Shown: positions 1 to 64,000, counted from the first letter of the stretch. The stretch: 64,000 bases of DNA from an uncultured Acidobacteriota bacterium (GCA_963777605.1 CAVZRV010000031.1:448001-512000); one strand, 5' to 3'. The notes: a model not told the origin generated them from the sequence alone. Made by a program: numbers and translations.

Positions 1-308
1 ATCTTGGACCGGAAACCCTTCAAAAAGGCTTCCCGGTCCGGCCCCGAGAGTTCGGCGGCTTTTTCGGGAACCAGCTTTCGGGCCTCTTCGAAGTTCTCCC
101 GGACAGTCTGCACGATCGCCAGATTCTCGGCCTTCCTGGCGGCATCTCCAATCTGTCCACGCAGTTCGCGCAGGTGATCGTTGATGCTGTCCATGTGCTT
201 GGCGAGGGGCGTATCTTCCTCGAAGACAGCGGAATTCGCAGGTGAGGCAACCAGGAGCGGCACGGTAACAGTAGATAAAATCAGAGCAAGCAAAAGCACT
301 CGTTTCAT
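1..308 (-). CDS. Secreted cytochrome b562-like four-helix-bundle protein (3' end beyond window edge)
   Basis: Not in the ORF track because it runs off the edge. ATG at 308 follows an AAGGAG RBS and reads MKRVLLLALILSTVTVPLLVASPANSAVFEEDTPLAKHMDSINDHLRELRGQIGDAARKAENLAIVQTVRENFEEARKLVPEKAAELSGPDREAFLKGFRSK. It has a signal peptide and a helical pattern resembling cytochrome b562 (early Met ligand). It lies directly downstream of a c-type cytochrome gene. Confidence 0.65.
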   Translation of the reverse strand, partial: MKRVLLLALILSTVTVPLLVASPANSAVFEEDTPLAKHMDSINDHLRELRGQIGDAARKAENLAIVQTVRENFEEARKLVPEKAAELSGPDREAFLKGFRSK

Positions 309-324
309 GTAGTCGATCTCCTTA

Positions 325-1572
325 CTATTTGGAACGGCCCAGGATCAAACCATCGGGCCAAGCTGCACCTTTCAGAATCCACTCCTTGATGGTGTCGGCC
401 TCTTCAGGGGACAGTCGAGGGCGGTCGTCCGGGGGCATGGGATGAATCTCTTCCAGCGGCAACTCCTTCTCCGCCGTGACAAATTCGTACATCAGGCTTT
501 CCGCGGGTTCGCCCGGTTTGACCGCAGCCTTGCCGTTAAAGAACGCAATGTCTCCACCTTTCAGCGCCGCGTCCCGGTAGTCCATCCGATAGCCGCTCTT
601 CTGCTTCTCAGGTCCGTGGCACTCCAGGCAGTGGTCCTGGAGAATAACCGCTACCCGGGAGAACCCGGGCGCCGGAGCGTCATTCGCCGGGGCAGCGGGA
701 GCAGTCCCCTGCTCCGGTTGTTCCCGGTGACTCTTCGCTGGACGGAACTCAAAGAGACCTTCGAGGTCGAGCGGTCCCCTGTCCATAAGGTCCACAAGAA
801 AGTCGGCCAGCGTGTCCAGTTCCTCCTCCGGTATGACGTCCCGGTAGACCGGCATCTTAATGGCCTGCCGGTTGGTGAAGTACCGTCCCGGGTTGAACCC
901 TGCAAAACCCTGCCCCCAGAAGAACTGGGAGTGCCCGTCCAGAATCCACTCGCGGATGTCCTGCCGGTTCCCGTTTCGCGTCAGGGCCCTGAAGTCGCTG
1001 CCGAAAAACCCGGGGACGTAACCCTTGAGCGACCCGGGGTTCTCGACACCTCCCTGGCCCAATTCACCGTGACAGGTGAAACAGGCATACTTGCGGGCAA
1101 GGCTCTCTCCCTCGGACCGCGAGCCGGTCTTCAAGGCTTCGGCGCGATACTGCCTCACCGCCACGAAACTGGCCAGGTCATTGATCTCCGGGTCGATGAG
1201 ACGTTCCCCATAGGCAGGCATGTGGAGGATTCGACGTTCCCTTCCCTGCTGGTAGGCCGCAGACCGCGACTGCGCGTCGGACACCCCGTTGCGAATCCAC
1301 TGCCTCAATTCGTCAGGAGAATGCCGCTCTGAGTAGAGCGCGGGAACAGACTCTGCCGCCCCTCCCGTCCGTATTGGATTGATTGAACTCGGCCCCCCCG
1401 AACCGTGGCAGGAGAAACAACCGGCTTCGATTGCAAGATCGTAACCCCGATGGGCAGGAGAGTACTCCGGGAAGAGTTCGTTGTGGAAGAGCACCAGGAG
1501 TAGCAGAATCACCGCTACCAGGGTCAAAACAATACCGAGGACCAGTGGGGTCTTGCGAATCGTACCGTTCAT
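325..1572 (-). CDS. Membrane-anchored triheme c-type cytochrome with C-terminal planctomycete-type cytochrome c domain
   Basis: N-terminal TM helix and three CxxCH motifs (CFSCH, CFTCH, CLECH). The C-terminal domain reads CLECHGPEKQKSGYRMD...PGEPAESL...MPP...IKEWILKGA. Start placed at the ATG of MNGTIRK. Confidence 0.85.
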   Translation of the reverse strand: MNGTIRKTPLVLGIVLTLVAVILLLLVLFHNELFPEYSPAHRGYDLAIEAGCFSCHGSGGPSSINPIRTGGAAESVPALYSERHSPDELRQWIRNGVSDAQSRSAAYQQGRERRILHMPAYGERLIDPEINDLASFVAVRQYRAEALKTGSRSEGESLARKYACFTCHGELGQGGVENPGSLKGYVPGFFGSDFRALTRNGNRQDIREWILDGHSQFFWGQGFAGFNPGRYFTNRQAIKMPVYRDVIPEEELDTLADFLVDLMDRGPLDLEGLFEFRPAKSHREQPEQGTAPAAPANDAPAPGFSRVAVILQDHCLECHGPEKQKSGYRMDYRDAALKGGDIAFFNGKAAVKPGEPAESLMYEFVTAEKELPLEEIHPMPPDDRPRLSPEEADTIKEWILKGAAWPDGLILGRSK

Positions 1573-1701
1573 GCCGCTCCAAACAACGAGAGTGCCTTGG
1601 AAGCTTCTACGACAACTGCACTGCAACAGTTTCAGGGATTCTCAACCTATTGGTTCCGGATTCTAAAAGATGACGCCGACGTGGGATAGACTTACACCTC
1701 A

Positions 1702-3729
1702 ATGTCCGATGATTTTCCCTGGCTGGCCGAACTGAATGACGAGCAGCGCCGTGCAGTCTGCCACGAGACCGGTCCGCTCCTCGTAGTGGCAGGAGCAGGC
1801 AGCGGAAAGACGCGAACTCTCGCCTGCCGGGTAGCCTATCTCATCGCCAGAGGAACCCGGCCTGAGCGGATCCTCCTGCTCACTTTCACGCGCCGGGCGG
1901 CTGAAGAGATGATCCGGCGGGCCATGTCGATCGTCGAGCGCCAGTCCGGCAAAACCGGTCGAGTCTGGGGCGGAACCTTTCACTCTATTGCCAGCCGCCT
2001 GCTGCGACTTCACGGGAAGCTCGCGGGGTTGTCACCCGATTTCACGGTCATGGACCAGGCGGATGCCGAGGACCTGATTGACGTCATCCGCCACGAACTT
2101 GACCTCCACCAGAAAGGAAAGCGGTTTCCTCGCAAGCAGACTTGTCTGGCTATCTACTCCAGGAGAGTCAACGGGGAGGAATCCCTCGAAGAGGTCGTCG
2201 ATCGCTTCTTCCCCTGGTGTGCCGATTGGAAGGACCAGCTCAAGCTGCTGTTCCGCCGTTATGTGGAGCGGAAACAACAGCGCCAGGTCCTCGATTACGA
2301 CGACCTGCTTCTCTACCTGGCGACACTTCTGGCCGACCCCAAAGCAGGCAGGCTGATCGGACAACGCTTCGATCACGTCCTGGTGGACGAATACCAGGAC
2401 ACCAACAAGCTGCAGGCTTCAATTCTGCGGGGACTCCAGATCCCAAACGACAACATCATGGTGGTGGGCGACGACGCCCAGAGCATCTATAGTTTTCGCG
2501 CCGCCTCCATCGACAATATGTTTCGTTTCCCCGACGACTTTCCCGGCACGACGATGGTGACGCTCGAGCAGAACTATCGGTCCGTGTCGCCCATCCTGGA
2601 AACCACCAACCGGTTGATCCGACAGGCCTCGAAGCGCTACACAAAGGACCTCAGATCGACCCGCGGAGAAGGCAGGCGACCGCTCCTCGTGACCTGCCTC
2701 GACGAGCGGGACCAGGATGAGTTCGTCGTCAAACACATCCTCGAGCATTACGAAGAGAACATCCCCCTGCGCCGCCAGGCGGTTCTCTTTCGGGCCGCGC
2801 ACCTGTCGAATTCTCTGGAGGCCGAACTGACCCGGAGAAACATCCCTTACCACAAGTACGGCGGCCTCCGGTTTCTGGAAGCCGCCCACATTAAGGACCT
2901 GGTCGCGTATCTGAGGGTGGTCGAGAACCCGAGGGATGAAATCGCCTGGTTCCGGATCCTCAAGCTGGTGGAGGGCGTGGGCCCGGGAACAGCGGCAAGA
3001 GCGTTCGCCCACGTCGCCTCCAACAACTATGATCCAGGAACCCTGGCCACGTTCCGCGCACCCGCGGCCGCAACCGGCAGGCTGGCCCGTTACGCACGGC
3101 TTCTCGGGCAACTTCGCGGGGACCAGAAGACCGGGCCGGCGGAGCAGATCGAACTGATACGGAAACTGTACGACCCGATGCTCGAACAGCTTTACGAGAA
3201 CCCGGCGGTTCGCCGACGGGACCTGGAGAACCTGCAGCAGATCGCGTCGCGGCACAGATCCCGGCGTGCGTTCCTGACCGACCTCCACCTGGACCCTCCG
3301 ACGTCGACCTCAGACCTGGCGGGACCGCCGGACAAAGACGAGGACTGGCTGGTGCTCTCCACCATCCACTCTGCGAAAGGCGGTGAATGGGACTCGGTAT
3401 TTGTGATTCACGCCGCCGACGGCTGCCTGCCGTCGGACATGTCCACCGGCTCGAAGCAGGAGATCGAAGAGGAACTCCGGTTGACCTACGTCGCCATGAC
3501 ACGGGCTCGGGACTTCCTTTACGTGGTCTGGCCGCTGCGTTACTACCACAGCCGGCATTCCTTTACCGATCGACACAGTTATGCCCAGCGCTGCCGTTTC
3601 ATCACCGACGATGTCGAATCCTCCATGGAGCAGTACTCTTCGGCGCAAGCCCGGGAAGTCGATGAAGAACCGGCAACGGACGGAGAGGGGATGGATATTG
3701 CTGCAAGAATCCGATCAATGTGGGACTAG
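1702..3729 (+). CDS. UvrD/Rep/PcrA-family ATP-dependent DNA helicase
   Basis: LNDEQ Q-motif, AGAGSGKT Walker A, VDEYQD Walker B, VGDDAQSIYSFR, LEQNYRS, STIHSAKG and YVAMTRA. Confidence 0.95.
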   Translation: MSDDFPWLAELNDEQRRAVCHETGPLLVVAGAGSGKTRTLACRVAYLIARGTRPERILLLTFTRRAAEEMIRRAMSIVERQSGKTGRVWGGTFHSIASRLLRLHGKLAGLSPDFTVMDQADAEDLIDVIRHELDLHQKGKRFPRKQTCLAIYSRRVNGEESLEEVVDRFFPWCADWKDQLKLLFRRYVERKQQRQVLDYDDLLLYLATLLADPKAGRLIGQRFDHVLVDEYQDTNKLQASILRGLQIPNDNIMVVGDDAQSIYSFRAASIDNMFRFPDDFPGTTMVTLEQNYRSVSPILETTNRLIRQASKRYTKDLRSTRGEGRRPLLVTCLDERDQDEFVVKHILEHYEENIPLRRQAVLFRAAHLSNSLEAELTRRNIPYHKYGGLRFLEAAHIKDLVAYLRVVENPRDEIAWFRILKLVEGVGPGTAARAFAHVASNNYDPGTLATFRAPAAATGRLARYARLLGQLRGDQKTGPAEQIELIRKLYDPMLEQLYENPAVRRRDLENLQQIASRHRSRRAFLTDLHLDPPTSTSDLAGPPDKDEDWLVLSTIHSAKGGEWDSVFVIHAADGCLPSDMSTGSKQEIEEELRLTYVAMTRARDFLYVVWPLRYYHSRHSFTDRHSYAQRCRFITDDVESSMEQYSSAQAREVDEEPATDGEGMDIAARIRSMWD

Positions 3730-3753
3730 TGTCCTGTCACGCATCAAATGACC

Positions 3754-6417
3754 CTAATCGGTCGCGAATCGAACGGTCACATCCGAAGTCCCTCCGGCCC
3801 CGGCGTCGAAATGGAGTGTCTGCTCGCAGGTCTGTCCCGGGACCACCCCGGACAGGTCCACCGTGAAATAGATCTCCTGCTCTCCCCTCAAGTTCCCTTC
3901 GGTGGCGGTGGTCACGACCGGGCCTCCCGAACGGACCAAGGTCCAGGCGAGTGAATTGCCGCCTCCGACGTTGATGAGCTTTATCCTTCGCAACTGGCGG
4001 GCACGTTCCGGATTCAGGATTCCGAGGTCGATCTCACCGGGTTCGACGACCAACTGGGGATCGGGTTCGTTGACCAGGGCTCCGAGACGGTTCTGTTCTT
4101 CGAAGAGGCGGACACCGTTCTTGGAGGCCGACAGGGTGAGAATCAGCCAACCGCCTCCCTCCGTTACGGGAATCCTGAAATCAAAACGGCCCAGCATCTT
4201 TTCACCGTAGGGCACTTCGTACGTTTCAGTCCTGGATCCGAGCGGATTCAAAACACCGTCACGAGGGTGCAACACTCCGATTGACCAATTGACATCGACC
4301 GTCGTGCCGCCATTGAGTTCATCGTTGTACACCACGATCCTTCGGTCGATCCGCTCCCCGATCCGAAATACCGGGCGTCGAACACCGATCACACCAGTCC
4401 GGTCGTGCTCGAGGTCGAATACCGCAACCGGGGCACAGGAGTCTCTCCAGTATTCATAGCCGTCCCCGTGGATCACATCCGGAAAGGCCGGGTCGGACAC
4501 ATTCACGATCGGCCGATCCAGGACTTTCGGCTTGATACCATCGGCCGCAGGATCGTCCCAATTCGGCCGGATCGTCTCTTCGACCGGTTCGAAACAGTAC
4601 CACCAGTCAGCGTAGAGCCGGGAATCGGAGAGTCCCGCAAAACGCATGGCACGGAGAAATCGGGCAACTCCGCGAACCCATTCCGCCTGAGAAATCCGAT
4701 CCGGATTGTTCCACTCACCACGCTCGGTGCGATTGCCGCTCAGACTTCCGTCGGCCGCCTTAAGGGGCCACCCGTCTGCGAAGAGAGCTTCTCCTTCACC
4801 CATGGGCTTCGAAGAGTTGTTGGTGTAAATCCCGTAGAGATCAGTGGTGTTGAAAACCTCCATCGGATAGCCACCCGTGTAGTGGATCGATTCCACGTCT
4901 CCCTCGAAATCACCCGGGCGGATGCCCTCGTGAAAGACCGGCCGCGTGGAATCCACTTCGCGGGCTGCCTGGTAGGTGAATTCGGGGAGGCGAGAACCCC
5001 AGCACTCGTTCCCGATGATCCACATCACGATAGAAGGGTGGTTCCTCCGCTCGGTCACCCAGCGGCGCACCCAATCCATGTAATTGAAACGGGCCCGGTC
5101 GTCGGTCCGTTGAAAGGTCTCCCAGAATGGGGCCTCATCCATCACCATCATGCCGGACTCGTCACAGAGGTCATAGAGCAGGTCGATCCCGCTCGCCTTG
5201 TGTGGTCTCAGAACGTTCATGTTCAGCTGTCGGTACTCTTCCAGCAGGCGTCGCTGCATCGCCGGAACAAGTTCCCTGGTGGAAATCACCGGTGCCGTCG
5301 CCGGGCCGTGCCGGTACCCTTCGTGCCATGAGAACTCGAAGGCATCTCCTCGCAGCTTCACCGGAACTCCGTTGAGCTCGAAGTGGTTCCCTACCACCCT
5401 GAATTCTCGGAACCCAAATCGATACTCGGATCGGTCAAGGACCTCTCCGGCCCCGGCCAGCTCGACCTCGACCCGGTACAGGTGAGGATCGTACGGCCAC
5501 CAGTAGGAAGCGTCCGTCCAGGGTACCGATTCCCAGGAAACCGTTTCGCGGGATCCCGGCGGGATTTCAAGCGTCCGGGAAAGGAAGTCCTTTCCTCGCC
5601 TGCCCGCCGTCGACACCGCCCGGCAACGCAAGGTGATCCAGGCTTCACTCGAGGTGTCGTTCTCCACAGTCATCCGAATCGTGATCTCGTCGTCTGCAGA
5701 ACTCCGGTTCCCCTTCAGATCGGTGATGATCTGGGCATCTGAGACTCGGACCTTTGGGACGAACCGGAGTTTCACGTCGCCGTTGATACCCCGTCGGCCG
5801 TCGTAATGATCGACGCCATAGGGATAGAGCAGCTTCCCGTCGGCGAAGACATCGGCGGGAAAGTCCAGTTCTTCCAAATTCAGCTGATCCTCACCGTGAA
5901 CCAGGCTCTGTCCGCCCCAGACCCGTACCTCGAGTTCGTTCTCCGAGTCGAACTTCACCAGCGGAGTGATGTCCAGGACGTAAGGAAGCTGCATCATCAG
6001 GTAGCCATCGGTGGTTTCTCCGCCCGCACGGTGACCGTTGACCAGAACCTGGGACAGGACGGAGATCCTGCGAAAATCGAGTAAAATCTCCCGGTCCGAA
6101 GCTCCATCGGGCAAGAGAAACCTGCGCCGGTAGACCCCATGGCGCAGATGCAGCCACTCCTGGGGGTACCCATAGTCCTGGGGTGCATCCCAGAACGACG
6201 GCACCTGGATGTCGAATCGCTGACTCCCTCCGGCGGGGTAGAAATCCCAGGTTCCGTTGAGCGACACCGACTGTCGAACCTGGTCAACCGCCGGACTGGA
6301 ACAGGAGACAGCCGCCCCGAGCAGCAAGAACCCGGCAAACCCAACGACGAACAGATCGGCGAGGGGAAAGCTGCCGACATGAGGTTGTCCGCTTCCCTGC
6401 CTTCCACAAAGGCTCAG
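3754..6417 (-). CDS. Glycoside hydrolase family 2 lipoprotein with C-terminal Ig/BACON-like domain
   Basis: SLNGTWDF, FGFREFRV, FELNGVP, YDLCDESGMMVMDEAP and RNHPSIVMWIIGNE (acid/base Glu). The frame stays open upstream of 6327 to a CTG at 6417 behind AAGGAGG, so the start is uncertain. Confidence 0.85.
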   Translation of the reverse strand: MSLCGRQGSGQPHVGSFPLADLFVVGFAGFLLLGAAVSCSSPAVDQVRQSVSLNGTWDFYPAGGSQRFDIQVPSFWDAPQDYGYPQEWLHLRHGVYRRRFLLPDGASDREILLDFRRISVLSQVLVNGHRAGGETTDGYLMMQLPYVLDITPLVKFDSENELEVRVWGGQSLVHGEDQLNLEELDFPADVFADGKLLYPYGVDHYDGRRGINGDVKLRFVPKVRVSDAQIITDLKGNRSSADDEITIRMTVENDTSSEAWITLRCRAVSTAGRRGKDFLSRTLEIPPGSRETVSWESVPWTDASYWWPYDPHLYRVEVELAGAGEVLDRSEYRFGFREFRVVGNHFELNGVPVKLRGDAFEFSWHEGYRHGPATAPVISTRELVPAMQRRLLEEYRQLNMNVLRPHKASGIDLLYDLCDESGMMVMDEAPFWETFQRTDDRARFNYMDWVRRWVTERRNHPSIVMWIIGNECWGSRLPEFTYQAAREVDSTRPVFHEGIRPGDFEGDVESIHYTGGYPMEVFNTTDLYGIYTNNSSKPMGEGEALFADGWPLKAADGSLSGNRTERGEWNNPDRISQAEWVRGVARFLRAMRFAGLSDSRLYADWWYCFEPVEETIRPNWDDPAADGIKPKVLDRPIVNVSDPAFPDVIHGDGYEYWRDSCAPVAVFDLEHDRTGVIGVRRPVFRIGERIDRRIVVYNDELNGGTTVDVNWSIGVLHPRDGVLNPLGSRTETYEVPYGEKMLGRFDFRIPVTEGGGWLILTLSASKNGVRLFEEQNRLGALVNEPDPQLVVEPGEIDLGILNPERARQLRRIKLINVGGGNSLAWTLVRSGGPVVTTATEGNLRGEQEIYFTVDLSGVVPGQTCEQTLHFDAGAGGTSDVTVRFATD

Positions 6418-7955
6418 TGAGAACCTCCTTCGGAACCGGAAGGTTGCCAGGTTCCTTCCATCGGCCAGAAGGACACATCCATCACCGCCGCGCCGCCTTC
6501 CGAAAAGAGGTCGATTTGGGAAGTTTCAGCGGCCGGCATCACGACCCGGCTAGCGGCGACCTTACCGCCGTCCGCAAAGACTTCGAGGACGCTCTTGTCC
6601 AGAAAAGCACGCAGCTCAACCGCCGAACCGGCAGCGGGAAGTTCGGAACTCGCCACGCGAAGAGTGTCCCCGTCCCAACTCAACTCGGCTCCGTCATTGC
6701 CGGTAAATCGCACCCCCGCCCGGGACGCCCCGCCCAGTTCGATACGCACTTGAAGTTCCCCCGACCGGTTTGAAAAGTCTTTCACGAGCGTCGTCAGGCC
6801 CACCACCTTCACCCGGCTCCAGTCCTCCTCTTTTCCGCGCAGATCCGCGAGGCCCGGGACCGCTTCCTGGACGAGCTCCCCCTCGGAGTCGAGGGATAAT
6901 TTCCGGGGAAGAGCCAGACAACCGTTCCAACCCCTCCCTTCCGGAAATCCTCTCACCCATCCCAGAAGCCAGCAGGTCCCATCGCCGTCAAACGCGATAT
7001 TGCTGGCATAATAGTTGGCGCTCTCACCCTCGCCATAGTCCAGGATCCCTTGCCGCTCCGGCTCGAACCTGCCCTGCTCGGGGGAAAATGACCCGATCCA
7101 GTATTCCAGCCGGTCGTACGGAGAAATGATCAGGACCCACCTATCTCCGAGGGGGAAAAAGTTCGGGCATTCTGGAAACTCGATTTCCGACTTCGGCCAA
7201 TCAAATAGGAACCCGCGAAAGATCCATTTCAGGAGGGAGTCATCGGTCGCCTCATAGAGCGGAATCACGGCCCGATCCTCCGTGTCGGCACCCAGGACCA
7301 GGAATGTTCGTCCCCCGGACTTGAAAAGAAACGGGTCTCTCCAGTCTCGTCCCAGCTTAGGACCACCCGCCTGATCCAGGAAGAGAACCGGGTTGCCCGA
7401 GAACTTCTGCCACTTCAGCCAGTCGGGTGTGCCCAAAGCCGCCCACTGCTCGTTCGGTCGCCCGCCGGAAGGAGCTACGCTGGTGTAAATCAGCAGGGGA
7501 CGGCCGTCGGACAACCCAGCGGACCCGGAGAAACAGTGTTCCTCGCCGAGAGCTTTCGAGGGCCACAGCGCGATGGGCAATTGTTCCCAGTGAACCAGGT
7601 CCCGACTGCGGGCGTGTCCCCAGTGCATATTCCCCCACTTGTCCCCGTAGGGGTTGTGTTGATAGAAGAGCTGGAGGTAACCATCAGCAAAGATCGTTCC
7701 GTTGGGATCGTTCATCCAATAGGCCGGGGGCCGAAAGTGAAAAGAAGGCCGGGCAGGATCCGCGTCGGCCACCGCCTCAGCAGCGCGAACCGAAGTCATG
7801 GCCCGAGCGACTGCGGCACTCCCATCGTCATCCACAGCGGACTTCGTGCAGGCTGAAAATCCCAGGGCAAGCAGGGACAACAAACAGAGTCCCCAACCGC
7901 CCGTGCGCGTCAGTCCAAAATTCTTCCCGGAGCAACCGGTGAGGAGGTGTCTCAT
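6414..7955 (-). CDS. Glycoside hydrolase family 32 (beta-fructosidase/levanase-like) lipoprotein
   Basis: WMNDPNG, MHWGHA, FSGSA, WRDP and ECP motifs, C-terminal LDKSVLEVF, lipobox-like FSAC. Confidence 0.93.
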   Translation of the reverse strand: MRHLLTGCSGKNFGLTRTGGWGLCLLSLLALGFSACTKSAVDDDGSAAVARAMTSVRAAEAVADADPARPSFHFRPPAYWMNDPNGTIFADGYLQLFYQHNPYGDKWGNMHWGHARSRDLVHWEQLPIALWPSKALGEEHCFSGSAGLSDGRPLLIYTSVAPSGGRPNEQWAALGTPDWLKWQKFSGNPVLFLDQAGGPKLGRDWRDPFLFKSGGRTFLVLGADTEDRAVIPLYEATDDSLLKWIFRGFLFDWPKSEIEFPECPNFFPLGDRWVLIISPYDRLEYWIGSFSPEQGRFEPERQGILDYGEGESANYYASNIAFDGDGTCWLLGWVRGFPEGRGWNGCLALPRKLSLDSEGELVQEAVPGLADLRGKEEDWSRVKVVGLTTLVKDFSNRSGELQVRIELGGASRAGVRFTGNDGAELSWDGDTLRVASSELPAAGSAVELRAFLDKSVLEVFADGGKVAASRVVMPAAETSQIDLFSEGGAAVMDVSFWPMEGTWQPSGSEGGSH

Positions 7956-8042
7956 GAAACGAATCTAGCAGGGCCATCCTCATCGCTCAAGAGGCTGAAA
8001 TGAGAGCTCCGTCGCCATCCCCGCCTCCTGTTCAACGCATAC

Positions 8043-8735
8043 CTACCAGTCAAGGCCGACAGCTTCCGTGAGGAACTTCATGAATGAGGCCCCCTCCTGG
8101 CATGTCGCGGCAAACTCGTCGATGAACCCCGGAGACTGCACCTGCTCTTCACCGAGGTCGCGAAAAAGCACGTAGTCCTTCCACTTCAGGTCCTCGATCA
8201 GTGGATGTGCGGGGTCGAAGCCTTTCGGGGGACGTCGGAGGCGATCTCCGCCGAGCTTGAATCGTCTGGGATCCGAGCCATCCCGCAGCGCATCGCTCCA
8301 GTCCTCAGGACGCCGCACGATCGCCCTGCGGATTTTGAGAAGAGTCGGGCCATCGGGCCGCCAGATCCCGCAGCCTGCAAAGCATCCTCCCGGCTCAAGG
8401 TGGAGGTAGTAGCCGGGAGCGTGTACATCCTTGCCGGCTCGGTGGCGGAACTGAATGCCGGCCGCAACCTTGTAAGGGCTCTTGTCCTTCGAAAACCGGA
8501 TATCGCGGTTGATCCGGAAAAGCGACCCTCCAGAGCGTCGGGGGTCCGCCACAAAGTTCGGACTAATAGCACGAAGCCGGAAGTCGAACTCCCGGATGAA
8601 TTGCAGCAGTGGCTCCCGCACCACGCATTCGAATCGATCCTTGTTGGCGGCAAACCATTCGCGGTTGTTGTTCTCGCGGAGCTCGCGGAAAAAGGCAAAC
8701 AACTCTCCAGTGACGTGGGATGAAGACTTCGTCAA
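8043..8735 (-). CDS. DUF2461 (TIGR02453) family protein
   Basis: NNNREWFAANK, FRINRDIRFSKDKSPYK, GYYLHLEPG and LRRPPKGF..HP.IEDLK motifs. Confidence 0.9.
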   Translation of the reverse strand: MTKSSSHVTGELFAFFRELRENNNREWFAANKDRFECVVREPLLQFIREFDFRLRAISPNFVADPRRSGGSLFRINRDIRFSKDKSPYKVAAGIQFRHRAGKDVHAPGYYLHLEPGGCFAGCGIWRPDGPTLLKIRRAIVRRPEDWSDALRDGSDPRRFKLGGDRLRRPPKGFDPAHPLIEDLKWKDYVLFRDLGEEQVQSPGFIDEFAATCQEGASFMKFLTEAVGLDW

Positions 8736-8772
8736 GCGCTTTTCTCCTCAAAGCATTGTTTGACCCGGGAGC

Positions 8773-8823
8773 AAAAAAGGCAACGGCAGCGCCGTCTTGC
8801 GAGACAAGTGGCGCTGCCGTGCC
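8773..8823 (-). terminator. Rho-independent terminator (minus strand)
   Basis: GGCAACGGCAGCGCC...GGCGCTGCCGTGCC stem followed by U6 on the minus strand, downstream of the pilin/DUF5658 genes. Confidence 0.7.
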
Positions 8824-8939
8824 CTTAAGGAGGAGTGGAGTATGCTTCCACTGAGTATGATGCAGACAGGCCCCAAGTGTTTCGCTGGAAGCGCTCAAAA
8901 ATTTCCAAAGATTAAAAGACTGCCCGCCGGAGTTGAATC

Positions 8940-9395
8940 TCAGCCGCCGGACAGGAGAGCGATCTCGTAGACGACGATAGAAAGGTAGGTGAGGATCAGC
9001 GTCCCGATCAGCCAGACAACTCGAATCCTCCGTTTGGCGATCACGAAATTCCAGTGAAGCAGAAGCACGAAAACCGCAAACAATGTCAGGCCCAGCTTGA
9101 TCGCGAGGAAGGCTCCGTCACTGTGTTGCAGCCCGAGATGAAGCAAGGGGTTCATCTCGTGGAAATTTCGATTGTCGAACAGGCGAAGGGAAAATACGGC
9201 GTCAAGGGTCGACAACAAGATCAGGCTCACGGCACACGCCCAGCCCGCGGCCGGAGGCCGATCGACGTAGCTGTTCGGTTCTCCGGGACCCGGCTTACGC
9301 CGCCGGCCGCGAAACAGGTAGCGGGAAATCGGCGGCGTCGGCCGTCTTCTTCGGTCTGGAAACGGAAGATTGCGAGACATACTCACAGCCAGCAC
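8940..9395 (-). CDS. DUF5658-like small membrane protein
   Basis: DRRR..T......GRRR...YVDR N-terminus, then LSTLDAVFSL...EMNPLL and three hydrophobic helices. The start may be the ATG a few codons downstream. Confidence 0.7.
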   Translation of the reverse strand: MLAVSMSRNLPFPDRRRRPTPPISRYLFRGRRRKPGPGEPNSYVDRPPAAGWACAVSLILLSTLDAVFSLRLFDNRNFHEMNPLLHLGLQHSDGAFLAIKLGLTLFAVFVLLLHWNFVIAKRRIRVVWLIGTLILTYLSIVVYEIALLSGG

Positions 9396-9445
9396 AGAGT
9401 ACCCGGCGAGTTACCGGAGAATTGTGACAATGATCACCGGGGAAA

Positions 9446-9922
9446 TCAGTTTTGCGGTCCGGATGAATCCAGTGGCGCAGACCCGACATTGGCCGGCCCG
9501 CCCACGCTCCATCGTATGAGTCCGGACTGGTCAATGAAAAAATAGCGATCTCCCGTGACTCCCGGATTACTCGGGCTCGCGGTGCCCCACCATTGGGTCC
9601 TCGAGCCCGCCGGGTTGTCGAGGCTGAAATTGTAACCCATGCGGTCCGGATCGGGGTTGCCGATCAATCCCGCTGCCAGCAACTGCTCGTCGTCGTTCGC
9701 ATAGCAGCTATGCAAATTGTAGTAAATCTCCTGGGCCGAGGACCAGGTGCGAATGTAGGCGATCGCTGCAACCTCGAAAGCGGCTTTTTTGGAACTGATC
9801 AGGCTGGGAACTGCCAACGCCGCGATTATTGCGATCACTGCGATGACGATCATCAGTTCAAGCAAAGAGAAACCGCGAGATCGATTAACGCCCTTGTCTC
9901 CAAAATCCTTCGCTCGATTCAT
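9446..9922 (-). CDS. Type IV pilin / pseudopilin with prepilin N-terminal cleavage-methylation motif
   Basis: RG|FSLLELMIVIAVIAIIAALAVP class III signal; C-terminal TGDRYFFIDQSGLIR. Confidence 0.9.
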   Translation of the reverse strand: MNRAKDFGDKGVNRSRGFSLLELMIVIAVIAIIAALAVPSLISSKKAAFEVAAIAYIRTWSSAQEIYYNLHSCYANDDEQLLAAGLIGNPDPDRMGYNFSLDNPAGSRTQWWGTASPSNPGVTGDRYFFIDQSGLIRWSVGGPANVGSAPLDSSGPQN

Positions 9923-10017
9923 CAGACCCTCCACTTTCCTGAAAAGGATACGAAGGACGAGCCCGGCGCCCGGTGACGGCCATCACAGATGAGCTCTTAA
10001 TCAACTCCGTCTCCACT

Positions 10018-11775
10018 TCAGATTCGGGCCTGGTAGGTATAGAGCTGATAGTATCGTCCCTGCCGGGCCATCAATTCGTCGTGAGTGCCCCGCTCGACGA
10101 TGCTTCCCCCTTCGATCACGAGGATCTGGTCGGCACGCCGGATCGTGCTTAGACGGTGCGCGATAACCAGCGTGGTCCGTCCCTTCATCAGTGTCTTGAG
10201 GCTTTCCTGGATGTAAAGCTCGCTCTCAGCATCGAGGTTCGAGGTCGCCTCGTCGAGGATCAGGATCCTTGGGTCGGCCAGCAAGGCACGCGCGATCGCC
10301 AGTCGCTGGCGCTGCCCTCCCGACAGTTTGACGCCGCGCTCTCCGATAACCGATTCCAGGCCCTTCTCGAGGCGTCCAACAAACTCGGTCACATGAGCAG
10401 CCTCGACTGCCCGCATGAGTTGGTCCTCATTCGCGTCCGGATTCCCGAACATCATGTTCTCCCGGATCGTCCCGTCGTACAGGAACTCGTCCTGCAGGAC
10501 CACACCGAGGCAGCGGCGAAAGCTGTCCAGCGTAACAGTGGAGAGATCGATCCCGTCGACCAGCACTTCACCCGAACGGGGGTTCAGAAACGAGGCGGCG
10601 AGCCCTGCAATCGTGGTCTTGCCTGACCCTGAACTTCCGACCAGCGCAGTGACCGTTCCGGGGGGAGCGTCGAACGTGATGTCTTTCAGTACATCCACTC
10701 CTTCGTCGTAGGCAAAGTAGACGTCCCGAAATGACAGTTCACCCTTGAAGTCCTCGAGTTCCAGCGTCCTCCGAGGGTCATCGATCTCGCGAGCCAGGGA
10801 GAGTATCTCCTGGGTCCGGTCCAGGCCGGCAAAGGCTTCCGTCATCTGACTGCCGATATTGCTCATCTGGACGATGGGGGTGATCAGAAACCCCAGGTAG
10901 AGCGTGAATGCAAAAAAGTCCCCGATCGTCATTCTCCCGCCGATGATCTGCCAGCCTCCGATCCCGATGATCCCGACCGCCGTCAACCCAAGCAGGAGAG
11001 TGGCCAGGCTGGTGACCAGGCTGGTTGCCGTCATCGACTTCTTGACGTTGCGGAAGATTCGTTCGACTCCACTTTCGAACACCGAGATTTCCTGACGTTC
11101 AGCATTGAACCCTTTAATCACCCTGATGCCGCCCAGGGACTCGGTCAGCCTCCCGGTCACCTCTGCATTGATTTTCCCCCGTTCCCGAAATATCGGGCGG
11201 ATGTACCCGAACGCCTTCAGTGAAACCAGGCCGAAAACGGCCAGCGGACCGAGGACGACAGCCGTCATCAGAGGATCGATCAGCAACAGGAGTACAAACG
11301 CAAAGATGGCGGTGAGCACCCCTCCGAAGAGCTGGACCAACCCGGTCCCGACAAGGTTTCGGACACCTTCCACGTCGCTCATGATCCGGGACACGAATTC
11401 GCCCGTCTTCGTGTTGTCGAACCGCCCCAGGGGCAGCCGGATGATATGTTCCTGGACTTGGGATCTGAGGCGCGAGATCAGGAACTGGGCTTCGATGCTC
11501 AGCAACTGGGTCAGATAGAAGGAACTCACCGCCTGGATCAGGATCGCCACGGCGATCCCCAGGAGAAGCCACTTGAGGAGTTGGAGATCCCCCTTGTTGA
11601 TGGCGTTGTCGATCACGTACTTGCTCGAACCGGGGAGCACCAGGCCCGAAAGCCGATTGACAAGGATCAGGCCCAACCCGGTCAACACCAGTTTCCGGCG
11701 CGGCCAGATAATCGACCAGAATGCGAAGCGGAAGGTCTGCCAGGATGCCTTCCTTTCCGATGAACCTCTTTCCAT
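10018..11775 (-). CDS. ABC exporter, fused permease/ATPase (MsbA/MdlB-like)
   Basis: Six-TM N-terminal domain; GSSGSGKTT, LSGGQRQR, ILILDEATS and IAHRLST. Confidence 0.95.
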   Translation of the reverse strand: MERGSSERKASWQTFRFAFWSIIWPRRKLVLTGLGLILVNRLSGLVLPGSSKYVIDNAINKGDLQLLKWLLLGIAVAILIQAVSSFYLTQLLSIEAQFLISRLRSQVQEHIIRLPLGRFDNTKTGEFVSRIMSDVEGVRNLVGTGLVQLFGGVLTAIFAFVLLLLIDPLMTAVVLGPLAVFGLVSLKAFGYIRPIFRERGKINAEVTGRLTESLGGIRVIKGFNAERQEISVFESGVERIFRNVKKSMTATSLVTSLATLLLGLTAVGIIGIGGWQIIGGRMTIGDFFAFTLYLGFLITPIVQMSNIGSQMTEAFAGLDRTQEILSLAREIDDPRRTLELEDFKGELSFRDVYFAYDEGVDVLKDITFDAPPGTVTALVGSSGSGKTTIAGLAASFLNPRSGEVLVDGIDLSTVTLDSFRRCLGVVLQDEFLYDGTIRENMMFGNPDANEDQLMRAVEAAHVTEFVGRLEKGLESVIGERGVKLSGGQRQRLAIARALLADPRILILDEATSNLDAESELYIQESLKTLMKGRTTLVIAHRLSTIRRADQILVIEGGSIVERGTHDELMARQGRYYQLYTYQARI

Positions 11776-11902
11776 AGCTTATTCTCTCGGTCGTCCCGCC
11801 CAAACAACGAGCCCACAACGATCCGCAACCCGCCCTGACGGAGTGCAGACTATTGTGCCACGGCTGTGAGGTTCAGGTTGTCGGCAAACGTCGCGATGGG
11901 CC

Positions 11903-11931
11903 TTGACGGGAAGACTGCCCTGCACTACAAG
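11903..11931 (+). promoter_or_regulatory. Putative sigma70 promoter
   Basis: TTGACG-17 nt-TACAAG, upstream of the AAGGAG RBS and the ATG at 11958. Confidence 0.4.
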
Positions 11932-11957
11932 GAGAGATCAGCCAAGGAGAATGCCTT

Positions 11958-14900
11958 ATGAACCGCGGGAAACTCTGGGGCTTCAACTGCCTCGCCCTTC
12001 CAATAGTCCTTTCAATCGTTGGCGTTCAACTCTCGTCGGGAGAATCGCAGAGAATCCCGGCCGAAGGGCTGGATCCTGCGGGAGAGGTCGGACAACGGCC
12101 CTACGAGATGGTCCTTGCCGACCGAAAACCGGTCCGGGAACCCCTGGTGAATTTCGATTCTCTCGAAGGCTGGGCCCTCGAGTGCGAGAACGGCGCCACG
12201 GGCAGATTAATCACATCCCGTAAACAGCAACTCTGGGACTCGCCTGTCGCCCAACTTGTTTACCGGGGTGACTCGGAGAAGAGTCGGGTAACCCTCCGTC
12301 CTCCAAAATCGATCCCGCTACCCAACCCGATTTCCGCGGTAACCGTCTGGATCTACGGCAACAACTGGGGTTGGGTGCCCGATCCGTCGACGCCCCAGGT
12401 GCCGGTCTCCCTGCTGATTCGGGACGCCGACGACGAACTCCACGAAGTGCCGCTGACACGGGTTCGCTGGCGGGAGTGGTGGCTGGTGCATCACGTCCTT
12501 CCGCAGGACCTGCTCTCTGCCTCGCCGCTCCGACTTGAGGGAATTCGGGTGGATGGCTGCAGCAACACCGAGGATCGCGAAATCTTCCTTGAAGACCTGG
12601 CCTTCTTCAAGGAAGAGCTTAAGCCATTGGCCTTTGCCCCCCGACCCCGGAGAGGGCTGGAACCCTTCCCCGGCCAGTCAACGGGAGCCAACGTCGGGCC
12701 GGGTCGACTTCCCTTCCCGACTCGGGACACCACTATTTTGCCTCAGAACGAAGTGGCCGATTTCGAGAACCGACTCTTTGCATCCGATCAGGACGGCCGG
12801 TACGAGTTCACCTACCAGGGTCCCGACGCGCGACTGGATTACGTGATCACCCCTGGAGACCGCTTCTGGGGCCCCGTCGAAGTCCGATTGAACGGAAGCA
12901 CGATCGCCCAGGCTATGGTCGATGCCGGCCCGGCCTTCACCAGTGAACTGGAGAATCTCCGACTCGAACGGGCATGGCTTGACAACAACACGGTCCGAGG
13001 GCGTTGGACCGGCACGGTCGAAGGGGATTCAATCACCGTCGACTCTGCCCTGCGCATGCTCCAAAAGAGCCTCGTCGTCGACTTTATCTGCCGGGGCGGC
13101 AAGGCGGAACGGCTCTCATACGGCACGATCGGCGGAGTCGAGCAACCCTCCCTGATTGCCATTCCGTACCTCAACTACGAGGGGCATCACCTGAACGTCC
13201 TGATGACCGGGGGAGACTCCCCCTCCTTCTCCTCGGTCTGGATGGACTGGTACCGTTCCAATGCATCCGAACCCTACACAGTCGATGAAGTGCAGGGGAA
13301 CTCCGTTGCCCTGAATGGAGGAACCCGTTACCTCCCGAAAACCGACGGGACACGGAACGACCTCTTCGAACGCTTCTTCGTAACCTTCTCGCCCCGGTTC
13401 GAGGAGGTCCTGCCCACGATTCCCAATCCTCCGGCCAAGGAGGGCAAGATCGCCGGGTCCCGTCTCTGGCAGGAAACGTGGGGCCCACAGGATTACGCAA
13501 AAGAGAAGGAACGGTCGAGGAAGCTGCGCGAATACGGGATCGAGATGCTCACCCAGTGCAACCACGAGATCGCCTGGCGCGACGGAGGTGAGAGCTTCAC
13601 ATTTCGAACTTTCGCAGCCCCTGAGAAAGGGGGCGACGCCGCCCTGAAAGACTTCGTCGCCGCCCAAAAGAGACTGGGATGGCGCTCCGGCCTCTACACC
13701 AACTACACCGACTACGCCCCGGTCAATTCCAACTGGGACATCGACATGGTGATGAGACGGCCGTCGGGTGACTTAATCACCGCCTGGCCTCGCTGTTACT
13801 CTCCGAAGGCGCTCTTCGCCGTGGAAATGGACCGGAAACTGGCACCGGTTATCCACCGCAAGTTCGGATCGAACGCGGCCTATACCGATGTCCACACCGC
13901 GGTCTCTCCCTGGTCCCGTACCGATTACGACGCCCGGGTACCGGGAGCAGGCACCTTCGCGGCCACGTTCTACGCCTACGGCGAACTTCTGCTTCACGAT
14001 CAGGACGTCTACGACCACCATTGCTGGTCGGAAGGCAATCACCAGTGGCTCTACGCGGGGCTGACCACGGGTCACTATGGCCTGACCTACAGCGATCTGA
14101 AATACCGCGAGTATCCCTATCTGCCGCACTTTGACCTGCTCAAGATGCACCCGCTCAGCGTGGACATCGGGATGCCCTGGACCGCGCGCTTTTTTCGCGA
14201 AGACGAGGGATGGAGCTCGCCGGAACGCATCGAAGGGAGCATCGACCAGTTTCTGGCCGCGACGATCGCCTACGGCCACATGGCCTGGCTGGTGGAAGAG
14301 ACTCACGGAATCCGACAGACCTGCCGGTCCTATTACATGATGCAGCAACTGCAGAGTCGCTACGTCATGGAGAAGCCCGAGGTCATCGACTACGGCGGAG
14401 ACGGCGGTCTCGTGAGCGCTTCAGCGGCGCTTCGCAGCGGCCTGTGGAAGGAATCCCGGCTTCACGTCCGGTATCGGAACGGGCTCGAGATCTGGGTCAA
14501 TGGAAACCGGGACAACGACTGGATCGTCAACACCGAAGGCGAGGAGTTCCGGCTGCCGCCCTACGGCTGGCTGGCCTCCCAGGGACCCGGCTTCTTCGAA
14601 TCCTCCTCGACTGGTCAATGGTCACCGCGTCGACCGGATCGCTTCTCCAGCATACGTCTTCCTGGATGGTCGCGGCCAGGAGAGCACTTTCCAGGGGATC
14701 ACCACGGGCGGAAGCGTCGCAGTTCGTCCGGCCGCGGCAGGTGACGGGCTTTCGATCACGGCAGTCGAGGGAGTCGAATCCCTTTCTTTGACAAGACCGA
14801 AAGGACAGTTCGCCTGGGACGACGTCCGGACCCAGATGGCGCGCGTCGCCGATGCGTCCAGCCTCTCGGTGACCGCCTACGGCCCCGGTAACAGCGAACT

Positions 14901-14991
14901 CGGCACCCAAGCGGCGGTCAAAAACGGCGGCGCCTGGGCCATCCAGGTGGTCCCCCAGGCAATCCGTTACGAGGTTGCGGTCAGCCGGTGA
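11958..14991 (+). CDS. Large secreted putative glycoside hydrolase (GH101/GH129/DUF5696-like TIM barrel); frameshift near 14610
   Basis: Signal peptide; GG..ALKDFV..QKRLGWRSGLYTNYTD, AYTDVHT and WSEG resemble the catalytic Asp/Glu segments of alpha-N-acetylgalactosaminidase families. ORFs 11958..14744 and 14500..14991 join near 14610. Confidence 0.55.
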
Positions 14992-14997
14992 AAAGGG

Positions 14998-15029
14998 TCG
15001 GACCAGTCTGACCTGTCTGACTGGTCCGA
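14998..15029. terminator. Hairpin between convergent genes
   Basis: TCGGACCAGTC...GACTGGTCCGA inverted repeat between the stops at 14991 (+) and 15038 (-). Confidence 0.45.
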
Positions 15030-15037
15030 CTCAGAAT

Positions 15038-17473
15038 TCACTGCGCTCGTTCGACCGGCCCATGGTAGACGCTTCCTCCGAAGGTCGTCAGGTAAACCAT
15101 CGCAGGATCCTCCGGATCGGGGATCACCCGGTGGCCCCAGCCGAAGTTGTATCCTTCGAGGCGGTTCCACGATTGGCCCGAATCATTGCTGAAGTAAGCC
15201 GCCCCCTGGAAGGTATTCAGGTAGACACGTCCGGGAATCCGCGAATCCAGGCTAATCCCGTAGACGTAAGCCTGGGGGTCGAATACCGACTGCCAGGTTG
15301 CGCCTCCGTCGTCGGAACGCCAGGCCCCGCCGGCCACTTCCGCCATTGAGCCCTCAGGGCCGTCGGCGCCGTAGTCACCCCGGGTGATACGACCCCAGCA
15401 AGCCAGGTAAAGCTGTCTTGGGTTTCCGGAATCGACGGCCAGCGAATTGGGGTACCGGACACCAGGAGGCAACGCCAGCTTCTCCCAGCGCTCGGCCCCA
15501 TCCGTGCTGCGGTAGATTTCACCCGGCTGCAGGTCGGGCATGACCTGTTTTCCATCGAATTGAGTGTTGTGCGCCACGATGAGGTACAGGGAGCCGCCGG
15601 ACCCGCGGGTGAGTTCCCAGGCGTTCAGATTGGGCCCAACGCCTTGATTCTTCTGGGTCCAGTGCGCCCCTCCGTCCTCGGTTTTGTAAACTCCCTGGCC
15701 ATAAATCGCAGCATAGAGCGTCCGACTCTGCTCTGGCGAATCCGGGTCCAGGACGAGGCTGGTCACCGGGGAGTTTGCCGGGAGCCCGTCGCTGGTCACG
15801 ACCCAGCTCTTGCCCCCGTCCTCAGAAAGGCAGACACCTCCAACGGCGAGCTCCTTCCAGTCAGGCTGACGGATCATCTTGAGCCGGGGGATGTCGTGCC
15901 AGGAAGACCACGCGCTCCAGATCATGCCTTGCACGGCCGGATCGAACTGCATCCAGTAGCAGGTGTTGTCCCAGGCGGGGGGAACCCCTTGCACCGAACG
16001 CTGCCACGTTCGCCCCCGGTCAAAGGAGTGGAAATAACCGATATCGGTGTAACTGACCGCGATGTGGTCCGAGTTGAACGGATCGAAGTGAACGCCGTAA
16101 CAGGTCGTCACGTCGAGTCCCCGGGATCGCACCGCCCCGGTTTCGAGCGTTTCGCTGTACAGTGCGTTCCAGTTCAATCCGCCGTCGGTGGTTTTCAACG
16201 CCCGGTACCAGTCGGTGAAGATCGCCGTCTGGGGGTTGCCCGGATCGACTGCGACGTCGAGCATGCGGATGTACTCACCGCCAAAGGCCTCACGGACCCA
16301 GGAGTCATGGACATTCGCCGCCCTGACGCCATCTCGAACAGTGTAGTCGGAATGACCCCCTCCGGCCTGGTAGACCCAGTTCCAGGAGGCACCTGCATCG
16401 GCCGTCTTGAGAACACCATACCAGTGCCCGGCACTGCCTGAGGAGTCTTCAGTCATCCACCGGTCACAGGTCGCGTAGGCAATCCGGGCGTCCGAACTGG
16501 AGCAGGCGATCCCGCTAATCGAGGCCCGGGCATCGCCGCCACTCAGGCCATTCACCGTCAGTTCGACCTTCTGCCAGGTCTTTCCAAGATCGGGACTCTG
16601 GAACAGGTCGCCTCCCTCCCCGATTGCGCCTCGTTCCTGGCGGCCGACCGCCCAGAGTTGAAAGCGGCCGCTTGACGGGTTGAGCCCGCCGTCAACCGAG
16701 GTGACTGACGACAGCCCCTCCGAAACCTGGCCAACCTCTTCGACCATCACGTCCCGGCTCTCGTCGAGGAGCAGCCGTCCCCGACGCCATAACACCACGA
16801 CCTGGCGGCGATCTCCGGGGAGTTCGAGCATACGCAAAACCGGGCCGTCGAGCTTGGCAACGAGATTCCACTCTCCGCCCCCATCGCGGGAACTGTAAAG
16901 ACCCGCCAGCCTTTGCCCGTCGCTGCGACCATTGACGCCCGCCAGGAGGTGGCTTGAGTCCTGCGAGTCAACCAGGATCGCGCTGACCGAGTTCCCCGGT
17001 CCCTGCGGGAAGTTGTCGGTCGTGACGAAGGAGGGCGAAGCGTGATCCCCTTCGTAGGAAATCTGGGTCACGCTTTCCGGAGCCGGAAAAATCTGCTGCC
17101 AGCTTGCGCCCCCATCGTGGGTTACATTGAGGCCGGCGCCACCCACGTACATGGTCTCCGGGTCGGACGGGTCGAATGCAAAGGCCCGGGCACCCCCAAG
17201 GAAATTGAACATCTCCCAGGAATTTCCGCCGTCCGGGCTGAAATAGGCACCGCCCATGTCACAGCGCAGCAGTATCCGGTTCGGATCCCGGGGATGAAAC
17301 GTCGGGATAAAGGTCGATCCTCCGCCCCCAGGCCCAAGCCGGGTCATCGAGGGCGGCTGCGCCGTCCCGGTCTGAGGCTCCTCGCTTTTCGGGCCACAGC
17401 CCGCGGCCATTAATCCCAGCCCCAATAACACCAACAAAGCCGCTGAAAACTTCCCCGTCGCGCCTCGTGACAT
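15038..17473 (-). CDS. BNR/Asp-box beta-propeller lipoprotein (GH74/VPS10-like)
   Basis: Lipobox AAGC and many S/T-x-D-G-G-x-S/T-W repeats (SPDGGNSW, THDGGASW, TTDGGLNW, SEDGGKSW, SDDGGATW); CDMGG near the N-terminus. Confidence 0.8.
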   Translation of the reverse strand: MSRGATGKFSAALLVLLGLGLMAAGCGPKSEEPQTGTAQPPSMTRLGPGGGGSTFIPTFHPRDPNRILLRCDMGGAYFSPDGGNSWEMFNFLGGARAFAFDPSDPETMYVGGAGLNVTHDGGASWQQIFPAPESVTQISYEGDHASPSFVTTDNFPQGPGNSVSAILVDSQDSSHLLAGVNGRSDGQRLAGLYSSRDGGGEWNLVAKLDGPVLRMLELPGDRRQVVVLWRRGRLLLDESRDVMVEEVGQVSEGLSSVTSVDGGLNPSSGRFQLWAVGRQERGAIGEGGDLFQSPDLGKTWQKVELTVNGLSGGDARASISGIACSSSDARIAYATCDRWMTEDSSGSAGHWYGVLKTADAGASWNWVYQAGGGHSDYTVRDGVRAANVHDSWVREAFGGEYIRMLDVAVDPGNPQTAIFTDWYRALKTTDGGLNWNALYSETLETGAVRSRGLDVTTCYGVHFDPFNSDHIAVSYTDIGYFHSFDRGRTWQRSVQGVPPAWDNTCYWMQFDPAVQGMIWSAWSSWHDIPRLKMIRQPDWKELAVGGVCLSEDGGKSWVVTSDGLPANSPVTSLVLDPDSPEQSRTLYAAIYGQGVYKTEDGGAHWTQKNQGVGPNLNAWELTRGSGGSLYLIVAHNTQFDGKQVMPDLQPGEIYRSTDGAERWEKLALPPGVRYPNSLAVDSGNPRQLYLACWGRITRGDYGADGPEGSMAEVAGGAWRSDDGGATWQSVFDPQAYVYGISLDSRIPGRVYLNTFQGAAYFSNDSGQSWNRLEGYNFGWGHRVIPDPEDPAMVYLTTFGGSVYHGPVERAQ

Positions 17474-17528
17474 GGCAACACCCTCCTCTGGCAGACTCGA
17501 TGCATGTGATGATTTCGTCGGCCGGACC

Positions 17529-17557
17529 TTGACCCTCGACCGGTTCTGTCATAGCTT
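17529..17557 (+). promoter_or_regulatory. Putative sigma70 promoter for the Nramp-like gene
   Basis: TTGACC-17 nt-TAGCTT in the short divergent intergenic gap. Confidence 0.35.
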
Positions 17558-17573
17558 CGCCCGGAGCAACTCT

Positions 17574-18779
17574 GTGTTCAAGTCTTTTCGCAATCGCCTC
17601 AAAAAACTTGGCCCTGCATTCGTGATCGCCGCCGTCGTTCTGGGCCCCGGCAGCATTACCTTGAGTACGATGGCCGGCAGCCTCTACGGCTACCGCCTGC
17701 TGTGGGTCTCCGTCCTCGCCACCGCGTTCATGATTGTCTTCACGACCATGGCTGCGAGAATCGGCCTGGTCACCCAGCGTACACTCCTTGAGCTTGCCGC
17801 GGAGCGGTTCGGCAGGGGCCTCGCAATGGTGGGCGGTTTGACGGGGTTTCTGGCAATCCTTGCTTTCCAGGCAGGGAACAGTGCCGCCGTTGGTTTTTCG
17901 GGAGATGCGATATTCGGCCACGGGCCGCGAATCTGGGCCTTCCTCCTCTTCCTGCCTGCGGCGCTGCTCCTGCAACTGCCCGAGCTCTACAAGAGGCTGG
18001 AACAATTCGTCAAGATTTCGGTTGGGTTGATGATCCTCAGTTTTATCGGCACCCTGGTCGTGGTTGGAATCGACGTTCGACAGATCCCGGGGGCGCTGGT
18101 ACCAGGGTTCCCCGATTCCGCTTCGGCGTTTCTCGCCCTGGGCATGGCGGCAACCACCTTTTCCGTCGCTGGCGCCGCCTACCAGTGCTATCTGGTTAAA
18201 GAGAAACGGTGGACACGGGAGGACGGCCGGGAGCAAGGGCTGGACACGGTGCTCGGAATTGCCGCACTCGGACTGATTTCCTCCGTAATCCTGATGACCA
18301 GCGCCGGAGTGGCTGCCTCGGTCGGCGCAAAATCGTTCACCGCCCAAAGCATGGTTCTGCAGCTCGAGCCGCTGGCGGGAAGATTCGCATTCGCGCTCTT
18401 CATGGTCGGTTTTTTCGCCGCTTCCTTCTCGTCCCTCGTGGTCAACCCGCTGATCGGGGCCACCCTCCTCATCGACGGGTTCGGAGGTGATACCACGATG
18501 GCCGGCAGGCCTGTTCGCCTGTGGGCGTCGCTCATCATGGTGGCCGGAGCGGGGCTCGTCGTCCTCTACGGGGAAACTCCGATTGAACTGCTCCGGACAG
18601 CCCAGGCGTTGGCCGTCGTCGCCTTTCCCGTGCTTGGATTTCTGATCTGGTGGCTGGCGCGTGACCGTTCGGTCATGGGGGATCGAGTCAACCGCTGGTG
18701 GATGGACATCCTTGCCGCCCTCGGCTACTTCACGGTGGTGGCGGTCGTGCTCAATTACTTGAGGCAGCTTCTTGGGTGA
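17574..18779 (+). CDS. Nramp-family-related transporter (non-canonical GPGS motif)
   Basis: LGPAFVIAAVVLGPGSIT...GSLYGYRLLW and about 11 TM helices. GTG start at 17574 follows GGAG. Confidence 0.8.
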   Translation: MFKSFRNRLKKLGPAFVIAAVVLGPGSITLSTMAGSLYGYRLLWVSVLATAFMIVFTTMAARIGLVTQRTLLELAAERFGRGLAMVGGLTGFLAILAFQAGNSAAVGFSGDAIFGHGPRIWAFLLFLPAALLLQLPELYKRLEQFVKISVGLMILSFIGTLVVVGIDVRQIPGALVPGFPDSASAFLALGMAATTFSVAGAAYQCYLVKEKRWTREDGREQGLDTVLGIAALGLISSVILMTSAGVAASVGAKSFTAQSMVLQLEPLAGRFAFALFMVGFFAASFSSLVVNPLIGATLLIDGFGGDTTMAGRPVRLWASLIMVAGAGLVVLYGETPIELLRTAQALAVVAFPVLGFLIWWLARDRSVMGDRVNRWWMDILAALGYFTVVAVVLNYLRQLLG

Positions 18780-18862
18780 ATAGGCCCCTGCCGGTATACT
18801 GAATTCTGGATTCTTTGGTGTCTCTTTTCACTTCCGAGTCAACCGGTTGAGAGGAAAAGGCG

Positions 18863-20998
18863 ATGGACTGGACTCGTAGAGGTTTTCTTGCAGGCTGTGT
18901 CGGGCTCCCGTTGCTGCGGATCTGCCCCGTTCTCGGGCGTCCCTACCCGGGCCTGATTTACCGTGACTATTCAGCCTGCCTGCCGGACTTCCTGACCGGA
19001 GTCGCGGAAGCGGCTTACCAGGGGCGGAACCGGCGACTGGATCAACTGACCACTGCGGAATCGATCACCCAGTACCAGGAATGGGCCCGCGACACGTTCT
19101 GGAACCTGACTGGAGGGAGGCTCGAACGGACCCCGCTGAATCAGCGCAGCCTCGGCTCCTTCGATCGGCCCGGTTACCGAGTCGAGAAGATCGTCTACGA
19201 CAGCCGGCCCGACTTTCCCGTTCCCGCCAATCTCTACTTGCCCGCTTCCGGCAAACCTCCTTATCCGGGAGTGCTTTTCCAGATGGGTCATTCGCTCAAC
19301 GGCAAGGCTGCCGCCACCTACCAGCGATGTTGCCAGGGCCTGGCCCAACTGGGCTTCGTGGTACTGGGATTTGATCCCATGGGGCAGGGGGAGCGCGCCT
19401 ACTATCCCCGCGAAGACGGGTACATGACGAGACTCGACTCCGCCGACGAAGAGCACTCCCGGCCCGGTCGCCAGATGCTGCTCGTCGGAGACACTTCCAC
19501 GCGACTCCAGTTGTGGGACGCCGTGCGCAGCCTCGACGTTCTCGCCGCTCATCCCCTGGTAGACCCCGATCGACTGGCGTCAACGGGCCAGTCAGGCGGG
19601 GCAACGCTGACCATGCTGCTGGCCGCGGTGGACGATCGCCTCAAGGTGGCGGCGGTCTCTTCGGGCAACACGGAAAACGTTGCCTGCGCCAACTTCAATC
19701 CCCCCGGGTCAACCGACGACGCGGAGCAGAACATCCTGAACAGCGGCCCGGAACGATTCGATCGCTGGGACCTGCTTTACCCCTTCGCCCCCAAGCCGCT
19801 TCTGGTGCTGGTCAGCGACAGGGACTGGTTCGGGACCTACTCCAGCCGGTACCTGAGCAGTGGCTGGGAGGAATACCAGAAGCTGGAGAAGATCTACCAG
19901 GTCATGGGTAAATCCGATCAACTGCAATGGGGAGACGGACCCTTTCCACACAACCTGGCTTACGACGTCCGCCTGGAGGTCTACCGCTGGATGCTGCGCT
20001 GGCTGAAGGGAGATCAACAAGCGGCCGCCCAGTTGAAAGAAGAGCCCCCCACCCGTCTCGAGGATGATCGCACCCTCTGGATTACGCGATCGGGAAATGT
20101 TCAGGAACTGGGATCCGAGACCCCGTTTAGCCTCAACCTCAAGAAAGCGGAAGCGATCAGACGGCCCGGGGGTATCGGCGACCTCCCCGCCCTCCTGGCC
20201 CTCGAGAAAGCCCCCGAACAGGCTCGCGAATTCGCACGCCTGGGATCACGGCCTTCCGGGCGCATCATGCTCGAGGCCGTCGAAGTTCCGAGCGCACCTT
20301 CGGTGTGGGTCCCGGCCTGGATGTTCCTGCCCGAACAGCGGGGTGAAAAGGTAGTGGTCATCGTGGAACCGGGAGGAAGAAGCAGTCGGTGGAAAGAGGG
20401 AGAACTCTACCAGTCCCTTGCGGACAGCGGAATCCCGGTCTGTGCACCCGATATCCGGTGGATCGGCGACCTTCGTCCCCGTTTCTCCGAAGGGGCGCGC
20501 AACCACGCCAGCTGGCACCAGGACGAAGAGGCTTGGTCCTGGGGCTCGCTGATCCTGGGACGCCCGCTTCTCGGACAGCGCGTAGATGACTTGCTTGCCG
20601 TCATTTCAGCCGTCGGCCGGCACCCCGAAACGCGGGGCCTGAAAGTCGTTCTGGCGGCACGGGGAGAATTGACAGTACCAGCCCTCTGTGCGGCAGCGCT
20701 CTCTCCCGAGGTGGAATCGGTACTGCTCGACTCCGGGCTGGGGTCATTCGAGAGCGTCGTGGAAACCGAAGATTACCACCAGCCGTTCGCCAATTTCGTT
20801 ACCGGGTTCCTGACCCAGACCGATCTCCCCGAAATCGCCGGTTCGATCGCGCCTCGGCGCTTGACGCTGGCCGGCACGGTTGACGGAGCCGGGCGCCGGC
20901 TCAGTGCCGGAGAGGTCCGCGAACTCTACGGATCTGGTCCCGAACTGACGATCTCCGAAGACCCGGCGTGGACCCTCGAGGCAATCAAGGCCCTTTGA
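18863..20998 (+). CDS. Tat-exported acetylxylan-esterase-like alpha/beta hydrolase with two hydrolase-fold domains
   Basis: TRRGFL twin-arginine signal, FDPMGQGER and the TGQSGG nucleophile elbow. The second domain (LGRPLLGQRVDDL) lacks a GxSxG motif. Confidence 0.8.
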   Translation: MDWTRRGFLAGCVGLPLLRICPVLGRPYPGLIYRDYSACLPDFLTGVAEAAYQGRNRRLDQLTTAESITQYQEWARDTFWNLTGGRLERTPLNQRSLGSFDRPGYRVEKIVYDSRPDFPVPANLYLPASGKPPYPGVLFQMGHSLNGKAAATYQRCCQGLAQLGFVVLGFDPMGQGERAYYPREDGYMTRLDSADEEHSRPGRQMLLVGDTSTRLQLWDAVRSLDVLAAHPLVDPDRLASTGQSGGATLTMLLAAVDDRLKVAAVSSGNTENVACANFNPPGSTDDAEQNILNSGPERFDRWDLLYPFAPKPLLVLVSDRDWFGTYSSRYLSSGWEEYQKLEKIYQVMGKSDQLQWGDGPFPHNLAYDVRLEVYRWMLRWLKGDQQAAAQLKEEPPTRLEDDRTLWITRSGNVQELGSETPFSLNLKKAEAIRRPGGIGDLPALLALEKAPEQAREFARLGSRPSGRIMLEAVEVPSAPSVWVPAWMFLPEQRGEKVVVIVEPGGRSSRWKEGELYQSLADSGIPVCAPDIRWIGDLRPRFSEGARNHASWHQDEEAWSWGSLILGRPLLGQRVDDLLAVISAVGRHPETRGLKVVLAARGELTVPALCAAALSPEVESVLLDSGLGSFESVVETEDYHQPFANFVTGFLTQTDLPEIAGSIAPRRLTLAGTVDGAGRRLSAGEVRELYGSGPELTISEDPAWTLEAIKAL

Positions 20999-21014
20999 AG
21001 ACCGCGACCCTGAC

Positions 21015-21893
21015 CTACTGGCTCTTCTTCACCTGGTCATCGATCCAGCGTTTCTGCTGATCGATGAACTTGTCAATCCCGTTGGTGTTCCCGTGAACTG
21101 CGTTGTAGGCCTGCTCGAGGTACTGGCGGGCAGTGAACGAGTTGGCACCGTTCAGCGAAACTGCCCGGGCATATTCAATTTCCGCGTTCTCGAGGTCACC
21201 TTTGAGCTGGTACCCGAACCCGAGCCGAAACCGGCTCCGCTCGTCGCGAGGATCGAGTTCGGTCGCCTTCGTCAGATGATCGAGTGCCTCCGCCATCAAC
21301 TTGGGGTCGTTGTCCGAGTTAAACGCCTTGAAAAGAAGGGCGGTTCCAACACCATAATGGGCATCGCCCATTATCAGTTTCCGCCGCTGGGGCCAGGTTT
21401 CCTCCATGTACTCGGGGGGCCGCTCCATGGTCGGAAGAATTTCGAGCACCCGGTTTCCTTTTTCGAGAGCCTGATCGGGCTTCATTTCGTCCGCATAGGC
21501 GGCCGAAAGGCTGGCCATGAGAGCCACAGAGTCTGTCAGCTGAGCAGTGGCCATTTCACCATGTGCGAAGAAAGCCTTGAGATCGTTCTTCTGTCGGGCA
21601 TCGACAGCCAGGATCTCGTGCGCGTACGGAGCAAAACCGCCCGTGGGGTAAGCATCCAGATACTCCTGCGCCGCCCTGGCCTTGGCCTTGGGATCGAGAG
21701 AGTTAACGACAATCTGCCATGCCTGGTGCTCTTTCTCGGTACTTGCCTGGCCCAGCACCTGGCGCTGGTTCATGTCCATTTCCTTGAAAACGGCCCCAGG
21801 AGGCGTGGGGGCCTGCTGCCCGGACAGGAATCCGACACAAAGGACCACTACGGCACCACCCAAGGCGAACTTAGTAAGACCATGCTCTATCAT
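21015..21893 (-). CDS. Secreted TPR-repeat protein
   Basis: Signal peptide; TPR-like helices (AHYGVGTAL, ATELDPRD..SRFRLGFGY); C-terminal YLEQAY..VHG.TNGIDKFI. Confidence 0.75.
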   Translation of the reverse strand: MIEHGLTKFALGGAVVVLCVGFLSGQQAPTPPGAVFKEMDMNQRQVLGQASTEKEHQAWQIVVNSLDPKAKARAAQEYLDAYPTGGFAPYAHEILAVDARQKNDLKAFFAHGEMATAQLTDSVALMASLSAAYADEMKPDQALEKGNRVLEILPTMERPPEYMEETWPQRRKLIMGDAHYGVGTALLFKAFNSDNDPKLMAEALDHLTKATELDPRDERSRFRLGFGYQLKGDLENAEIEYARAVSLNGANSFTARQYLEQAYNAVHGNTNGIDKFIDQQKRWIDDQVKKSQ

Positions 21894-22021
21894 CAGCTTT
21901 ACTCCCTTGTGAGACGGTGATCACTGAAAAACTACCACAAAACCCGGGCTCCAGGACAGAGGCTCCATTTACTGAGAATCACCAACAACGGTCAAGTCGC
22001 ATTGAAAAGGGAGGCAGGTCA

Positions 22022-22051
22022 TTGACACATCAACGACTCCATGGGTATTTA
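22022..22051 (+). promoter_or_regulatory. Putative sigma70 promoter
   Basis: Perfect TTGACA followed 18 nt later by TATTTA, upstream of the CDS at 22201. Confidence 0.4.
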
Positions 22052-22200
22052 GGGTGGATCAGTTGGGGCGCAAGCGGGAATTTGGCGCAATTCGCCTGGA
22101 GAATTTGGGTCCGGCCTTAAAAAGAGGCCATGACGGTTTCCGGATGACGCAATTCGAACGTTGAGGAATCGAAAGTCGACGCAGAAGGGATAGAACGACA

Positions 22201-23895
22201 ATGATCGGCAAATCCAGATGGTTCATACTCGCGAGTTTCCTGATTCTAGGGGTCTCCGGCTGCGGAAATTCCGGGTTTGACGCGTGGCTTCAGGACTCGA
22301 TGATCAAGATGTTTCCCGATTCGACTCCTCCAACCGGCCTGCAGGAAGCTCCCCGGATCTGGATTGCCAGGAATGGTCATGCCAGCGTTCAGCTTGCGGT
22401 TCGGCCCCGCGGCGATCTCGACGAGTTCGGAATTGAGATGCCAGGAGCGATTCTGAACGACGTTGTACTCGACAAGGTTCAGGTGAGGAGAGTGGGGTTC
22501 GTACCGGTAGAACGAAACACCGCCGACACTGCCGAGGACGAACTGGTCAGGATTGCACCTGCCGACTTCCCCGATCCGCTCGAGAACAAACTCCCTACGA
22601 AATTGATCTCCGAACGCACCGAGGTCTTCTGGTTGACCATGTACGCACCCCCAGACACCCCTCCGGGCGACTACCGGGGAGAAATCCGACTCTCCGTCGG
22701 CGGGAAGGTCGACACCGTGCTGGCCTACGACCTGAGGGTTGTCGATGCTGCCGTCCCCGGGGACCAGACCCTCAAAGTGACGAACTGGTTCAACACCGAC
22801 CAGTCTCATCTCAACAACTTCTTCCCAATCCAGGATGACCGGGAAACCTACTGGAAAATCCTGGGCAATATCGGCCGCGTCATGGCCGAACACAAACAGA
22901 ACGCAATGCTGACGCCGGTAAGCGACCTTGTGCAGGTCGTACTGGATAACGGCCGACTCAAGTTCGACTTCTCCGAGTTCGACCGCTGGGTGACCACCTT
23001 TCAGGAATGCGGGCTCATCGGCACCATCGAAGGCGGGCACCTGCTGGTCCGACCGAAAGGATATTTCAGTCCGATCATGGTTCCGGCCTGGGTGGAGGAA
23101 AACGGGGCGCTGGTTCGCAAGACGCTCGAACCCTACGATCCGAAGGCCGACGCCTACCTCTCCCTTTTCCTGCAAAATCTTCACGCTCACCTCGAGGAGA
23201 GAGGATGGAAGGAAAGCTATATCCAGCACCTTCACGACGAACCGCACGGGGATGAGATCCCGGTTTACGAACACTATGCCGACCTGGTCCGAAAGAATCT
23301 TCCCGGCATCCCCACGATCGATGCGGTAGACCTGGCCGAGGATACCGGATTCCTGGACCGCTACCTCGACATCTGGGTGCCGGTCCTGAGCAGCTTCGAC
23401 GAGAAATTCGACCTTCTCGCTCGCCATCGGGCCGCAGGCGGCCAGACCTGGTTCTATACCTGCGTCGTTCCGAGAGGCCGCTACCTCAACCGGTTCATCG
23501 ACTACAGCCTGCTCAAGGTCCGGTTGCTTCACTGGTTCAATTTCCGACACGGCCTCGGAGGCTACCTCCACTGGGGCGGGAACTACTGGTCTTCGGAGCC
23601 ATTCCGCAACGTCGAACCGGTCATCAACGACGGGCAGACTCTCCTGCCACCCGGAGACAGTGCTATTGTGTATCCCGACATAGAGAACCTGTCCATCCTC
23701 AGTTCGATCCGCCTCGAGATGATGCGTGAGGGAATCGAGGACTACGAACTGCTCCACGAGCTTGCAACTCGGGACCCGGCTCGCGCTGAGGAATTGGCCC
23801 GGATGGCGATCCCTGAAGTGACGGACTACGTCCGCGATCCGGCCCGGTTCCGGGAGATTCAGACGATGCTTCTGGAGGCGATCAGTTCGCGGTGA
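22201..23895 (+). CDS. DUF4091 / GH123-like (beta-N-acetylhexosaminidase-like) lipoprotein
   Basis: Lipobox VSGC, LHDEP catalytic dyad, WFYTC, GYLHWGGNYW, PPGDSAIVYP and SSIRLEMMREGIEDYE (DUF4091 signature). Confidence 0.85.
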   Translation: MIGKSRWFILASFLILGVSGCGNSGFDAWLQDSMIKMFPDSTPPTGLQEAPRIWIARNGHASVQLAVRPRGDLDEFGIEMPGAILNDVVLDKVQVRRVGFVPVERNTADTAEDELVRIAPADFPDPLENKLPTKLISERTEVFWLTMYAPPDTPPGDYRGEIRLSVGGKVDTVLAYDLRVVDAAVPGDQTLKVTNWFNTDQSHLNNFFPIQDDRETYWKILGNIGRVMAEHKQNAMLTPVSDLVQVVLDNGRLKFDFSEFDRWVTTFQECGLIGTIEGGHLLVRPKGYFSPIMVPAWVEENGALVRKTLEPYDPKADAYLSLFLQNLHAHLEERGWKESYIQHLHDEPHGDEIPVYEHYADLVRKNLPGIPTIDAVDLAEDTGFLDRYLDIWVPVLSSFDEKFDLLARHRAAGGQTWFYTCVVPRGRYLNRFIDYSLLKVRLLHWFNFRHGLGGYLHWGGNYWSSEPFRNVEPVINDGQTLLPPGDSAIVYPDIENLSILSSIRLEMMREGIEDYELLHELATRDPARAEELARMAIPEVTDYVRDPARFREIQTMLLEAISSR

Positions 23896-25601
23896 TGAGA
23901 CTCTACAGGCGCTTCGTGGGCGGCCGGGGCCGGAGAAAGCAGCTGTTTGTCGGGCTTTTGTTTCCGGCTCTGGCCGGGCTGACCTCGATCGGGATCCGCG
24001 CCGAAAGCCCGGTCACGTTTACCGATATCACCCGGGTTGCCGGCATTACCTGGGTCCATGACAACGGTATGTCCAAGCCCCGCTATTTGCCGGAAACCAT
24101 GGTCGGGGGAGCCGCGTTTCTCGATTTCAACAATGACGACCTCATCGATATCTACCTCGTAACGGCTTCAACGAGCGTTTTCTACAAGCCTGAGAATCCC
24201 CGCACCAATGCGCTCTACCGAAACAACGGCGACGGGACCTTCTCGGATGTGACCAGCCAGGCCGGGGTTCCCGGCCGTGGATTTGGGGTCGGCGTTTCCG
24301 TGGGGGACTATGACCGGGACGGTTGGGTTGACATGTTCGTCACCGGAGTTCGGGAAGGAATCCTCTACCACAACAACGGGGACGGCACGTTCACCGATGT
24401 CACCGAGCGCTCCGGGGCAAAGACGCCGGGGTGGGGAGCCAGTTCAGCCTGGTTCGACATGGACAACGACGGCTGGCTCGACCTCTGGGTCTGTGGGTAC
24501 GTCATCTGGGAACCCAACCTGAATTTCAAGTGCGGAGGAGGAGACGTTCCGCGCTACTGCATCCCAACGCTGTTTGACGGTCAGCCGAGCTGGCTCTTCC
24601 GCAACCGGGGGGACGGCACTTTTGAAGACGTGAGCCAGACGGCCGGGATCTCCAATCCCCGCAGCAAGGGACTCGGTGTCGTCGCGGCAGACCTGAACAA
24701 CGACGGCTGGATGGACATCTTCCAGTCCAACGACACGACTGAGAATTTCCTGTTCATGAACAAAGGGGACAACACTTTTCAGGAGATCGGGCTGATGGCC
24801 GGCGTCGCGTTCAGCTATGACGGGCGAACCCGGTCTGGAATGGGAGTTGATGCCCAGGACTACGACGACGACGGATGGATCGATCTGTTCGTGGCCAACA
24901 TCGACCACGAAGACGTCTCAATCTATCGAAACCTGGGGGACGAGACGTTTGAGGACGCCGTTGTCGATCGGCCCGAATTGAGCCAGGCAACCCGGTTCAT
25001 GAGTACCTTCGGAGCACGTTTCATCGACCTGGACAACAACTCTTACGAGGACCTCGTGGTCGTCAACGGCCACCCGGACGACCAGATTGACTACCACCGG
25101 GGCAACATCAATTACCTCGAGAAGCCGCTCCTTTTCCTGAACAACGGGACGGAGTTCCGCAACGCCAGCGCCGAGGCCGGGCCGGCGTTCCAGGCGACCT
25201 ATGCCGGCAGGGGGCTGGCGACCGGGGACATCGATAACGACGGGGACTCCGATCTCCTCTTCCTCAATAACGGTCAGGCGCCCGTTCTGGCGCGCAACGA
25301 TGGGGGAAACCGGAACCATTGGCTGGGTCTTGAACTGTCCGGCGTCAAGTCCAATCCTCACGGCGTCGGAACCAGGATTGAATACCAGGTAGCCGGAAAG
25401 AAGCGGATCCACTACGTCGCCGGGGGAAGCAGCTACCAGTCGGATCACGACAAGAGGGTACTCCTGGGATTCGGGATCCAGTCCGAGGCGGGAGAGATCC
25501 GCATCAATTGGCCCAGTGGAACCGTTGACGTGTTGAACAATCCTCAACTAAATCGCTACATGAAACTCGTTGAAGGTCAGTCACCGGCAGCCGACCAGTG
25601 A
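23892..25601 (+). CDS. CRTAC1-family protein (FG-GAP/VCBS repeats plus ASPIC/UnbV)
   Basis: FTDIT..AGI, repeated D[FY]NNDG..D and LY.N.GDGTF.DVT motifs, RGLATGDIDNDGD, and C-terminal NHWL...GVKSN..GVG...GGSSYQS...WPSG. Confidence 0.92.
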   Translation: MMRLYRRFVGGRGRRKQLFVGLLFPALAGLTSIGIRAESPVTFTDITRVAGITWVHDNGMSKPRYLPETMVGGAAFLDFNNDDLIDIYLVTASTSVFYKPENPRTNALYRNNGDGTFSDVTSQAGVPGRGFGVGVSVGDYDRDGWVDMFVTGVREGILYHNNGDGTFTDVTERSGAKTPGWGASSAWFDMDNDGWLDLWVCGYVIWEPNLNFKCGGGDVPRYCIPTLFDGQPSWLFRNRGDGTFEDVSQTAGISNPRSKGLGVVAADLNNDGWMDIFQSNDTTENFLFMNKGDNTFQEIGLMAGVAFSYDGRTRSGMGVDAQDYDDDGWIDLFVANIDHEDVSIYRNLGDETFEDAVVDRPELSQATRFMSTFGARFIDLDNNSYEDLVVVNGHPDDQIDYHRGNINYLEKPLLFLNNGTEFRNASAEAGPAFQATYAGRGLATGDIDNDGDSDLLFLNNGQAPVLARNDGGNRNHWLGLELSGVKSNPHGVGTRIEYQVAGKKRIHYVAGGSSYQSDHDKRVLLGFGIQSEAGEIRINWPSGTVDVLNNPQLNRYMKLVEGQSPAADQ

Positions 25602-25625
25602 CGCAACGACGGTGAACCGCCGCGG

Positions 25626-27689
25626 CTATCTTGACGGGGACTCTGGGGCGGACTCGCTCTTGAGCTGAGCGAGCGCGGCACGCACCTGGGGAATCAACTG
25701 GGCATACTGGGCACCCTTGGCCCGCTCGAGAAAGGCTTCCAGATTGCGGATCGCAGCCGGCGTATCTCCGGCCATTTGAGCCAGGATTCCGAGGTTCATG
25801 TACGGCTCAATCAGCTGTGGATCAAGCTCGACGGCTCTCTGAAAGCTTTCCCGGGCCAATTCCGGGCGCTGCCGCTGAATCGCGATCAGGCCACGCAGAT
25901 TGTAGGCCGCGGCATGATCAGGGTTTTGAGTCAGGATTGCCTGCACTCCCAACTCGGCATCGTCAAGCTTGCCAGACTGAATATAGGCATTGACAAGGTT
26001 GCTGAGGTTGTCGAGGTTTCTGGGGTTGATGTCGGCAGACCTCTTTAGAGATTCAATGCCTGCTTCGAGGTGGCCGAGGCGAATCTGAACCTCTCCCATC
26101 TCCGAATAAGTCCGGTCGGTCTCGGCCCCATTCTTGACTGCCTGCTCATAAAGAGCGAGGGCTTGCTTGAAATTCCTGGTTTCCTGGAGGCAAACTCCAA
26201 GATTCTGGTAAACCAGCGGGTTCTGAGGATCCTGTGCGGTCAGCTTCTGCAAAACCGGGACCGCCTTGGAGTAATCACCAGCGTTCATCAGGTGGGTTGC
26301 GTGATCGAGTCCCTTCAGGACTGCTACGCGGTCCTTGGGATCGGGCCCCTCGAGATCGGCTACCAGTTTCCGGGCACTGCTCGAACTGACGTAGCCGAGC
26401 GACTGCAACTCGCGCATGGTCGCCTCGTCGAGGGAACGATAGGGGATCTCACGATCCTGCCCCGGTTCACCGCTCACCCTCCAGACTTCCTTCTGCAGCC
26501 GCTCCGCCTCATCGGCGTGCTGCCCGATGACATTGGTCGTTTCGCTGCTGTCGGTATCGAGATCGTAGAGTTCCGGCTTGGGAGCGAGGATGTACTTCCG
26601 ATCCACAGTCCTCACGCCGTACAACTCGGACCACCGCATCTGGGTTTGCGGGTAAAACGTCTCCATGTACGAGTAATTGATGCGCACCGGCTGACCATCG
26701 CGCAGCAAGGGCATCAGGCTTTCGCCGTCAAGACCGGCCGGAGCCTGGACCCCCGCAAAATCGAGAGCGGTCGGCATCACATCGATGGAGCGGGCCAGCT
26801 GATCCGCCACCACATTCCGTCGGACGCCGGGCCCGGCGATCAGGAGCGGCACCCGAACCGTGGAATCGTACAGAAAGACCCCGTGCGTCTGCTCCCCGTG
26901 GTCCCCCAGGCTTTCACCATGATCGGCCAACGCCACGACAAGAGTCGAATCGGTCAGTCGCTCGGACTCGAGGGCTTCCAGAAGCGCCCCCACCTGGGCG
27001 TCAACGAAGGCGACTTCCCCGGCGTAGAGATCCTTTTCATAGCGAGTCCTGAACTCATGGGGCGGATCGTACGGGAAATGCGGATCGTAGTAGTGCACCC
27101 AGAGGAAGAACCCTTTGCTGCGGTCCCTTCCCCGAAGCCACTCTACAGCCCGTTCCGTGACGGTGTCACCCCGGACCTCGGCCACGACACCGGGAAGCTT
27201 CTCGACGTCGGGATCGCTGGTCATCTTGTCGTCATAGGTCTCAAACCCGCGATTGAGACCATAGCGGTGATGGAGGACCGAGGCAGCGACGAATGCCGCC
27301 GTCTGGAAACCATGCCGGCCCATGACTCCGGCCAGCGTCGGGATTTTCTCATCGAGGATAAATCCGCCCACGTCACGGATCTGGTGCTTCGGCGGGTACA
27401 CTCCCGTCAGAATGGACGCATGGGACGGAGTCGTAAGCGGCACCTGGACAACAGCATGTTCGAACCGGACTCCCTCCGCCGCCAGCCCGTCCAGGTTCGG
27501 CGTTTCGATGTCCTTCTTGCCGTAGCAGCCGAGATAGTCGGCCCGCAGCGTATCCAGGGTGATCAGGAGAACGTTTTTGCCCGCCGTTGAAACGGTTTGC
27601 TCAGCCGGCGCAGGCGATTCCTTCGACGAACAGGCCGCCAGCAACAGAAGGGCAGCAGCAATGGGGAGAAGGGATCGTCGCGACACCAC
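25626..27689 (-). CDS. Sulfatase-like (AlkP superfamily) lipoprotein with C-terminal TPR repeats
   Basis: Lipobox LAAC; NVLLITLDTLRAD, TPNLD, PLTTPSHASILTG, WVHYYDPH, ADHGESLGDHGE and ELYDL, then internal LQSLGY and TPRs. Start uncertain. Confidence 0.88.
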   Translation of the reverse strand: MVSRRSLLPIAAALLLLAACSSKESPAPAEQTVSTAGKNVLLITLDTLRADYLGCYGKKDIETPNLDGLAAEGVRFEHAVVQVPLTTPSHASILTGVYPPKHQIRDVGGFILDEKIPTLAGVMGRHGFQTAAFVAASVLHHRYGLNRGFETYDDKMTSDPDVEKLPGVVAEVRGDTVTERAVEWLRGRDRSKGFFLWVHYYDPHFPYDPPHEFRTRYEKDLYAGEVAFVDAQVGALLEALESERLTDSTLVVALADHGESLGDHGEQTHGVFLYDSTVRVPLLIAGPGVRRNVVADQLARSIDVMPTALDFAGVQAPAGLDGESLMPLLRDGQPVRINYSYMETFYPQTQMRWSELYGVRTVDRKYILAPKPELYDLDTDSSETTNVIGQHADEAERLQKEVWRVSGEPGQDREIPYRSLDEATMRELQSLGYVSSSSARKLVADLEGPDPKDRVAVLKGLDHATHLMNAGDYSKAVPVLQKLTAQDPQNPLVYQNLGVCLQETRNFKQALALYEQAVKNGAETDRTYSEMGEVQIRLGHLEAGIESLKRSADINPRNLDNLSNLVNAYIQSGKLDDAELGVQAILTQNPDHAAAYNLRGLIAIQRQRPELARESFQRAVELDPQLIEPYMNLGILAQMAGDTPAAIRNLEAFLERAKGAQYAQLIPQVRAALAQLKSESAPESPSR

Positions 27690-27712
27690 GGCTAGCTTAG
27701 CACAAGATCCCC

Positions 27713-28240
27713 TCAGACCCACCAGTCGTCGAAGCCGATCATTTTCCAGGCGAGTTTGTCCCGGTTTCCACCCCACCTGGGATGACTGTAAAAGCCCTGC
27801 ATGGTGTGGGACCGGACCATCGAGAAGAAATCGCCCGCCGGAGGGGACGGCCAGAGGTCAGCGGGAAGGTCTCCCCGTTCCATGCGCTGGAGCAGCTGCA
27901 GTTGCTGGTCGAAGTTCAACTTCACGAACGAAGCCTGGAATAGTCTTTCGCTGCTCAAATCGGTCGCGGTCAGTCCCGCCTGGTAAACCGCGACCCATTC
28001 CGGGTGGGCTTCCCGCAGTACCCTCCCAATGAACGTTGCCACACCGAGTTCCCGGGCGCCGGGGAAATCGTCCGCAGGAACGATCTGTTCACAGACGTCT
28101 CCCAAAAGGGTCAACTGGTCCTCTGGGAGCCCCTTCACGGTCCCCTGCAAGGGGGGGACACCACCGGCCAACAGAAACCGGGGCGGCGCCGTCGCCATTG
28201 CCGCCAAAGAAAAAAGGAATTTCCGTCGATCTGCTCTCAT
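27713..28240 (-). CDS. Gluconate-2-dehydrogenase subunit 3 family Tat protein
   Basis: DRRKFL Tat motif; IVPADDFPGA..LGVA.FI and FFSMVRSHTMQGFYSHPRWGGNRDKLAWKMIGF. It is directly downstream of the GMC gene. Confidence 0.9.
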   Translation of the reverse strand: MRADRRKFLFSLAAMATAPPRFLLAGGVPPLQGTVKGLPEDQLTLLGDVCEQIVPADDFPGARELGVATFIGRVLREAHPEWVAVYQAGLTATDLSSERLFQASFVKLNFDQQLQLLQRMERGDLPADLWPSPPAGDFFSMVRSHTMQGFYSHPRWGGNRDKLAWKMIGFDDWWV

Positions 28241-28265
28241 CCCGCGATCACCTCCCGCTGCGACG

Positions 28266-29936
28266 TCAGACCTCGCGTGAGCCATCCCGCCAGGCCCCTT
28301 CATTCCACTGCTTGACCAGGTACTCGGCAGAGCGAAAGGCCAGCGCCTGGATGGTAAGGGCCGGGTTTCGGCCACCGGATGTCACGAACACGCTTCCATC
28401 CACGACGAAGAGGTTGTCCACTTCGTGGGACTGCCCGTAACCGTTCACAACCGAAGTCTTCGAATCGGAACCCATCCGGCAGGAGCCGAGCTGGTAGCCG
28501 ATCCCGCCCTTTCCGACGTTGCTCGAAGTGATGTCGCGGGCGCCCGCCTCCTTGAGGAGTTCTACCATCTTGTCCCGGAAAAACTCCCAAACTCGAAAAT
28601 CGTTGGGATGGAAGCTGTGAGTCATCCTTGCCACCGGAATTCCCCATCGGTCACGCAGGTCGGGCGACACTTCCACCCGGTTCTCAAACCGGGGCATATC
28701 TTCCGCCGGTGCAAACAGGCGGATGTACCGATGAAAGTTCTTGCGCTGGTACTCCTTGTGTTCATTGCCCCACCGAGCTGCACCGCGGGGCCGACGCGAG
28801 GTAAAAGCGATCGGCATCACCTCGGTTCGGGAGTAAATCACCGCTCCGCCCACGAAACCGGGGTTCCTGGCATGAAAATCGTCGACGGCTATACCTGGGC
28901 CGGGACCCGTACCCGAGTTGGTTTCCTCCTCCATTACTCCCCAGGCCCAGGGGCTGATGTGTCCCATCACGGCTCGTCCAACCCAGTCGTTACCGTTGGC
29001 CAGTCCTCTCGGAAACCATCGCGACTTGGAATTGAGCAGGAGTCGCGGTGTCTCGATTCCGGAACAGGCTACGATCACGACACGGGCTCGCTGTACTACC
29101 CGCTCGCCGGCGGAGTCAAAGTAGGCCAACCCGTTCGGCTTTCCCTTGTCATCCAGGGTCACCTCGCTGACGATGGAATCCGGGACAATCCGGCAGTTTC
29201 CAGTGGCCAGCGCAGCCGGGAAGAGCGCCGTCACGGGAGTCGATTTCGCTCCGACCTCGCACAGATAGGTGTTGCAGCAGGGATGACCGATGCATCCTGA
29301 GCGGCCGCGGTAGTTCTCGGTCGCAATCCCGAGCGGGACGATAAACGGGTGATAGCCTTTGCGAAGCGCGGCGGCCCGGACCATCTCGTCTCCAGGGTGA
29401 AGATCGATGGGAGGAAGGGGAAACGGTTTGCTGCGGTACCCCTCGTAGGGGTTCACGCCCCCTTCCCCCGACACTCCCATTTCCTCTTCGGCACGGGTGT
29501 AGTAAGGCTCGAGATCGTCGTAGGAGAGGGGCCAGTCTTCGAGTACTGCGCCCTCTACCGGTCCATACTCACTCCGCATTCGGAAATCGATCGGCGGACG
29601 ACGCCACATCAGAGCCCCGTAAAGTAGCTGCCCTCCGCCGACGGCGGCAGCGCTCGACGAAAACTCCCAATCGGCGGTTGTCACCCTCCGGAAAGCCTCT
29701 TCGGCCGTGTAGCGAAACTGTCGCGGGCCAAATTTCTCCTCTCCGCAGATCGGGTTCCTGACCATTCCGGGAGTTTGGGCCGTCAGTTCATCGTGGAGGG
29801 CGTGATCTTCCGGGTTGATGTTCGGTCCCCGCTCGAGAACCACCACCTGCAACCCCGCCTCCGCCAGTTCCCTGGCGAGCACACCCCCAGAGGCCCCGGC
29901 CCCTGCGATTACCGCATCGACGACATGTTCCGGCAT
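28266..29936 (-). CDS. GMC-family FAD oxidoreductase (sugar/glycoside dehydrogenase flavoprotein)
   Basis: GAGASGG dinucleotide motif, VVVLERG, WPLSYDDLEPYY, Cys cluster CIGHPCCNTYLC, ETPRLLLNS, GSCRMG, NLFVVDGS and NPALTIQALA. Confidence 0.93.
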   Translation of the reverse strand: MPEHVVDAVIAGAGASGGVLARELAEAGLQVVVLERGPNINPEDHALHDELTAQTPGMVRNPICGEEKFGPRQFRYTAEEAFRRVTTADWEFSSSAAAVGGGQLLYGALMWRRPPIDFRMRSEYGPVEGAVLEDWPLSYDDLEPYYTRAEEEMGVSGEGGVNPYEGYRSKPFPLPPIDLHPGDEMVRAAALRKGYHPFIVPLGIATENYRGRSGCIGHPCCNTYLCEVGAKSTPVTALFPAALATGNCRIVPDSIVSEVTLDDKGKPNGLAYFDSAGERVVQRARVVIVACSGIETPRLLLNSKSRWFPRGLANGNDWVGRAVMGHISPWAWGVMEEETNSGTGPGPGIAVDDFHARNPGFVGGAVIYSRTEVMPIAFTSRRPRGAARWGNEHKEYQRKNFHRYIRLFAPAEDMPRFENRVEVSPDLRDRWGIPVARMTHSFHPNDFRVWEFFRDKMVELLKEAGARDITSSNVGKGGIGYQLGSCRMGSDSKTSVVNGYGQSHEVDNLFVVDGSVFVTSGGRNPALTIQALAFRSAEYLVKQWNEGAWRDGSREV

Positions 29937-30113
29937 CCTGGCAAACCTTTCGCTAGTGAGTCCAGTTGGAACTGGAGCATGAAGGTTCCTGTGCATGCGA
30001 CAGATTTCCGATCGAGGAAATCATCGTCCTGCGCCGCGTGCTTCCCTGTCCCCGACTCCTAAACCAAAAATCAAAACCCGTCAACCGAGAAAAGCGCAAA
30101 TCAAAAATCTCTG

Positions 30114-31847
30114 TCAGGGAGTCACGATTCCAGAGCCCTCTTTGATAGTGACGGACTGGTCTGCCGGGATGTCGAGCAACTGCTCCGCCGATTCCGTCGA
30201 TGGCCAGAGGATCTCGACTTTGTCAACTTTCGCCGCTTTGCCAAGTCCGAAGTGGAGCCGAAGGTCACTCTGGGACATCACGCTCCCTCCGCTCTCGAAC
30301 CTCCTGGGTCTGGACAATGTCACCGGAGGTCACCCGGACCCGGGCCCCGATCGCCGCCCGGTTGCTGCGAGTCCCCACCAGCTTCAACTCGATCCAGTGA
30401 TTGCCCGTCTGAGAATCACACCGCAGCAACGAAGGCCGGTCGTTCATGTTGAGGACGAGAACGTCGACGTCGCCGTCGTTGTCGTAGTCCCCGAATGCAC
30501 AACCACGGCTGGCAAACCTCTCCGTGGCGCCGTCGCCCATTCGGGCCGAAATGTCCTCGAACCGACCGTCACCCAGATTCCGGTAGATCAACCGCGGAGT
30601 CTTCATCGGAACGTCGAGGCCGAAGTCCCTGGCATTGGGATAGACGTGGCCGGTGACATAGAAGATGTCAACCCACCCGTCGTTGTCGATGTCCACGAAA
30701 CCGGCACCCCAGTTGACGTACTGGGTGTTCAGCCCGAGACCCGCCATCACCGCGACGTCACGGAAAGTGCCGTCTCCGTTGTTCTGATAGAGGTTGCAGG
30801 TGTCGTACTGGAAATTGGTCTTGAAGATATCGAGGGCGCCGTCGTGGTTGAAGTCCCCAACCCCGACGCCCATTCCGGCCTGCTCCAAACCGTTCTCGCT
30901 GAAGGCGCAGCCGGCCACCATGCCGACCTCTTCGAAGGTGCCGTCACCCAGGTTCCGGAACAACAGGCTGGCCCGGGAATCAACGGCGACGTAGATGTCA
31001 GGCCACCGGTCGTTGTCAAAATCGGCCGAGACTGCGGTGATCGAATAGGCCGGCCCTGCCGCGAGAATCCCGGACGACTCGGATACGTTCTTGAAGGTTC
31101 CGTCTCCCTGGTTCCGGTAGAGAATGTTCGAGCCGGCGGGCAATCCACGAGGTCCGCACATGACCGGGACGCCCTTCCAGACACAGTCCGGGCTCTCCCC
31201 CGGCTTGGGAACGGTATCGAGGTCGAGTTCAATGTAATTGGCGACAAAAAGATCGAGGTTCCCGTCCCGATCGTAATCGAGCCACGTGCAACCAGAGGCC
31301 CAGCGGTCACGTTCGCCGCGCACGCCGGCCTGGATCGACACATCCTCGAAAGTGCCGTCTCCACGATTCCGGTAGAGCCCGTTTCGTCCCCAGTCGGCGG
31401 TGAACAAGTCATCCCGGCCGTCGTTGTCGAAATCACCGACGCACACACCCGTCTGCCACCCGGTCCTGACCAGTCCGGCCTGACGCGTCACTTCTTCGAA
31501 GCTGCCCTCGTGGTTGTTCCGGTAGAGGTGAGACGTCGGCCGGTTTTCGTCGGTGTACTCCTCGTTCAGGCGAACGCCGTTCGTGAGGTAGATGTCGAGC
31601 CAACCATCGTGGTCGTAGTCCAGAAAGCCGAGACCGCTTCCCTTGGCCTCGATGATATAGGTCTTCTCTTCCACCCCCCCCAGACATTGGGAGCCGTCAC
31701 CCCCGCCTGCTCTGCGACATCGGTGAACTGAACCGGAAATGGATCAACTGAACCTTCGCCGCCGGCAAAAAGCCGACTGCTCGCCCCCGTCCAGAGCGCC
31801 AAAACCGCGAGAATGAGGCCAAACTGTTTGAAAAGACCTTTGCACAT
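30114..31847 (-). CDS. CRTAC1-family protein (FG-GAP plus ASPIC/UnbV); frameshifts near 31680 and 30293
   Basis: The signal peptide and FTDVAEQAGV lie in ORF 31566..31889, the FG-GAP body in 30265..31674, and the SGGSVMSQSDLRLHFGLG...WPS tail in 30114..30323. One break is in a G8 run. Confidence 0.88.
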
Positions 31848-31928
31848 CGGTAAAAACTCTCCACAGTCTAGCAGAAGAGAATTCCACAATTCTGCTAAAC
31901 TGGCTCGAGTTGGTTTCAGTTTTGGTAA

Positions 31929-31989
31929 CTAGTGTCCTGAGTGAGAAATTGGCAAAAGGCACGTGCGAGTTTCTGACTCAGAAAACTAG
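31929..31989. mobile_element. 61-bp MITE-like inverted repeat bounded by CTAG
   Basis: Left end CTAGTGTCCTGAGTGAGAAATT versus reverse complement of right end CTAGTTTTCTGAGTCAGAAACT (18/22 match). Confidence 0.45.
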
Positions 31990-32040
31990 CAGCTTGGCCG
32001 GCGCGTTTGGCCTTTCGAGTGGGAAGCGAAGCCCCGAGTG

Positions 32041-34155
32041 ATGAAACGACGGCTGGTTCGGAGCAGCGGTCGGTGCCTGTTGCTGATCCTGTTCGCATTT
32101 TCCGTGGCGAGTCTGGTTCCCCGGCCCGTGGAAGCCTACATCGGTCCAGGGGCCGGAATTGCCTTTGTTTCATCTTTTCTGGTCATTCTGGTTTCCTTTG
32201 CGCTGGCTATCGTCGCGATGCTTACCTGGCCGTTCCGGTGGCTCTACCAGACGGTCCGCTTCCGCAAAGCTCTGGGTCGAAGTCACGTTCGGCGCTGCAT
32301 CGTCCTCGGGCTCGACGGACAAGACCCGGAACTGACCGACCGCTACATGGCCGAGGGGTTACTGCCCAACTTCGAGCGCCTGCAAAAGGCCGGCTGCTAC
32401 AGGAGGCTTCGAACCACTCTTCCCGCCGAATCCCCGGTTGCCTGGTCCTCTTTTCAGACCGGGTGCAATCCGGGGCGGCATCGAGTTTTCGACTTCCTGG
32501 TACCGAACAGGAAGTCTTACCTTCCAGAACTTTGTTCGGCCAGGGTCGATCCGCCTCCGCGCCACTTCGAGATCGGCCGGTTTCGAATCCCAATCGGGAA
32601 GCCTCGAATCCGATTTGAACGCAAGAGCCAATCGTTCTGGAAAATCCTGGGTGATCACGGAATTTTCAGTACCATCCTTCGGGTCCCGGTCTCCTTTCCT
32701 CCCGAGCGATTCAAGGGACTCTTGTTGTCCGCCATGTCGGTTCCCGACCTGAGAGGCACCCAGGGCACATTCACCTACTTCAGCAGCGACCCCGAGGAGT
32801 GCCGCCGGGTCACGGGCGGCATGGTGGTTCCATTTCAACTCTCGAACGGATCCGCAACGGCTGTCCTGACCGGTCCGCCCAATCCCGTCCTGAAGTCCGA
32901 GGAAGCCCTGAGTCTACCGCTCGCCGTTAAACTCCCCTTGAACGGCCGACCGGCCTCGCTCGAAATCGAGGGGAAACGCTATGACCTGCCCCTGGGTGAC
33001 TACACTCCGTGGATCGATCTCGACTTCAAAACCGGCCTCGGAGCCCGCGTCCGAGGAATTTCGCGGTTCCTGCTCAAGGAGGTGGAGCCCCACGTACGCC
33101 TCTACATGACCCCGATCAATATTTCGCCGAGCAAGCCCGTGCTCCCCGTTTCCCACCCCTGGAGCTACGCCCTCTACCTGGCCAAGACCCAGGGTGAATT
33201 CGCCACCCTCGGTCTCGCCGAGGATACCTGGGCCCTCAACGAGAGGGTTCTCGACGAAGGGGACTTCCTGCGCCAGGCTTACCTGATCCATGAAGAACGG
33301 GAGAAGATGTACTTCGACGCCATCTCCAAGACTGGCCAGGGCCTGGTCGTCTGCGTTTTCGATCTCACCGACCGGTTGCAGCACATGTTCTTCCGTTACC
33401 TCGACCGGAATCATCCGTCGAACCGGGGGAAGGACCAGGAAAAACACCGAGATGCCATCCGGGACCTTTATGTGCGGATGGACGAACTGGTCGGCCGTAC
33501 CCTGGACAAGGTCGACGACGACACGGCGCTGATCGTGATGTCGGATCACGGCTTCAAACCATTTCGACGGGGCGTCAATTTGAACAGCTGGCTCTACCAG
33601 GAGGGGTACCTGGCCCTCAAGGGCGCACCCAGTGGTGCAGACTGGTTCGAAGGCGTTGACTGGGAGCACACTCGAGCCTACGCCGTGGGTCTGGGTGGCA
33701 TCTACTGCAACCTGAAGGGGCGGGAAGCGAAAGGCATCGTGGAGCCGGCAACCGAATATGAGGCCCTCAAACAGGAGATTCGGAAAGGACTCGAGACGCT
33801 GGTCGACCCCCAGGACGGATCGCGCGCGGTGACGCGAGTCTATGACACCGCAGAAGAATACCGGGGACCCTACGCGGCGGAAGGCCCCGACTTGATCGCT
33901 GGATTCAAGCCCGGCTACCGGGCGTCCTGGTCAAACGCGACCGGAGGAGTGACGGCCTCGGTTTTCGAAGACAACCTCAAGAGTTGGAGCGGCGACCACT
34001 GCATGAACCCGGCCGAAGTGCCGGGGATCTTCTTCTCGAATCGGAACGTGAAGGGTGAAGAGGTGGACATCACGGACATCGGTCCTTCGATCCTTGATCT
34101 CTTCGGAGTTCCCGTTCCGGCCTACTGCGATGGGAGACCTCAGTTTCAGCCATGA
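32041..34155 (+). CDS. AlkP-superfamily phosphodiesterase-like protein (COG3379-like) with signal peptide-YIGPG-TM anchor
   Basis: VLGLDG, TTLPAESPVAWSSFQTG.NPGRH.VFDF, DRLQH, MSDHGF, W..TRAYA.GLGG and WSGDH. The N-terminus reads ...PVEA|YIGPGAG, then a TM helix and a basic stretch. Confidence 0.88.
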   Translation: MKRRLVRSSGRCLLLILFAFSVASLVPRPVEAYIGPGAGIAFVSSFLVILVSFALAIVAMLTWPFRWLYQTVRFRKALGRSHVRRCIVLGLDGQDPELTDRYMAEGLLPNFERLQKAGCYRRLRTTLPAESPVAWSSFQTGCNPGRHRVFDFLVPNRKSYLPELCSARVDPPPRHFEIGRFRIPIGKPRIRFERKSQSFWKILGDHGIFSTILRVPVSFPPERFKGLLLSAMSVPDLRGTQGTFTYFSSDPEECRRVTGGMVVPFQLSNGSATAVLTGPPNPVLKSEEALSLPLAVKLPLNGRPASLEIEGKRYDLPLGDYTPWIDLDFKTGLGARVRGISRFLLKEVEPHVRLYMTPINISPSKPVLPVSHPWSYALYLAKTQGEFATLGLAEDTWALNERVLDEGDFLRQAYLIHEEREKMYFDAISKTGQGLVVCVFDLTDRLQHMFFRYLDRNHPSNRGKDQEKHRDAIRDLYVRMDELVGRTLDKVDDDTALIVMSDHGFKPFRRGVNLNSWLYQEGYLALKGAPSGADWFEGVDWEHTRAYAVGLGGIYCNLKGREAKGIVEPATEYEALKQEIRKGLETLVDPQDGSRAVTRVYDTAEEYRGPYAAEGPDLIAGFKPGYRASWSNATGGVTASVFEDNLKSWSGDHCMNPAEVPGIFFSNRNVKGEEVDITDIGPSILDLFGVPVPAYCDGRPQFQP

Positions 34156-36131
34156 GCATCCGGCGGACCCTCACAATTCTCTGCACGATTGCCCTGTTGC
34201 CTGCAGCAGCCTGTTCGAGCGATCAGGCGGGCGGACATCGGGTCATGGTTCTGGGCATTGACGGCATGGACCCCCGCCTCCTGAAGTCCTACCTGGACGA
34301 AGGAGTCATGCCCAATTTTCAGAGGGTAATCGAACGCGGGGCCTTCAAACCGCTCCAGACAACCATGCCGCCCCAAAGCCCGGTAGCCTGGTCGACATTT
34401 ATCACCGGCACGCCACCCGCAAAGCACGGAATCTTCGACTTTCTTCACCGCGACCCCAAGACGATGGTGCCCGAGTTTTCCATGGCCAAGACGGAGGGCT
34501 CGGACTGGAACCTCGACCTCGGTTCCTGGATTATTCCGCTCAGAGGCGCCAAGATCGAACAACTGCGCAAGGGGCGTGCGTTCTGGGAAATCCTGGATGA
34601 CCACGGAATTCCCAGTACGATCTTCCGCATGCCGGTGAACTTTCCGCCTGCGGCCGCCGGAAAGTCTCTTTCCGGAATGGGCACGCCGGACATTCTGGGC
34701 ACGGCCGGGACTTTCTACTTTTTTACGGATGAGTGGTTTCCCGAGGACAATTCCCTTTCCGGAGGACGGATCTTCCCCGTCAACGTGACCGACTACGCGG
34801 TAGACGCCCAACTGGTCGGCCCCCCCAATCCATACCGTCGAGAGGCGGATGCTGAATCGCCCGATAGAGAGATCAATCCCGAGATGCTGGTCGATTTTCA
34901 TGTTGACCTCGACCCGGAGAATGCGCTCGCCAAGATCTCGCTTCAGGACCAGGAGTTCATCCTGAAGCAGGGCGAGTGGAGCGACTGGGTGACCATCCAT
35001 TTCGAGGCGGTTCCCCACCTGGTCGAGGTCGACGCGATCGCCCGCTTCTACCTGCAGGAAGCCGCGCCGGATTTTCGCCTTTACGTAACGCCGATGCAGA
35101 TTGACCCGGCAAACCCGGCCATGCCCATCACCTACCCGGATGATTGGTCCCAGGAGCTCTACCAGGCCCTCGGCCGCTTCTACACCCAGGAACTCCCGGA
35201 AGACACCAAGGCATTCTCGGCCGGAATCTTCAACGGCCACGAGTTCTGGGATCAATCACAGTTTGTTTATCGCGAACAACGCAAGGCCCTCGACTACGCC
35301 CTGGACCACTTCCATGACGGACTGCTCTTCTTCTACATTTCGAGCATCGACCAGGGCTCCCACATGCTCTGGCGCTACAACGATCCGAAACACCCGGCAT
35401 ACGTCTACGACCCGATCCTGTCCCAGGCCCTGCGCACGCTCTACCGGGAAATGGACGAAGCCCTCGGCCGGGTTCTCCAGGCGATCGACGACGACACGAC
35501 CCTCATCGTGATGTCCGACCACGGATTCTGCGCGTTCTACTGGGAAGTCAATCTCAACACCTGGCTCGCAGAGAAAGGTTACGTGAGCCTGGTTCCCAAC
35601 GGGCAACGGCATGGGGGACCCATGTTTTCCGACGTGGACTGGACCAGGACCAGGGCTTACGCCCTCGGCCTGAACGGCGTCTACGTCAACTTGAAGGGAC
35701 GGGAGGAGCACGGGATCGTATCTCCCGGAGCCGAGTTCAACAGCGTCCTGGAACAACTGGAATCCGACCTGCTCGACTTGAAGGACCCTCGCAACGGTCG
35801 CAATGCCGTGAGCTACGTTTTGAGGGCGGGCAGGGATTACCCGATCGACCCCGATGGAAAAGCCCCGGACATGGTCGTGGGCTATGCGCGGGGGTACCGG
35901 AGTTCCTGGCAGAGTCCACTGGGGGAGTTTCCCGACCAGGTCTTCCTCGACAACCTGGATCCCTGGAGCGGGGATCACAGCGTGGATTCCCGGGAAGTCC
36001 CTGGAATCCTGGTCACCAACCGGCAGATCTCCCTCGACGAGCCGGCTCTGTACGACCTGACAGTGACGATCCTCAACGAGTTCGGCATCTCCAAACCACC
36101 CGAGATGGTCGGAAAGGATTGTCTTCAGTAG
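34152..36131 (+). CDS. AlkP-superfamily phosphodiesterase-like lipoprotein (COG3379-like), paralog of the upstream gene
   Basis: ATGA overlap with the previous stop; lipobox-like AAAC; VLGIDG, TTMPPQSPVAWSTFITG, DQGSH, MSDHGF, WTRTRAYALGLNG and WSGDH. Confidence 0.88.
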   Translation: MSIRRTLTILCTIALLPAAACSSDQAGGHRVMVLGIDGMDPRLLKSYLDEGVMPNFQRVIERGAFKPLQTTMPPQSPVAWSTFITGTPPAKHGIFDFLHRDPKTMVPEFSMAKTEGSDWNLDLGSWIIPLRGAKIEQLRKGRAFWEILDDHGIPSTIFRMPVNFPPAAAGKSLSGMGTPDILGTAGTFYFFTDEWFPEDNSLSGGRIFPVNVTDYAVDAQLVGPPNPYRREADAESPDREINPEMLVDFHVDLDPENALAKISLQDQEFILKQGEWSDWVTIHFEAVPHLVEVDAIARFYLQEAAPDFRLYVTPMQIDPANPAMPITYPDDWSQELYQALGRFYTQELPEDTKAFSAGIFNGHEFWDQSQFVYREQRKALDYALDHFHDGLLFFYISSIDQGSHMLWRYNDPKHPAYVYDPILSQALRTLYREMDEALGRVLQAIDDDTTLIVMSDHGFCAFYWEVNLNTWLAEKGYVSLVPNGQRHGGPMFSDVDWTRTRAYALGLNGVYVNLKGREEHGIVSPGAEFNSVLEQLESDLLDLKDPRNGRNAVSYVLRAGRDYPIDPDGKAPDMVVGYARGYRSSWQSPLGEFPDQVFLDNLDPWSGDHSVDSREVPGILVTNRQISLDEPALYDLTVTILNEFGISKPPEMVGKDCLQ

Positions 36132-36151
36132 CAGGAGGGATCGAAGCGACG

Positions 36152-36344
36152 ATGTTCAAGCCCAAAGTCAAGATTGAAAAGGCCCTCTACGAGAAGGTGA
36201 AAAAGTATTCTCAGCTCGCCGGTTACTCCTCAGTCGACGAGTTCATCACCCATGCCCTTGAAAAGGAAGTTGGCCAAGCTCGAAGATGCCGATTCGGAAG
36301 AGGAGATCAGGAACCGCCTGAAAGGACTGGGCTACATCTCCTGA
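36152..36344 (+). CDS. Small ribbon-helix-helix-like protein with C-terminal EEEIRNRLKGLGYIS motif; frameshift near 36271
   Basis: AGGAGG RBS; MFKPKVKIEKALYEKVKKYSQLAGYSSVDEFITHALEKE, then after removing one extra base (L/V)AKLEDADSEEEIRNRLKGLGYIS-stop (TGA 36342-36344). Confidence 0.7.
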
Positions 36345-36430
36345 GATGGCTTCCCGGGTGCAACCCGTTGGGGCCCGATCGAGGGGACCGAAGCCCCTGA
36401 AGTGGGACCAAGCGGAGTTTGCGAGGATAC

Positions 36431-37261
36431 GTGAACAACATCATCAACCTGGTCAACCGGTCACTTGAAGCCGCATTCGCGGTCCTGCTGGCACCCTTCA
36501 GCGGTGTCGGCCCTCTGATTCCGGTTCTGGTGATTTCGTTCCTGTCGGGACTCCTGATGTTGTGGGCCTTCGGCAAGTGGTCCGACCAGGAGAGAATTCG
36601 AGCGGCGAAGGACCGCATCCGGGGCCATCTCCTGGGAGTACGCCTTTACCAGCACGATGTCAGGGTCGTCCTTCGCCTTCAGGCGTCTATCCTCCGCCAG
36701 GTTGCTACCTATTTCCGACTCTCCCTTAGCCCGATCGTGGTCCTGATCGTGCCGCTTCTCCTGATACTTATCCAGCTCAACCTCTTCTTCTCGAACCGGC
36801 CCCTCCAGATCGGCCGTCCCACGGTACTGACCGTCAGGACCGACGACCGCTTCCGTCCCGGAACCGACATCGAGCTGCGCGCCTCCGATGGAATTACGGT
36901 CGAGACGGCGCCTGTCCACTCGAGCACGCGGCACGAGGTTTCCTGGCGGGTCCGAGCGGATCGTGCCGGCCGCTTTGCTGCCGTGATCGAAGCTGACGGC
37001 CGGTCACTTGAAAAATCGATCGTGGCCGGAAAACGATGGGCCGCAGTTTCTCCTACTCGAACCAGAAACTGGTTTGACCAGCTCTTTTTCTCGGGAGAAC
37101 CGCCCCTGCCCGGTTCGACGGGGATCACCGCGATTGAGCTCGCCTACCCGGCCCAGTCGATCGACTTGTTTGGATGGAAGACCGACTGGCTGGTTCTTTT
37201 CCTGGTTGTCTCAATTGTGACGGCATTTGCCATGAAACGGTTCTTCGGAATCGAGATTTAG
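36431..37261 (+). CDS. Membrane protein resembling DUF106/EMC3-TMCO1 (Oxa1 superfamily), with an inserted beta-rich domain
   Basis: Amphipathic N-helix, TM1 (PLIPVLVISFLSGLLMLWAF), charged coiled-coil (SDQERIRAAKDRIR...LRLQASILR), TM2 (SLSPIVVLIVPLLLILIQL), beta-rich insert, TM3 (WLVLFLVVSIVTAFAMKRFFGI). Confidence 0.55.
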   Translation: MNNIINLVNRSLEAAFAVLLAPFSGVGPLIPVLVISFLSGLLMLWAFGKWSDQERIRAAKDRIRGHLLGVRLYQHDVRVVLRLQASILRQVATYFRLSLSPIVVLIVPLLLILIQLNLFFSNRPLQIGRPTVLTVRTDDRFRPGTDIELRASDGITVETAPVHSSTRHEVSWRVRADRAGRFAAVIEADGRSLEKSIVAGKRWAAVSPTRTRNWFDQLFFSGEPPLPGSTGITAIELAYPAQSIDLFGWKTDWLVLFLVVSIVTAFAMKRFFGIEI

Positions 37262-37268
37262 GATTGCT

Positions 37269-37880
37269 GTGTTGAGAAATTGGTTTGGTACCGTCCTGCG
37301 CTGGAACCGGGCACCAGTCGTGATTGTCTCAGGCCTGCCTCGATCGGGCACCTCTCTGGTCATGCAGATGCTGAAAGCGGGGGGACTGGAACCGTTCACC
37401 GACACCGTGCGGCAAGCCGATGAGGACAATCCCAAAGGTTACTTAGAGCACGAACGGGTCAAAGAACTCAAAAGTGGCGCCGACAAGGCCTGGGTCAAAG
37501 ATGCCGGAGGCAAGGTGATCAAGGTCATCTCGCACCTGCTTCCCGAACTTCCGTCCGGTCTCCGTTACCAGGTGATTTTCCTGCGGAGAAATCTGGGCGA
37601 AATCATTGCATCGCAGAACAGGATGCTGGAACGTCGCGGCGAGCCGCTGGCGCAAGATGATGGGAGAACCAGGGAACTGTTCGAGACCCACCTGGCAAAG
37701 ATATTCAACTGGCTGCATTGCCAGCCGAATTTCCAGGTTGTAGAAATAGACTATGCGGAAATCATCGCGTCTCCGAAAGGTGCCGCCGAACGGATTCGGG
37801 AATTTCTGGAACGGGACCTGGACCTGGATCGAATGGCCGACGCGGTGGATCCCGCTCTCTATCGAAACAGGAGGACCTAG
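37269..37880 (+). CDS. PAPS-dependent sulfotransferase family protein
   Basis: VIVSGLPRSGTSLVMQML 5'-PSB loop, DEDNPKGYLE, VIFLRR..EIIASQ 3'-PB-like motif and C-terminal VDPALYRNR; no signal peptide. Confidence 0.88.
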   Translation: MLRNWFGTVLRWNRAPVVIVSGLPRSGTSLVMQMLKAGGLEPFTDTVRQADEDNPKGYLEHERVKELKSGADKAWVKDAGGKVIKVISHLLPELPSGLRYQVIFLRRNLGEIIASQNRMLERRGEPLAQDDGRTRELFETHLAKIFNWLHCQPNFQVVEIDYAEIIASPKGAAERIREFLERDLDLDRMADAVDPALYRNRRT

Positions 37881-37986
37881 TCGTTCACTGTCCCAGGCAT
37901 CAGTCGGCTGGAACACTCCGGCCGACGCCGCTGGTGACGGAACGGTTCGAGGAGAATAGAGGGTTACTTTTTGCGGAGTGAAACAC

Positions 37987-39711
37987 ATGAATTACAGTAG
38001 CGTCTGGAAGGCAGCCGGAGCCCTGCTCGTCATCGGGTTCGGCCTTTCCTGCTCGAATCAACCCGAATCAAGAGCCTATGAAAACCGCTGGGTCCGGATC
38101 CAGACGTCACTGGCAGACGACCAGGAACTGGGCCGTGTGACCGGCCTCGTGGAGAGAGCAGCCGCCCACGGCGTCAACGGGATCGCCCTTTCCGCCGGGC
38201 TCGACACTCTGGACTTGAAGCCTCCGGAATACTTTGAAAGGCTCCGGGCACTTCGCGAGGTCTGCCAGGAAAAAGGTGTCGATATCGTGCCCTCCTTCTG
38301 GTCTGCCGGATACGGGGGCGGGATCCTGGCCCACAACAGGAATCTGGCCGCCGGCCTTCCGGTCAGGGATGCTCTCTTCGTCACCCGGGGAGGAGTCGCT
38401 CAACTGGTGCCCGACCCGGACGCCCGCATCGAGAACGGCGGCTTTGAACAAGTCGAGAACGGTCTGCTGGTCGGATTCACGCAGCCCGGCTCCCTTGGGG
38501 AGGTGATCTCCCAGGACCGGGACGTAGCCCACGAAGGCCAGGCCTCTCTTCGATTCGAACGATTCAGCGAGTTTCCCCGGGAAGCGGGGCGCATCCACCA
38601 GCGTGTGCAAGTCAAACCCTACCGCCATTACCGCGTTTCGGGATGGGTCCGGACCGAAGGTCTCGATGCAGATGATCCTTTCGGCTCGGGGAACTTCCAG
38701 CTCGAAGTGACCGGGGGAGATGAAGCCCGAAGGCTCCAGTTCGAGAACCCCCGCTATGCACAGGACGGCGAGTGGCACCAGTTCTCGGTGGCTTTCAACA
38801 GCTGGGGCTACGACTGGGTTGAGCTCTCCCCGGTGGTCACCGATACCAAAGTGGGGCGCCTCTGGCTGGATGGGCTGAAGATCGAAGAAATCGCTCTCGT
38901 CAACGTACTCCGGCGCCCGGGAACTCCTCTCACGGTAAAAGGGGAGCAGTCCGGGATAGCTTACGAGGAAGGCAGGGACTTCGAACCGGTCGAGGATCCC
39001 CAGTTCGACTTTCGAGTGGCCCACGACGGTCCGGGCATCCGGCTCACCCGGGACAGCCGAATTCATGACGGAGAGCGGCTGCTGGTCAGTTTCTATCATC
39101 CTGCACTCATTTATCGCAGCCAGACTCCCATCTGCATGTCGGAACCGGAGACCTACGCCATATGGGAAACCCAGGCCGGGCTCGTTCACAAGGCATTGGA
39201 GCCCCGCAAGTACTTCCTCAACATGGATGAAATCCGGGTGGGGGGCTCCTGCGAGGCCTGCCGGTCACGGGGAATGACGAATGCCAAGATCCTGGGAGAC
39301 TGCATTACCCGCCAACACGATCTCCTCAAGACGGTCAACCCGGACGCGGAGATCTTCATCTGGTCGGACATGCTGGACCCGAACCACAACGCGCGGCCGG
39401 ACCGAAAATTCTACTACCTTGCCGAACAGAACTTCGTCGATTCCTGGAAGTACGTCCCCAGGGACCTGGGAATCGTTTGCTGGTATTACGACATCCGGGA
39501 GCGGAGCCTGGCCCATTTTTCCAATCTGGGCTTTCGGACGATGGCGGGTGCCTACTATGATGCAGATAACCTGGACAATCCAAAGGGATGGTTGAACGCA
39601 CTGGACAGGACACCGGGTGCCTGCGGGATTATGTACACCACCTGGCTCAACAAATATGACTTGATGGAAGAGTTCGGGGACCTGGTTTCCGGCAAAAGGA
39701 GCACGCAGTGA
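37987..39711 (+). CDS. Lipoprotein with CBM4/9-like insert and GH20-like TIM barrel
   Basis: Lipobox LSC; IENGGFE...YRVSGWVRTE...LWLDGLKIEE carbohydrate-binding module; YFLNMDEIR dyad and IFIWSDML.P.HN. Confidence 0.6.
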   Translation: MNYSSVWKAAGALLVIGFGLSCSNQPESRAYENRWVRIQTSLADDQELGRVTGLVERAAAHGVNGIALSAGLDTLDLKPPEYFERLRALREVCQEKGVDIVPSFWSAGYGGGILAHNRNLAAGLPVRDALFVTRGGVAQLVPDPDARIENGGFEQVENGLLVGFTQPGSLGEVISQDRDVAHEGQASLRFERFSEFPREAGRIHQRVQVKPYRHYRVSGWVRTEGLDADDPFGSGNFQLEVTGGDEARRLQFENPRYAQDGEWHQFSVAFNSWGYDWVELSPVVTDTKVGRLWLDGLKIEEIALVNVLRRPGTPLTVKGEQSGIAYEEGRDFEPVEDPQFDFRVAHDGPGIRLTRDSRIHDGERLLVSFYHPALIYRSQTPICMSEPETYAIWETQAGLVHKALEPRKYFLNMDEIRVGGSCEACRSRGMTNAKILGDCITRQHDLLKTVNPDAEIFIWSDMLDPNHNARPDRKFYYLAEQNFVDSWKYVPRDLGIVCWYYDIRERSLAHFSNLGFRTMAGAYYDADNLDNPKGWLNALDRTPGACGIMYTTWLNKYDLMEEFGDLVSGKRSTQ

Positions 39712-42700
39712 AATTCTCTCGCCAACGATTGATTCAGATATGCCTCGTTCTGTTAGTGGGCGCCACCAGCCAACTTGGGGCCCAGGTCAAAGTATGGGAA
39801 GAGGACCTGGCGATACCGACCTGGCTTATCGGACCTCCCGAGGTGGACCCCACCTTTTCCTGGAGCTCGTCACGCCAGGAGGTCTATCCCTACCCCTACA
39901 AGGAGACCCTGACCGATGAGCGGGCAGACAAGACCTATCGCGCGTGCTGGCTGGAGAATGATTTCATCAAGGTACTGGTCCTTCCGGAGATCGGTGGTCG
40001 CCTTCATGGGGCCGTTGACAAGACCAACAACTACAACTTCTTCTACTGGCAGCCGACCATTAAGCCAGCGCTCGTAGGGATGACGGGGGCCTGGATCTCC
40101 GGAGGAATCGAGTGGAACTTCCCCCATGGACACCGGCCAACCGGCTTCAGTACGGTGCAGTACCGGCTCGTGGAAAACCCGGACGGATCGAAGACGGTCT
40201 GGGTGGGAGAGCCCGAACTGGTTCAGCGGATGCGCTGGGTGATCGGGCTCACGGTCTACCCGGGCAAAAGTGTCATCGAGGCGAAGGTTCGGCTGATGAA
40301 CCCGACCCCCCTCAGGCAGTCGTTCCAGATGTGGGCGACGACGGCAATGAACACCAACGACCAGTTCCAGGCGATCTTTCCGACCCGGCTCATGACCGGA
40401 CATGGCAAGCACGAGTACTATCACTGGCCGATCAATGACGGCGTGGATATCAGCTGGTGGAAGAACGTCCCCAACGCCGCGAGTTTCTTTGCAGTGGAAC
40501 CGGGCGCATTCTTTGGGGCCTGGGATCATGGGAAACATGCCGGCACTATCATTACCGGGGACCCTTACATCGTAATCGGCAAAAAGTTCTGGACCTGGGG
40601 AACCTCCCCGTCCGGCCGTATCTGGGACACCCTCCTTTCCGACGGCGAAGGCCCCTACCTGGAACCCCAGGCAGGCGCCTATTCGGACAATCAGCCCGAC
40701 TACCACTGGATCGAACCGGGGGAAATCAAGTCCTACAGCCATTTCTTCTTCCCGGTAAGGGACATCGGCCCCTTCAAGATCGCCAACGTGGACGGCGCCC
40801 TCAACCTGGAACTCACTGGTGGCCAGGCCAAAGTCGGAGTCTACTCAACGTCGGTCCAGAAGTCGGCCCGCGTCCTGCTCACGGAACGGGGACGCCAGGT
40901 GCTCAACCGGGTTGTCGATCTCGACCCCGGCAAGACGTTCGTAGAGGAGATTTCTCTGGGTGCGGCGGCTGGCCCTGAGGAGGATTACCGCCTCTCTGTA
41001 ACCAGTTCGGATGGCCGTGAACTGATCGCCTACGCACCCAGGAAACTTCCTCCGGTGGACCTGCCTGAGCCGCTGCCCCCCCTGCAGGAACCCGCAGAGA
41101 TCGGCAGTGCCGACGAACTCTGGCACGCCGGGGACTGGCTCTACAAGTTCAGGGAACCGGAGCGAGCGGAGCAATACTTCGAGGAGGCAGTCCGGCGTGA
41201 CCCGGGTGACTCCCGCTCGCGGATTTCACTTGCCGAACTCGCCATCAAGCGGATGGACTACGAGTCCGCCCTCAACCACCTCGCCTTCGCGGAGAAGCGC
41301 GATCCGGACAACGGCCGGCTCTTCTATCTGAAGGGAATGGCGCTCGAGGGGGCCAAACAAGACGATGACGCCTACAAGGCATACTACCGGGCGGTTCACT
41401 TCGAGGACTACCTGGACCGGGCCTATGAACGGCTGGCGACGATCAACATGCGGCGGGGCAATGCCGCAGAAGCCGCCCGGCAAATGGAACTGGCCTTGAA
41501 CCAGAATGCCCTGAACCCACAGTACTGGGCGCTGCTCGCGACCGCGCAGCGGGTCAACGGTGACCACGTCGCGGCGCTCGATTCAGCCGAGGAGTGCCTG
41601 AAGATCGATCCTCTCAACGCCTGGGGTGCGAGTGAAAAGGGTAAGGCCCTGACTGCAGCCGGCAGATCGGATCAAGAGATGCGCGCCCTCGTCCGCCACC
41701 TGCTTCACGACGCGCAAACCTCGCTCGAGTTTGCCGTTGACTACTCCAATGCCGGACGGTACGAGGAAGCCCTCGAAATGCTCGACGGAGGAGAGGAGAA
41801 TGCCCTCGTCCTCTACTACCGCGGATTCTTCGCTGACCGTGCTGGAGACGAGGACGCCGCCACCAAGCTTTTCGGACGGGCCCGCACGGCCAACGTCGAC
41901 TATTCTTTTGCCTTCCGCCCGGAGGCCATCGACGTCTTCGAAACTGCCCTCGAATATGCCCCCAGCGACGGCAAGGCCCGTTACTTCGAGGGACTCGTCT
42001 ACGCCAAGGTTGCCCGGATCGACCGTGCAATCGACGCATGGAAGGAATCGACGCGGCTCGACCCTCAGAACGCCCGCGCCTGGCGGGACCTGGGACTGGC
42101 TCTCTCACACGGTGACGACCTGAAACAGTCCGAGGAGTGCTACTACCGGGCACTCGAACTCGACCCCAAGGACTCGAGAATCCTCCTGGAACTCGACCGG
42201 GTGCGCGAGGATCTGGGAGACTCGGATGCCGATCGCCTGGCCTTTCTCGAGGAACACCTTGAAACCGTGAAGACCCGAGATGCCCTGGTCGGAACCCTGA
42301 GTGACCTGCTCGTCAAGTCGGGCCGGTATGCCGAAGCACTGCCCTACCTCCAGAACCACCACTTCCACAGCTGGGAGGGCGGCTACTCGATCCACAACGT
42401 CTACATGGAAGCCACCATGGGGATGGCTCGGCAGGCTTCCAGCCCCGAAAAGGCGCTGGAGTATTACAAGCTCGCGGACAAGTATCCCGCCAACCTGGAG
42501 GTTGCGCCCCGGGAACCCAACCTTCGAGGGATTTCTCTACTACCCGATGGCGCTGCTCTACAAGGAAACCGGCAATACCGCGGAGGCCGAGAAACTGCTC
42601 CGGATCACCGCCGGCGAAGCCAGCAACATTCCGACTCTGGGCACGTACTATCGTGCGATGGCGCTGCGTGAACTGGGCGAGAAGGAACAGGCCGGCGAAC

Positions 42701-42942
42701 TTCTGGGCCGACTGGAATCGGAAGCGCACCTGCTGATTCAAGGAGAGTCAAAGAATTACCTCCGAATGGGCGAAAGGCGGCAGGAGGCCTTCGGCCACCT
42801 CTTCCTTTCCAAGGTCTACGAGGCGACCGGCAAGTCCGGCGAAGCGGAAAAGGAACTGGCCGCCGCCCGCGACCTCGTCCGGGACATCCAGCGGCAGGCT
42901 CTAATGAACGCCCAGATCGTCTTCGCCCAGGCAAGCCAGTAG
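39708..42942 (+). CDS. DUF5107-domain plus TPR protein; frameshift near 42530
   Basis: VYPYP, LENDFIKVLVLPEIGGRL, IKPALVGMTGAWISGGIEWNFP..HRP and GKKFWTWG, followed by TPRs. ORFs 39708..42671 and 42301..42942 join at CGAGGGATTT. Confidence 0.88.
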
Positions 42943-42949
42943 ACATTTG

Positions 42950-43460
42950 CGAACTACGAGCTACGAATTACGATTTCTTTGAGGTGCGGGAGCGAAAGAT
43001 TCCGCTTTGGTCCACCTCCGAGCGCGCGTGGATTTGGGGTTCCGAGGTTCCGGGTTCCGGGGGTTGAGGTTCCGGGTTTCGAGGTTCCGGGGGTTGAGCC
43101 CCGCTTGACGCGGGACTCCGGTGCCGCTTCACGAATCCGCCTCACCTGGGTCCTCGGGCACCACTCCGAACCGAGTCCCGCCCGCGCCGAAGCGGAAGCG
43201 GAAATCGAGAAATACGAACCCGAACCTCAAAACCGAAATGCGAGCTGCAAAATCCGGCCACCACCAAGACCAGCCCCGTGCAGGGACGGCATTGGAGCCC
43301 AGAAACATGAAACCGAAATGCGTGTTGCGAAATCTGGCTCTCGCCACCGGACCAGCCCCGTCCAGGGGCGGCATCGAAGTAGCCCAGGATGAAGCGAAGC
43401 GGAATCCTGGGTCCTCGGCAAACCACCCCACCGAGTCCCGCCACGCGGGACGGCATGACC
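42950..43460. repeat. Intergenic repeat cluster: heptamer tandems and REP-like palindromes
   Basis: (CTACGAR)n near 42950, a degenerate REP GTGCGGGAGCGAAAGATTCCGCTTT at 42984, (GGTTCCG)-like tandems at 43036-43098, and the palindromes AGCCCCGTCCAGGGGC, CCCAGGAT...ATCCTGGG and TCCCGCCACGCGGGA. Confidence 0.65.
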
Positions 43461-43609
43461 CGATGGCACCTGGGGTCCCCGGAATCAGTTCGGATCTCGA
43501 TCTGCCGCCTCAGGTCCAGATTCAAGATGGACTGGCCAGGTCCTTATCTGGGGAGTTTCCTCCCTGAACGGAGAACCATTTCCGGGTCTCCGGCTACTTC
43601 ATGCCGCCC

Positions 43610-45508
43610 TCAGGGCTGGGTTCCCTCTCCCATCCTCCGACTAAGCTTCTCGATGGCCTGGCCGGTGGTGATGCGGGCTCGCTCCCAGTCGGAGGGGTTG
43701 TTTTTCCAGATCTCGGTGTCGAGCATTGCCTTTTCGCCGAAGGGGTTCTTGTAGACAATGGAATCGACCAACTCGTTGGCCTTCTCCTTTGAACCAGCCA
43801 GTTCGCCAAGCAGGTGGAAATACTCGTAGTCCTGTAACCCCCTTCGCGTCGCTTTGAGCCGGATACTGGGGATCGGCTCGTCGTAATTCATCACCACGCC
43901 CCGGTAGATCAGTTGACCTGAGCCGTTGTAGTAGCGCCCGATCTCCTTGAAATTCTCGGCTTCGTACCAGGCCGCATAGGCGTTCCAGTCGAATTCCCAC
44001 TCAACGTAGCCGGTCTGGTACTTCCAGCCAATCCAGCCGATGGCCCGGTTGATGTTCAGGTCGAGATCCAGGAAGGTGTTGGAGCCGCAACCGGAGTTGC
44101 GGCGCTGCTCATAGATCATGGGCCCGTAAAACCAGACCTTCATTCCGCGGTCCTGGAAGTGGCGAACGGTGGGAAGGTCGAAGGCGACGGTGTGGCAGAC
44201 CCAGAGATCGACCTCGCGTGACAGTTGATCCATCGCATCCCTCGAGTAGCCCCCGTCAATGCGGTAGGAGAACCAGTCGCGTCCCATGCCCTCGTGCAGG
44301 AGCCGGCCGTAGTAGAGCATCTGCTCGTAGGCCTTTTCGAAATAAGACTCATCGAGGCCGTTCAGAAACGCAACCTTCATGATGCCCGACCACGCGGGGT
44401 GGGTCTCGAAGTGGGACCGGAACTGGCGTCCGACCTCTTTCCAAACCGCTTCGTATTCCGGCGTGCGCCCGCCCTGCGGCAGGGGCACCGGCCAGGCGCC
44501 TCCAGGGTGCTTCTCGCTCTCTACGTTGAACGGGAGCATGATGTGGTGAAGCGGAATCCCCTTTCCCGGGCCCCAGTAGCCGTAGCGCCCGGTGAAGGCC
44601 GACCCGTCAAGATACGGCCCCACATGCCGGTCGTAGTCGGTCCAGTCCATCGTCACCTTCGTCCCGTCCACACTGAGTTCAGGGCGATAGGCGTAAATCA
44701 GGGGGAGCATCCGATGGCGCCGGGCCATCTGGTAGTAAGCCATCTCCTCGGACGGGGGCATCTGCCGCATCGATCCGTTCCACCAGTCCCCGGGAAGATG
44801 GCTCTCGTCCGGGAGTGCGAAGTTCCAGACATCCAGGTGAACGGGAATCGTCTCGGACCCGCCCTTCCAGGAGACCGTCACCTCTCCTGAATAGCGTCCC
44901 GACGGTGCTTCCTGTTCCGCAGCCGGAACGTAAATATCGACCCAGACGGCGTGCGCCCGCTGGTTCGGGATGTTGTTGTGGATGTCGGGAATTGAGAACG
45001 GAAAGCCCGGAAAAAGTCCAGCCCGACGCTTCGGAAGGAGCGCATCCGCGTACCAGCCAGGTCCGAGAGAAGAAGCCTCGTAACCTTGCGACGGCCGGCG
45101 TACTTCGACGTACCACTCCTTGAACAACCGAACGCTGTTTCCGGAAAGTTTCACCCCCGAACCATGGGTCAGACCGCTCATGGAAACGTCCACGCCCTCG
45201 ACCGGTTCGTCGGTCTCGATGATCACCTGGAAGGCGACGAACTCGTTGCGGGCTGAATGAAGCGTGACCGCACGGGACTTCCGGTCCCAGACGAGGTTGA
45301 GCTGCCGGTAGTCCTGAAGGGGATAGTCGGGATGAATATCGGTTCGATCCTGCACGAGAACCCTTCCCGAAACGGGGTCCACGCGAACGGTGTCCTCAAC
45401 CGCCCAGACGCTGACGGCCGCTGCCGCCGATTCTGCGCCCAGGAACAGCAATAAGGGGAACAGACAGAATAAAGGGCCAGCTCCATGGCAGCAGATCCGA
45501 CGCGACAC
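43610..45508 (-). CDS. DUF4091 / GH123-like secreted protein
   Basis: Signal peptide; LHSARNEFVAFQV, VWVDIYVP, GLDES dyad, NGSGQLIY and PSIRLKATRRGLQDYEY. Confidence 0.8.
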   Translation of the reverse strand: MSRRICCHGAGPLFCLFPLLLFLGAESAAAAVSVWAVEDTVRVDPVSGRVLVQDRTDIHPDYPLQDYRQLNLVWDRKSRAVTLHSARNEFVAFQVIIETDEPVEGVDVSMSGLTHGSGVKLSGNSVRLFKEWYVEVRRPSQGYEASSLGPGWYADALLPKRRAGLFPGFPFSIPDIHNNIPNQRAHAVWVDIYVPAAEQEAPSGRYSGEVTVSWKGGSETIPVHLDVWNFALPDESHLPGDWWNGSMRQMPPSEEMAYYQMARRHRMLPLIYAYRPELSVDGTKVTMDWTDYDRHVGPYLDGSAFTGRYGYWGPGKGIPLHHIMLPFNVESEKHPGGAWPVPLPQGGRTPEYEAVWKEVGRQFRSHFETHPAWSGIMKVAFLNGLDESYFEKAYEQMLYYGRLLHEGMGRDWFSYRIDGGYSRDAMDQLSREVDLWVCHTVAFDLPTVRHFQDRGMKVWFYGPMIYEQRRNSGCGSNTFLDLDLNINRAIGWIGWKYQTGYVEWEFDWNAYAAWYEAENFKEIGRYYNGSGQLIYRGVVMNYDEPIPSIRLKATRRGLQDYEYFHLLGELAGSKEKANELVDSIVYKNPFGEKAMLDTEIWKNNPSDWERARITTGQAIEKLSRRMGEGTQP

Positions 45509-45576
45509 AATGCACCTCCGATTGTCCGAGACTTGCTAAGCCCCAGGCAGCCCTTAAAATGAACCGGCCAGCCGGA

Positions 45577-45698
45577 GGCAACGGAAGCTTTCGCTTCCTC
45601 ACTACGATCGCGGGGTGTCCATGTCCTGGAAAAAGCGGAACCTTTCGATTCCGCACTCCAAGACACAAATCACAAGACACAAGACACAAATCACAAAT
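45577..45698. repeat. REP module (same family as the RAYT flanks) plus heptamer tandem
   Basis: GGCAACGGAAGCTTTCGCTTCCT...AAAAGCGGAACCTTTCGATTCCGCACTCCA is the reverse complement of the module at 51330-51412, followed by (CAAGACA/CAAATCA)n. Confidence 0.75.
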
Positions 45699-45715
45699 GC
45701 CACTCTATTGCCACT

Positions 45716-46780
45716 CTATCGTCCTCGTTTTACCCCGTAGGGTGAGGCTTCCGGGCTATTTCTCAGTTCCTGAAAACGGGCAAAGGCCTGTTTCGACTTG
45801 TCTTTCTCTCCGACCGCCTGGTAGTAGCGGCCCAGGAGGTAGAAGGCTTCGGTGTAGCCGGGGTCAAGCTTAACTGCCTGGAGGAGTTCTTCTTCCACTT
45901 CACCCGTCGGAGCTTCCTTCATCAGGGCAGTGGCGTACTTGTAGCGACTGTAGGGAAGATTCGGGTCGTTGCGAACCCCCTGGTAGAGCCATCCCAGACC
46001 CGCATCGTAGTCCCCCTCGGTGATCAGCAAGTCTCCCAGGTCCGAGAATGGCCAGCCGTAGTTCACCTTCTGCGACTGGATCACCTGGATCGATTTCCGG
46101 TAACTCTCTTTGGCGGCTTCCAGGTTACCCTGCGCCTGCTGGCACCACCCCAGGAAATAGAGGGCCTTGTAGTGAGTCGGATCAAGTTGCGTGGCCTTTT
46201 CCAGCGCGGCCAGCCCTTGGGTGAACTGCTGGTTCTCGTAGTACCAGCGCCCCAGATGGTAGTAGGCGTCAGCATTCGTCGGGTCATGTTCGAGGAGCGA
46301 TTTCAGGTCGGCAATATAGCCATCATAGTTCTCCAGCATGAAGCGGGAAAAGGCCCGAATGCGGTAGGCCTCGGAACTGTCCGGGCTCGACTTGATGACC
46401 TCGTCGGCCAGTTTTTCCGACTCTTCGAACTGGGCCCGGTGAAACGCCACCGCTGCCGCTACCATCAGGACCTGGGAATCGTTAGGGAACTGCACGCGAG
46501 CGGTATCCGCTTGCTCGCCCGCCTCCTCACCACGTCCAAGCCGCATCAGGAGGTCCACCAGGACGAGGCGGGGATTCTTGAGTAACGGGTTCTTGTCGAG
46601 GACCTGCTTCAGCAGGTCGACCGCCACGCTCAGCTTGCCCGCATCGATTGCCGACTGGGCCTGAGCGAGCAGGTCAGGGTTCGAAGGGGACCCAAGGGAT
46701 GGTGCTTCCTGAGCCCGCGAAACGGCGATGACAGATATCAAGGCGAGCACTGCGAAAATTGAGACGTGCTTAATACTCAT
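45716..46780 (-). CDS. Secreted TPR-repeat protein
   Basis: Signal peptide from MSIKHV and multiple TPRs (DPTNADAYYHLG, LDPTHYKALYFLG, LDPGYTEAFYLLG). Confidence 0.85.
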   Translation of the reverse strand: MSIKHVSIFAVLALISVIAVSRAQEAPSLGSPSNPDLLAQAQSAIDAGKLSVAVDLLKQVLDKNPLLKNPRLVLVDLLMRLGRGEEAGEQADTARVQFPNDSQVLMVAAAVAFHRAQFEESEKLADEVIKSSPDSSEAYRIRAFSRFMLENYDGYIADLKSLLEHDPTNADAYYHLGRWYYENQQFTQGLAALEKATQLDPTHYKALYFLGWCQQAQGNLEAAKESYRKSIQVIQSQKVNYGWPFSDLGDLLITEGDYDAGLGWLYQGVRNDPNLPYSRYKYATALMKEAPTGEVEEELLQAVKLDPGYTEAFYLLGRYYQAVGEKDKSKQAFARFQELRNSPEASPYGVKRGR

Positions 46781-46969
46781 CTCACTTACCCTGGCCGAAT
46801 TGGGCCAGATTCCACAGCCCGGGTTGAGGCGAAGCGCCAGCCGGGGCTGTTCTTGAACGAAGCCGAAGGTCGGCGGCCTGCAGGGGAGCGACAAATCCAT
46901 CGCAAAATAATCGCACACCCTGATGGATGCCGGACATTTTCGACCAACTGATCTATTCTACTCTCCCAG

Positions 46970-48750
46970 TCACTTGGCAAGTTCCTCGAGCCGGAGGGCC
47001 ATTTTCTCTCGCGCCCGGTAGAGCTCTTCCCGATTTCTCGAGAACGCCGAGACATCCACGACCATGCCCTTGGCGATCTCTCCGGCGAAATCCCCTTCCC
47101 CATACTTCTCGAGCAACTTCAGGTATTCGTAGTCCTCGATTCCCTCCCGAAGCAGTTCGAAACGGATCGAAGAAACCGGCCCGTCGACGTCATCCTGGCC
47201 CGTGTAGCGGTGAACCCGGTCTCCGGGATAGAGCAGGGAACCTTCCCCGTTGAGGACCCAACCTTCGCTGCAGAGAAAGCCGCTCAGGTAGGTCACCGGG
47301 TCGATCCAGGGGTCCGGAGTCTGGGGCCAGTAGTTCACCGCCCAGTAGAGGATCCCGTTCATCCCGTAGCGATAGGTGATCCACGGCACCATGACCGGGT
47401 CCATGGCGGGTGCGTCGATGAAGTAGTTGGGCTGTGGATAGACCTGGTCGCAGGAAATGTACCAGGAGATTTCCGCACCTTCCTTCTGCTGCTGCCGGAT
47501 CACATCCTTCAATTCGGGGCTGTTCAACTTGTTGCCGTGAATCGAAAACGCATTCGCATACCCGGTCAGCGTGCCCCACTCGGGGTCGTCCGGGATGGGG
47601 GATTCCGTCACCAGGAACCGGGCATCCGGATAGGCCTCGCGAACGAGTTCCGCCCACCGTCGAGTCTCCTCGTAGGCGGCACGCGTATTGGGTTCGTCGA
47701 TCGGACTGTTGAAGATCAGCCGGTCCAGCCAACCGTGCGATCGAAAATAGGACGCGACCTGGGAGACGTACTGTTTCACACGCGACGCCGCCTCATCCGA
47801 CCAGGGATCGTCCCGAATTCCTTTCATCAAGTTCCCGGGGACCGCTTCGAAGACCACCCGTTTTGTTTTCCAGACCACCATGTACTGCTGATACAGTTCA
47901 TCGTCGAAATGGAGATCGATTCGCCCCGCCGGGCCGACTTCGATTTCCGGCTGAAGGAGTGGGTTGAACCAGGGTTCCATCCGGTTCTCGAACAGAATCC
48001 GATGGTACCGCTTCAATACTTCCCGCTCGTCCTCGCCCCGATGGATAACCTCGCAACCAGCCCTCGCCGACTCCCATGAACGTCAGCAGGTGGGTCTCCT
48101 CGGGCAGGGAAAAACCGTAGACCTTCAACAGGACAGTGATCCGGCCGGCGAGTTGGCCGTCGTGGAGCAGCCGGACTTCACCGCGGTAGTTACCGGGCGG
48201 CGTGTCGGCAGGAATCGAGAGGTCGACCCAGAGTGGGCGGTTTCTGACCGCCGAACGGAAAGGAGCGGTCATGTCGAAGGATCGGCTGAGGGGAACCAGG
48301 GCGTCCGGCCAGAACCCGGTCTTGCCCACGGGACTGGAGGCCGCGTAAACGAGGAGAGGATATTCGAGAAACACCTGTAGTCGATCGGTCGCGATTGCCC
48401 CGGCTGACCCTTCGAGAGCGGAAACCTCCACGTCGAAGCCGGATGCCACTTTCTGATAGCGGGGCTGAGCGTGGGGGTGGAACCGTGACCACCACCTGGA
48501 AGGGGACATGTTCTCCAGCCGCTCCCGCCAGCCGGACAGTCCGGTCGCTCGATGACCAGACCAGGTTCTCCGACTCTACCCGATCATCGGGAAGGACTTT
48601 CTGGAGGTCCGGGACGGCCCAGAACTGGATCTCGTCGAGAGACTGGGGGAAGAGCAGGCCGAAGCTCCCCCCCACCGCTATCAGAAGTGCCAACACACGC
48701 TTTCCGCCGACTCCGCCGGCCCGGCCCAACGTGGAAACAATACCCCTCAT
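46970..48750 (-). CDS. DUF4091 / GH123-like secreted protein; frameshifts near 48475 and 48040
   Basis: Three consecutive ORFs supply VRLAGAAGEHVPFQVV, then WPDALVP...PLWVDLSIP.DTPPG.YRG, then PIDEP...GILYW...NGEGSLLYPG...SSIRFELLREGIEDYEY. Confidence 0.8.
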
Positions 48751-48850
48751 CACTGCCCCTTTCTGGTTCCAATTCCAAACGTCAAATCACAGGATTCGCT
48801 CACCCGGACCACCAGGATGACAGCACAGCCATTCCATACCCGATAACTCC

Positions 48851-49909
48851 TCAATCCTTTCCGGGTGGAGCCCCTGGAACCGACTTGAACATCAACCTGC
48901 GCTGATCCTGTTGCACCATTCCCGCGTAGAGCGAGCGCGCCTGTTTCAGAATGGCCATACCTTCGTCCCGCCGTCCTCCACGAATCAGCAACTGCCCCAA
49001 AGCCAGCGAGTACTTCGGCCGGCTCGCATCCAGTTCGATCGCTTGCCGATAGGCCTTTTCGGCCTCGCCGTTGCGGGCCAGCTTCTCCAGGCAACCGCCC
49101 TTCTCGTAGAAGGCATCGGAGTTGTTTGAGCCCGGCCCGGCGGCCTTCTCCAAATCGTTCAGGGCCCGGTCAAAATCTCCCAGCCCCTTGAGCGCCAGAC
49201 CCCTGAAGTATCGCCCTTCCGGGCTGTCTTCCCGAGCGAGGTGCAAGTCCAGCGCTTCCAAAGCCTCCTCGTCGCGTCCCATAGTCTCGAGAACGATGCC
49301 ACGATGCAATTCAACACCGGGATAGTCGGGCCGGATGCCCCGCACCCGATCGAAAACCTCCAGCGATTCACCCGACTGCTTCAGGTTGTAGAGAACTCTC
49401 CCGAGGTTCATCAGGGCATCACAGTTGGTCGGTTCGAGAGCAACAACACGCCTCAGATCCCGTTCGGCGCCCAGATTGTCACCCTCGTCGAGCCGACTCG
49501 TACCCCTCAGGAGAAGGGCTTGTGCCAGGTTCTCCCGGATTGCGGAATCTTCGGGCCAGCGATCGAACGCCGACTCAAAGACTTGGACCGCGGATTCGAT
49601 ATCGCCCTTCTTGGCAGCCAGGATTCCAGCCGTCAGGTAAAACCTGCGTTCGGCCGGGAACCGGTCAATCCCACGTTTTGCGACCCGGTAAAGATCGTCG
49701 TCCCGACCCAGCAACTGGTAGACGGCACAGAGGCGCAAGTACCAGTTCAGATCGGACGGGTGCGCAACGACACATTGTTCCAGGAGACCGGCAGCACCGG
49801 AAAGGTCACCGGTCGAGTAGGCTTCGGAGGCCGCTTTGCAGGGATCCGGCCCTCCCTGAGCGACCAACAGCATCAAGCACGCGCCAGCGATCGGGAGCAT
49901 TGCCACCAT
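48851..49909 (-). CDS. Secreted TPR-repeat protein
   Basis: Hydrophobic N-terminus and TPRs (ALMNLGRVLY, DAFYEKGGCL, AYRQAIELD). Start uncertain. Confidence 0.8.
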   Translation of the reverse strand: MVAMLPIAGACLMLLVAQGGPDPCKAASEAYSTGDLSGAAGLLEQCVVAHPSDLNWYLRLCAVYQLLGRDDDLYRVAKRGIDRFPAERRFYLTAGILAAKKGDIESAVQVFESAFDRWPEDSAIRENLAQALLLRGTSRLDEGDNLGAERDLRRVVALEPTNCDALMNLGRVLYNLKQSGESLEVFDRVRGIRPDYPGVELHRGIVLETMGRDEEALEALDLHLAREDSPEGRYFRGLALKGLGDFDRALNDLEKAAGPGSNNSDAFYEKGGCLEKLARNGEAEKAYRQAIELDASRPKYSLALGQLLIRGGRRDEGMAILKQARSLYAGMVQQDQRRLMFKSVPGAPPGKD

Positions 49910-49999
49910 TCTAAGCCTTCCCGACAAGCGGATAAAGACATCGGAGGCTCGACACGGCGCCCGACTCGGGGTACAAATGCACCATACAGGAGGCATTCC

Positions 50000-51259
50000 A
50001 TGATTCGTGCGGTCCGATTTCTACTCTTTGTGACCTTTGTGCTGGTTTTGTCGGTTGTTGCCCTTGGGCAACGAATCTACCCGGAACAGCGGGTCGATCC
50101 GGAGACCTTCACGGTGATGTCCTGGGGACCTGTCATCGCGGAGCCCCAGCAACTGCAGTGGATGAAGGAGGCCGGCATCAATATTGTTGGGTTTGCCGGA
50201 GTCGACGACCTCCCGGCGATCGCCGAGGCGGGGCTCAAGGCATTCCTCTCCGACCGGCGCGTCAATGGATACGATTTCGACCAACCCCTGGACGAGGCGG
50301 AAGTCCGCCGCAATATCGCCTCCCTGAAAGAGGAAATCGGAGACAACCCGGCCGTGATCGGGTTCATGCTTCGCGACGAGCCGCACGCCCGCGCGATGCC
50401 AAGCCTCGGACTCGTCGCCCGGGTCCTGAGGGAGTACTTCCCCGGGAAATGGCCCTATGTCAACCTCTTTCCGGTCCGGGTCACTCCGGAACGGATGGGA
50501 ACCGACACCTACGCGGAGTACGTTCAGATGCTCGTCGACGTGATCCGCCAGCCCTTCCTCAGCTACGACAATTACTCGCTGGTCGGCGGGGAAATGCTGG
50601 ATTACTTCTTCACCAACCTCGAAGCCGTGAGGAAGGCTTCGACCGATACCGGTGTGCCTTTCTGGAACTGCGTGCTTTCCAACGCCCACTTCAACTACAT
50701 GGTGAACACCGACGCCACCTACAGCCTGCAGGCCTACGCAACCATGGCCCACGGGGCGCGGGGAATCCAGTACTTCAGCTACTTCACCTGGGCAAATGGA
50801 AATTATCGCTTGGGGCCGATCGACCAGTTCGGGAACAAGACCCCTTCGTGGGACATGCTGCGGCGCGTCAACAACCAGATTCACGCGCTCGCACCGACCC
50901 TGGCACATTTGAAGTCAACCGGCGTCTATCACTATCCCGACGTGCCGGCCGGGTGCAGCCCCCTCAGCGCAAGCAGCCTCGTTCGAGAAGTCGAAATGAC
51001 GCAGCGTTATGTGGTTCCGCCCATCCAGGGGCGTTTCCTGGTCGGCGAGTTCGTCGATGAACAAGGGAGGCCGTACCTGATGCTGGTCAACAAGGACCTG
51101 GATAACTCGTTCCGTTACCGGATCGAGTTGAAGGAACCGGGCGCTCAACTGGTCCACATCTCCCAGTATTCCGGCGAAGAAGAGGGCTTCGGGCGAGAGA
51201 TGGACTGGGTCGCACCCGGTGCCGGGCATCTGTTCAGGATCCGACGAGCGGGAGAGTAG
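50000..51259 (+). CDS. Secreted putative glycoside hydrolase (TIM barrel, unassigned family)
   Basis: AGGAGG RBS and signal peptide; MKEAGINI, PAVIGFMLRDEP, YVNLFP, LSYDNY and HGARGIQYFSY. True start taken as the ATG at 50000, not 49241. Confidence 0.65.
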   Translation: MIRAVRFLLFVTFVLVLSVVALGQRIYPEQRVDPETFTVMSWGPVIAEPQQLQWMKEAGINIVGFAGVDDLPAIAEAGLKAFLSDRRVNGYDFDQPLDEAEVRRNIASLKEEIGDNPAVIGFMLRDEPHARAMPSLGLVARVLREYFPGKWPYVNLFPVRVTPERMGTDTYAEYVQMLVDVIRQPFLSYDNYSLVGGEMLDYFFTNLEAVRKASTDTGVPFWNCVLSNAHFNYMVNTDATYSLQAYATMAHGARGIQYFSYFTWANGNYRLGPIDQFGNKTPSWDMLRRVNNQIHALAPTLAHLKSTGVYHYPDVPAGCSPLSASSLVREVEMTQRYVVPPIQGRFLVGEFVDEQGRPYLMLVNKDLDNSFRYRIELKEPGAQLVHISQYSGEEEGFGREMDWVAPGAGHLFRIRRAGE

Positions 51260-51278
51260 CAGTTCCACGTGTCCTGCC

Positions 51279-51574
51279 GGAAGCGACAGCTTCCCCATGT
51301 GGAGTGCTGGAAGCGAAAGCTTCCCCATGTGGAGTGCGGAAGCGAAAGCTTCCGCTTTTTTTGGTCTCGGCCCGCCTCCGGTCGGGATCAGGAAGCGAAA
51401 GCTTCCGTTGCCACCCATGAACATTTGTGATGTTTGATTTTTGATTTGTGATTGGGTGGTCGAGGGGCGATTGGCGGCTGTTTGGGGTTGCCGCGGGCGC
51501 GGGGGAAGCTTTCGCTTCCCTGGGTGGCGGGCCAGGATTGACAAAGCGGAAGCTTTCGCTTCCGCACTCCACAT
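51279..51574. repeat. REP/REPIN cluster left of the RAYT gene
   Basis: Six copies of the hairpin GGAAGC-GAAA-GCTTCC or its reverse complement, several with a GTGGAGTGC foot; the first three are spaced about 30 nt apart. Confidence 0.85.
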
Positions 51575-51599
51575 TGATTGTCCACGCTGAATCAGTCTT

Positions 51600-52164
51600 T
51601 CAACGAATCCAGACCGGGCGGAAGTCATCCTGTTCGTGGATTCGGTCGTACCGAAACGACTGGACCTTCCTGCGGACTGCCGAAGGCCACTCCGTTTCTA
51701 CCAGTGCCGCCGAACAGTAAGGATAGTTTGATGCCACGGAGACCAGTCCGTGGTGAACCGGGTTGTTAATCACGTAGTTGAGGCGAGCGTAGTAGCTCCC
51801 CGGATAGGTCAGGCACTTGTCCCAGTACTGGTACCAGACCTGCCGGCCCGGCTCCCCCTGTTCCAGATTGAGGGAAAGCGCGAATTGGGAATGCATTCGC
51901 TGGATCAGTGAACTTCAAAGTCCATGATTCCTCTGCGGCTTGAGCGATAAAGTGATAGTGGTTTGAGAACACAGCCCAAGCGGTCCCGATCCAGCCACAG
52001 CCTGCAATCAGGTCGAGCAACTGCGATTCCAACATCCCGAGCAAGTCGCTCGTCGGATAGAACTGCCGGTGATCGACCGTCGCTGCCGTGACCATGTAGG
52101 TCAAGCCAGGGACGAATCGATGTTCGGGAGCGTGATGCCAGGTGGTTCGTTCCAGGTCATCCAT
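51600..52164 (-). mobile_element. REP-associated tyrosine transposase (RAYT, IS200/IS605 TnpA-like HUH nuclease); frameshift near 51905
   Basis: GGAGG RBS; WHHAPEH...TYMVTAAT...AWAVFSNHYH (HUH), then VWYQYWD...YYARLNYVINNPVHHGLV...YPYCSA (catalytic Tyr and NP motif); REP clusters on both sides. Confidence 0.88.
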
Positions 52165-52215
52165 GCAACCTCCTTCCAAAAAAGAAAACGAACCACCCAA
52201 AGAAACTGCGAAATT

Positions 52216-52572
52216 CATGTGAAGTCCCGGAAGCGAAAGCTTCCCCATGTGGAGTGCTGGAAGCGACAGCTTCCGCTTTTGCCGGTCCCGGCCCGCCTCC
52301 AGTCGGGATCAGGAAGCGAAAGCTTCCGTTGCCAACATCCATTCGCACTTCGCACTTCGGTCTCGCACTTCAGCTTCGACATTCGCCTTCGCCATTCGGA
52401 ATTCCCCCGTCGCAGCCCGCAGGACCGAACAGTTGGAGGGCTTCCCCGCCCGGGGCCTGCACGAGGGAAGCTCTCGCTTCCCTGTCGGCGGGCCGGGCGT
52501 CCAAAGCGGAACCTTTCGGTTCCGCACTCCATATCCCCTGTCCAACGACAAGGCGGAACTTTTCGGTTCCGC
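52216..52572. repeat. REP/REPIN cluster right of the RAYT gene
   Basis: The same hairpins in the same order as the left cluster, including the shared linker GGCCCGCCTCCRGTCGGGATCAGGAAGCGAAAGCTTCCGTTGCCA, plus (CTTCGCA)-like heptamers. Confidence 0.85.
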
Positions 52573-52762
52573 GGTCCATAAAGGGGTTTGCGGTCAGGGG
52601 ATCGCGGGCCCGGTGAGGGCCCGCCTCTGTGTGCCTGCCGGCCCGGCCTTACGGCAACCAACCGCGAGTGTCGGCACCCCACCGGCCCCACACAGAGGCA
52701 GGGGTAAGCAAAGCGCGCCCCTGCGTTCCCCGGCACTAAGACCAGAACCCCGGATAAACGCA

Positions 52763-52791
52763 AAACGGCCCGCGGTTTCCCGCGGGCCGTC
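52763..52791 (-). terminator. Rho-independent terminator of the TonB receptor gene
   Basis: ACGGCCCGCGG-TTTC-CCGCGGGCCGT perfect stem followed by UUUU on the minus strand, about 40 nt after the stop at 52830. Confidence 0.75.
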
Positions 52792-52829
52792 TGTTGAGTC
52801 GTCAGACTCGGTTACGAGCGAACTTCAGA

Positions 52830-55800
52830 TCAGAAGCTGATCCTCAAGCCGCCCTGGATGTTCCGCGGACCACCGGTCTTTCCATATACCTTTCCGAAGT
52901 TGCCGCTCGAGACGTTGGTGTTCGGGCCCGAGTAGCGCGTGCGGTTGAAGATATTCGTCATGTCGAACCGTATTTCCAGGTTCATCCCTTCCCGGAACGG
53001 GAGATCGGTCCGCTTGATCAGCGAGACGTCCTCATTGTACTGCGCGAAATCCCGCGTGCTGGGTAACCACCGTGGAGCGTCACCCAACCTCAGCGGAACC
53101 CCGTTGGCTGTCGCCGGCGGAGACGCAAAGGCATCCGGGTTCAGGTACTGGGTACCCAACTGCGGATCGAGTGCACCCATCGAGACCGTCTGGTTGTCAC
53201 TCGAGTACGTCGGGCCGGAATGCCGGGTTGTACAGGGCATCTCCCACCAAGCCTCCGACACCGAGGTGCAGCGGATTGCCAGTCGCATATCGCTGAATCG
53301 CACTGAAGGTCCAGCCGCCCAGGACCCAAGCCCCGGGACCCGAGGTCACCCACTTGCCGCGGGGGCCAAAGGGGAGGTCGTAGATCCAGGTGATCCTCAG
53401 ATCGTGCGGGACATGGTACTGGACGACCGAGTAGTCAGACTGCCGATTGTAGTAGTCCTGACCGTAGTCGTAGTAACCGCCCGGACCCGCCGTGTCCGAC
53501 GTGCCCATGGCCCTGGACCAGGTGTAGGACGTCAGGAAGCTCAGCCCGAAGTCCGACCGCTTGGTGCGCCGTCACCTGGAGGGAGTGGTAATTCGACCAT
53601 CCTCCGTTGAGCCGATGCGTCTGGACCCCATAGTACTGAGGGAAGGGCCGCAGCGCATCGGCGACCGTGCCGTCGAAACTCGCGTAGGGACGAGTGATCT
53701 CCGGGTGGTCATCGATACTTTCGATCAGCGTATCCCCCAGGGAAAGATTCGCGGAATCTACCTGGTTGAGCGCATAGAGGTACTGGGACTCGTTGAGCCG
53801 CCCGCCATGGTTCCCCACGTAGTTGGCCTCGATCCGAGTATCCCACCCGACCGCAAACTGGATTCCGATGTTCCAGTTCTGGACCATCGGGAACTTATTG
53901 GTTTCGGGCAGGTACCAGCCTATGTAATCGCCGTTGTTCTGCGCCGGGTCGGTGTTGGGCAGGGTAGCGGTGTAGGCAGGATAGGCATTATCCCAGTTGT
54001 AGACCGGGGCTTCGCGGAAGACTCCACTTCGGGCATTGATGTTATTCGAACCGTTGAAGCCGGCGGTGTAAGCCCAACTCCAGCCGTCGTTGATCGGCGG
54101 GCTGTAGTTGATTCCGTATCCGCCGCGGACCACCACGTCTTCCTTGACCTGCCAGGCAAAACCGACCCTTGGAGCAAACTGCCCGTAGTAGGTGCTGGCA
54201 GCGAATGTTTCCGAAGGCCATCGCGCCCGGATAGTTGTCGGCACCCGGATTGGCCAGCGTCGGGTCAAGCCCCGACATCCGGTCCGTGCGCTCGAATACC
54301 GGCGTGGGAATATCCCACCGAATACCGGCGTTCAGCGTGAAGCCCGGGCGCATCTTCCAGTCGTCCTGGGTGTAGAGCGCCACATACTTGGAGGCCAGTC
54401 CGGGTGTGAACCGCTGGATCCCCATGCCCGTGCTGTAGGCATCCCCCAGGAAGAACGAGGCGTACGAGAAGCCCGTCGAATCCCGGAATCCGGGCTGCGA
54501 CGTGATTTCACTGTGGAAGGTGTAGGAGCCATTCCCCTGGCTTGACCGCTCGTTCTGGTAGTACTGGCGGTACTCGGCGCCGAACCGGAGGCTGTGGTTG
54601 TTGACCAGCCAGCTGAAGTCGTCGGCGATGATCACACTGCCATTGGGCGCGTAGCCGGTGGCACCGTCGCCCAGGTTCCGATAAGGATCGAGCGAAGTGT
54701 TTCCGGCCCCGGAGAGACCCGCTACCGGAAAGGTCACGCCGCCCTGGTCGTTCTGTAGCCCCAGTTCACCCTTCCAGTCCGTTCCCGCCAGGAATGAAGT
54801 GGCCTGGTTCTTGTTCAGGAACCGGTTGACGCCGACCGCCAGGTGGTTGAGGACCTGGGGGCTGATCGTCCAGTCCTCCGCGAATCGGAAGATCCAACCC
54901 GGGGTATCCTGGCGGCGGAAGCCGATCGAGCCGCACCCGGAAAAGACACGCCGGCCGGTTGCAATCCATTTCCGCCTGAGCGGTCCCTTCCCCGATCGTT
55001 TGAAACATAAGTTCCGGACAGCTTGTGGGACTCGGACATCACGTGATCGATTTTGAGACTGATGTTGTCGATCTGCATGAAGGGGCAGCAGCCCGAGAAC
55101 CTCGGCTGATTGTTAATCAACTGGAACAACTGCGGACTGGGCAGGTCGAACTGCATGTACTTCCGGGTGACGTCACTCATCCGGTCGAGCGGAATCTGGT
55201 TGCCGGCGAAAGGATCTCTGATCCAGGTTCCATCGGCCAACTGCCGTGATGAGGCGGGATCATAAATCTGACCGAACAGCACGTCCCTGCCCAGGGCATC
55301 CTGGCCCATCACCGTGCCGGACTGATCGTTCAGCGTGAAGCTCGGGTCGAGCAGCAGGGAGAAATCGCCCTGCTTGAACGGGGCCACGGGAAGCGACTCG
55401 GTCCCGGAAACCGTCTGGTTGATGAAGCGGTCACCTTCATAGGAAAAGTAGAAATGGGTCTTGTCCTTGATGATCGGTCCGCCGACGGTGAATCCGAAGT
55501 TGTTGTCCAGGAAGGGCGCCTTCGGGTTGCCAAATCGGTTGTTGCCCCAACTGTTGGCATTCAGTGCCGCGTTGCGGTGGAGCCAGAAGACGGTGCCGTG
55601 GATTTCGTTCGTCCCCGACTTCATACCGAAGTTGGTCAGGGCCGTCTGGGTCGCCCCGTACTGGGACGACAGCGCGCCGGTCTGCAGCTTGAACTCACTG
55701 ACCGCGTCCATGGTCGGGGTGAACTCGCTGTTGCTGCCGCCGTTGAGGTCCATTCGGCCGATGGAGATTCCATCGATCAGGATCTCGTGGCTGTATGACT

Positions 55801-56383
55801 GGCCGCCGTTGATCGAACCGGCGAAGCTTCCGCCCTGGGTTCCGGGCATGGCCCGGAAAATGAAGTCCTGTAACTGGCGGGTCCCGTCACCGACCAGGAT
55901 CGGCCAGGTATGGACCTCTTTCAAGTTGGCGCCAATACCGATCTCCGCGGTCGAGGTTTCCAGCAGCGGCCCGGTGCTCGACACCGTGACCGACTCGCTG
56001 ACTTCACCGACCTGGAGTATCAGGTCAATCGACACGGTCTGGGCCAGACCCACCGTGACGTTCTCCGCAACAGCGGTCTTGAACCCGGGCATCGCCGCGC
56101 TGATCTGATAGGTGCCCGGTGACAGGAAAGCCAGCCGAAAGAAACCGCTCTCGGTCGTCACCGCAGTGGTCCTGACTCCGGTTTCGGTCTCGGTGCCAAT
56201 CACCTCCGCACCCGGAATCACTGCACCCGTGGGATCCTTGACGATCCCGTTAATTGTGCCGCGTCCGCTCTGCCCCAACAGGGGTACTGCCAAAAGAAAT
56301 AACAGTACACAGGGCAGAAGGACCGACACGAGAAACTTGGAACGCTTACTCGTCATTCGATTCCTCCAACGTTTACTCCTCAT
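52830..56383 (-). CDS. Oar-like TonB-dependent receptor with N-terminal carboxypeptidase-regulatory-like domain; about four frameshifts
   Basis: GTINGIVKDPTGAVIPGAEV, VGEVSESVTV, DAVSEFKLQT, KSGTNEIHG, GGPIIKDKTHF, YTQDDWK...TLNAGIRWD, FAPRVGFAW and C-terminal GPRNIQGGLRISF. Breaks lie near 54935, 54210, 53570 and 53203. An alternative start is 56356. Confidence 0.9.
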
Positions 56384-57191
56384 TACTTCTCCTCCTAAGG
56401 GTAACGACACCTATTCGGGGCGGTATTGAGGCAGCGCTGGATCGTGAATTTGAAAACGAATTCTGCGTACAGGCCTCCGAGATGCAAAGAGGACCACTCC
56501 CCGCCAAGTTCTGGTTACTCCTTGTGAAGTGATTAGAATCCCGATTCCGAAAAGAGTCAATGAAGAATTTCGACAATTCTTGGAAAATCCTGGAAAATCT
56601 CGACAAATGCGTAGGAATTCAGTTCCATAAAGGGTTTCGGGGATTGCAGCATCGAGATCTTCCAGTTCATCCAAATGAAGTTTCAGGTCAGCCCCGCCCC
56701 CGGCGGCGCCGGACCATTCGCAAAGTGAAACTGGTGTCCGTGCACCCGGGGGAGCGGCTTCGCCTTACCCCCGGCTCTGTGTTTGGCGCCATTCCGGGTT
56801 TCAAGTGGACCCAGGGTCCAAGCTTCAGGTGAAGTTTCAGGTTAACTGGGCCCAACCGCCCTGCGGGGATCATTCAGCGTGTGAACCTGGTGGAGCATCG
56901 CCAGATGAGCGCGCCAACGGCGCAGGGTCATTTCCAGCCCGGGGCAACCCGGGAATCGGCCAAGACGGCAATGCAGCACTGAAAGTGCGATTCAGTCCCG
57001 GCGGCGGACTGTTTCAGAACAAACCGGAAATCAAGAATCCTGGATTGAGAAGGTTCACTTCCGCCGGGCAGGCTGCCCGGCCGCCATTCCAGGCAGGGCT
57101 GCCTGGATTACTTTCCCTCCAGAAACCAGGAACTCAGCCCGATTGAAGTTTCAGGTCGAACTAGCCGGTCTCCGGTCTCCGGTTCTGAGGA

Positions 57192-58790
57192 CTAGCCGAC
57201 CTGGAAATCCTGGGAGAGGTGGAGTTCGGAATCGGATATCTGGTCCTGAATCGAAACCCGCACCGTGTACTTCCCAGGCCCCAAATCGGCGATCGGGAAG
57301 CTCCTCAGCACGATAATGCGGGATTCCGAAGCATAGTAAACGGACTCGTTGCTTTTCTCCTCAATCACGCCCAGAGACTGATCACCACGGAACAACTCCC
57401 ACCGAACCGCCAGCTTCGGGTTTCCGGATGCCTGATCAAACGCCGCGTTGTAGACCTGGAGGTAGATCGCCAGAGGATCCTGGACCTGAAAATGGCGGGC
57501 CAGATTGGGCCGGATCCAGAGATCACCCAGAACAAACATCTCGTCGGCTTTGGGAATCTCGGGGAGAGCCCGAACGGCGTCGGACAGAATGATCGAACTG
57601 GCTGTCAGCTTCGAATCGTCGAACTGCTCAGGAACAATGGCCCGGCGGATCACGGAGATCTTGTTGCTGTTGGTATCCTTGAAAACCAGGTTGACCTTGT
57701 AGCGACTGCGGGTTTGGAGTACCAGCGTCTTCTGGTAGACAGAACGCGCACCCGGACTAAAATCGACCTTCCCGGGGTCGGTCGAAACAACCAGGTCATC
57801 CTCGAATTCGTTCACGATCTGACCCGACAGGCTGGAGATCTGCCCGTAGATTTCCACATCCGCCGTCATTTGGCCGTCACGTTCGACCAGGGTGAGGTCC
57901 TTGTTTTCAATCTCGAACGTCAATGGAACGATCATTCGCCCTTCGCCGAGCCTGAACTGGTCGAACTGCACCCGGACCGGGAGTTCGTCGTAAGACATGT
58001 TGACCTGAATGGCCTGCTGCAGATCCTTGTATTGGATCTCGGGCGGCCGCTGCACCATAACGTATTGCCGATACCGGTCGAACGGGTTATTGCGCCGCAG
58101 GTAGTAGCGCATGTCTTCCGACGTCCCCCGGTCCTTCCGGGAAGCAAAGCCTGCCTTCTCGTCCAGCGTCTCCCCCAGCGTCGGCACGTTGTAAAACGCG
58201 TCCTTCTCGTCCGGGTTCCGGGCAATCCGGTATTCGCCGCTGTAAGAAGGATCAACGAACTCGATTAAAACGTCATCCCCCACACCATCGATGTGGTGGT
58301 ACCGCCAAACTTCGTAAGGAAAGGTAACGGTCGTTCCCCCTCCCTCCCAGAGCGGCCGTTCGTAGGGGCCGCCCGTGGGATGCGGTTCGATCTGGTCCGG
58401 AGGGCCCTGGATGATGTAAATCCGCCCCCGGTCCGTCTTCCAGCCCGGCTCGCCACTTTCGTAGCGCTCGTTGGCATATGCGAGGCGCCGATAGTGCTCT
58501 TCTTTGAATTCGTTTGCCGCGGTGCTCGGGTCCGGGTCGCGACGGAACCAGAACTGCTCGATAAACTGTTCCCGCTCGTCGTCCGTGGAGAGTTTAAGGA
58601 AGGTCTCCTTCTCTTCGCGAGTGATGATGTAGACCACATCCTCCTCAAGCCACTTCTTGAAGTACTGTTGGGCCTCCTCGGACCTCAGTTGGCGGTCGTC
58701 CTCCTGGGCGAATGTGAAGTACGGACGACCGACGAAGAGACTGGTTGCCCCGGCAATCAAGAGAAACACCCACAGGCGAGATCGAACCAT
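57192..58790 (-). CDS. GWxTD-domain protein
   Basis: YFKKWLEEDVVYII..EE, EREQFIEQFW.RRDP.P, NEFKEEHYRRLAYAN and GWKTDRGRIYI..GPPD; C-terminal Ig-like domains. Confidence 0.93.
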   Translation of the reverse strand: MVRSRLWVFLLIAGATSLFVGRPYFTFAQEDDRQLRSEEAQQYFKKWLEEDVVYIITREEKETFLKLSTDDEREQFIEQFWFRRDPDPSTAANEFKEEHYRRLAYANERYESGEPGWKTDRGRIYIIQGPPDQIEPHPTGGPYERPLWEGGGTTVTFPYEVWRYHHIDGVGDDVLIEFVDPSYSGEYRIARNPDEKDAFYNVPTLGETLDEKAGFASRKDRGTSEDMRYYLRRNNPFDRYRQYVMVQRPPEIQYKDLQQAIQVNMSYDELPVRVQFDQFRLGEGRMIVPLTFEIENKDLTLVERDGQMTADVEIYGQISSLSGQIVNEFEDDLVVSTDPGKVDFSPGARSVYQKTLVLQTRSRYKVNLVFKDTNSNKISVIRRAIVPEQFDDSKLTASSIILSDAVRALPEIPKADEMFVLGDLWIRPNLARHFQVQDPLAIYLQVYNAAFDQASGNPKLAVRWELFRGDQSLGVIEEKSNESVYYASESRIIVLRSFPIADLGPGKYTVRVSIQDQISDSELHLSQDFQVG

Positions 58791-58931
58791 AGACGACTCA
58801 CTCCGCAAAATGAACGATTAACCCGTTCTGCCTATTCTAACGATCAGCCGCGATTCAAATCCAGTCCGGATCTGCACGTCGGTCGTTTCGACAGGCTGTA
58901 GGATCGAGCCCATGAATTCCCCTCGAGCAAT

Positions 58932-58961
58932 TTGACCACCGGACGGCCGACCTTCTATTTT
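58932..58961 (+). promoter_or_regulatory. Putative sigma70 promoter for mscS
   Basis: TTGACC-18 nt-TATTTT upstream of the ATG at 59010. Confidence 0.3.
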
Positions 58962-59009
58962 GTGTCTCAGAGACTCCAACTTCTAACGAATGAACAGGAA
59001 AGGAAGAAT

Positions 59010-60119
59010 ATGTCTTCGCTCACGGATATTGTCCAGGAAATACTGGCCAAGAACAGCTGGAATGAGTGGCTGACCGGCCTCGTCACCTTCGGTCTCGCAG
59101 CCCTGATCCTGTATGTCCTGCGCAAAGTTCTGGTTGCCAAGTTCCAGTCCCTGGCCGCCAAGACGAACACCAAGATCGACGACATTTTTGCCGAAGCCCT
59201 TTCCCGGACCCGCCTGCTCTTTCTTCTGACAGTGGCGATCTGGCTGGCGGCCCAGGCCCTTGCATTGCCGGACGTTGTAACGAAGGTTCTCACCGGCATC
59301 GTGACGATCGCGACTTTCGTACAGATCGGGATCTGGGCCAACGCCATGCTCGGCCACGTCGTGGGCCACTTTGTCCGGCTCGAAATAGAGGAGGAGGCCT
59401 CCCAGGTCGCGACGACAACCGCCCTGACATTTGTGGGCCGCCTTCTCCTTTGGTCACTCGTGATGCTGTTGACCCTCGACAACCTGGGAGTCAACATCAA
59501 CTCTCTCATCGCTTCCCTCGGCATCGGCGGCATCGCCGTCGCCCTGGCGGCACAGAATATCCTTGGGGACCTCTTCGCTTCCCTTTCGATCATGTTCGAC
59601 AAACCGTTCGTCGTCGGCGACTTCATCATCGTGGATGAAGTCATGGGAAGCGTGGAGCGGATCGGCATGAAGACAACCCGAATCCGCAGCCTGTCAGGTG
59701 AGCAGTTGATCATGTCGAACAACGACCTGCTCAAGAGCCGGATCAAGAATTACAAACGGATGCAGGAGCGTCGCGTCGTTTTCAGCGTAGGCGTTACGTA
59801 TCAGACACCGGCGGACAAGCTTCGCAAGATACCGACCATCATTCGCACCGCGATCGAAGAGCGGGAGAACACCCGCTTTGACCGGAGTCACTTCAAAGGC
59901 TTTGGGGATTCCGCGTTATTGTTCGAAACTGTTCTCTGGATAGAGAAGCCCGACTACAACATCATGATGGACCTCATGCAGGAGATCAATCTCAAGATAT
60001 ACGGAGAGTTTGAGAAGGAAGGGATCGAGTTTGCGTATCCGACCCAGACCATCCATCTCGAGACGGAAACGGCAGCGCAACCCATGGAACCGAAACAACC
60101 GGTCAAGAAGTCAAGGTAG
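59010..60119 (+). CDS. mscS: MscS-family small-conductance mechanosensitive channel
   Basis: LIASLGIGGIAVALAAQNILGDLFAS, DKPFVVGDFI, GSVERIGMKTTRIRSLSGE and GIEFAYPTQT. Confidence 0.93.
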   Translation: MSSLTDIVQEILAKNSWNEWLTGLVTFGLAALILYVLRKVLVAKFQSLAAKTNTKIDDIFAEALSRTRLLFLLTVAIWLAAQALALPDVVTKVLTGIVTIATFVQIGIWANAMLGHVVGHFVRLEIEEEASQVATTTALTFVGRLLLWSLVMLLTLDNLGVNINSLIASLGIGGIAVALAAQNILGDLFASLSIMFDKPFVVGDFIIVDEVMGSVERIGMKTTRIRSLSGEQLIMSNNDLLKSRIKNYKRMQERRVVFSVGVTYQTPADKLRKIPTIIRTAIEERENTRFDRSHFKGFGDSALLFETVLWIEKPDYNIMMDLMQEINLKIYGEFEKEGIEFAYPTQTIHLETETAAQPMEPKQPVKKSR

Positions 60120-60131
60120 AGGAATCAGACA

Positions 60132-60371
60132 ATGGCAGACAAAGATCTGAAATGGGAACAGAACAAGAAGGGCAAGTATTACGTTGACCAGACCTGCATT
60201 GCTGCAAAGTACTGCCTCAGCGTGGCGCCGGAAAACTTCAAACTGGATGAGAGCGGGGGTCATGCGGTCCTGGTTCGCCAGCCGGAAGGGGCGGAAGAGG
60301 AGGAACGGGTGCGTGACGCCCTGAACGGGTGCCCCGTCGGCGCCATCGGCGACGACGGCGAGGAGGACTGA
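60132..60371 (+). CDS. Single-cluster ferredoxin, likely [3Fe-4S]
   Basis: GKYYVDQTCIAAKYC...AP.NF...ALNGCPVGAIGDDG, i.e. CxxAxxC...CP. Confidence 0.85.
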   Translation: MADKDLKWEQNKKGKYYVDQTCIAAKYCLSVAPENFKLDESGGHAVLVRQPEGAEEEERVRDALNGCPVGAIGDDGEED

Positions 60372-60381
60372 TCGATCAGCC

Positions 60382-62194
60382 TCAGGGGTCGAGGTGGGCG
60401 GACTCGGAATCGCCCATCTCGACCCCCGCAGGGAAAATACTCCCTCCATCGAGTCGAGACCCGCGCGCTGATCTCCTCCGAGCAATGGAGTTCCCCGGGG
60501 AAATGAGGCTTCAGCCTGGCGTCGATCACGACCGGGAAGCGGTAGCTGATGTGATTGCGGACCACGGAAGACTGTGCCGCATGGATGTCCGCTGCCGGTT
60601 CGAAACGGGTGAACGTGGTCCAGAGGAAATTCATGCTGCTCCTGGCCGCCCGCTCCGGTTCATCGCTCAGAACAATCAGGGGCCAGTCACGAAATGCCGG
60701 AGAACCGGCAACTCGGTGGGGCAGATCCGGGTCGTCTCTGAATGAGTCACCCCCCACCACGAGGCATCCCGGACAAAAAACCTGGACCACGGTTGCGCCT
60801 CGAGGCAGATCGGCGGCAGAAAACTCCGCCGGCAGAGTTCGTACCGGGTCGCCCAGTCCCATCCAGACTCCTTTTGAACCCTCGTTGACCCTGGGACCGC
60901 TGTAGTCGAGCGTGTCCATGGAGAGGTTGGAAAAGACGTAAAGGTCGGTTTCCGGGTTGGTCCGTTCCAGGACGTGGCACAGAGTCGCCTTGAAGTCCCT
61001 CAGTTCGACCTGCCGATCGGTTACGAGGAGGAATTTCGTCAGCGAAAGCTGCCCCTCGCCCAGGATCCGGAACGCCGAGACCATGGCTTCTCGCCGGTAA
61101 CGCTCCCTGACCCGGGCCGCGGACAGCGAATGGTATCCGGTCTCCCCGTAGGACCAGAGGTCCACCACTGATGGCATTACCAGGGGAAAGACGGGCGACA
61201 GGAGTTCCTGGAGGAGATCTCCAATGAAGAAGTCTTCCTGTCTCGGTTTCCCGACCACCGTCGCGGGGAAGATCGGTTCACGGCGGCGAATCACCCGGTC
61301 AATCTCGAAAACCGGGTAGTCGTGTTGAAGGCTATAGTAGCCGTAGTGATCCCCGAATGGACCCTCCGGCTTTCGGATGTGCGGCATTACCTTTCCGACC
61401 AGTGCAAACTCGGCCGTCGCGGGGACCGGATGGGGACCGAGTCCATCAACTCGCTTCAGACGATGTCCAAGAAGGAACGATGCCAGGAGCAGTTCCGGGA
61501 CGTTTTCTGGAAGTGGAGCGATCGCCGAAAGCAGAAGTGCAGGCGGCCCGCCCAGGAACACGGTTACCGGCAGGGGCTGATTCCTGGCTTCCGCCGCGGC
61601 ATAGTGGAATCCCCCGCCCTTTCCGATTTGCCAGTGCATCCCGGTGCTGTTTCGGCTCTGAACCTGCATCCGGTACATGCCGAGGTTGTGCCCAAGGCCG
61701 TCCGGATGTTCGGTGTACACCAGCGGCAGCGTTAAGAATGGCCCTCCATCCTCCGGCCAGCAAGTCAGAACCGGCAGGCGGTGCAGATCGGGCGCTTCCA
61801 CGACCTCGCCCACAGGGCCCCGGCGGACTCGCCGGGTTCCGGTGCGGAGGAGCGCACCAACGACGTCGCGGGCTTCCCAGATCCGGCCAGCAGTGGGCGG
61901 AAGCAGGTGCTGGGCGGTCTCCACGATCCGGCGGACCAACTGGAGCGGCCGTTTCCCGAACGCCATCTCCGCACGTTTCCGGGTTCCGAAAAGGTTCGTG
62001 ACCAGCGGCACCGCAGAGTTCCGGACGTTCGTGAAGAGGAGAGCCGGCCCGCCGGCCGCAATGACCCGTCGATGGATCTCGGCCACTTCAAGGTGAGCGT
62101 CAACTTCCGCTTCGACCGTGGCCAGGTCTCCATTCCGCTTCAGTTCCGCAAGGAACTGCCGCAGATCCGGAAACCCGTGATGATCTCGACTCAT
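60382..62194 (-). CDS. UbiD-family prFMN-dependent decarboxylase with C-terminal extension (possibly menaquinone/futalosine pathway); frameshift near 60431
   Basis: GPALLF.NV, TNLFGT, WPEDGGPF.TLP, NLGMYRMQ, EGPFGDHYGYYS, VVGKPRQED and MDTLDYSG. Removing one base gives the end YFPAGVEMGDSESAHLDP-stop at 60382, which avoids overlap with the ferredoxin. Confidence 0.88.
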
Positions 62195-62344
62195 GCTTCT
62201 CCACTTCCTTCTTGCCCGCAGGGCCGCCGCCAACTTGACGGTTCGGGCAACCCACCCATAGAATCCGGTCGGTGGAGCACGAGACGCATCAAGCTCGACC
62301 TCGACATCTGCGGAACACCTTTCTTTACTAAAGGACTGAGCAAC

Positions 62345-64000
62345 GTGGCGACACACTATCACGAAATAATGCTGATTTTATCGACGGCAATCCTTCTCGC
62401 CGCCTGCGGATCTCCGGCGCCGGCAAACAAGGCTGAACAGGGATCGGATGAGTTCCAGTACGAGACCGAACAATTCGCCGACATTCGAATTCTCAGATAC
62501 CAGGTCCCGGGGTTTGATTCCCTGCCGCTGCAGGAGAAGAAGTTGCTCTACTACCTTTCTGAGTCCGGTCTCTCCGGCCGCGATATTATCTGGGACCAGA
62601 ACTACCGACACAACCTCCTGATCCGCCACACCCTGGACAACATTGTCCGGACCTACCAGGGAACGCGCGAATCCCCCGACTGGGACGAGTTCATGGTCTA
62701 CACCAAGCGGGTCTGGTTCTCGAATGGAATCCACCACCACTACTCCACCATCAAGCTGGTACCCGGGTTCACGGCCGACTACTTCGCCCAACTGGTTCAC
62801 AACTCCGATGCAACCGGATTCCCCCTGAAGGTGGGCGAGACCGTCGACGACCTGATCGAAATGCTCCGCCCCATCCTCTTCGACCCGACCGTGGATGCCA
62901 AGAAAGTCAACCTGGCCGACGATGCCGACAAGGTTCTGGATTCCGCTACGAATTTCTACGGTCCCAACCTGACCGAGAAAGAGGTCGAGGACTTTTATGC
63001 CAAGCGGATCTCCAAGGACGAGCCTAACCCCATCTCGTACGGGCTCAATTCACAACTGGTCAAGGAGAACGGAAAGATCTTCGAGCGGACCTGGAAGGTC
63101 GGGGGAATGTACTCCCCTGCCCTCGAGCGCGTCGTCTACTGGCTGGAACAGGCAGCTTCGGTGGCGGAGACACCTCAACAGAAAAAGGTCATCGACGTCC
63201 TGGCAGACTTCTTCCGTACCGGGGACCTCCGCACCTTTGACGACTACAGTATCGACTGGGTCGAGGAGACTCAAACCAACGTCGATTTCATCAACGGGTT
63301 CATCGAGGTCTACGGCGATCCGCTCGGCTACCGCGGTTCGTTCGAGTCGATCGCCTACTTCACCGACCCCGAAGCGACCCGAAGGATCGATACGCTGAGC
63401 AGGAATGCCCAGTGGTTCGAAGACCACTCGCCGATTCTTCCCAACCACAAGAAGAAGGAAGTCAAGGGCATTTCGGCGAAGGTGATCACGGTTGCCGGAG
63501 AAGCTGGAGACTCTTCTCCATCCACTCCCATCGGAATCAATCTGCCCAATGCGAACTGGATCCGCAAGGAGTACGGCTCGAAATCGGTCAACCTGGGCAA
63601 CATCGTTCATGCCTACTACGAGTCCTCGAAATCGGGCGGCGTACTCGAAGAATTTGCCTACAGCGAGCATGAAATCGAGCGAAGCCGGGAGTACGGGGGG
63701 CTTGCCGACAACCTGCATACCGACCTTCACGAAGTGATTGGACACGCCTCGGGCCAGATCGAGCCGGGAGTCGGAACGCCGAAGGAGACGCTCAAGAGTT
63801 ACGCTTCTACCCTTGAAGAGGCGCGGGCCGACCTCGTCGCCCTTTACTACCTGATGGACCCAAAGCTGGTGGAACTCGGAGTGATGCCCTCTCTCGAAGT
63901 CGGCAAGGCGGCCTACGATGACTTCATTCGCAATGCGCTTCTCGTCCAATTGGCCAGAATCAAGCCGGGTGAGAACATTGAAGAAGCCCACATGCGGAAC
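62345..64000 (+). CDS. Dipeptidyl-peptidase III (peptidase M49) lipoprotein, 3' end beyond window
   Basis: Not in the ORF track because it runs off the edge. Reads ...MLILSTAILLAACG...EQFADIRILRYQVPGF..L...EKKLLYYL...GRDIIWDQN, NGFIEVYGDPLG, GINLPNA.WIRK.YGSKSV, HEVIGH zinc motif and LEEARADL. Confidence 0.92.
   Translation, partial: MATHYHEIMLILSTAILLAACGSPAPANKAEQGSDEFQYETEQFADIRILRYQVPGFDSLPLQEKKLLYYLSESGLSGRDIIWDQNYRHNLLIRHTLDNIVRTYQGTRESPDWDEFMVYTKRVWFSNGIHHHYSTIKLVPGFTADYFAQLVHNSDATGFPLKVGETVDDLIEMLRPILFDPTVDAKKVNLADDADKVLDSATNFYGPNLTEKEVEDFYAKRISKDEPNPISYGLNSQLVKENGKIFERTWKVGGMYSPALERVVYWLEQAASVAETPQQKKVIDVLADFFRTGDLRTFDDYSIDWVEETQTNVDFINGFIEVYGDPLGYRGSFESIAYFTDPEATRRIDTLSRNAQWFEDHSPILPNHKKKEVKGISAKVITVAGEAGDSSPSTPIGINLPNANWIRKEYGSKSVNLGNIVHAYYESSKSGGVLEEFAYSEHEIERSREYGGLADNLHTDLHEVIGHASGQIEPGVGTPKETLKSYASTLEEARADLVALYYLMDPKLVELGVMPSLEVGKAAYDDFIRNALLVQLARIKPGENIEEAHMRN

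What the first reader, a model, noticed from the sequence alone, without database searches (positions are those of the whole stretch)
32041..37880. Candidate undescribed envelope sulfation system: two AlkP paralogs, RHH-LGY protein, DUF106/Oxa1-like membrane protein and sulfotransferase
Seen: five co-oriented, closely spaced genes (ATGA overlap, then gaps of 20, 86 and 7 nt), none of them a glycoside hydrolase despite the surrounding region. Established: GLPRSGTS-type enzymes are PAPS-dependent sulfotransferases, and AlkP-superfamily members form covalent Ser/Thr intermediates and can act as transferases as well as hydrolases. Inference: the operon could relay an activated sulfate (or phospho) group from the cytoplasm to an envelope acceptor through an inward-facing and an outward-facing AlkP enzyme, helped by a dedicated membrane protein. 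I know of no characterised pathway with this gene set.
Basis: partly seen in the sequence, partly recalled or inferred. Interest (0 to 1): 0.85.

Follow-up and report, generated by a model that had tools for sequence, protein, structure and literature searches.

The report
Membrane-straddling sulfation-linked gene cassette
Five neighbouring genes form a widespread, unstudied bacterial module that puts two phosphatase-type enzymes on opposite faces of the inner membrane beside an archaeal-type membrane insertase relative, a tiny tailed protein and a sulfate-transferring enzyme, and it probably decorates the cell envelope.

Summary

- **Family calls hold.** There are two PF01663 (NPP-type) paralogues with every catalytic residue kept. 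One is predicted to face inward and one to be exported. There is also a DUF106/Oxa1-type membrane protein (profile hit to MJ0480, E 6.8e-8) and a PAPS-type sulfotransferase.
- **Core conservation.** g1-g2-g3-g4 keeps its order in 67 of 80 loci from several phyla.
- **Sulfotransferase link.** It lies beside the core in 59 of 80 loci, in four arrangements, and is present in 35 of 35 related genomes that carry the core.
- **Sulfate-activation link.** PAPS synthase and CysQ-like genes abut the cassette in subsets of loci. The g3 tail recurs on neighbouring sulfatase-fold lipoproteins.

The "undescribed envelope sulfation system" reading is partly supported. A sulfate relay through the phosphatase-type enzymes is untested and not the likeliest chemistry. 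I favour phosphodiester transfer of a sulfated head group across the membrane, which is inferred only. I found no description in print. This scan has met the same cassette before on other DNA.

The parts
32041..34155 (+). g1: 704-aa NPP-type AlkP-superfamily enzyme. It has a cleavable-looking signal peptide, a YIGPGAG motif, one TM helix and a basic stretch, so the catalytic domain is predicted to be cytoplasmic.
   Evidence: PF01663, E 2.1e-27. A signal peptide plus Y[IVLM]GPGAG plus TM is present in 54 of 55 homologues. D92, S131, D444, H448, D502, H503, D652 and H653 are invariant or nearly so in 55 homologues. The topology is inferred from the positive-inside rule.
34152..36131 (+). g2: 659-aa NPP-type paralogue with a lipoprotein-like leader (LPAAAC), predicted to be exported and membrane-tethered. 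It carries a roughly 230-residue beta-rich insertion in the NPP core.
   Evidence: PF01663, E 3e-33. 45 of 63 homologues have a Cys in the leader and the rest have a hydrophobic leader. The catalytic residues are invariant in 63 homologues. The model has pLDDT 87.3. The best fold matches are Xanthomonas NPP, ENPP1 and PhnA.
36152..36344 (+). g3: small RHH-like protein with the conserved C-terminal tail ...EEEIRNRLKGLGYIS. In this assembly it is interrupted by a one-base insertion within 36269-36272.
   Evidence: The two frames are seen. The g3 genes found in 19 of the 20 relatives' loci are intact (63-65 aa); the alignment of twelve of them has 76% mean column identity. RHH Pfam hits lie below the cut-offs. 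Sources and the Atlas name the family CopG/RHH.
36431..37261 (+). g4: 276-aa membrane protein of the DUF106/Oxa1 superfamily. It has a three-TM core, a cytoplasmic helical hairpin, and an Ig-like domain inserted between TM2 and TM3 that is predicted to be periplasmic.
   Evidence: The window protein has no Pfam hit. 7 of 39 relatives hit PF01956 weakly. The family profile against MJ0480 (5c8j) gives E 6.8e-8. The model has pLDDT 90.7. VIA-align gives Z 12.6 to 7tut_8 and Z 8.3 to YidC 3wo7. Foldseek matches only Ig-like domains.
37269..37880 (+). g5: 203-aa soluble PAPS-type sulfotransferase (GLPRSGTS loop, RRN...S motif, conserved C-terminal LYRNR).
   Evidence: PF13469, E 2.1e-12, and PF00685, E 3.5e-8. 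It aligns to SULT1C2 over residues 18-191. The C-termini of 42 homologues are shown.
25626..27776 (-). Possible accessory (association not shown): a sulfatase-fold (PF00884) lipoprotein with TPRs. It has a Thr at the nucleophile position and an internal copy of the g3-type motif (MRELQSLGYVSS).
   Evidence: Only the motif resemblance and the proximity (4.3 kb upstream, opposite strand) link it to the cassette.

Best explanation
The cassette encodes a machine that straddles the inner membrane and modifies an envelope component with a sulfated group.

Shown by computation:
- An NPP-type enzyme (g1) is tethered to the cytoplasmic face.
- Its paralogue (g2) is exported and tethered to the periplasmic face.
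- A bacterial DUF106/Oxa1-type membrane protein (g4) carries a conserved periplasmic Ig-like domain.
- A 63-aa RHH-like protein (g3) ends in a tail that is also found on neighbouring exported sulfatase-fold enzymes.
- A soluble PAPS-type sulfotransferase (g5) always co-occurs with the core in the related genomes searched.

Inferred mechanism:
1. g5 sulfates a small alcohol or a lipid head group in the cytoplasm, where PAPS exists.
2. g1 does its family's native chemistry, phosphodiester transfer through a phospho-Ser intermediate, to place or process that group on a membrane lipid.
3. g4 lets the anionic head group cross the bilayer through its hydrophilic groove, and/or inserts and holds g1, whose N-terminus looks like a YidC-type 'procoat' substrate.
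4. g2, and where present the tailed sulfatase-fold lipoproteins, transfer the phospho-linked sulfated group to a periplasmic or outer acceptor. This would resemble how EptA, LtaS or OpgB use phospholipid head groups (a recalled analogy).
5. g3's tail is a docking or oligomerisation tag. Whether g3 also binds DNA is open.

In this window g3 is frameshifted, most likely an assembly error.
For: - Families and catalytic competence.
- Opposite topologies.
- g4 as DUF106/Oxa1. Its most conserved residues (W172, R173, K195, E223, W253) lie in the Ig-like insert.
- Order g1-g2-g3-g4: 67 of 80 loci; 10 more are cut by contig ends.
- All five genes in the window's order: 13 of 20 loci from relatives.
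- Sulfotransferase next to the core in 59 of 80 loci, in four arrangements: 25 downstream on the same strand, 24 upstream and divergent, 9 upstream on the same strand, 1 downstream on the opposite strand.
- Sulfotransferase present elsewhere in genomes where it is not adjacent (G049, G020).
- Phyletic pattern: 35 of 35 genomes with g4 have the sulfotransferase, against 3 of 26 without g4 (both tallies include the unpublished genome G018).
- Neighbouring sulfate-activation genes: Sat-CysC in 10 of 80 loci and a CysQ-like gene in 13 of 80.
- Shared tail: it sits at the C-terminus of 16 of 16 neighbouring PF00884 lipoproteins, which have Thr at the nucleophile position and no CxPxR motif.
- g3/g4 overlap: the g3 and g4 matches overlap or abut in several loci (L065, L079, L082, L089, L101).
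- Scramblase precedent: the abstract of PMC11997395 (search listing) calls YidC an insertase and lipid scramblase.
Against: - No acceptor, lipid carrier, glycosyltransferase or acyltransferase is conserved with the cassette.
- 10 of 80 loci with a full +/-7 kb view have no adjacent sulfotransferase.
- One genome (G004, a single contig, 85% complete) has the sulfotransferase without a detectable g4.
- APS kinase is found in 56 of 61 relatives regardless of the cassette, so it does not discriminate. In this genome it is unlinked.
- No physical contact between any two of the proteins has been shown.
- The flipping, transfer and docking steps are all inference.
- The tail-like ends of most Sat-CysC proteins may be an ordinary feature of APS kinases. 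Only L058 has a clear appended g3-like tail.
Confidence: 0.4

Rival explanations
1. The AlkP paralogues themselves carry activated sulfate as a covalent sulfo-Ser or phosphosulfate intermediate, from PAPS on the inside to an acceptor outside, with g4 helping the passage.
For: - AP-superfamily proteins can act as sulfotransferases. The sulfatase-like Agl30 and Agl31 of Halobacterium salinarum sulfate an N-glycan, shown by deletions and by expression in Haloferax (PMC11980604; abstract and sections 17 and 23 read).
- PAPS synthase genes abut the cassette in 10 of 80 loci.
- The two paralogues sit on opposite faces of the membrane.
Against: - g1 and g2 are NPP-type (PF01663), not sulfatase-type (PF00884). 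They have the invariant two-metal site and Ser nucleophile of phosphoryl transfer, and their nearest folds are NPP, ENPP1 and PhnA.
- A canonical PAPS sulfotransferase co-occurs in 35 of 35 genomes, which makes a second sulfuryl-transfer catalyst unnecessary.
- A protein-bound sulfate cannot cross the membrane between two separate enzymes without a carrier, and none is evident.
Confidence: 0.08
2. A membrane-lipid remodelling or phosphate-salvage module. g1 and g2 cleave phospholipid head groups on the two leaflets (as the NPP relatives NPP6, NPP7 and autotaxin act on lipids; recalled). g4 scrambles lipids, and g5 makes a sulfated anionic lipid that replaces phospholipid.
For: - Two-sided placement of active phosphodiesterases.
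- An Oxa1-type protein is present.
- PPK2 and sulfate-assimilation genes neighbour the cassette in 5 loci each.
Against: - No Pho-type regulator, phosphate transporter or lipid-synthesis gene is conserved beside the cassette.
- The hypothesis does not explain the tailed periplasmic sulfatase-fold lipoproteins.
- It also leaves the strongly conserved Ig-like domain of g4 unexplained.
Confidence: 0.15
3. A looser association. g4 is only the dedicated insertase of g1, g3 is an ordinary RHH autoregulator, and g1/g2 are plain nucleotide phosphodiesterases (for instance clearing PAPS, APS, PAP or other nucleotides on both sides). The sulfotransferase then acts on an unrelated soluble substrate.
For: - The g1 N-terminus (signal peptide, 7-residue loop, TM helix, basic stretch) resembles small YidC substrates (recalled).
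- g3 has the sequence pattern of DNA-binding RHH proteins.
- The nearest solved relatives of g2 are nucleotide pyrophosphatases.
Against: - g3 is far more conserved (76% mean column identity across phyla) than g4 (42-51%) or than a typical regulator.
- No shared operator-like word was found upstream of g1 in 51-53 loci beyond what shuffles or close relatives give.
- The g3 tail recurs on exported enzymes.
- The most conserved residues of g4 are periplasmic, not in the groove.
- The sulfotransferase tracks the core closely.
Confidence: 0.2

Closest known systems
NPP branch of the alkaline-phosphatase superfamily (Xanthomonas NPP 2gsn/7mw8, ENPP1, phosphonoacetate hydrolase PhnA 3szy/3t02)
   Same: g1 and g2 match PF01663. 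The metal ligands and the nucleophile position are kept. The g2 model superposes on these structures (Foldseek E 6.5e-11 to 1e-9).
   Different: - Sequence relation is remote (profile E 2.5e-4 at best).
- The nucleophile is Ser rather than Thr.
- A beta-rich insertion of about 230 residues interrupts the core.
- One paralogue is predicted to be cytoplasmic behind a procoat-like anchor.
- The two paralogues always occur as a pair with g3 and g4.
MJ0480/Ylp1 (archaeal DUF106, PDB 5c8j) and its eukaryotic relatives TMCO1, EMC3 and Get1; more distantly bacterial YidC
   Same: - The g4 family profile hits MJ0480 at E 6.8e-8 over TM1, the hairpin and TM2, and weakly over TM3.
- The model has a three-TM core with a cytoplasmic helical hairpin.
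- The best structural match is chain 8 of the multipass-translocon entry 7tut (Z 12.6, 134 residues, rmsd 3.2). YidC 3wo7 gives Z 8.3.
- That chain 8 is TMCO1 is my recollection, not a tool result.
   Different: - g4 is bacterial, whereas passages of Anghel et al. 2017 (PMC5868721) describe DUF106 as archaeal and eukaryotic.
- It carries an Ig-like domain between TM2 and TM3 that holds the family's invariant residues.
- It is encoded inside an enzyme operon.
- The window protein does not reach any Pfam threshold.
Agl30/Agl31 of Halobacterium salinarum (AP-superfamily sulfotransferases of N-glycan sulfation)
   Same: These are AP-superfamily enzymes, one membrane-associated and one soluble, tied to sulfation of a lipid-linked glycan (PMC11980604; abstract and sections 17 and 23 read).
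   Different: They are sulfatase-like (PF00884-type), not NPP-type. No DUF106 partner, RHH protein or canonical PAPS sulfotransferase is described with them. They are archaeal. Membership was not tested by sequence here.
Periplasmic AP-superfamily head-group transferases (EptA, LtaS, OpgB; recalled)
   Same: They offer an analogy for the proposed outer-face step: a Thr/Ser-nucleophile enzyme that moves a phospho-alcohol from a membrane lipid to an envelope acceptor. The tailed PF00884 lipoproteins beside the cassette have Thr at the nucleophile position.
   Different: Those enzymes have their own polytopic membrane domains and need no cytoplasmic paralogue. No homology beyond the superfamily level was tested here.
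Bacterial PAPS-dependent sulfotransferase systems (NodH, Stf0, RaxST/RaxX; recalled)
   Same: g5 has the PAPS-type fold signature. Sat-CysC and CysQ-like genes lie nearby in some loci.
   Different: None of those systems is known to me to include paired NPP-type enzymes, a DUF106 protein or a tailed RHH protein. The searches found no paper describing this gene set.

Membership tests
NPP-type alkaline-phosphatase superfamily (PF01663): g1 and g2 | Match to the family profile above the curated cut-off | tested here: met
   g1 scores 97.1 bits and g2 scores 116.3 bits against a cut-off of 23.
NPP-type alkaline-phosphatase superfamily (PF01663): g1 and g2 | Two-metal site ligands (Asp, Asp/His, Asp-His, His) and a Ser/Thr nucleophile | tested here: met
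   D92/S131/D444/H448/D502/H503/D652/H653 in g1 and D37/S76/D400/H404/D456/H457/D608/H609 in g2 are kept in 53-55 of 55 and 60-63 of 63 homologues. The nucleophile aligns to the PhnA nucleophile position. The assignment of roles is by recalled NPP motifs.
NPP-type alkaline-phosphatase superfamily (PF01663): g1 and g2 | NPP core fold | tested here: met
   The g2 model (pLDDT 87.3) matches Xanthomonas NPP, ENPP1 and PhnA at Foldseek probability 1.00. g1 was not modelled.
NPP-type alkaline-phosphatase superfamily (PF01663): g1 and g2 | Phosphodiesterase or pyrophosphatase activity | not testable with these tools
   An enzyme assay is needed.
DUF106 / Oxa1 superfamily: g4 | Sequence homology to a bona fide member | tested here: met
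   The profile of 39 family members against MJ0480 (5c8j) gives E 6.8e-8.
DUF106 / Oxa1 superfamily: g4 | Pfam PF01956 (EMC3_TMCO1) at its curated threshold | tested here: inconclusive
   The window protein has no hit. 7 of 39 relatives hit PF01956, best E 4.6e-4; the call did not show bit scores or the curated cut-off for these.
DUF106 / Oxa1 superfamily: g4 | Three-TM core with a cytoplasmic helical hairpin between TM1 and TM2 | tested here: met
   The model has helices 29-50, 53-72/77-120 and 253-267. VIA-align gives Z 12.6 to 7tut_8 and Z 8.3 to YidC. Cytoplasmic placement of the hairpin is inferred from its basic residues.
DUF106 / Oxa1 superfamily: g4 | Insertase (or scramblase) activity | not testable with these tools
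   Reconstitution or genetics is needed.
PAPS-dependent sulfotransferase: g5 | Family profile above the cut-off | tested here: met
   PF13469 scores 48.2 bits (cut-off 27) and PF00685 scores 33.6 bits (cut-off 22).
PAPS-dependent sulfotransferase: g5 | 5'-phosphosulfate loop and 3'-phosphate motif | tested here: met
   GLPRSGTS aligns to the PKAGTT loop of SULT1C2, and RRN...S aligns to RNPKD..VS. The motif names are recalled.
PAPS-dependent sulfotransferase: g5 | Sulfuryl transfer from PAPS to a defined acceptor | not testable with these tools
   An assay is needed. The acceptor is unknown.
Ribbon-helix-helix (CopG/Arc/MetJ) DNA-binding proteins: g3 | Match to an RHH profile above the cut-off | tested here: inconclusive
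   The best hits lie below the cut-offs: RHH_1 at 14.7 bits against 20.5, and FitA-like_RHH at 16.8 bits against 27. Sources and the Atlas label the family CopG/RHH.
Ribbon-helix-helix (CopG/Arc/MetJ) DNA-binding proteins: g3 | A cognate operator near the regulated promoter | tested here: inconclusive
   No word is shared by more than 9 of 51 upstream regions. Words of 6-7 bases occur no more often than in shuffles. The promoter may lie elsewhere.
Agl30/Agl31-type AP-superfamily sulfotransferases | Sulfatase-like (PF00884-type) catalytic domain | tested here: not met
   g1 and g2 hit PF00884 only below its cut-off (18.5 and 20.2 bits against 25) and belong to PF01663. The neighbouring tailed lipoproteins are PF00884 but were not compared with Agl30/31.

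The most novel reading that the evidence does not exclude
Bacteria of several phyla have an extracytoplasmic sulfation pathway that solves the problem that there is no PAPS in the periplasm. A sulfated, phosphodiester-linked group is made at the inner face (g5 plus g1). It is passed across the bilayer by a bacterial member of the archaeal/eukaryotic DUF106 insertase family acting as a head-group conduit (g4). It is then handed to envelope acceptors by exported AP-superfamily transferases (g2 and the tailed sulfatase-fold lipoproteins). A shared C-terminal peptide assembles the parts.
Probability: 0.2. Interest if true: 0.9.

Novelty: categorically new. Interest (0 to 1): 0.75.

Why it matters
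- **Spread.** A probe for g3 found relatives at 362 places in one-genome-per-species contigs. The g4 family has 3,419 cluster representatives at E <= 0.001. Record titles span Acidobacteriota, Gemmatimonadota, Candidatus Eisenbacteria and Candidatus Entotheonella.
- **No description found.** I found no paper describing the cassette.
- **A new setting for DUF106.** It places a DUF106/Oxa1-type protein, which the passages I read describe as archaeal and eukaryotic, inside a bacterial enzyme operon. That gives a genetic handle on what such proteins do beyond general protein insertion.
- **A possible new route.** If the sulfation reading is right, it would be a new way to modify the bacterial envelope in abundant soil and marine phyla.
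- **A testable tag.** The shared tail peptide would be a protein-assembly tag that can be tested directly.

Every part belongs to a known superfamily. What is new is the assembly, and its function is not yet shown.

Tried and rejected
- **Complex prediction.** g4 with two copies of g3 (homologues from L015, with alignments A4 and A2) gave no verdict. It says nothing for or against binding. Only one job was allowed, so g3-g1, tail-g2 and g4-g2 were not tried.
- **Reads over the frameshift.** The run search found only small shares (0.18 and 0.14). The two contigs laid cover 36287-36449 and 36507-36657, not the site at 36269-36272. This gives no information on whether the frameshift is real.
- **Locus search with the g4 alignment.** I used the g3 alignment instead.
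- **APS kinase as a discriminator.** It is found in 56 of 61 relatives irrespective of the cassette, so it is uninformative.
- **Operator search upstream of g1.** Nothing beyond close-relative sharing was found.
- **Promoter and terminator scan of 31500-43200.** Results were at or below chance.
- **Genome-wide scan for the L..LGY[IVL] motif.** There were 12 hits in G000, and only the sulfatase-TPR protein is a plausible analogue. Among C-terminal tails only g3 has the canonical form, and the Sat-CysC on contig C7 ends in a degenerate ...LRGKGFLANG. I therefore dropped the idea that the tag is common in this genome.
- **Tyrosine sulfation of the g3 tail by g5.** I considered and set this aside. 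The same tail sits on exported lipoproteins, and the residues next to its Tyr are basic rather than acidic. This is reasoning, not a test.
- **Foldseek on the g4 model.** It matched only Ig-like domains. The membrane core was recognised only by the wide VIA-align search.
- **Atlas search with g3.** It returned only its own unnamed 'CopG-like' clusters.
- **Earlier-notes look-ups.** The search by place and the search by words returned nothing.


Full report
**1. What is in the window**

The window is contig C31:448001-512000 of a 6.7-Mb, 53-contig genome. The closest named relatives of its proteins are Acidobacteriota. Five + strand genes lie at the stated place: g1 32041-34155, g2 34152-36131, g3 36152-36344, g4 36431-37261 and g5 37269-37880. 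The ATGA overlap is confirmed, and the gaps are 20, 86 and 7 nt. The surroundings are rich in glycoside hydrolases (GH2, GH32, GH123) and also hold a sulfatase-TPR gene.

One correction is needed. g3 is not a single open frame here.
- The RHH half and the tail half lie in adjacent frames.
- Of the 20 loci from relatives, the 19 in which a g3 was found all have one uninterrupted frame (63-65 aa from the MF start); L031 has none. In the 80 genome-contig loci both halves matched in every locus; I checked their frame explicitly only in L013 and in the twelve genes aligned.
- Against these homologues the window has one extra base within 36269-36272.
- Public contigs did not cover the site.
- A TonB-receptor-like gene at 52830-56410 (-) is broken into at least four frame pieces whose Pfam matches follow one another along the profile (positions 2-197, 201-424, 432-615 and 725-838).
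- I therefore think an indel-prone assembly is the likelier cause (about 3 in 4, my estimate).

**2. What the proteins are**

*g1 and g2.* Both match PF01663 far above its cut-off. In alignments of 55 g1-type and 63 g2-type homologues, the Asp, Ser, Asp...His, Asp-His and Asp-His positions that correspond to the NPP two-metal site and nucleophile are invariant or nearly so. The g2 model (pLDDT 87.3) superposes on Xanthomonas NPP, ENPP1 and phosphonoacetate hydrolase, but it carries a beta-rich insertion between about residues 98 and 330. By sequence the family is only remotely related to any solved structure.

- g1 begins with a signal peptide ending in an AxA-like site, then Y[IVLM]GPGAG, one hydrophobic helix and a run of Arg/Lys. 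This pattern is present in 54 of 55 homologues. By the positive-inside rule the catalytic domain is cytoplasmic.
- g2 begins with a signal peptide. 45 of 63 homologues have a Cys in it, mostly in a lipobox-like context by eye. The others have a hydrophobic leader. The protein is therefore exported and tethered.

*g4.* The window protein has no Pfam hit, but several lines place it in the DUF106/Oxa1 superfamily.
- 7 of 39 relatives touch PF01956 weakly.
- The family profile finds the archaeal DUF106 protein MJ0480 at E 6.8e-8 as the only PDB hit.
- The model (pLDDT 90.7) has a three-helix membrane core with a long helical hairpin after the first core helix.
- Its best match among 48,161 chains is chain 8 of the multipass-translocon entry 7tut (Z 12.6, 134 residues, rmsd 3.2). 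The next row is at Z 8.7, and YidC 3wo7 is at Z 8.3.
- Between the second and third core helices sits an Ig-like sandwich. It holds most of the family's invariant residues (W172, R173, K195, E223, W253).

*g5.* It is a small soluble sulfotransferase (PF13469, PF00685). Its loops align to the PAPS-binding motifs of SULT1C2.

*g3.* It has the beta-helix-helix pattern of RHH proteins. Its Pfam hits lie under the cut-offs, though sources name it CopG/RHH. It ends in an acidic linker and ...IKKRLKGLGYIS. It is unusually conserved, at 76% mean column identity.

**3. Is it a unit?**

*Relatives of the same order (20 loci).*
- 13 loci hold all five genes in the window's order.
- 2 loci (L016, L025) hold g1-g4 only.
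- L020 has only a partial g1 match.
- L022 is rearranged.
- L029 and L030 are divergent second copies with g4 about 3 kb away.
- L031 shows g4 alone near a contig end.

*One-genome-per-species collection.* A probe for g3 matched 521 stretches. Of these, 362 encode a relative and the best 80 were kept.
- 67 of the 80 loci have g1-g2-g3-g4 in order.
- 10 are cut upstream by a contig end.
- 3 lack a g2 match. L101 and L102 have a full view; L108 is cut.

*The sulfotransferase.*
- It is adjacent in 59 of 80 loci: 25 downstream on the same strand, 24 upstream and divergent, 9 upstream on the same strand, and 1 downstream on the opposite strand.
- 11 loci are too short to tell.
- 10 loci with a full +/-7 kb view lack it.
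- In two genomes without an adjacent copy it lies elsewhere: G049, about 19 kb away on the same contig, and G020, on another contig.

*Phyletic pattern (61 related genomes).*
- g4 was found in 35 genomes, and all 35 also have the sulfotransferase.
- Of the 26 genomes without g4, G004 and G044 have a strong match and G025 a weak one.
- In G004 nothing else of the cassette lies near the sulfotransferase.
- These tallies include the unpublished genome G018, and relatives are not independent samples.

The constant unit is therefore g1-g4, and g5 is a mobile but faithful companion.

**4. Link to sulfate activation, and the shared tail**

I clustered the flanking ORFs of the 80 loci and ran Pfam on one or two representatives of each cluster. 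The recurrent neighbours were:

| Neighbour | Loci (of 80) |
|---|---|
| PF00884 protein of about 800 aa | 16 |
| Inositol_P (CysQ-like) protein | 13 |
| ATP-sulfurylase/APS-kinase fusion | 10 |
| PPK2 | 5 |
| PAPS reductase | 5 |
| Sulfite reductase | 5 |

In this genome the APS kinase is on contig C7. APS kinase is nearly universal in the order (56 of 61), so only the adjacency is informative.

- All 16 of 16 neighbouring PF00884 proteins end in ...EEL[EQ]RL[RK]SLGY[IVL][QKR].
- They have lipoprotein-type leaders and no CxPxR motif, and a Thr at the nucleophile position.
- One CysC (L058) and one g2 (L058) carry an appended g3-like tail.
- Six of the 11 Sat-CysC ORFs end ...LGY[IM] within the last few residues (L057, L058, L060, L069, L074, L077) and two end ...LGFIGA (L081, L094). 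This may be an ordinary APS-kinase feature.
- The tail thus occurs on cytoplasmic and on exported proteins.

**5. How it probably works**

*Shown by computation:* two catalytically intact phosphodiesterase-type enzymes on opposite faces of the membrane; a DUF106/Oxa1-type membrane protein with a conserved outward-facing domain; a tailed small protein; and a tight genetic tie to a PAPS sulfotransferase.

*Inferred:*
- Sulfation happens in the cytoplasm (g5).
- g1 and g2 perform phosphodiester transfer, not sulfuryl transfer.
- g4 passes a lipid-borne anionic head group, and/or inserts and holds g1.
- The outer-face enzymes deliver the group to an envelope acceptor.
- The tail is a docking or oligomerisation tag.

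YidC is called an insertase and lipid scramblase in an abstract I saw only in a search listing (PMC11997395). I give this general picture 0.4 and the specific head-group-carrier version 0.2.

Those enzymes are sulfatase-like, however, and here a canonical sulfotransferase is present. I give it 0.08.

*Other rivals.* A lipid-remodelling reading gets 0.15, and a loose association (a dedicated insertase, an ordinary regulator and plain nucleotide phosphodiesterases) gets 0.2.

**6. Comparison with what is known, and novelty**

Each part belongs to a known superfamily (see the membership table). The assembly does not match any system I know or could find.
- Searches for sulfotransferase gene clusters in these phyla found no description.
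- Searches for the gene combination found none.
- Searches on DUF106 with bacteria found none.
- A search on every paper holding 'DUF106...' (40 papers, judged by title) found none.
- Passages of Anghel et al. 2017 call DUF106 'archaeal and eukaryotic'.
- Passages of the SecY/YidC preprint treat archaeal and bacterial YidC as separate lineages.
- I did not read supplements.

This scan has met the same cassette on other DNA (e1-767690, e1-1887745, e1-3521395, e1-1441968, e1-1260050, e1-3104585, e1-976794). Those AI notes agree with what I tested here but are not independent evidence.

**7. Verdict**

Interest is 0.75.

Noticed in passing
window 52830-56410 (-): A TonB-dependent-receptor-like outer-membrane protein gene (CarboxypepD_reg plus OMP_b-brl_4) is split into at least four reading-frame pieces. 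Their Pfam matches run consecutively along the profile (positions 2-197, 201-424, 432-615 and 725-838). It is either a pseudogene or a sign of indel errors in the assembly.
   Followed up: partly
window 25626-27776 (-): A sulfatase-fold (PF00884) lipoprotein with C-terminal TPRs has Thr at the nucleophile position (no CxPxR). Between the two domains it carries an internal copy of the g3-type motif (MRELQSLGYVSS).
   Followed up: partly
L099:4991-7192 (Candidatus Entotheonella record): g2 and g3 are joined in one open frame with no stop between them, while the sister record L098 has a stop after g2. This could be a natural fusion, read-through or a sequencing error. A fusion would put the RHH part outside the cytoplasm.
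   Followed up: partly
L087 and L111 (Eisenbacteria-type g2 homologues): The exported AlkP paralogue carries an LGY-type motif (EEDRAALASLGYIE) just after its lipobox Cys, at the N-terminal rather than the C-terminal end.
   Followed up: no
window 29995-31731 (+): The 578-aa protein directly upstream of g1 has no Pfam or NCBIfam hit. Weak relatives (24-38% identity) lie near the cassette in L021, L030, L031, L093 and L096.
   Followed up: no
window 46970-48753 (-): A GH123 catalytic-domain ORF (348 aa, profile positions 96-324 only) is followed by a 187-aa ORF without any family. It may be another split gene.
   Followed up: no
window 37880 region and g5 homologues in 42 loci: The sulfotransferase family ends in a conserved ...VDPxLYRNR motif near the C-terminus. 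Its role is unknown.
   Followed up: no
L029, L030 (genomes G034, G040): Some genomes of one family carry a second, divergent copy of the cassette. Its g3 tail ends ...LGYLE, and its g4 lies about 3 kb from g1-g3.
   Followed up: no
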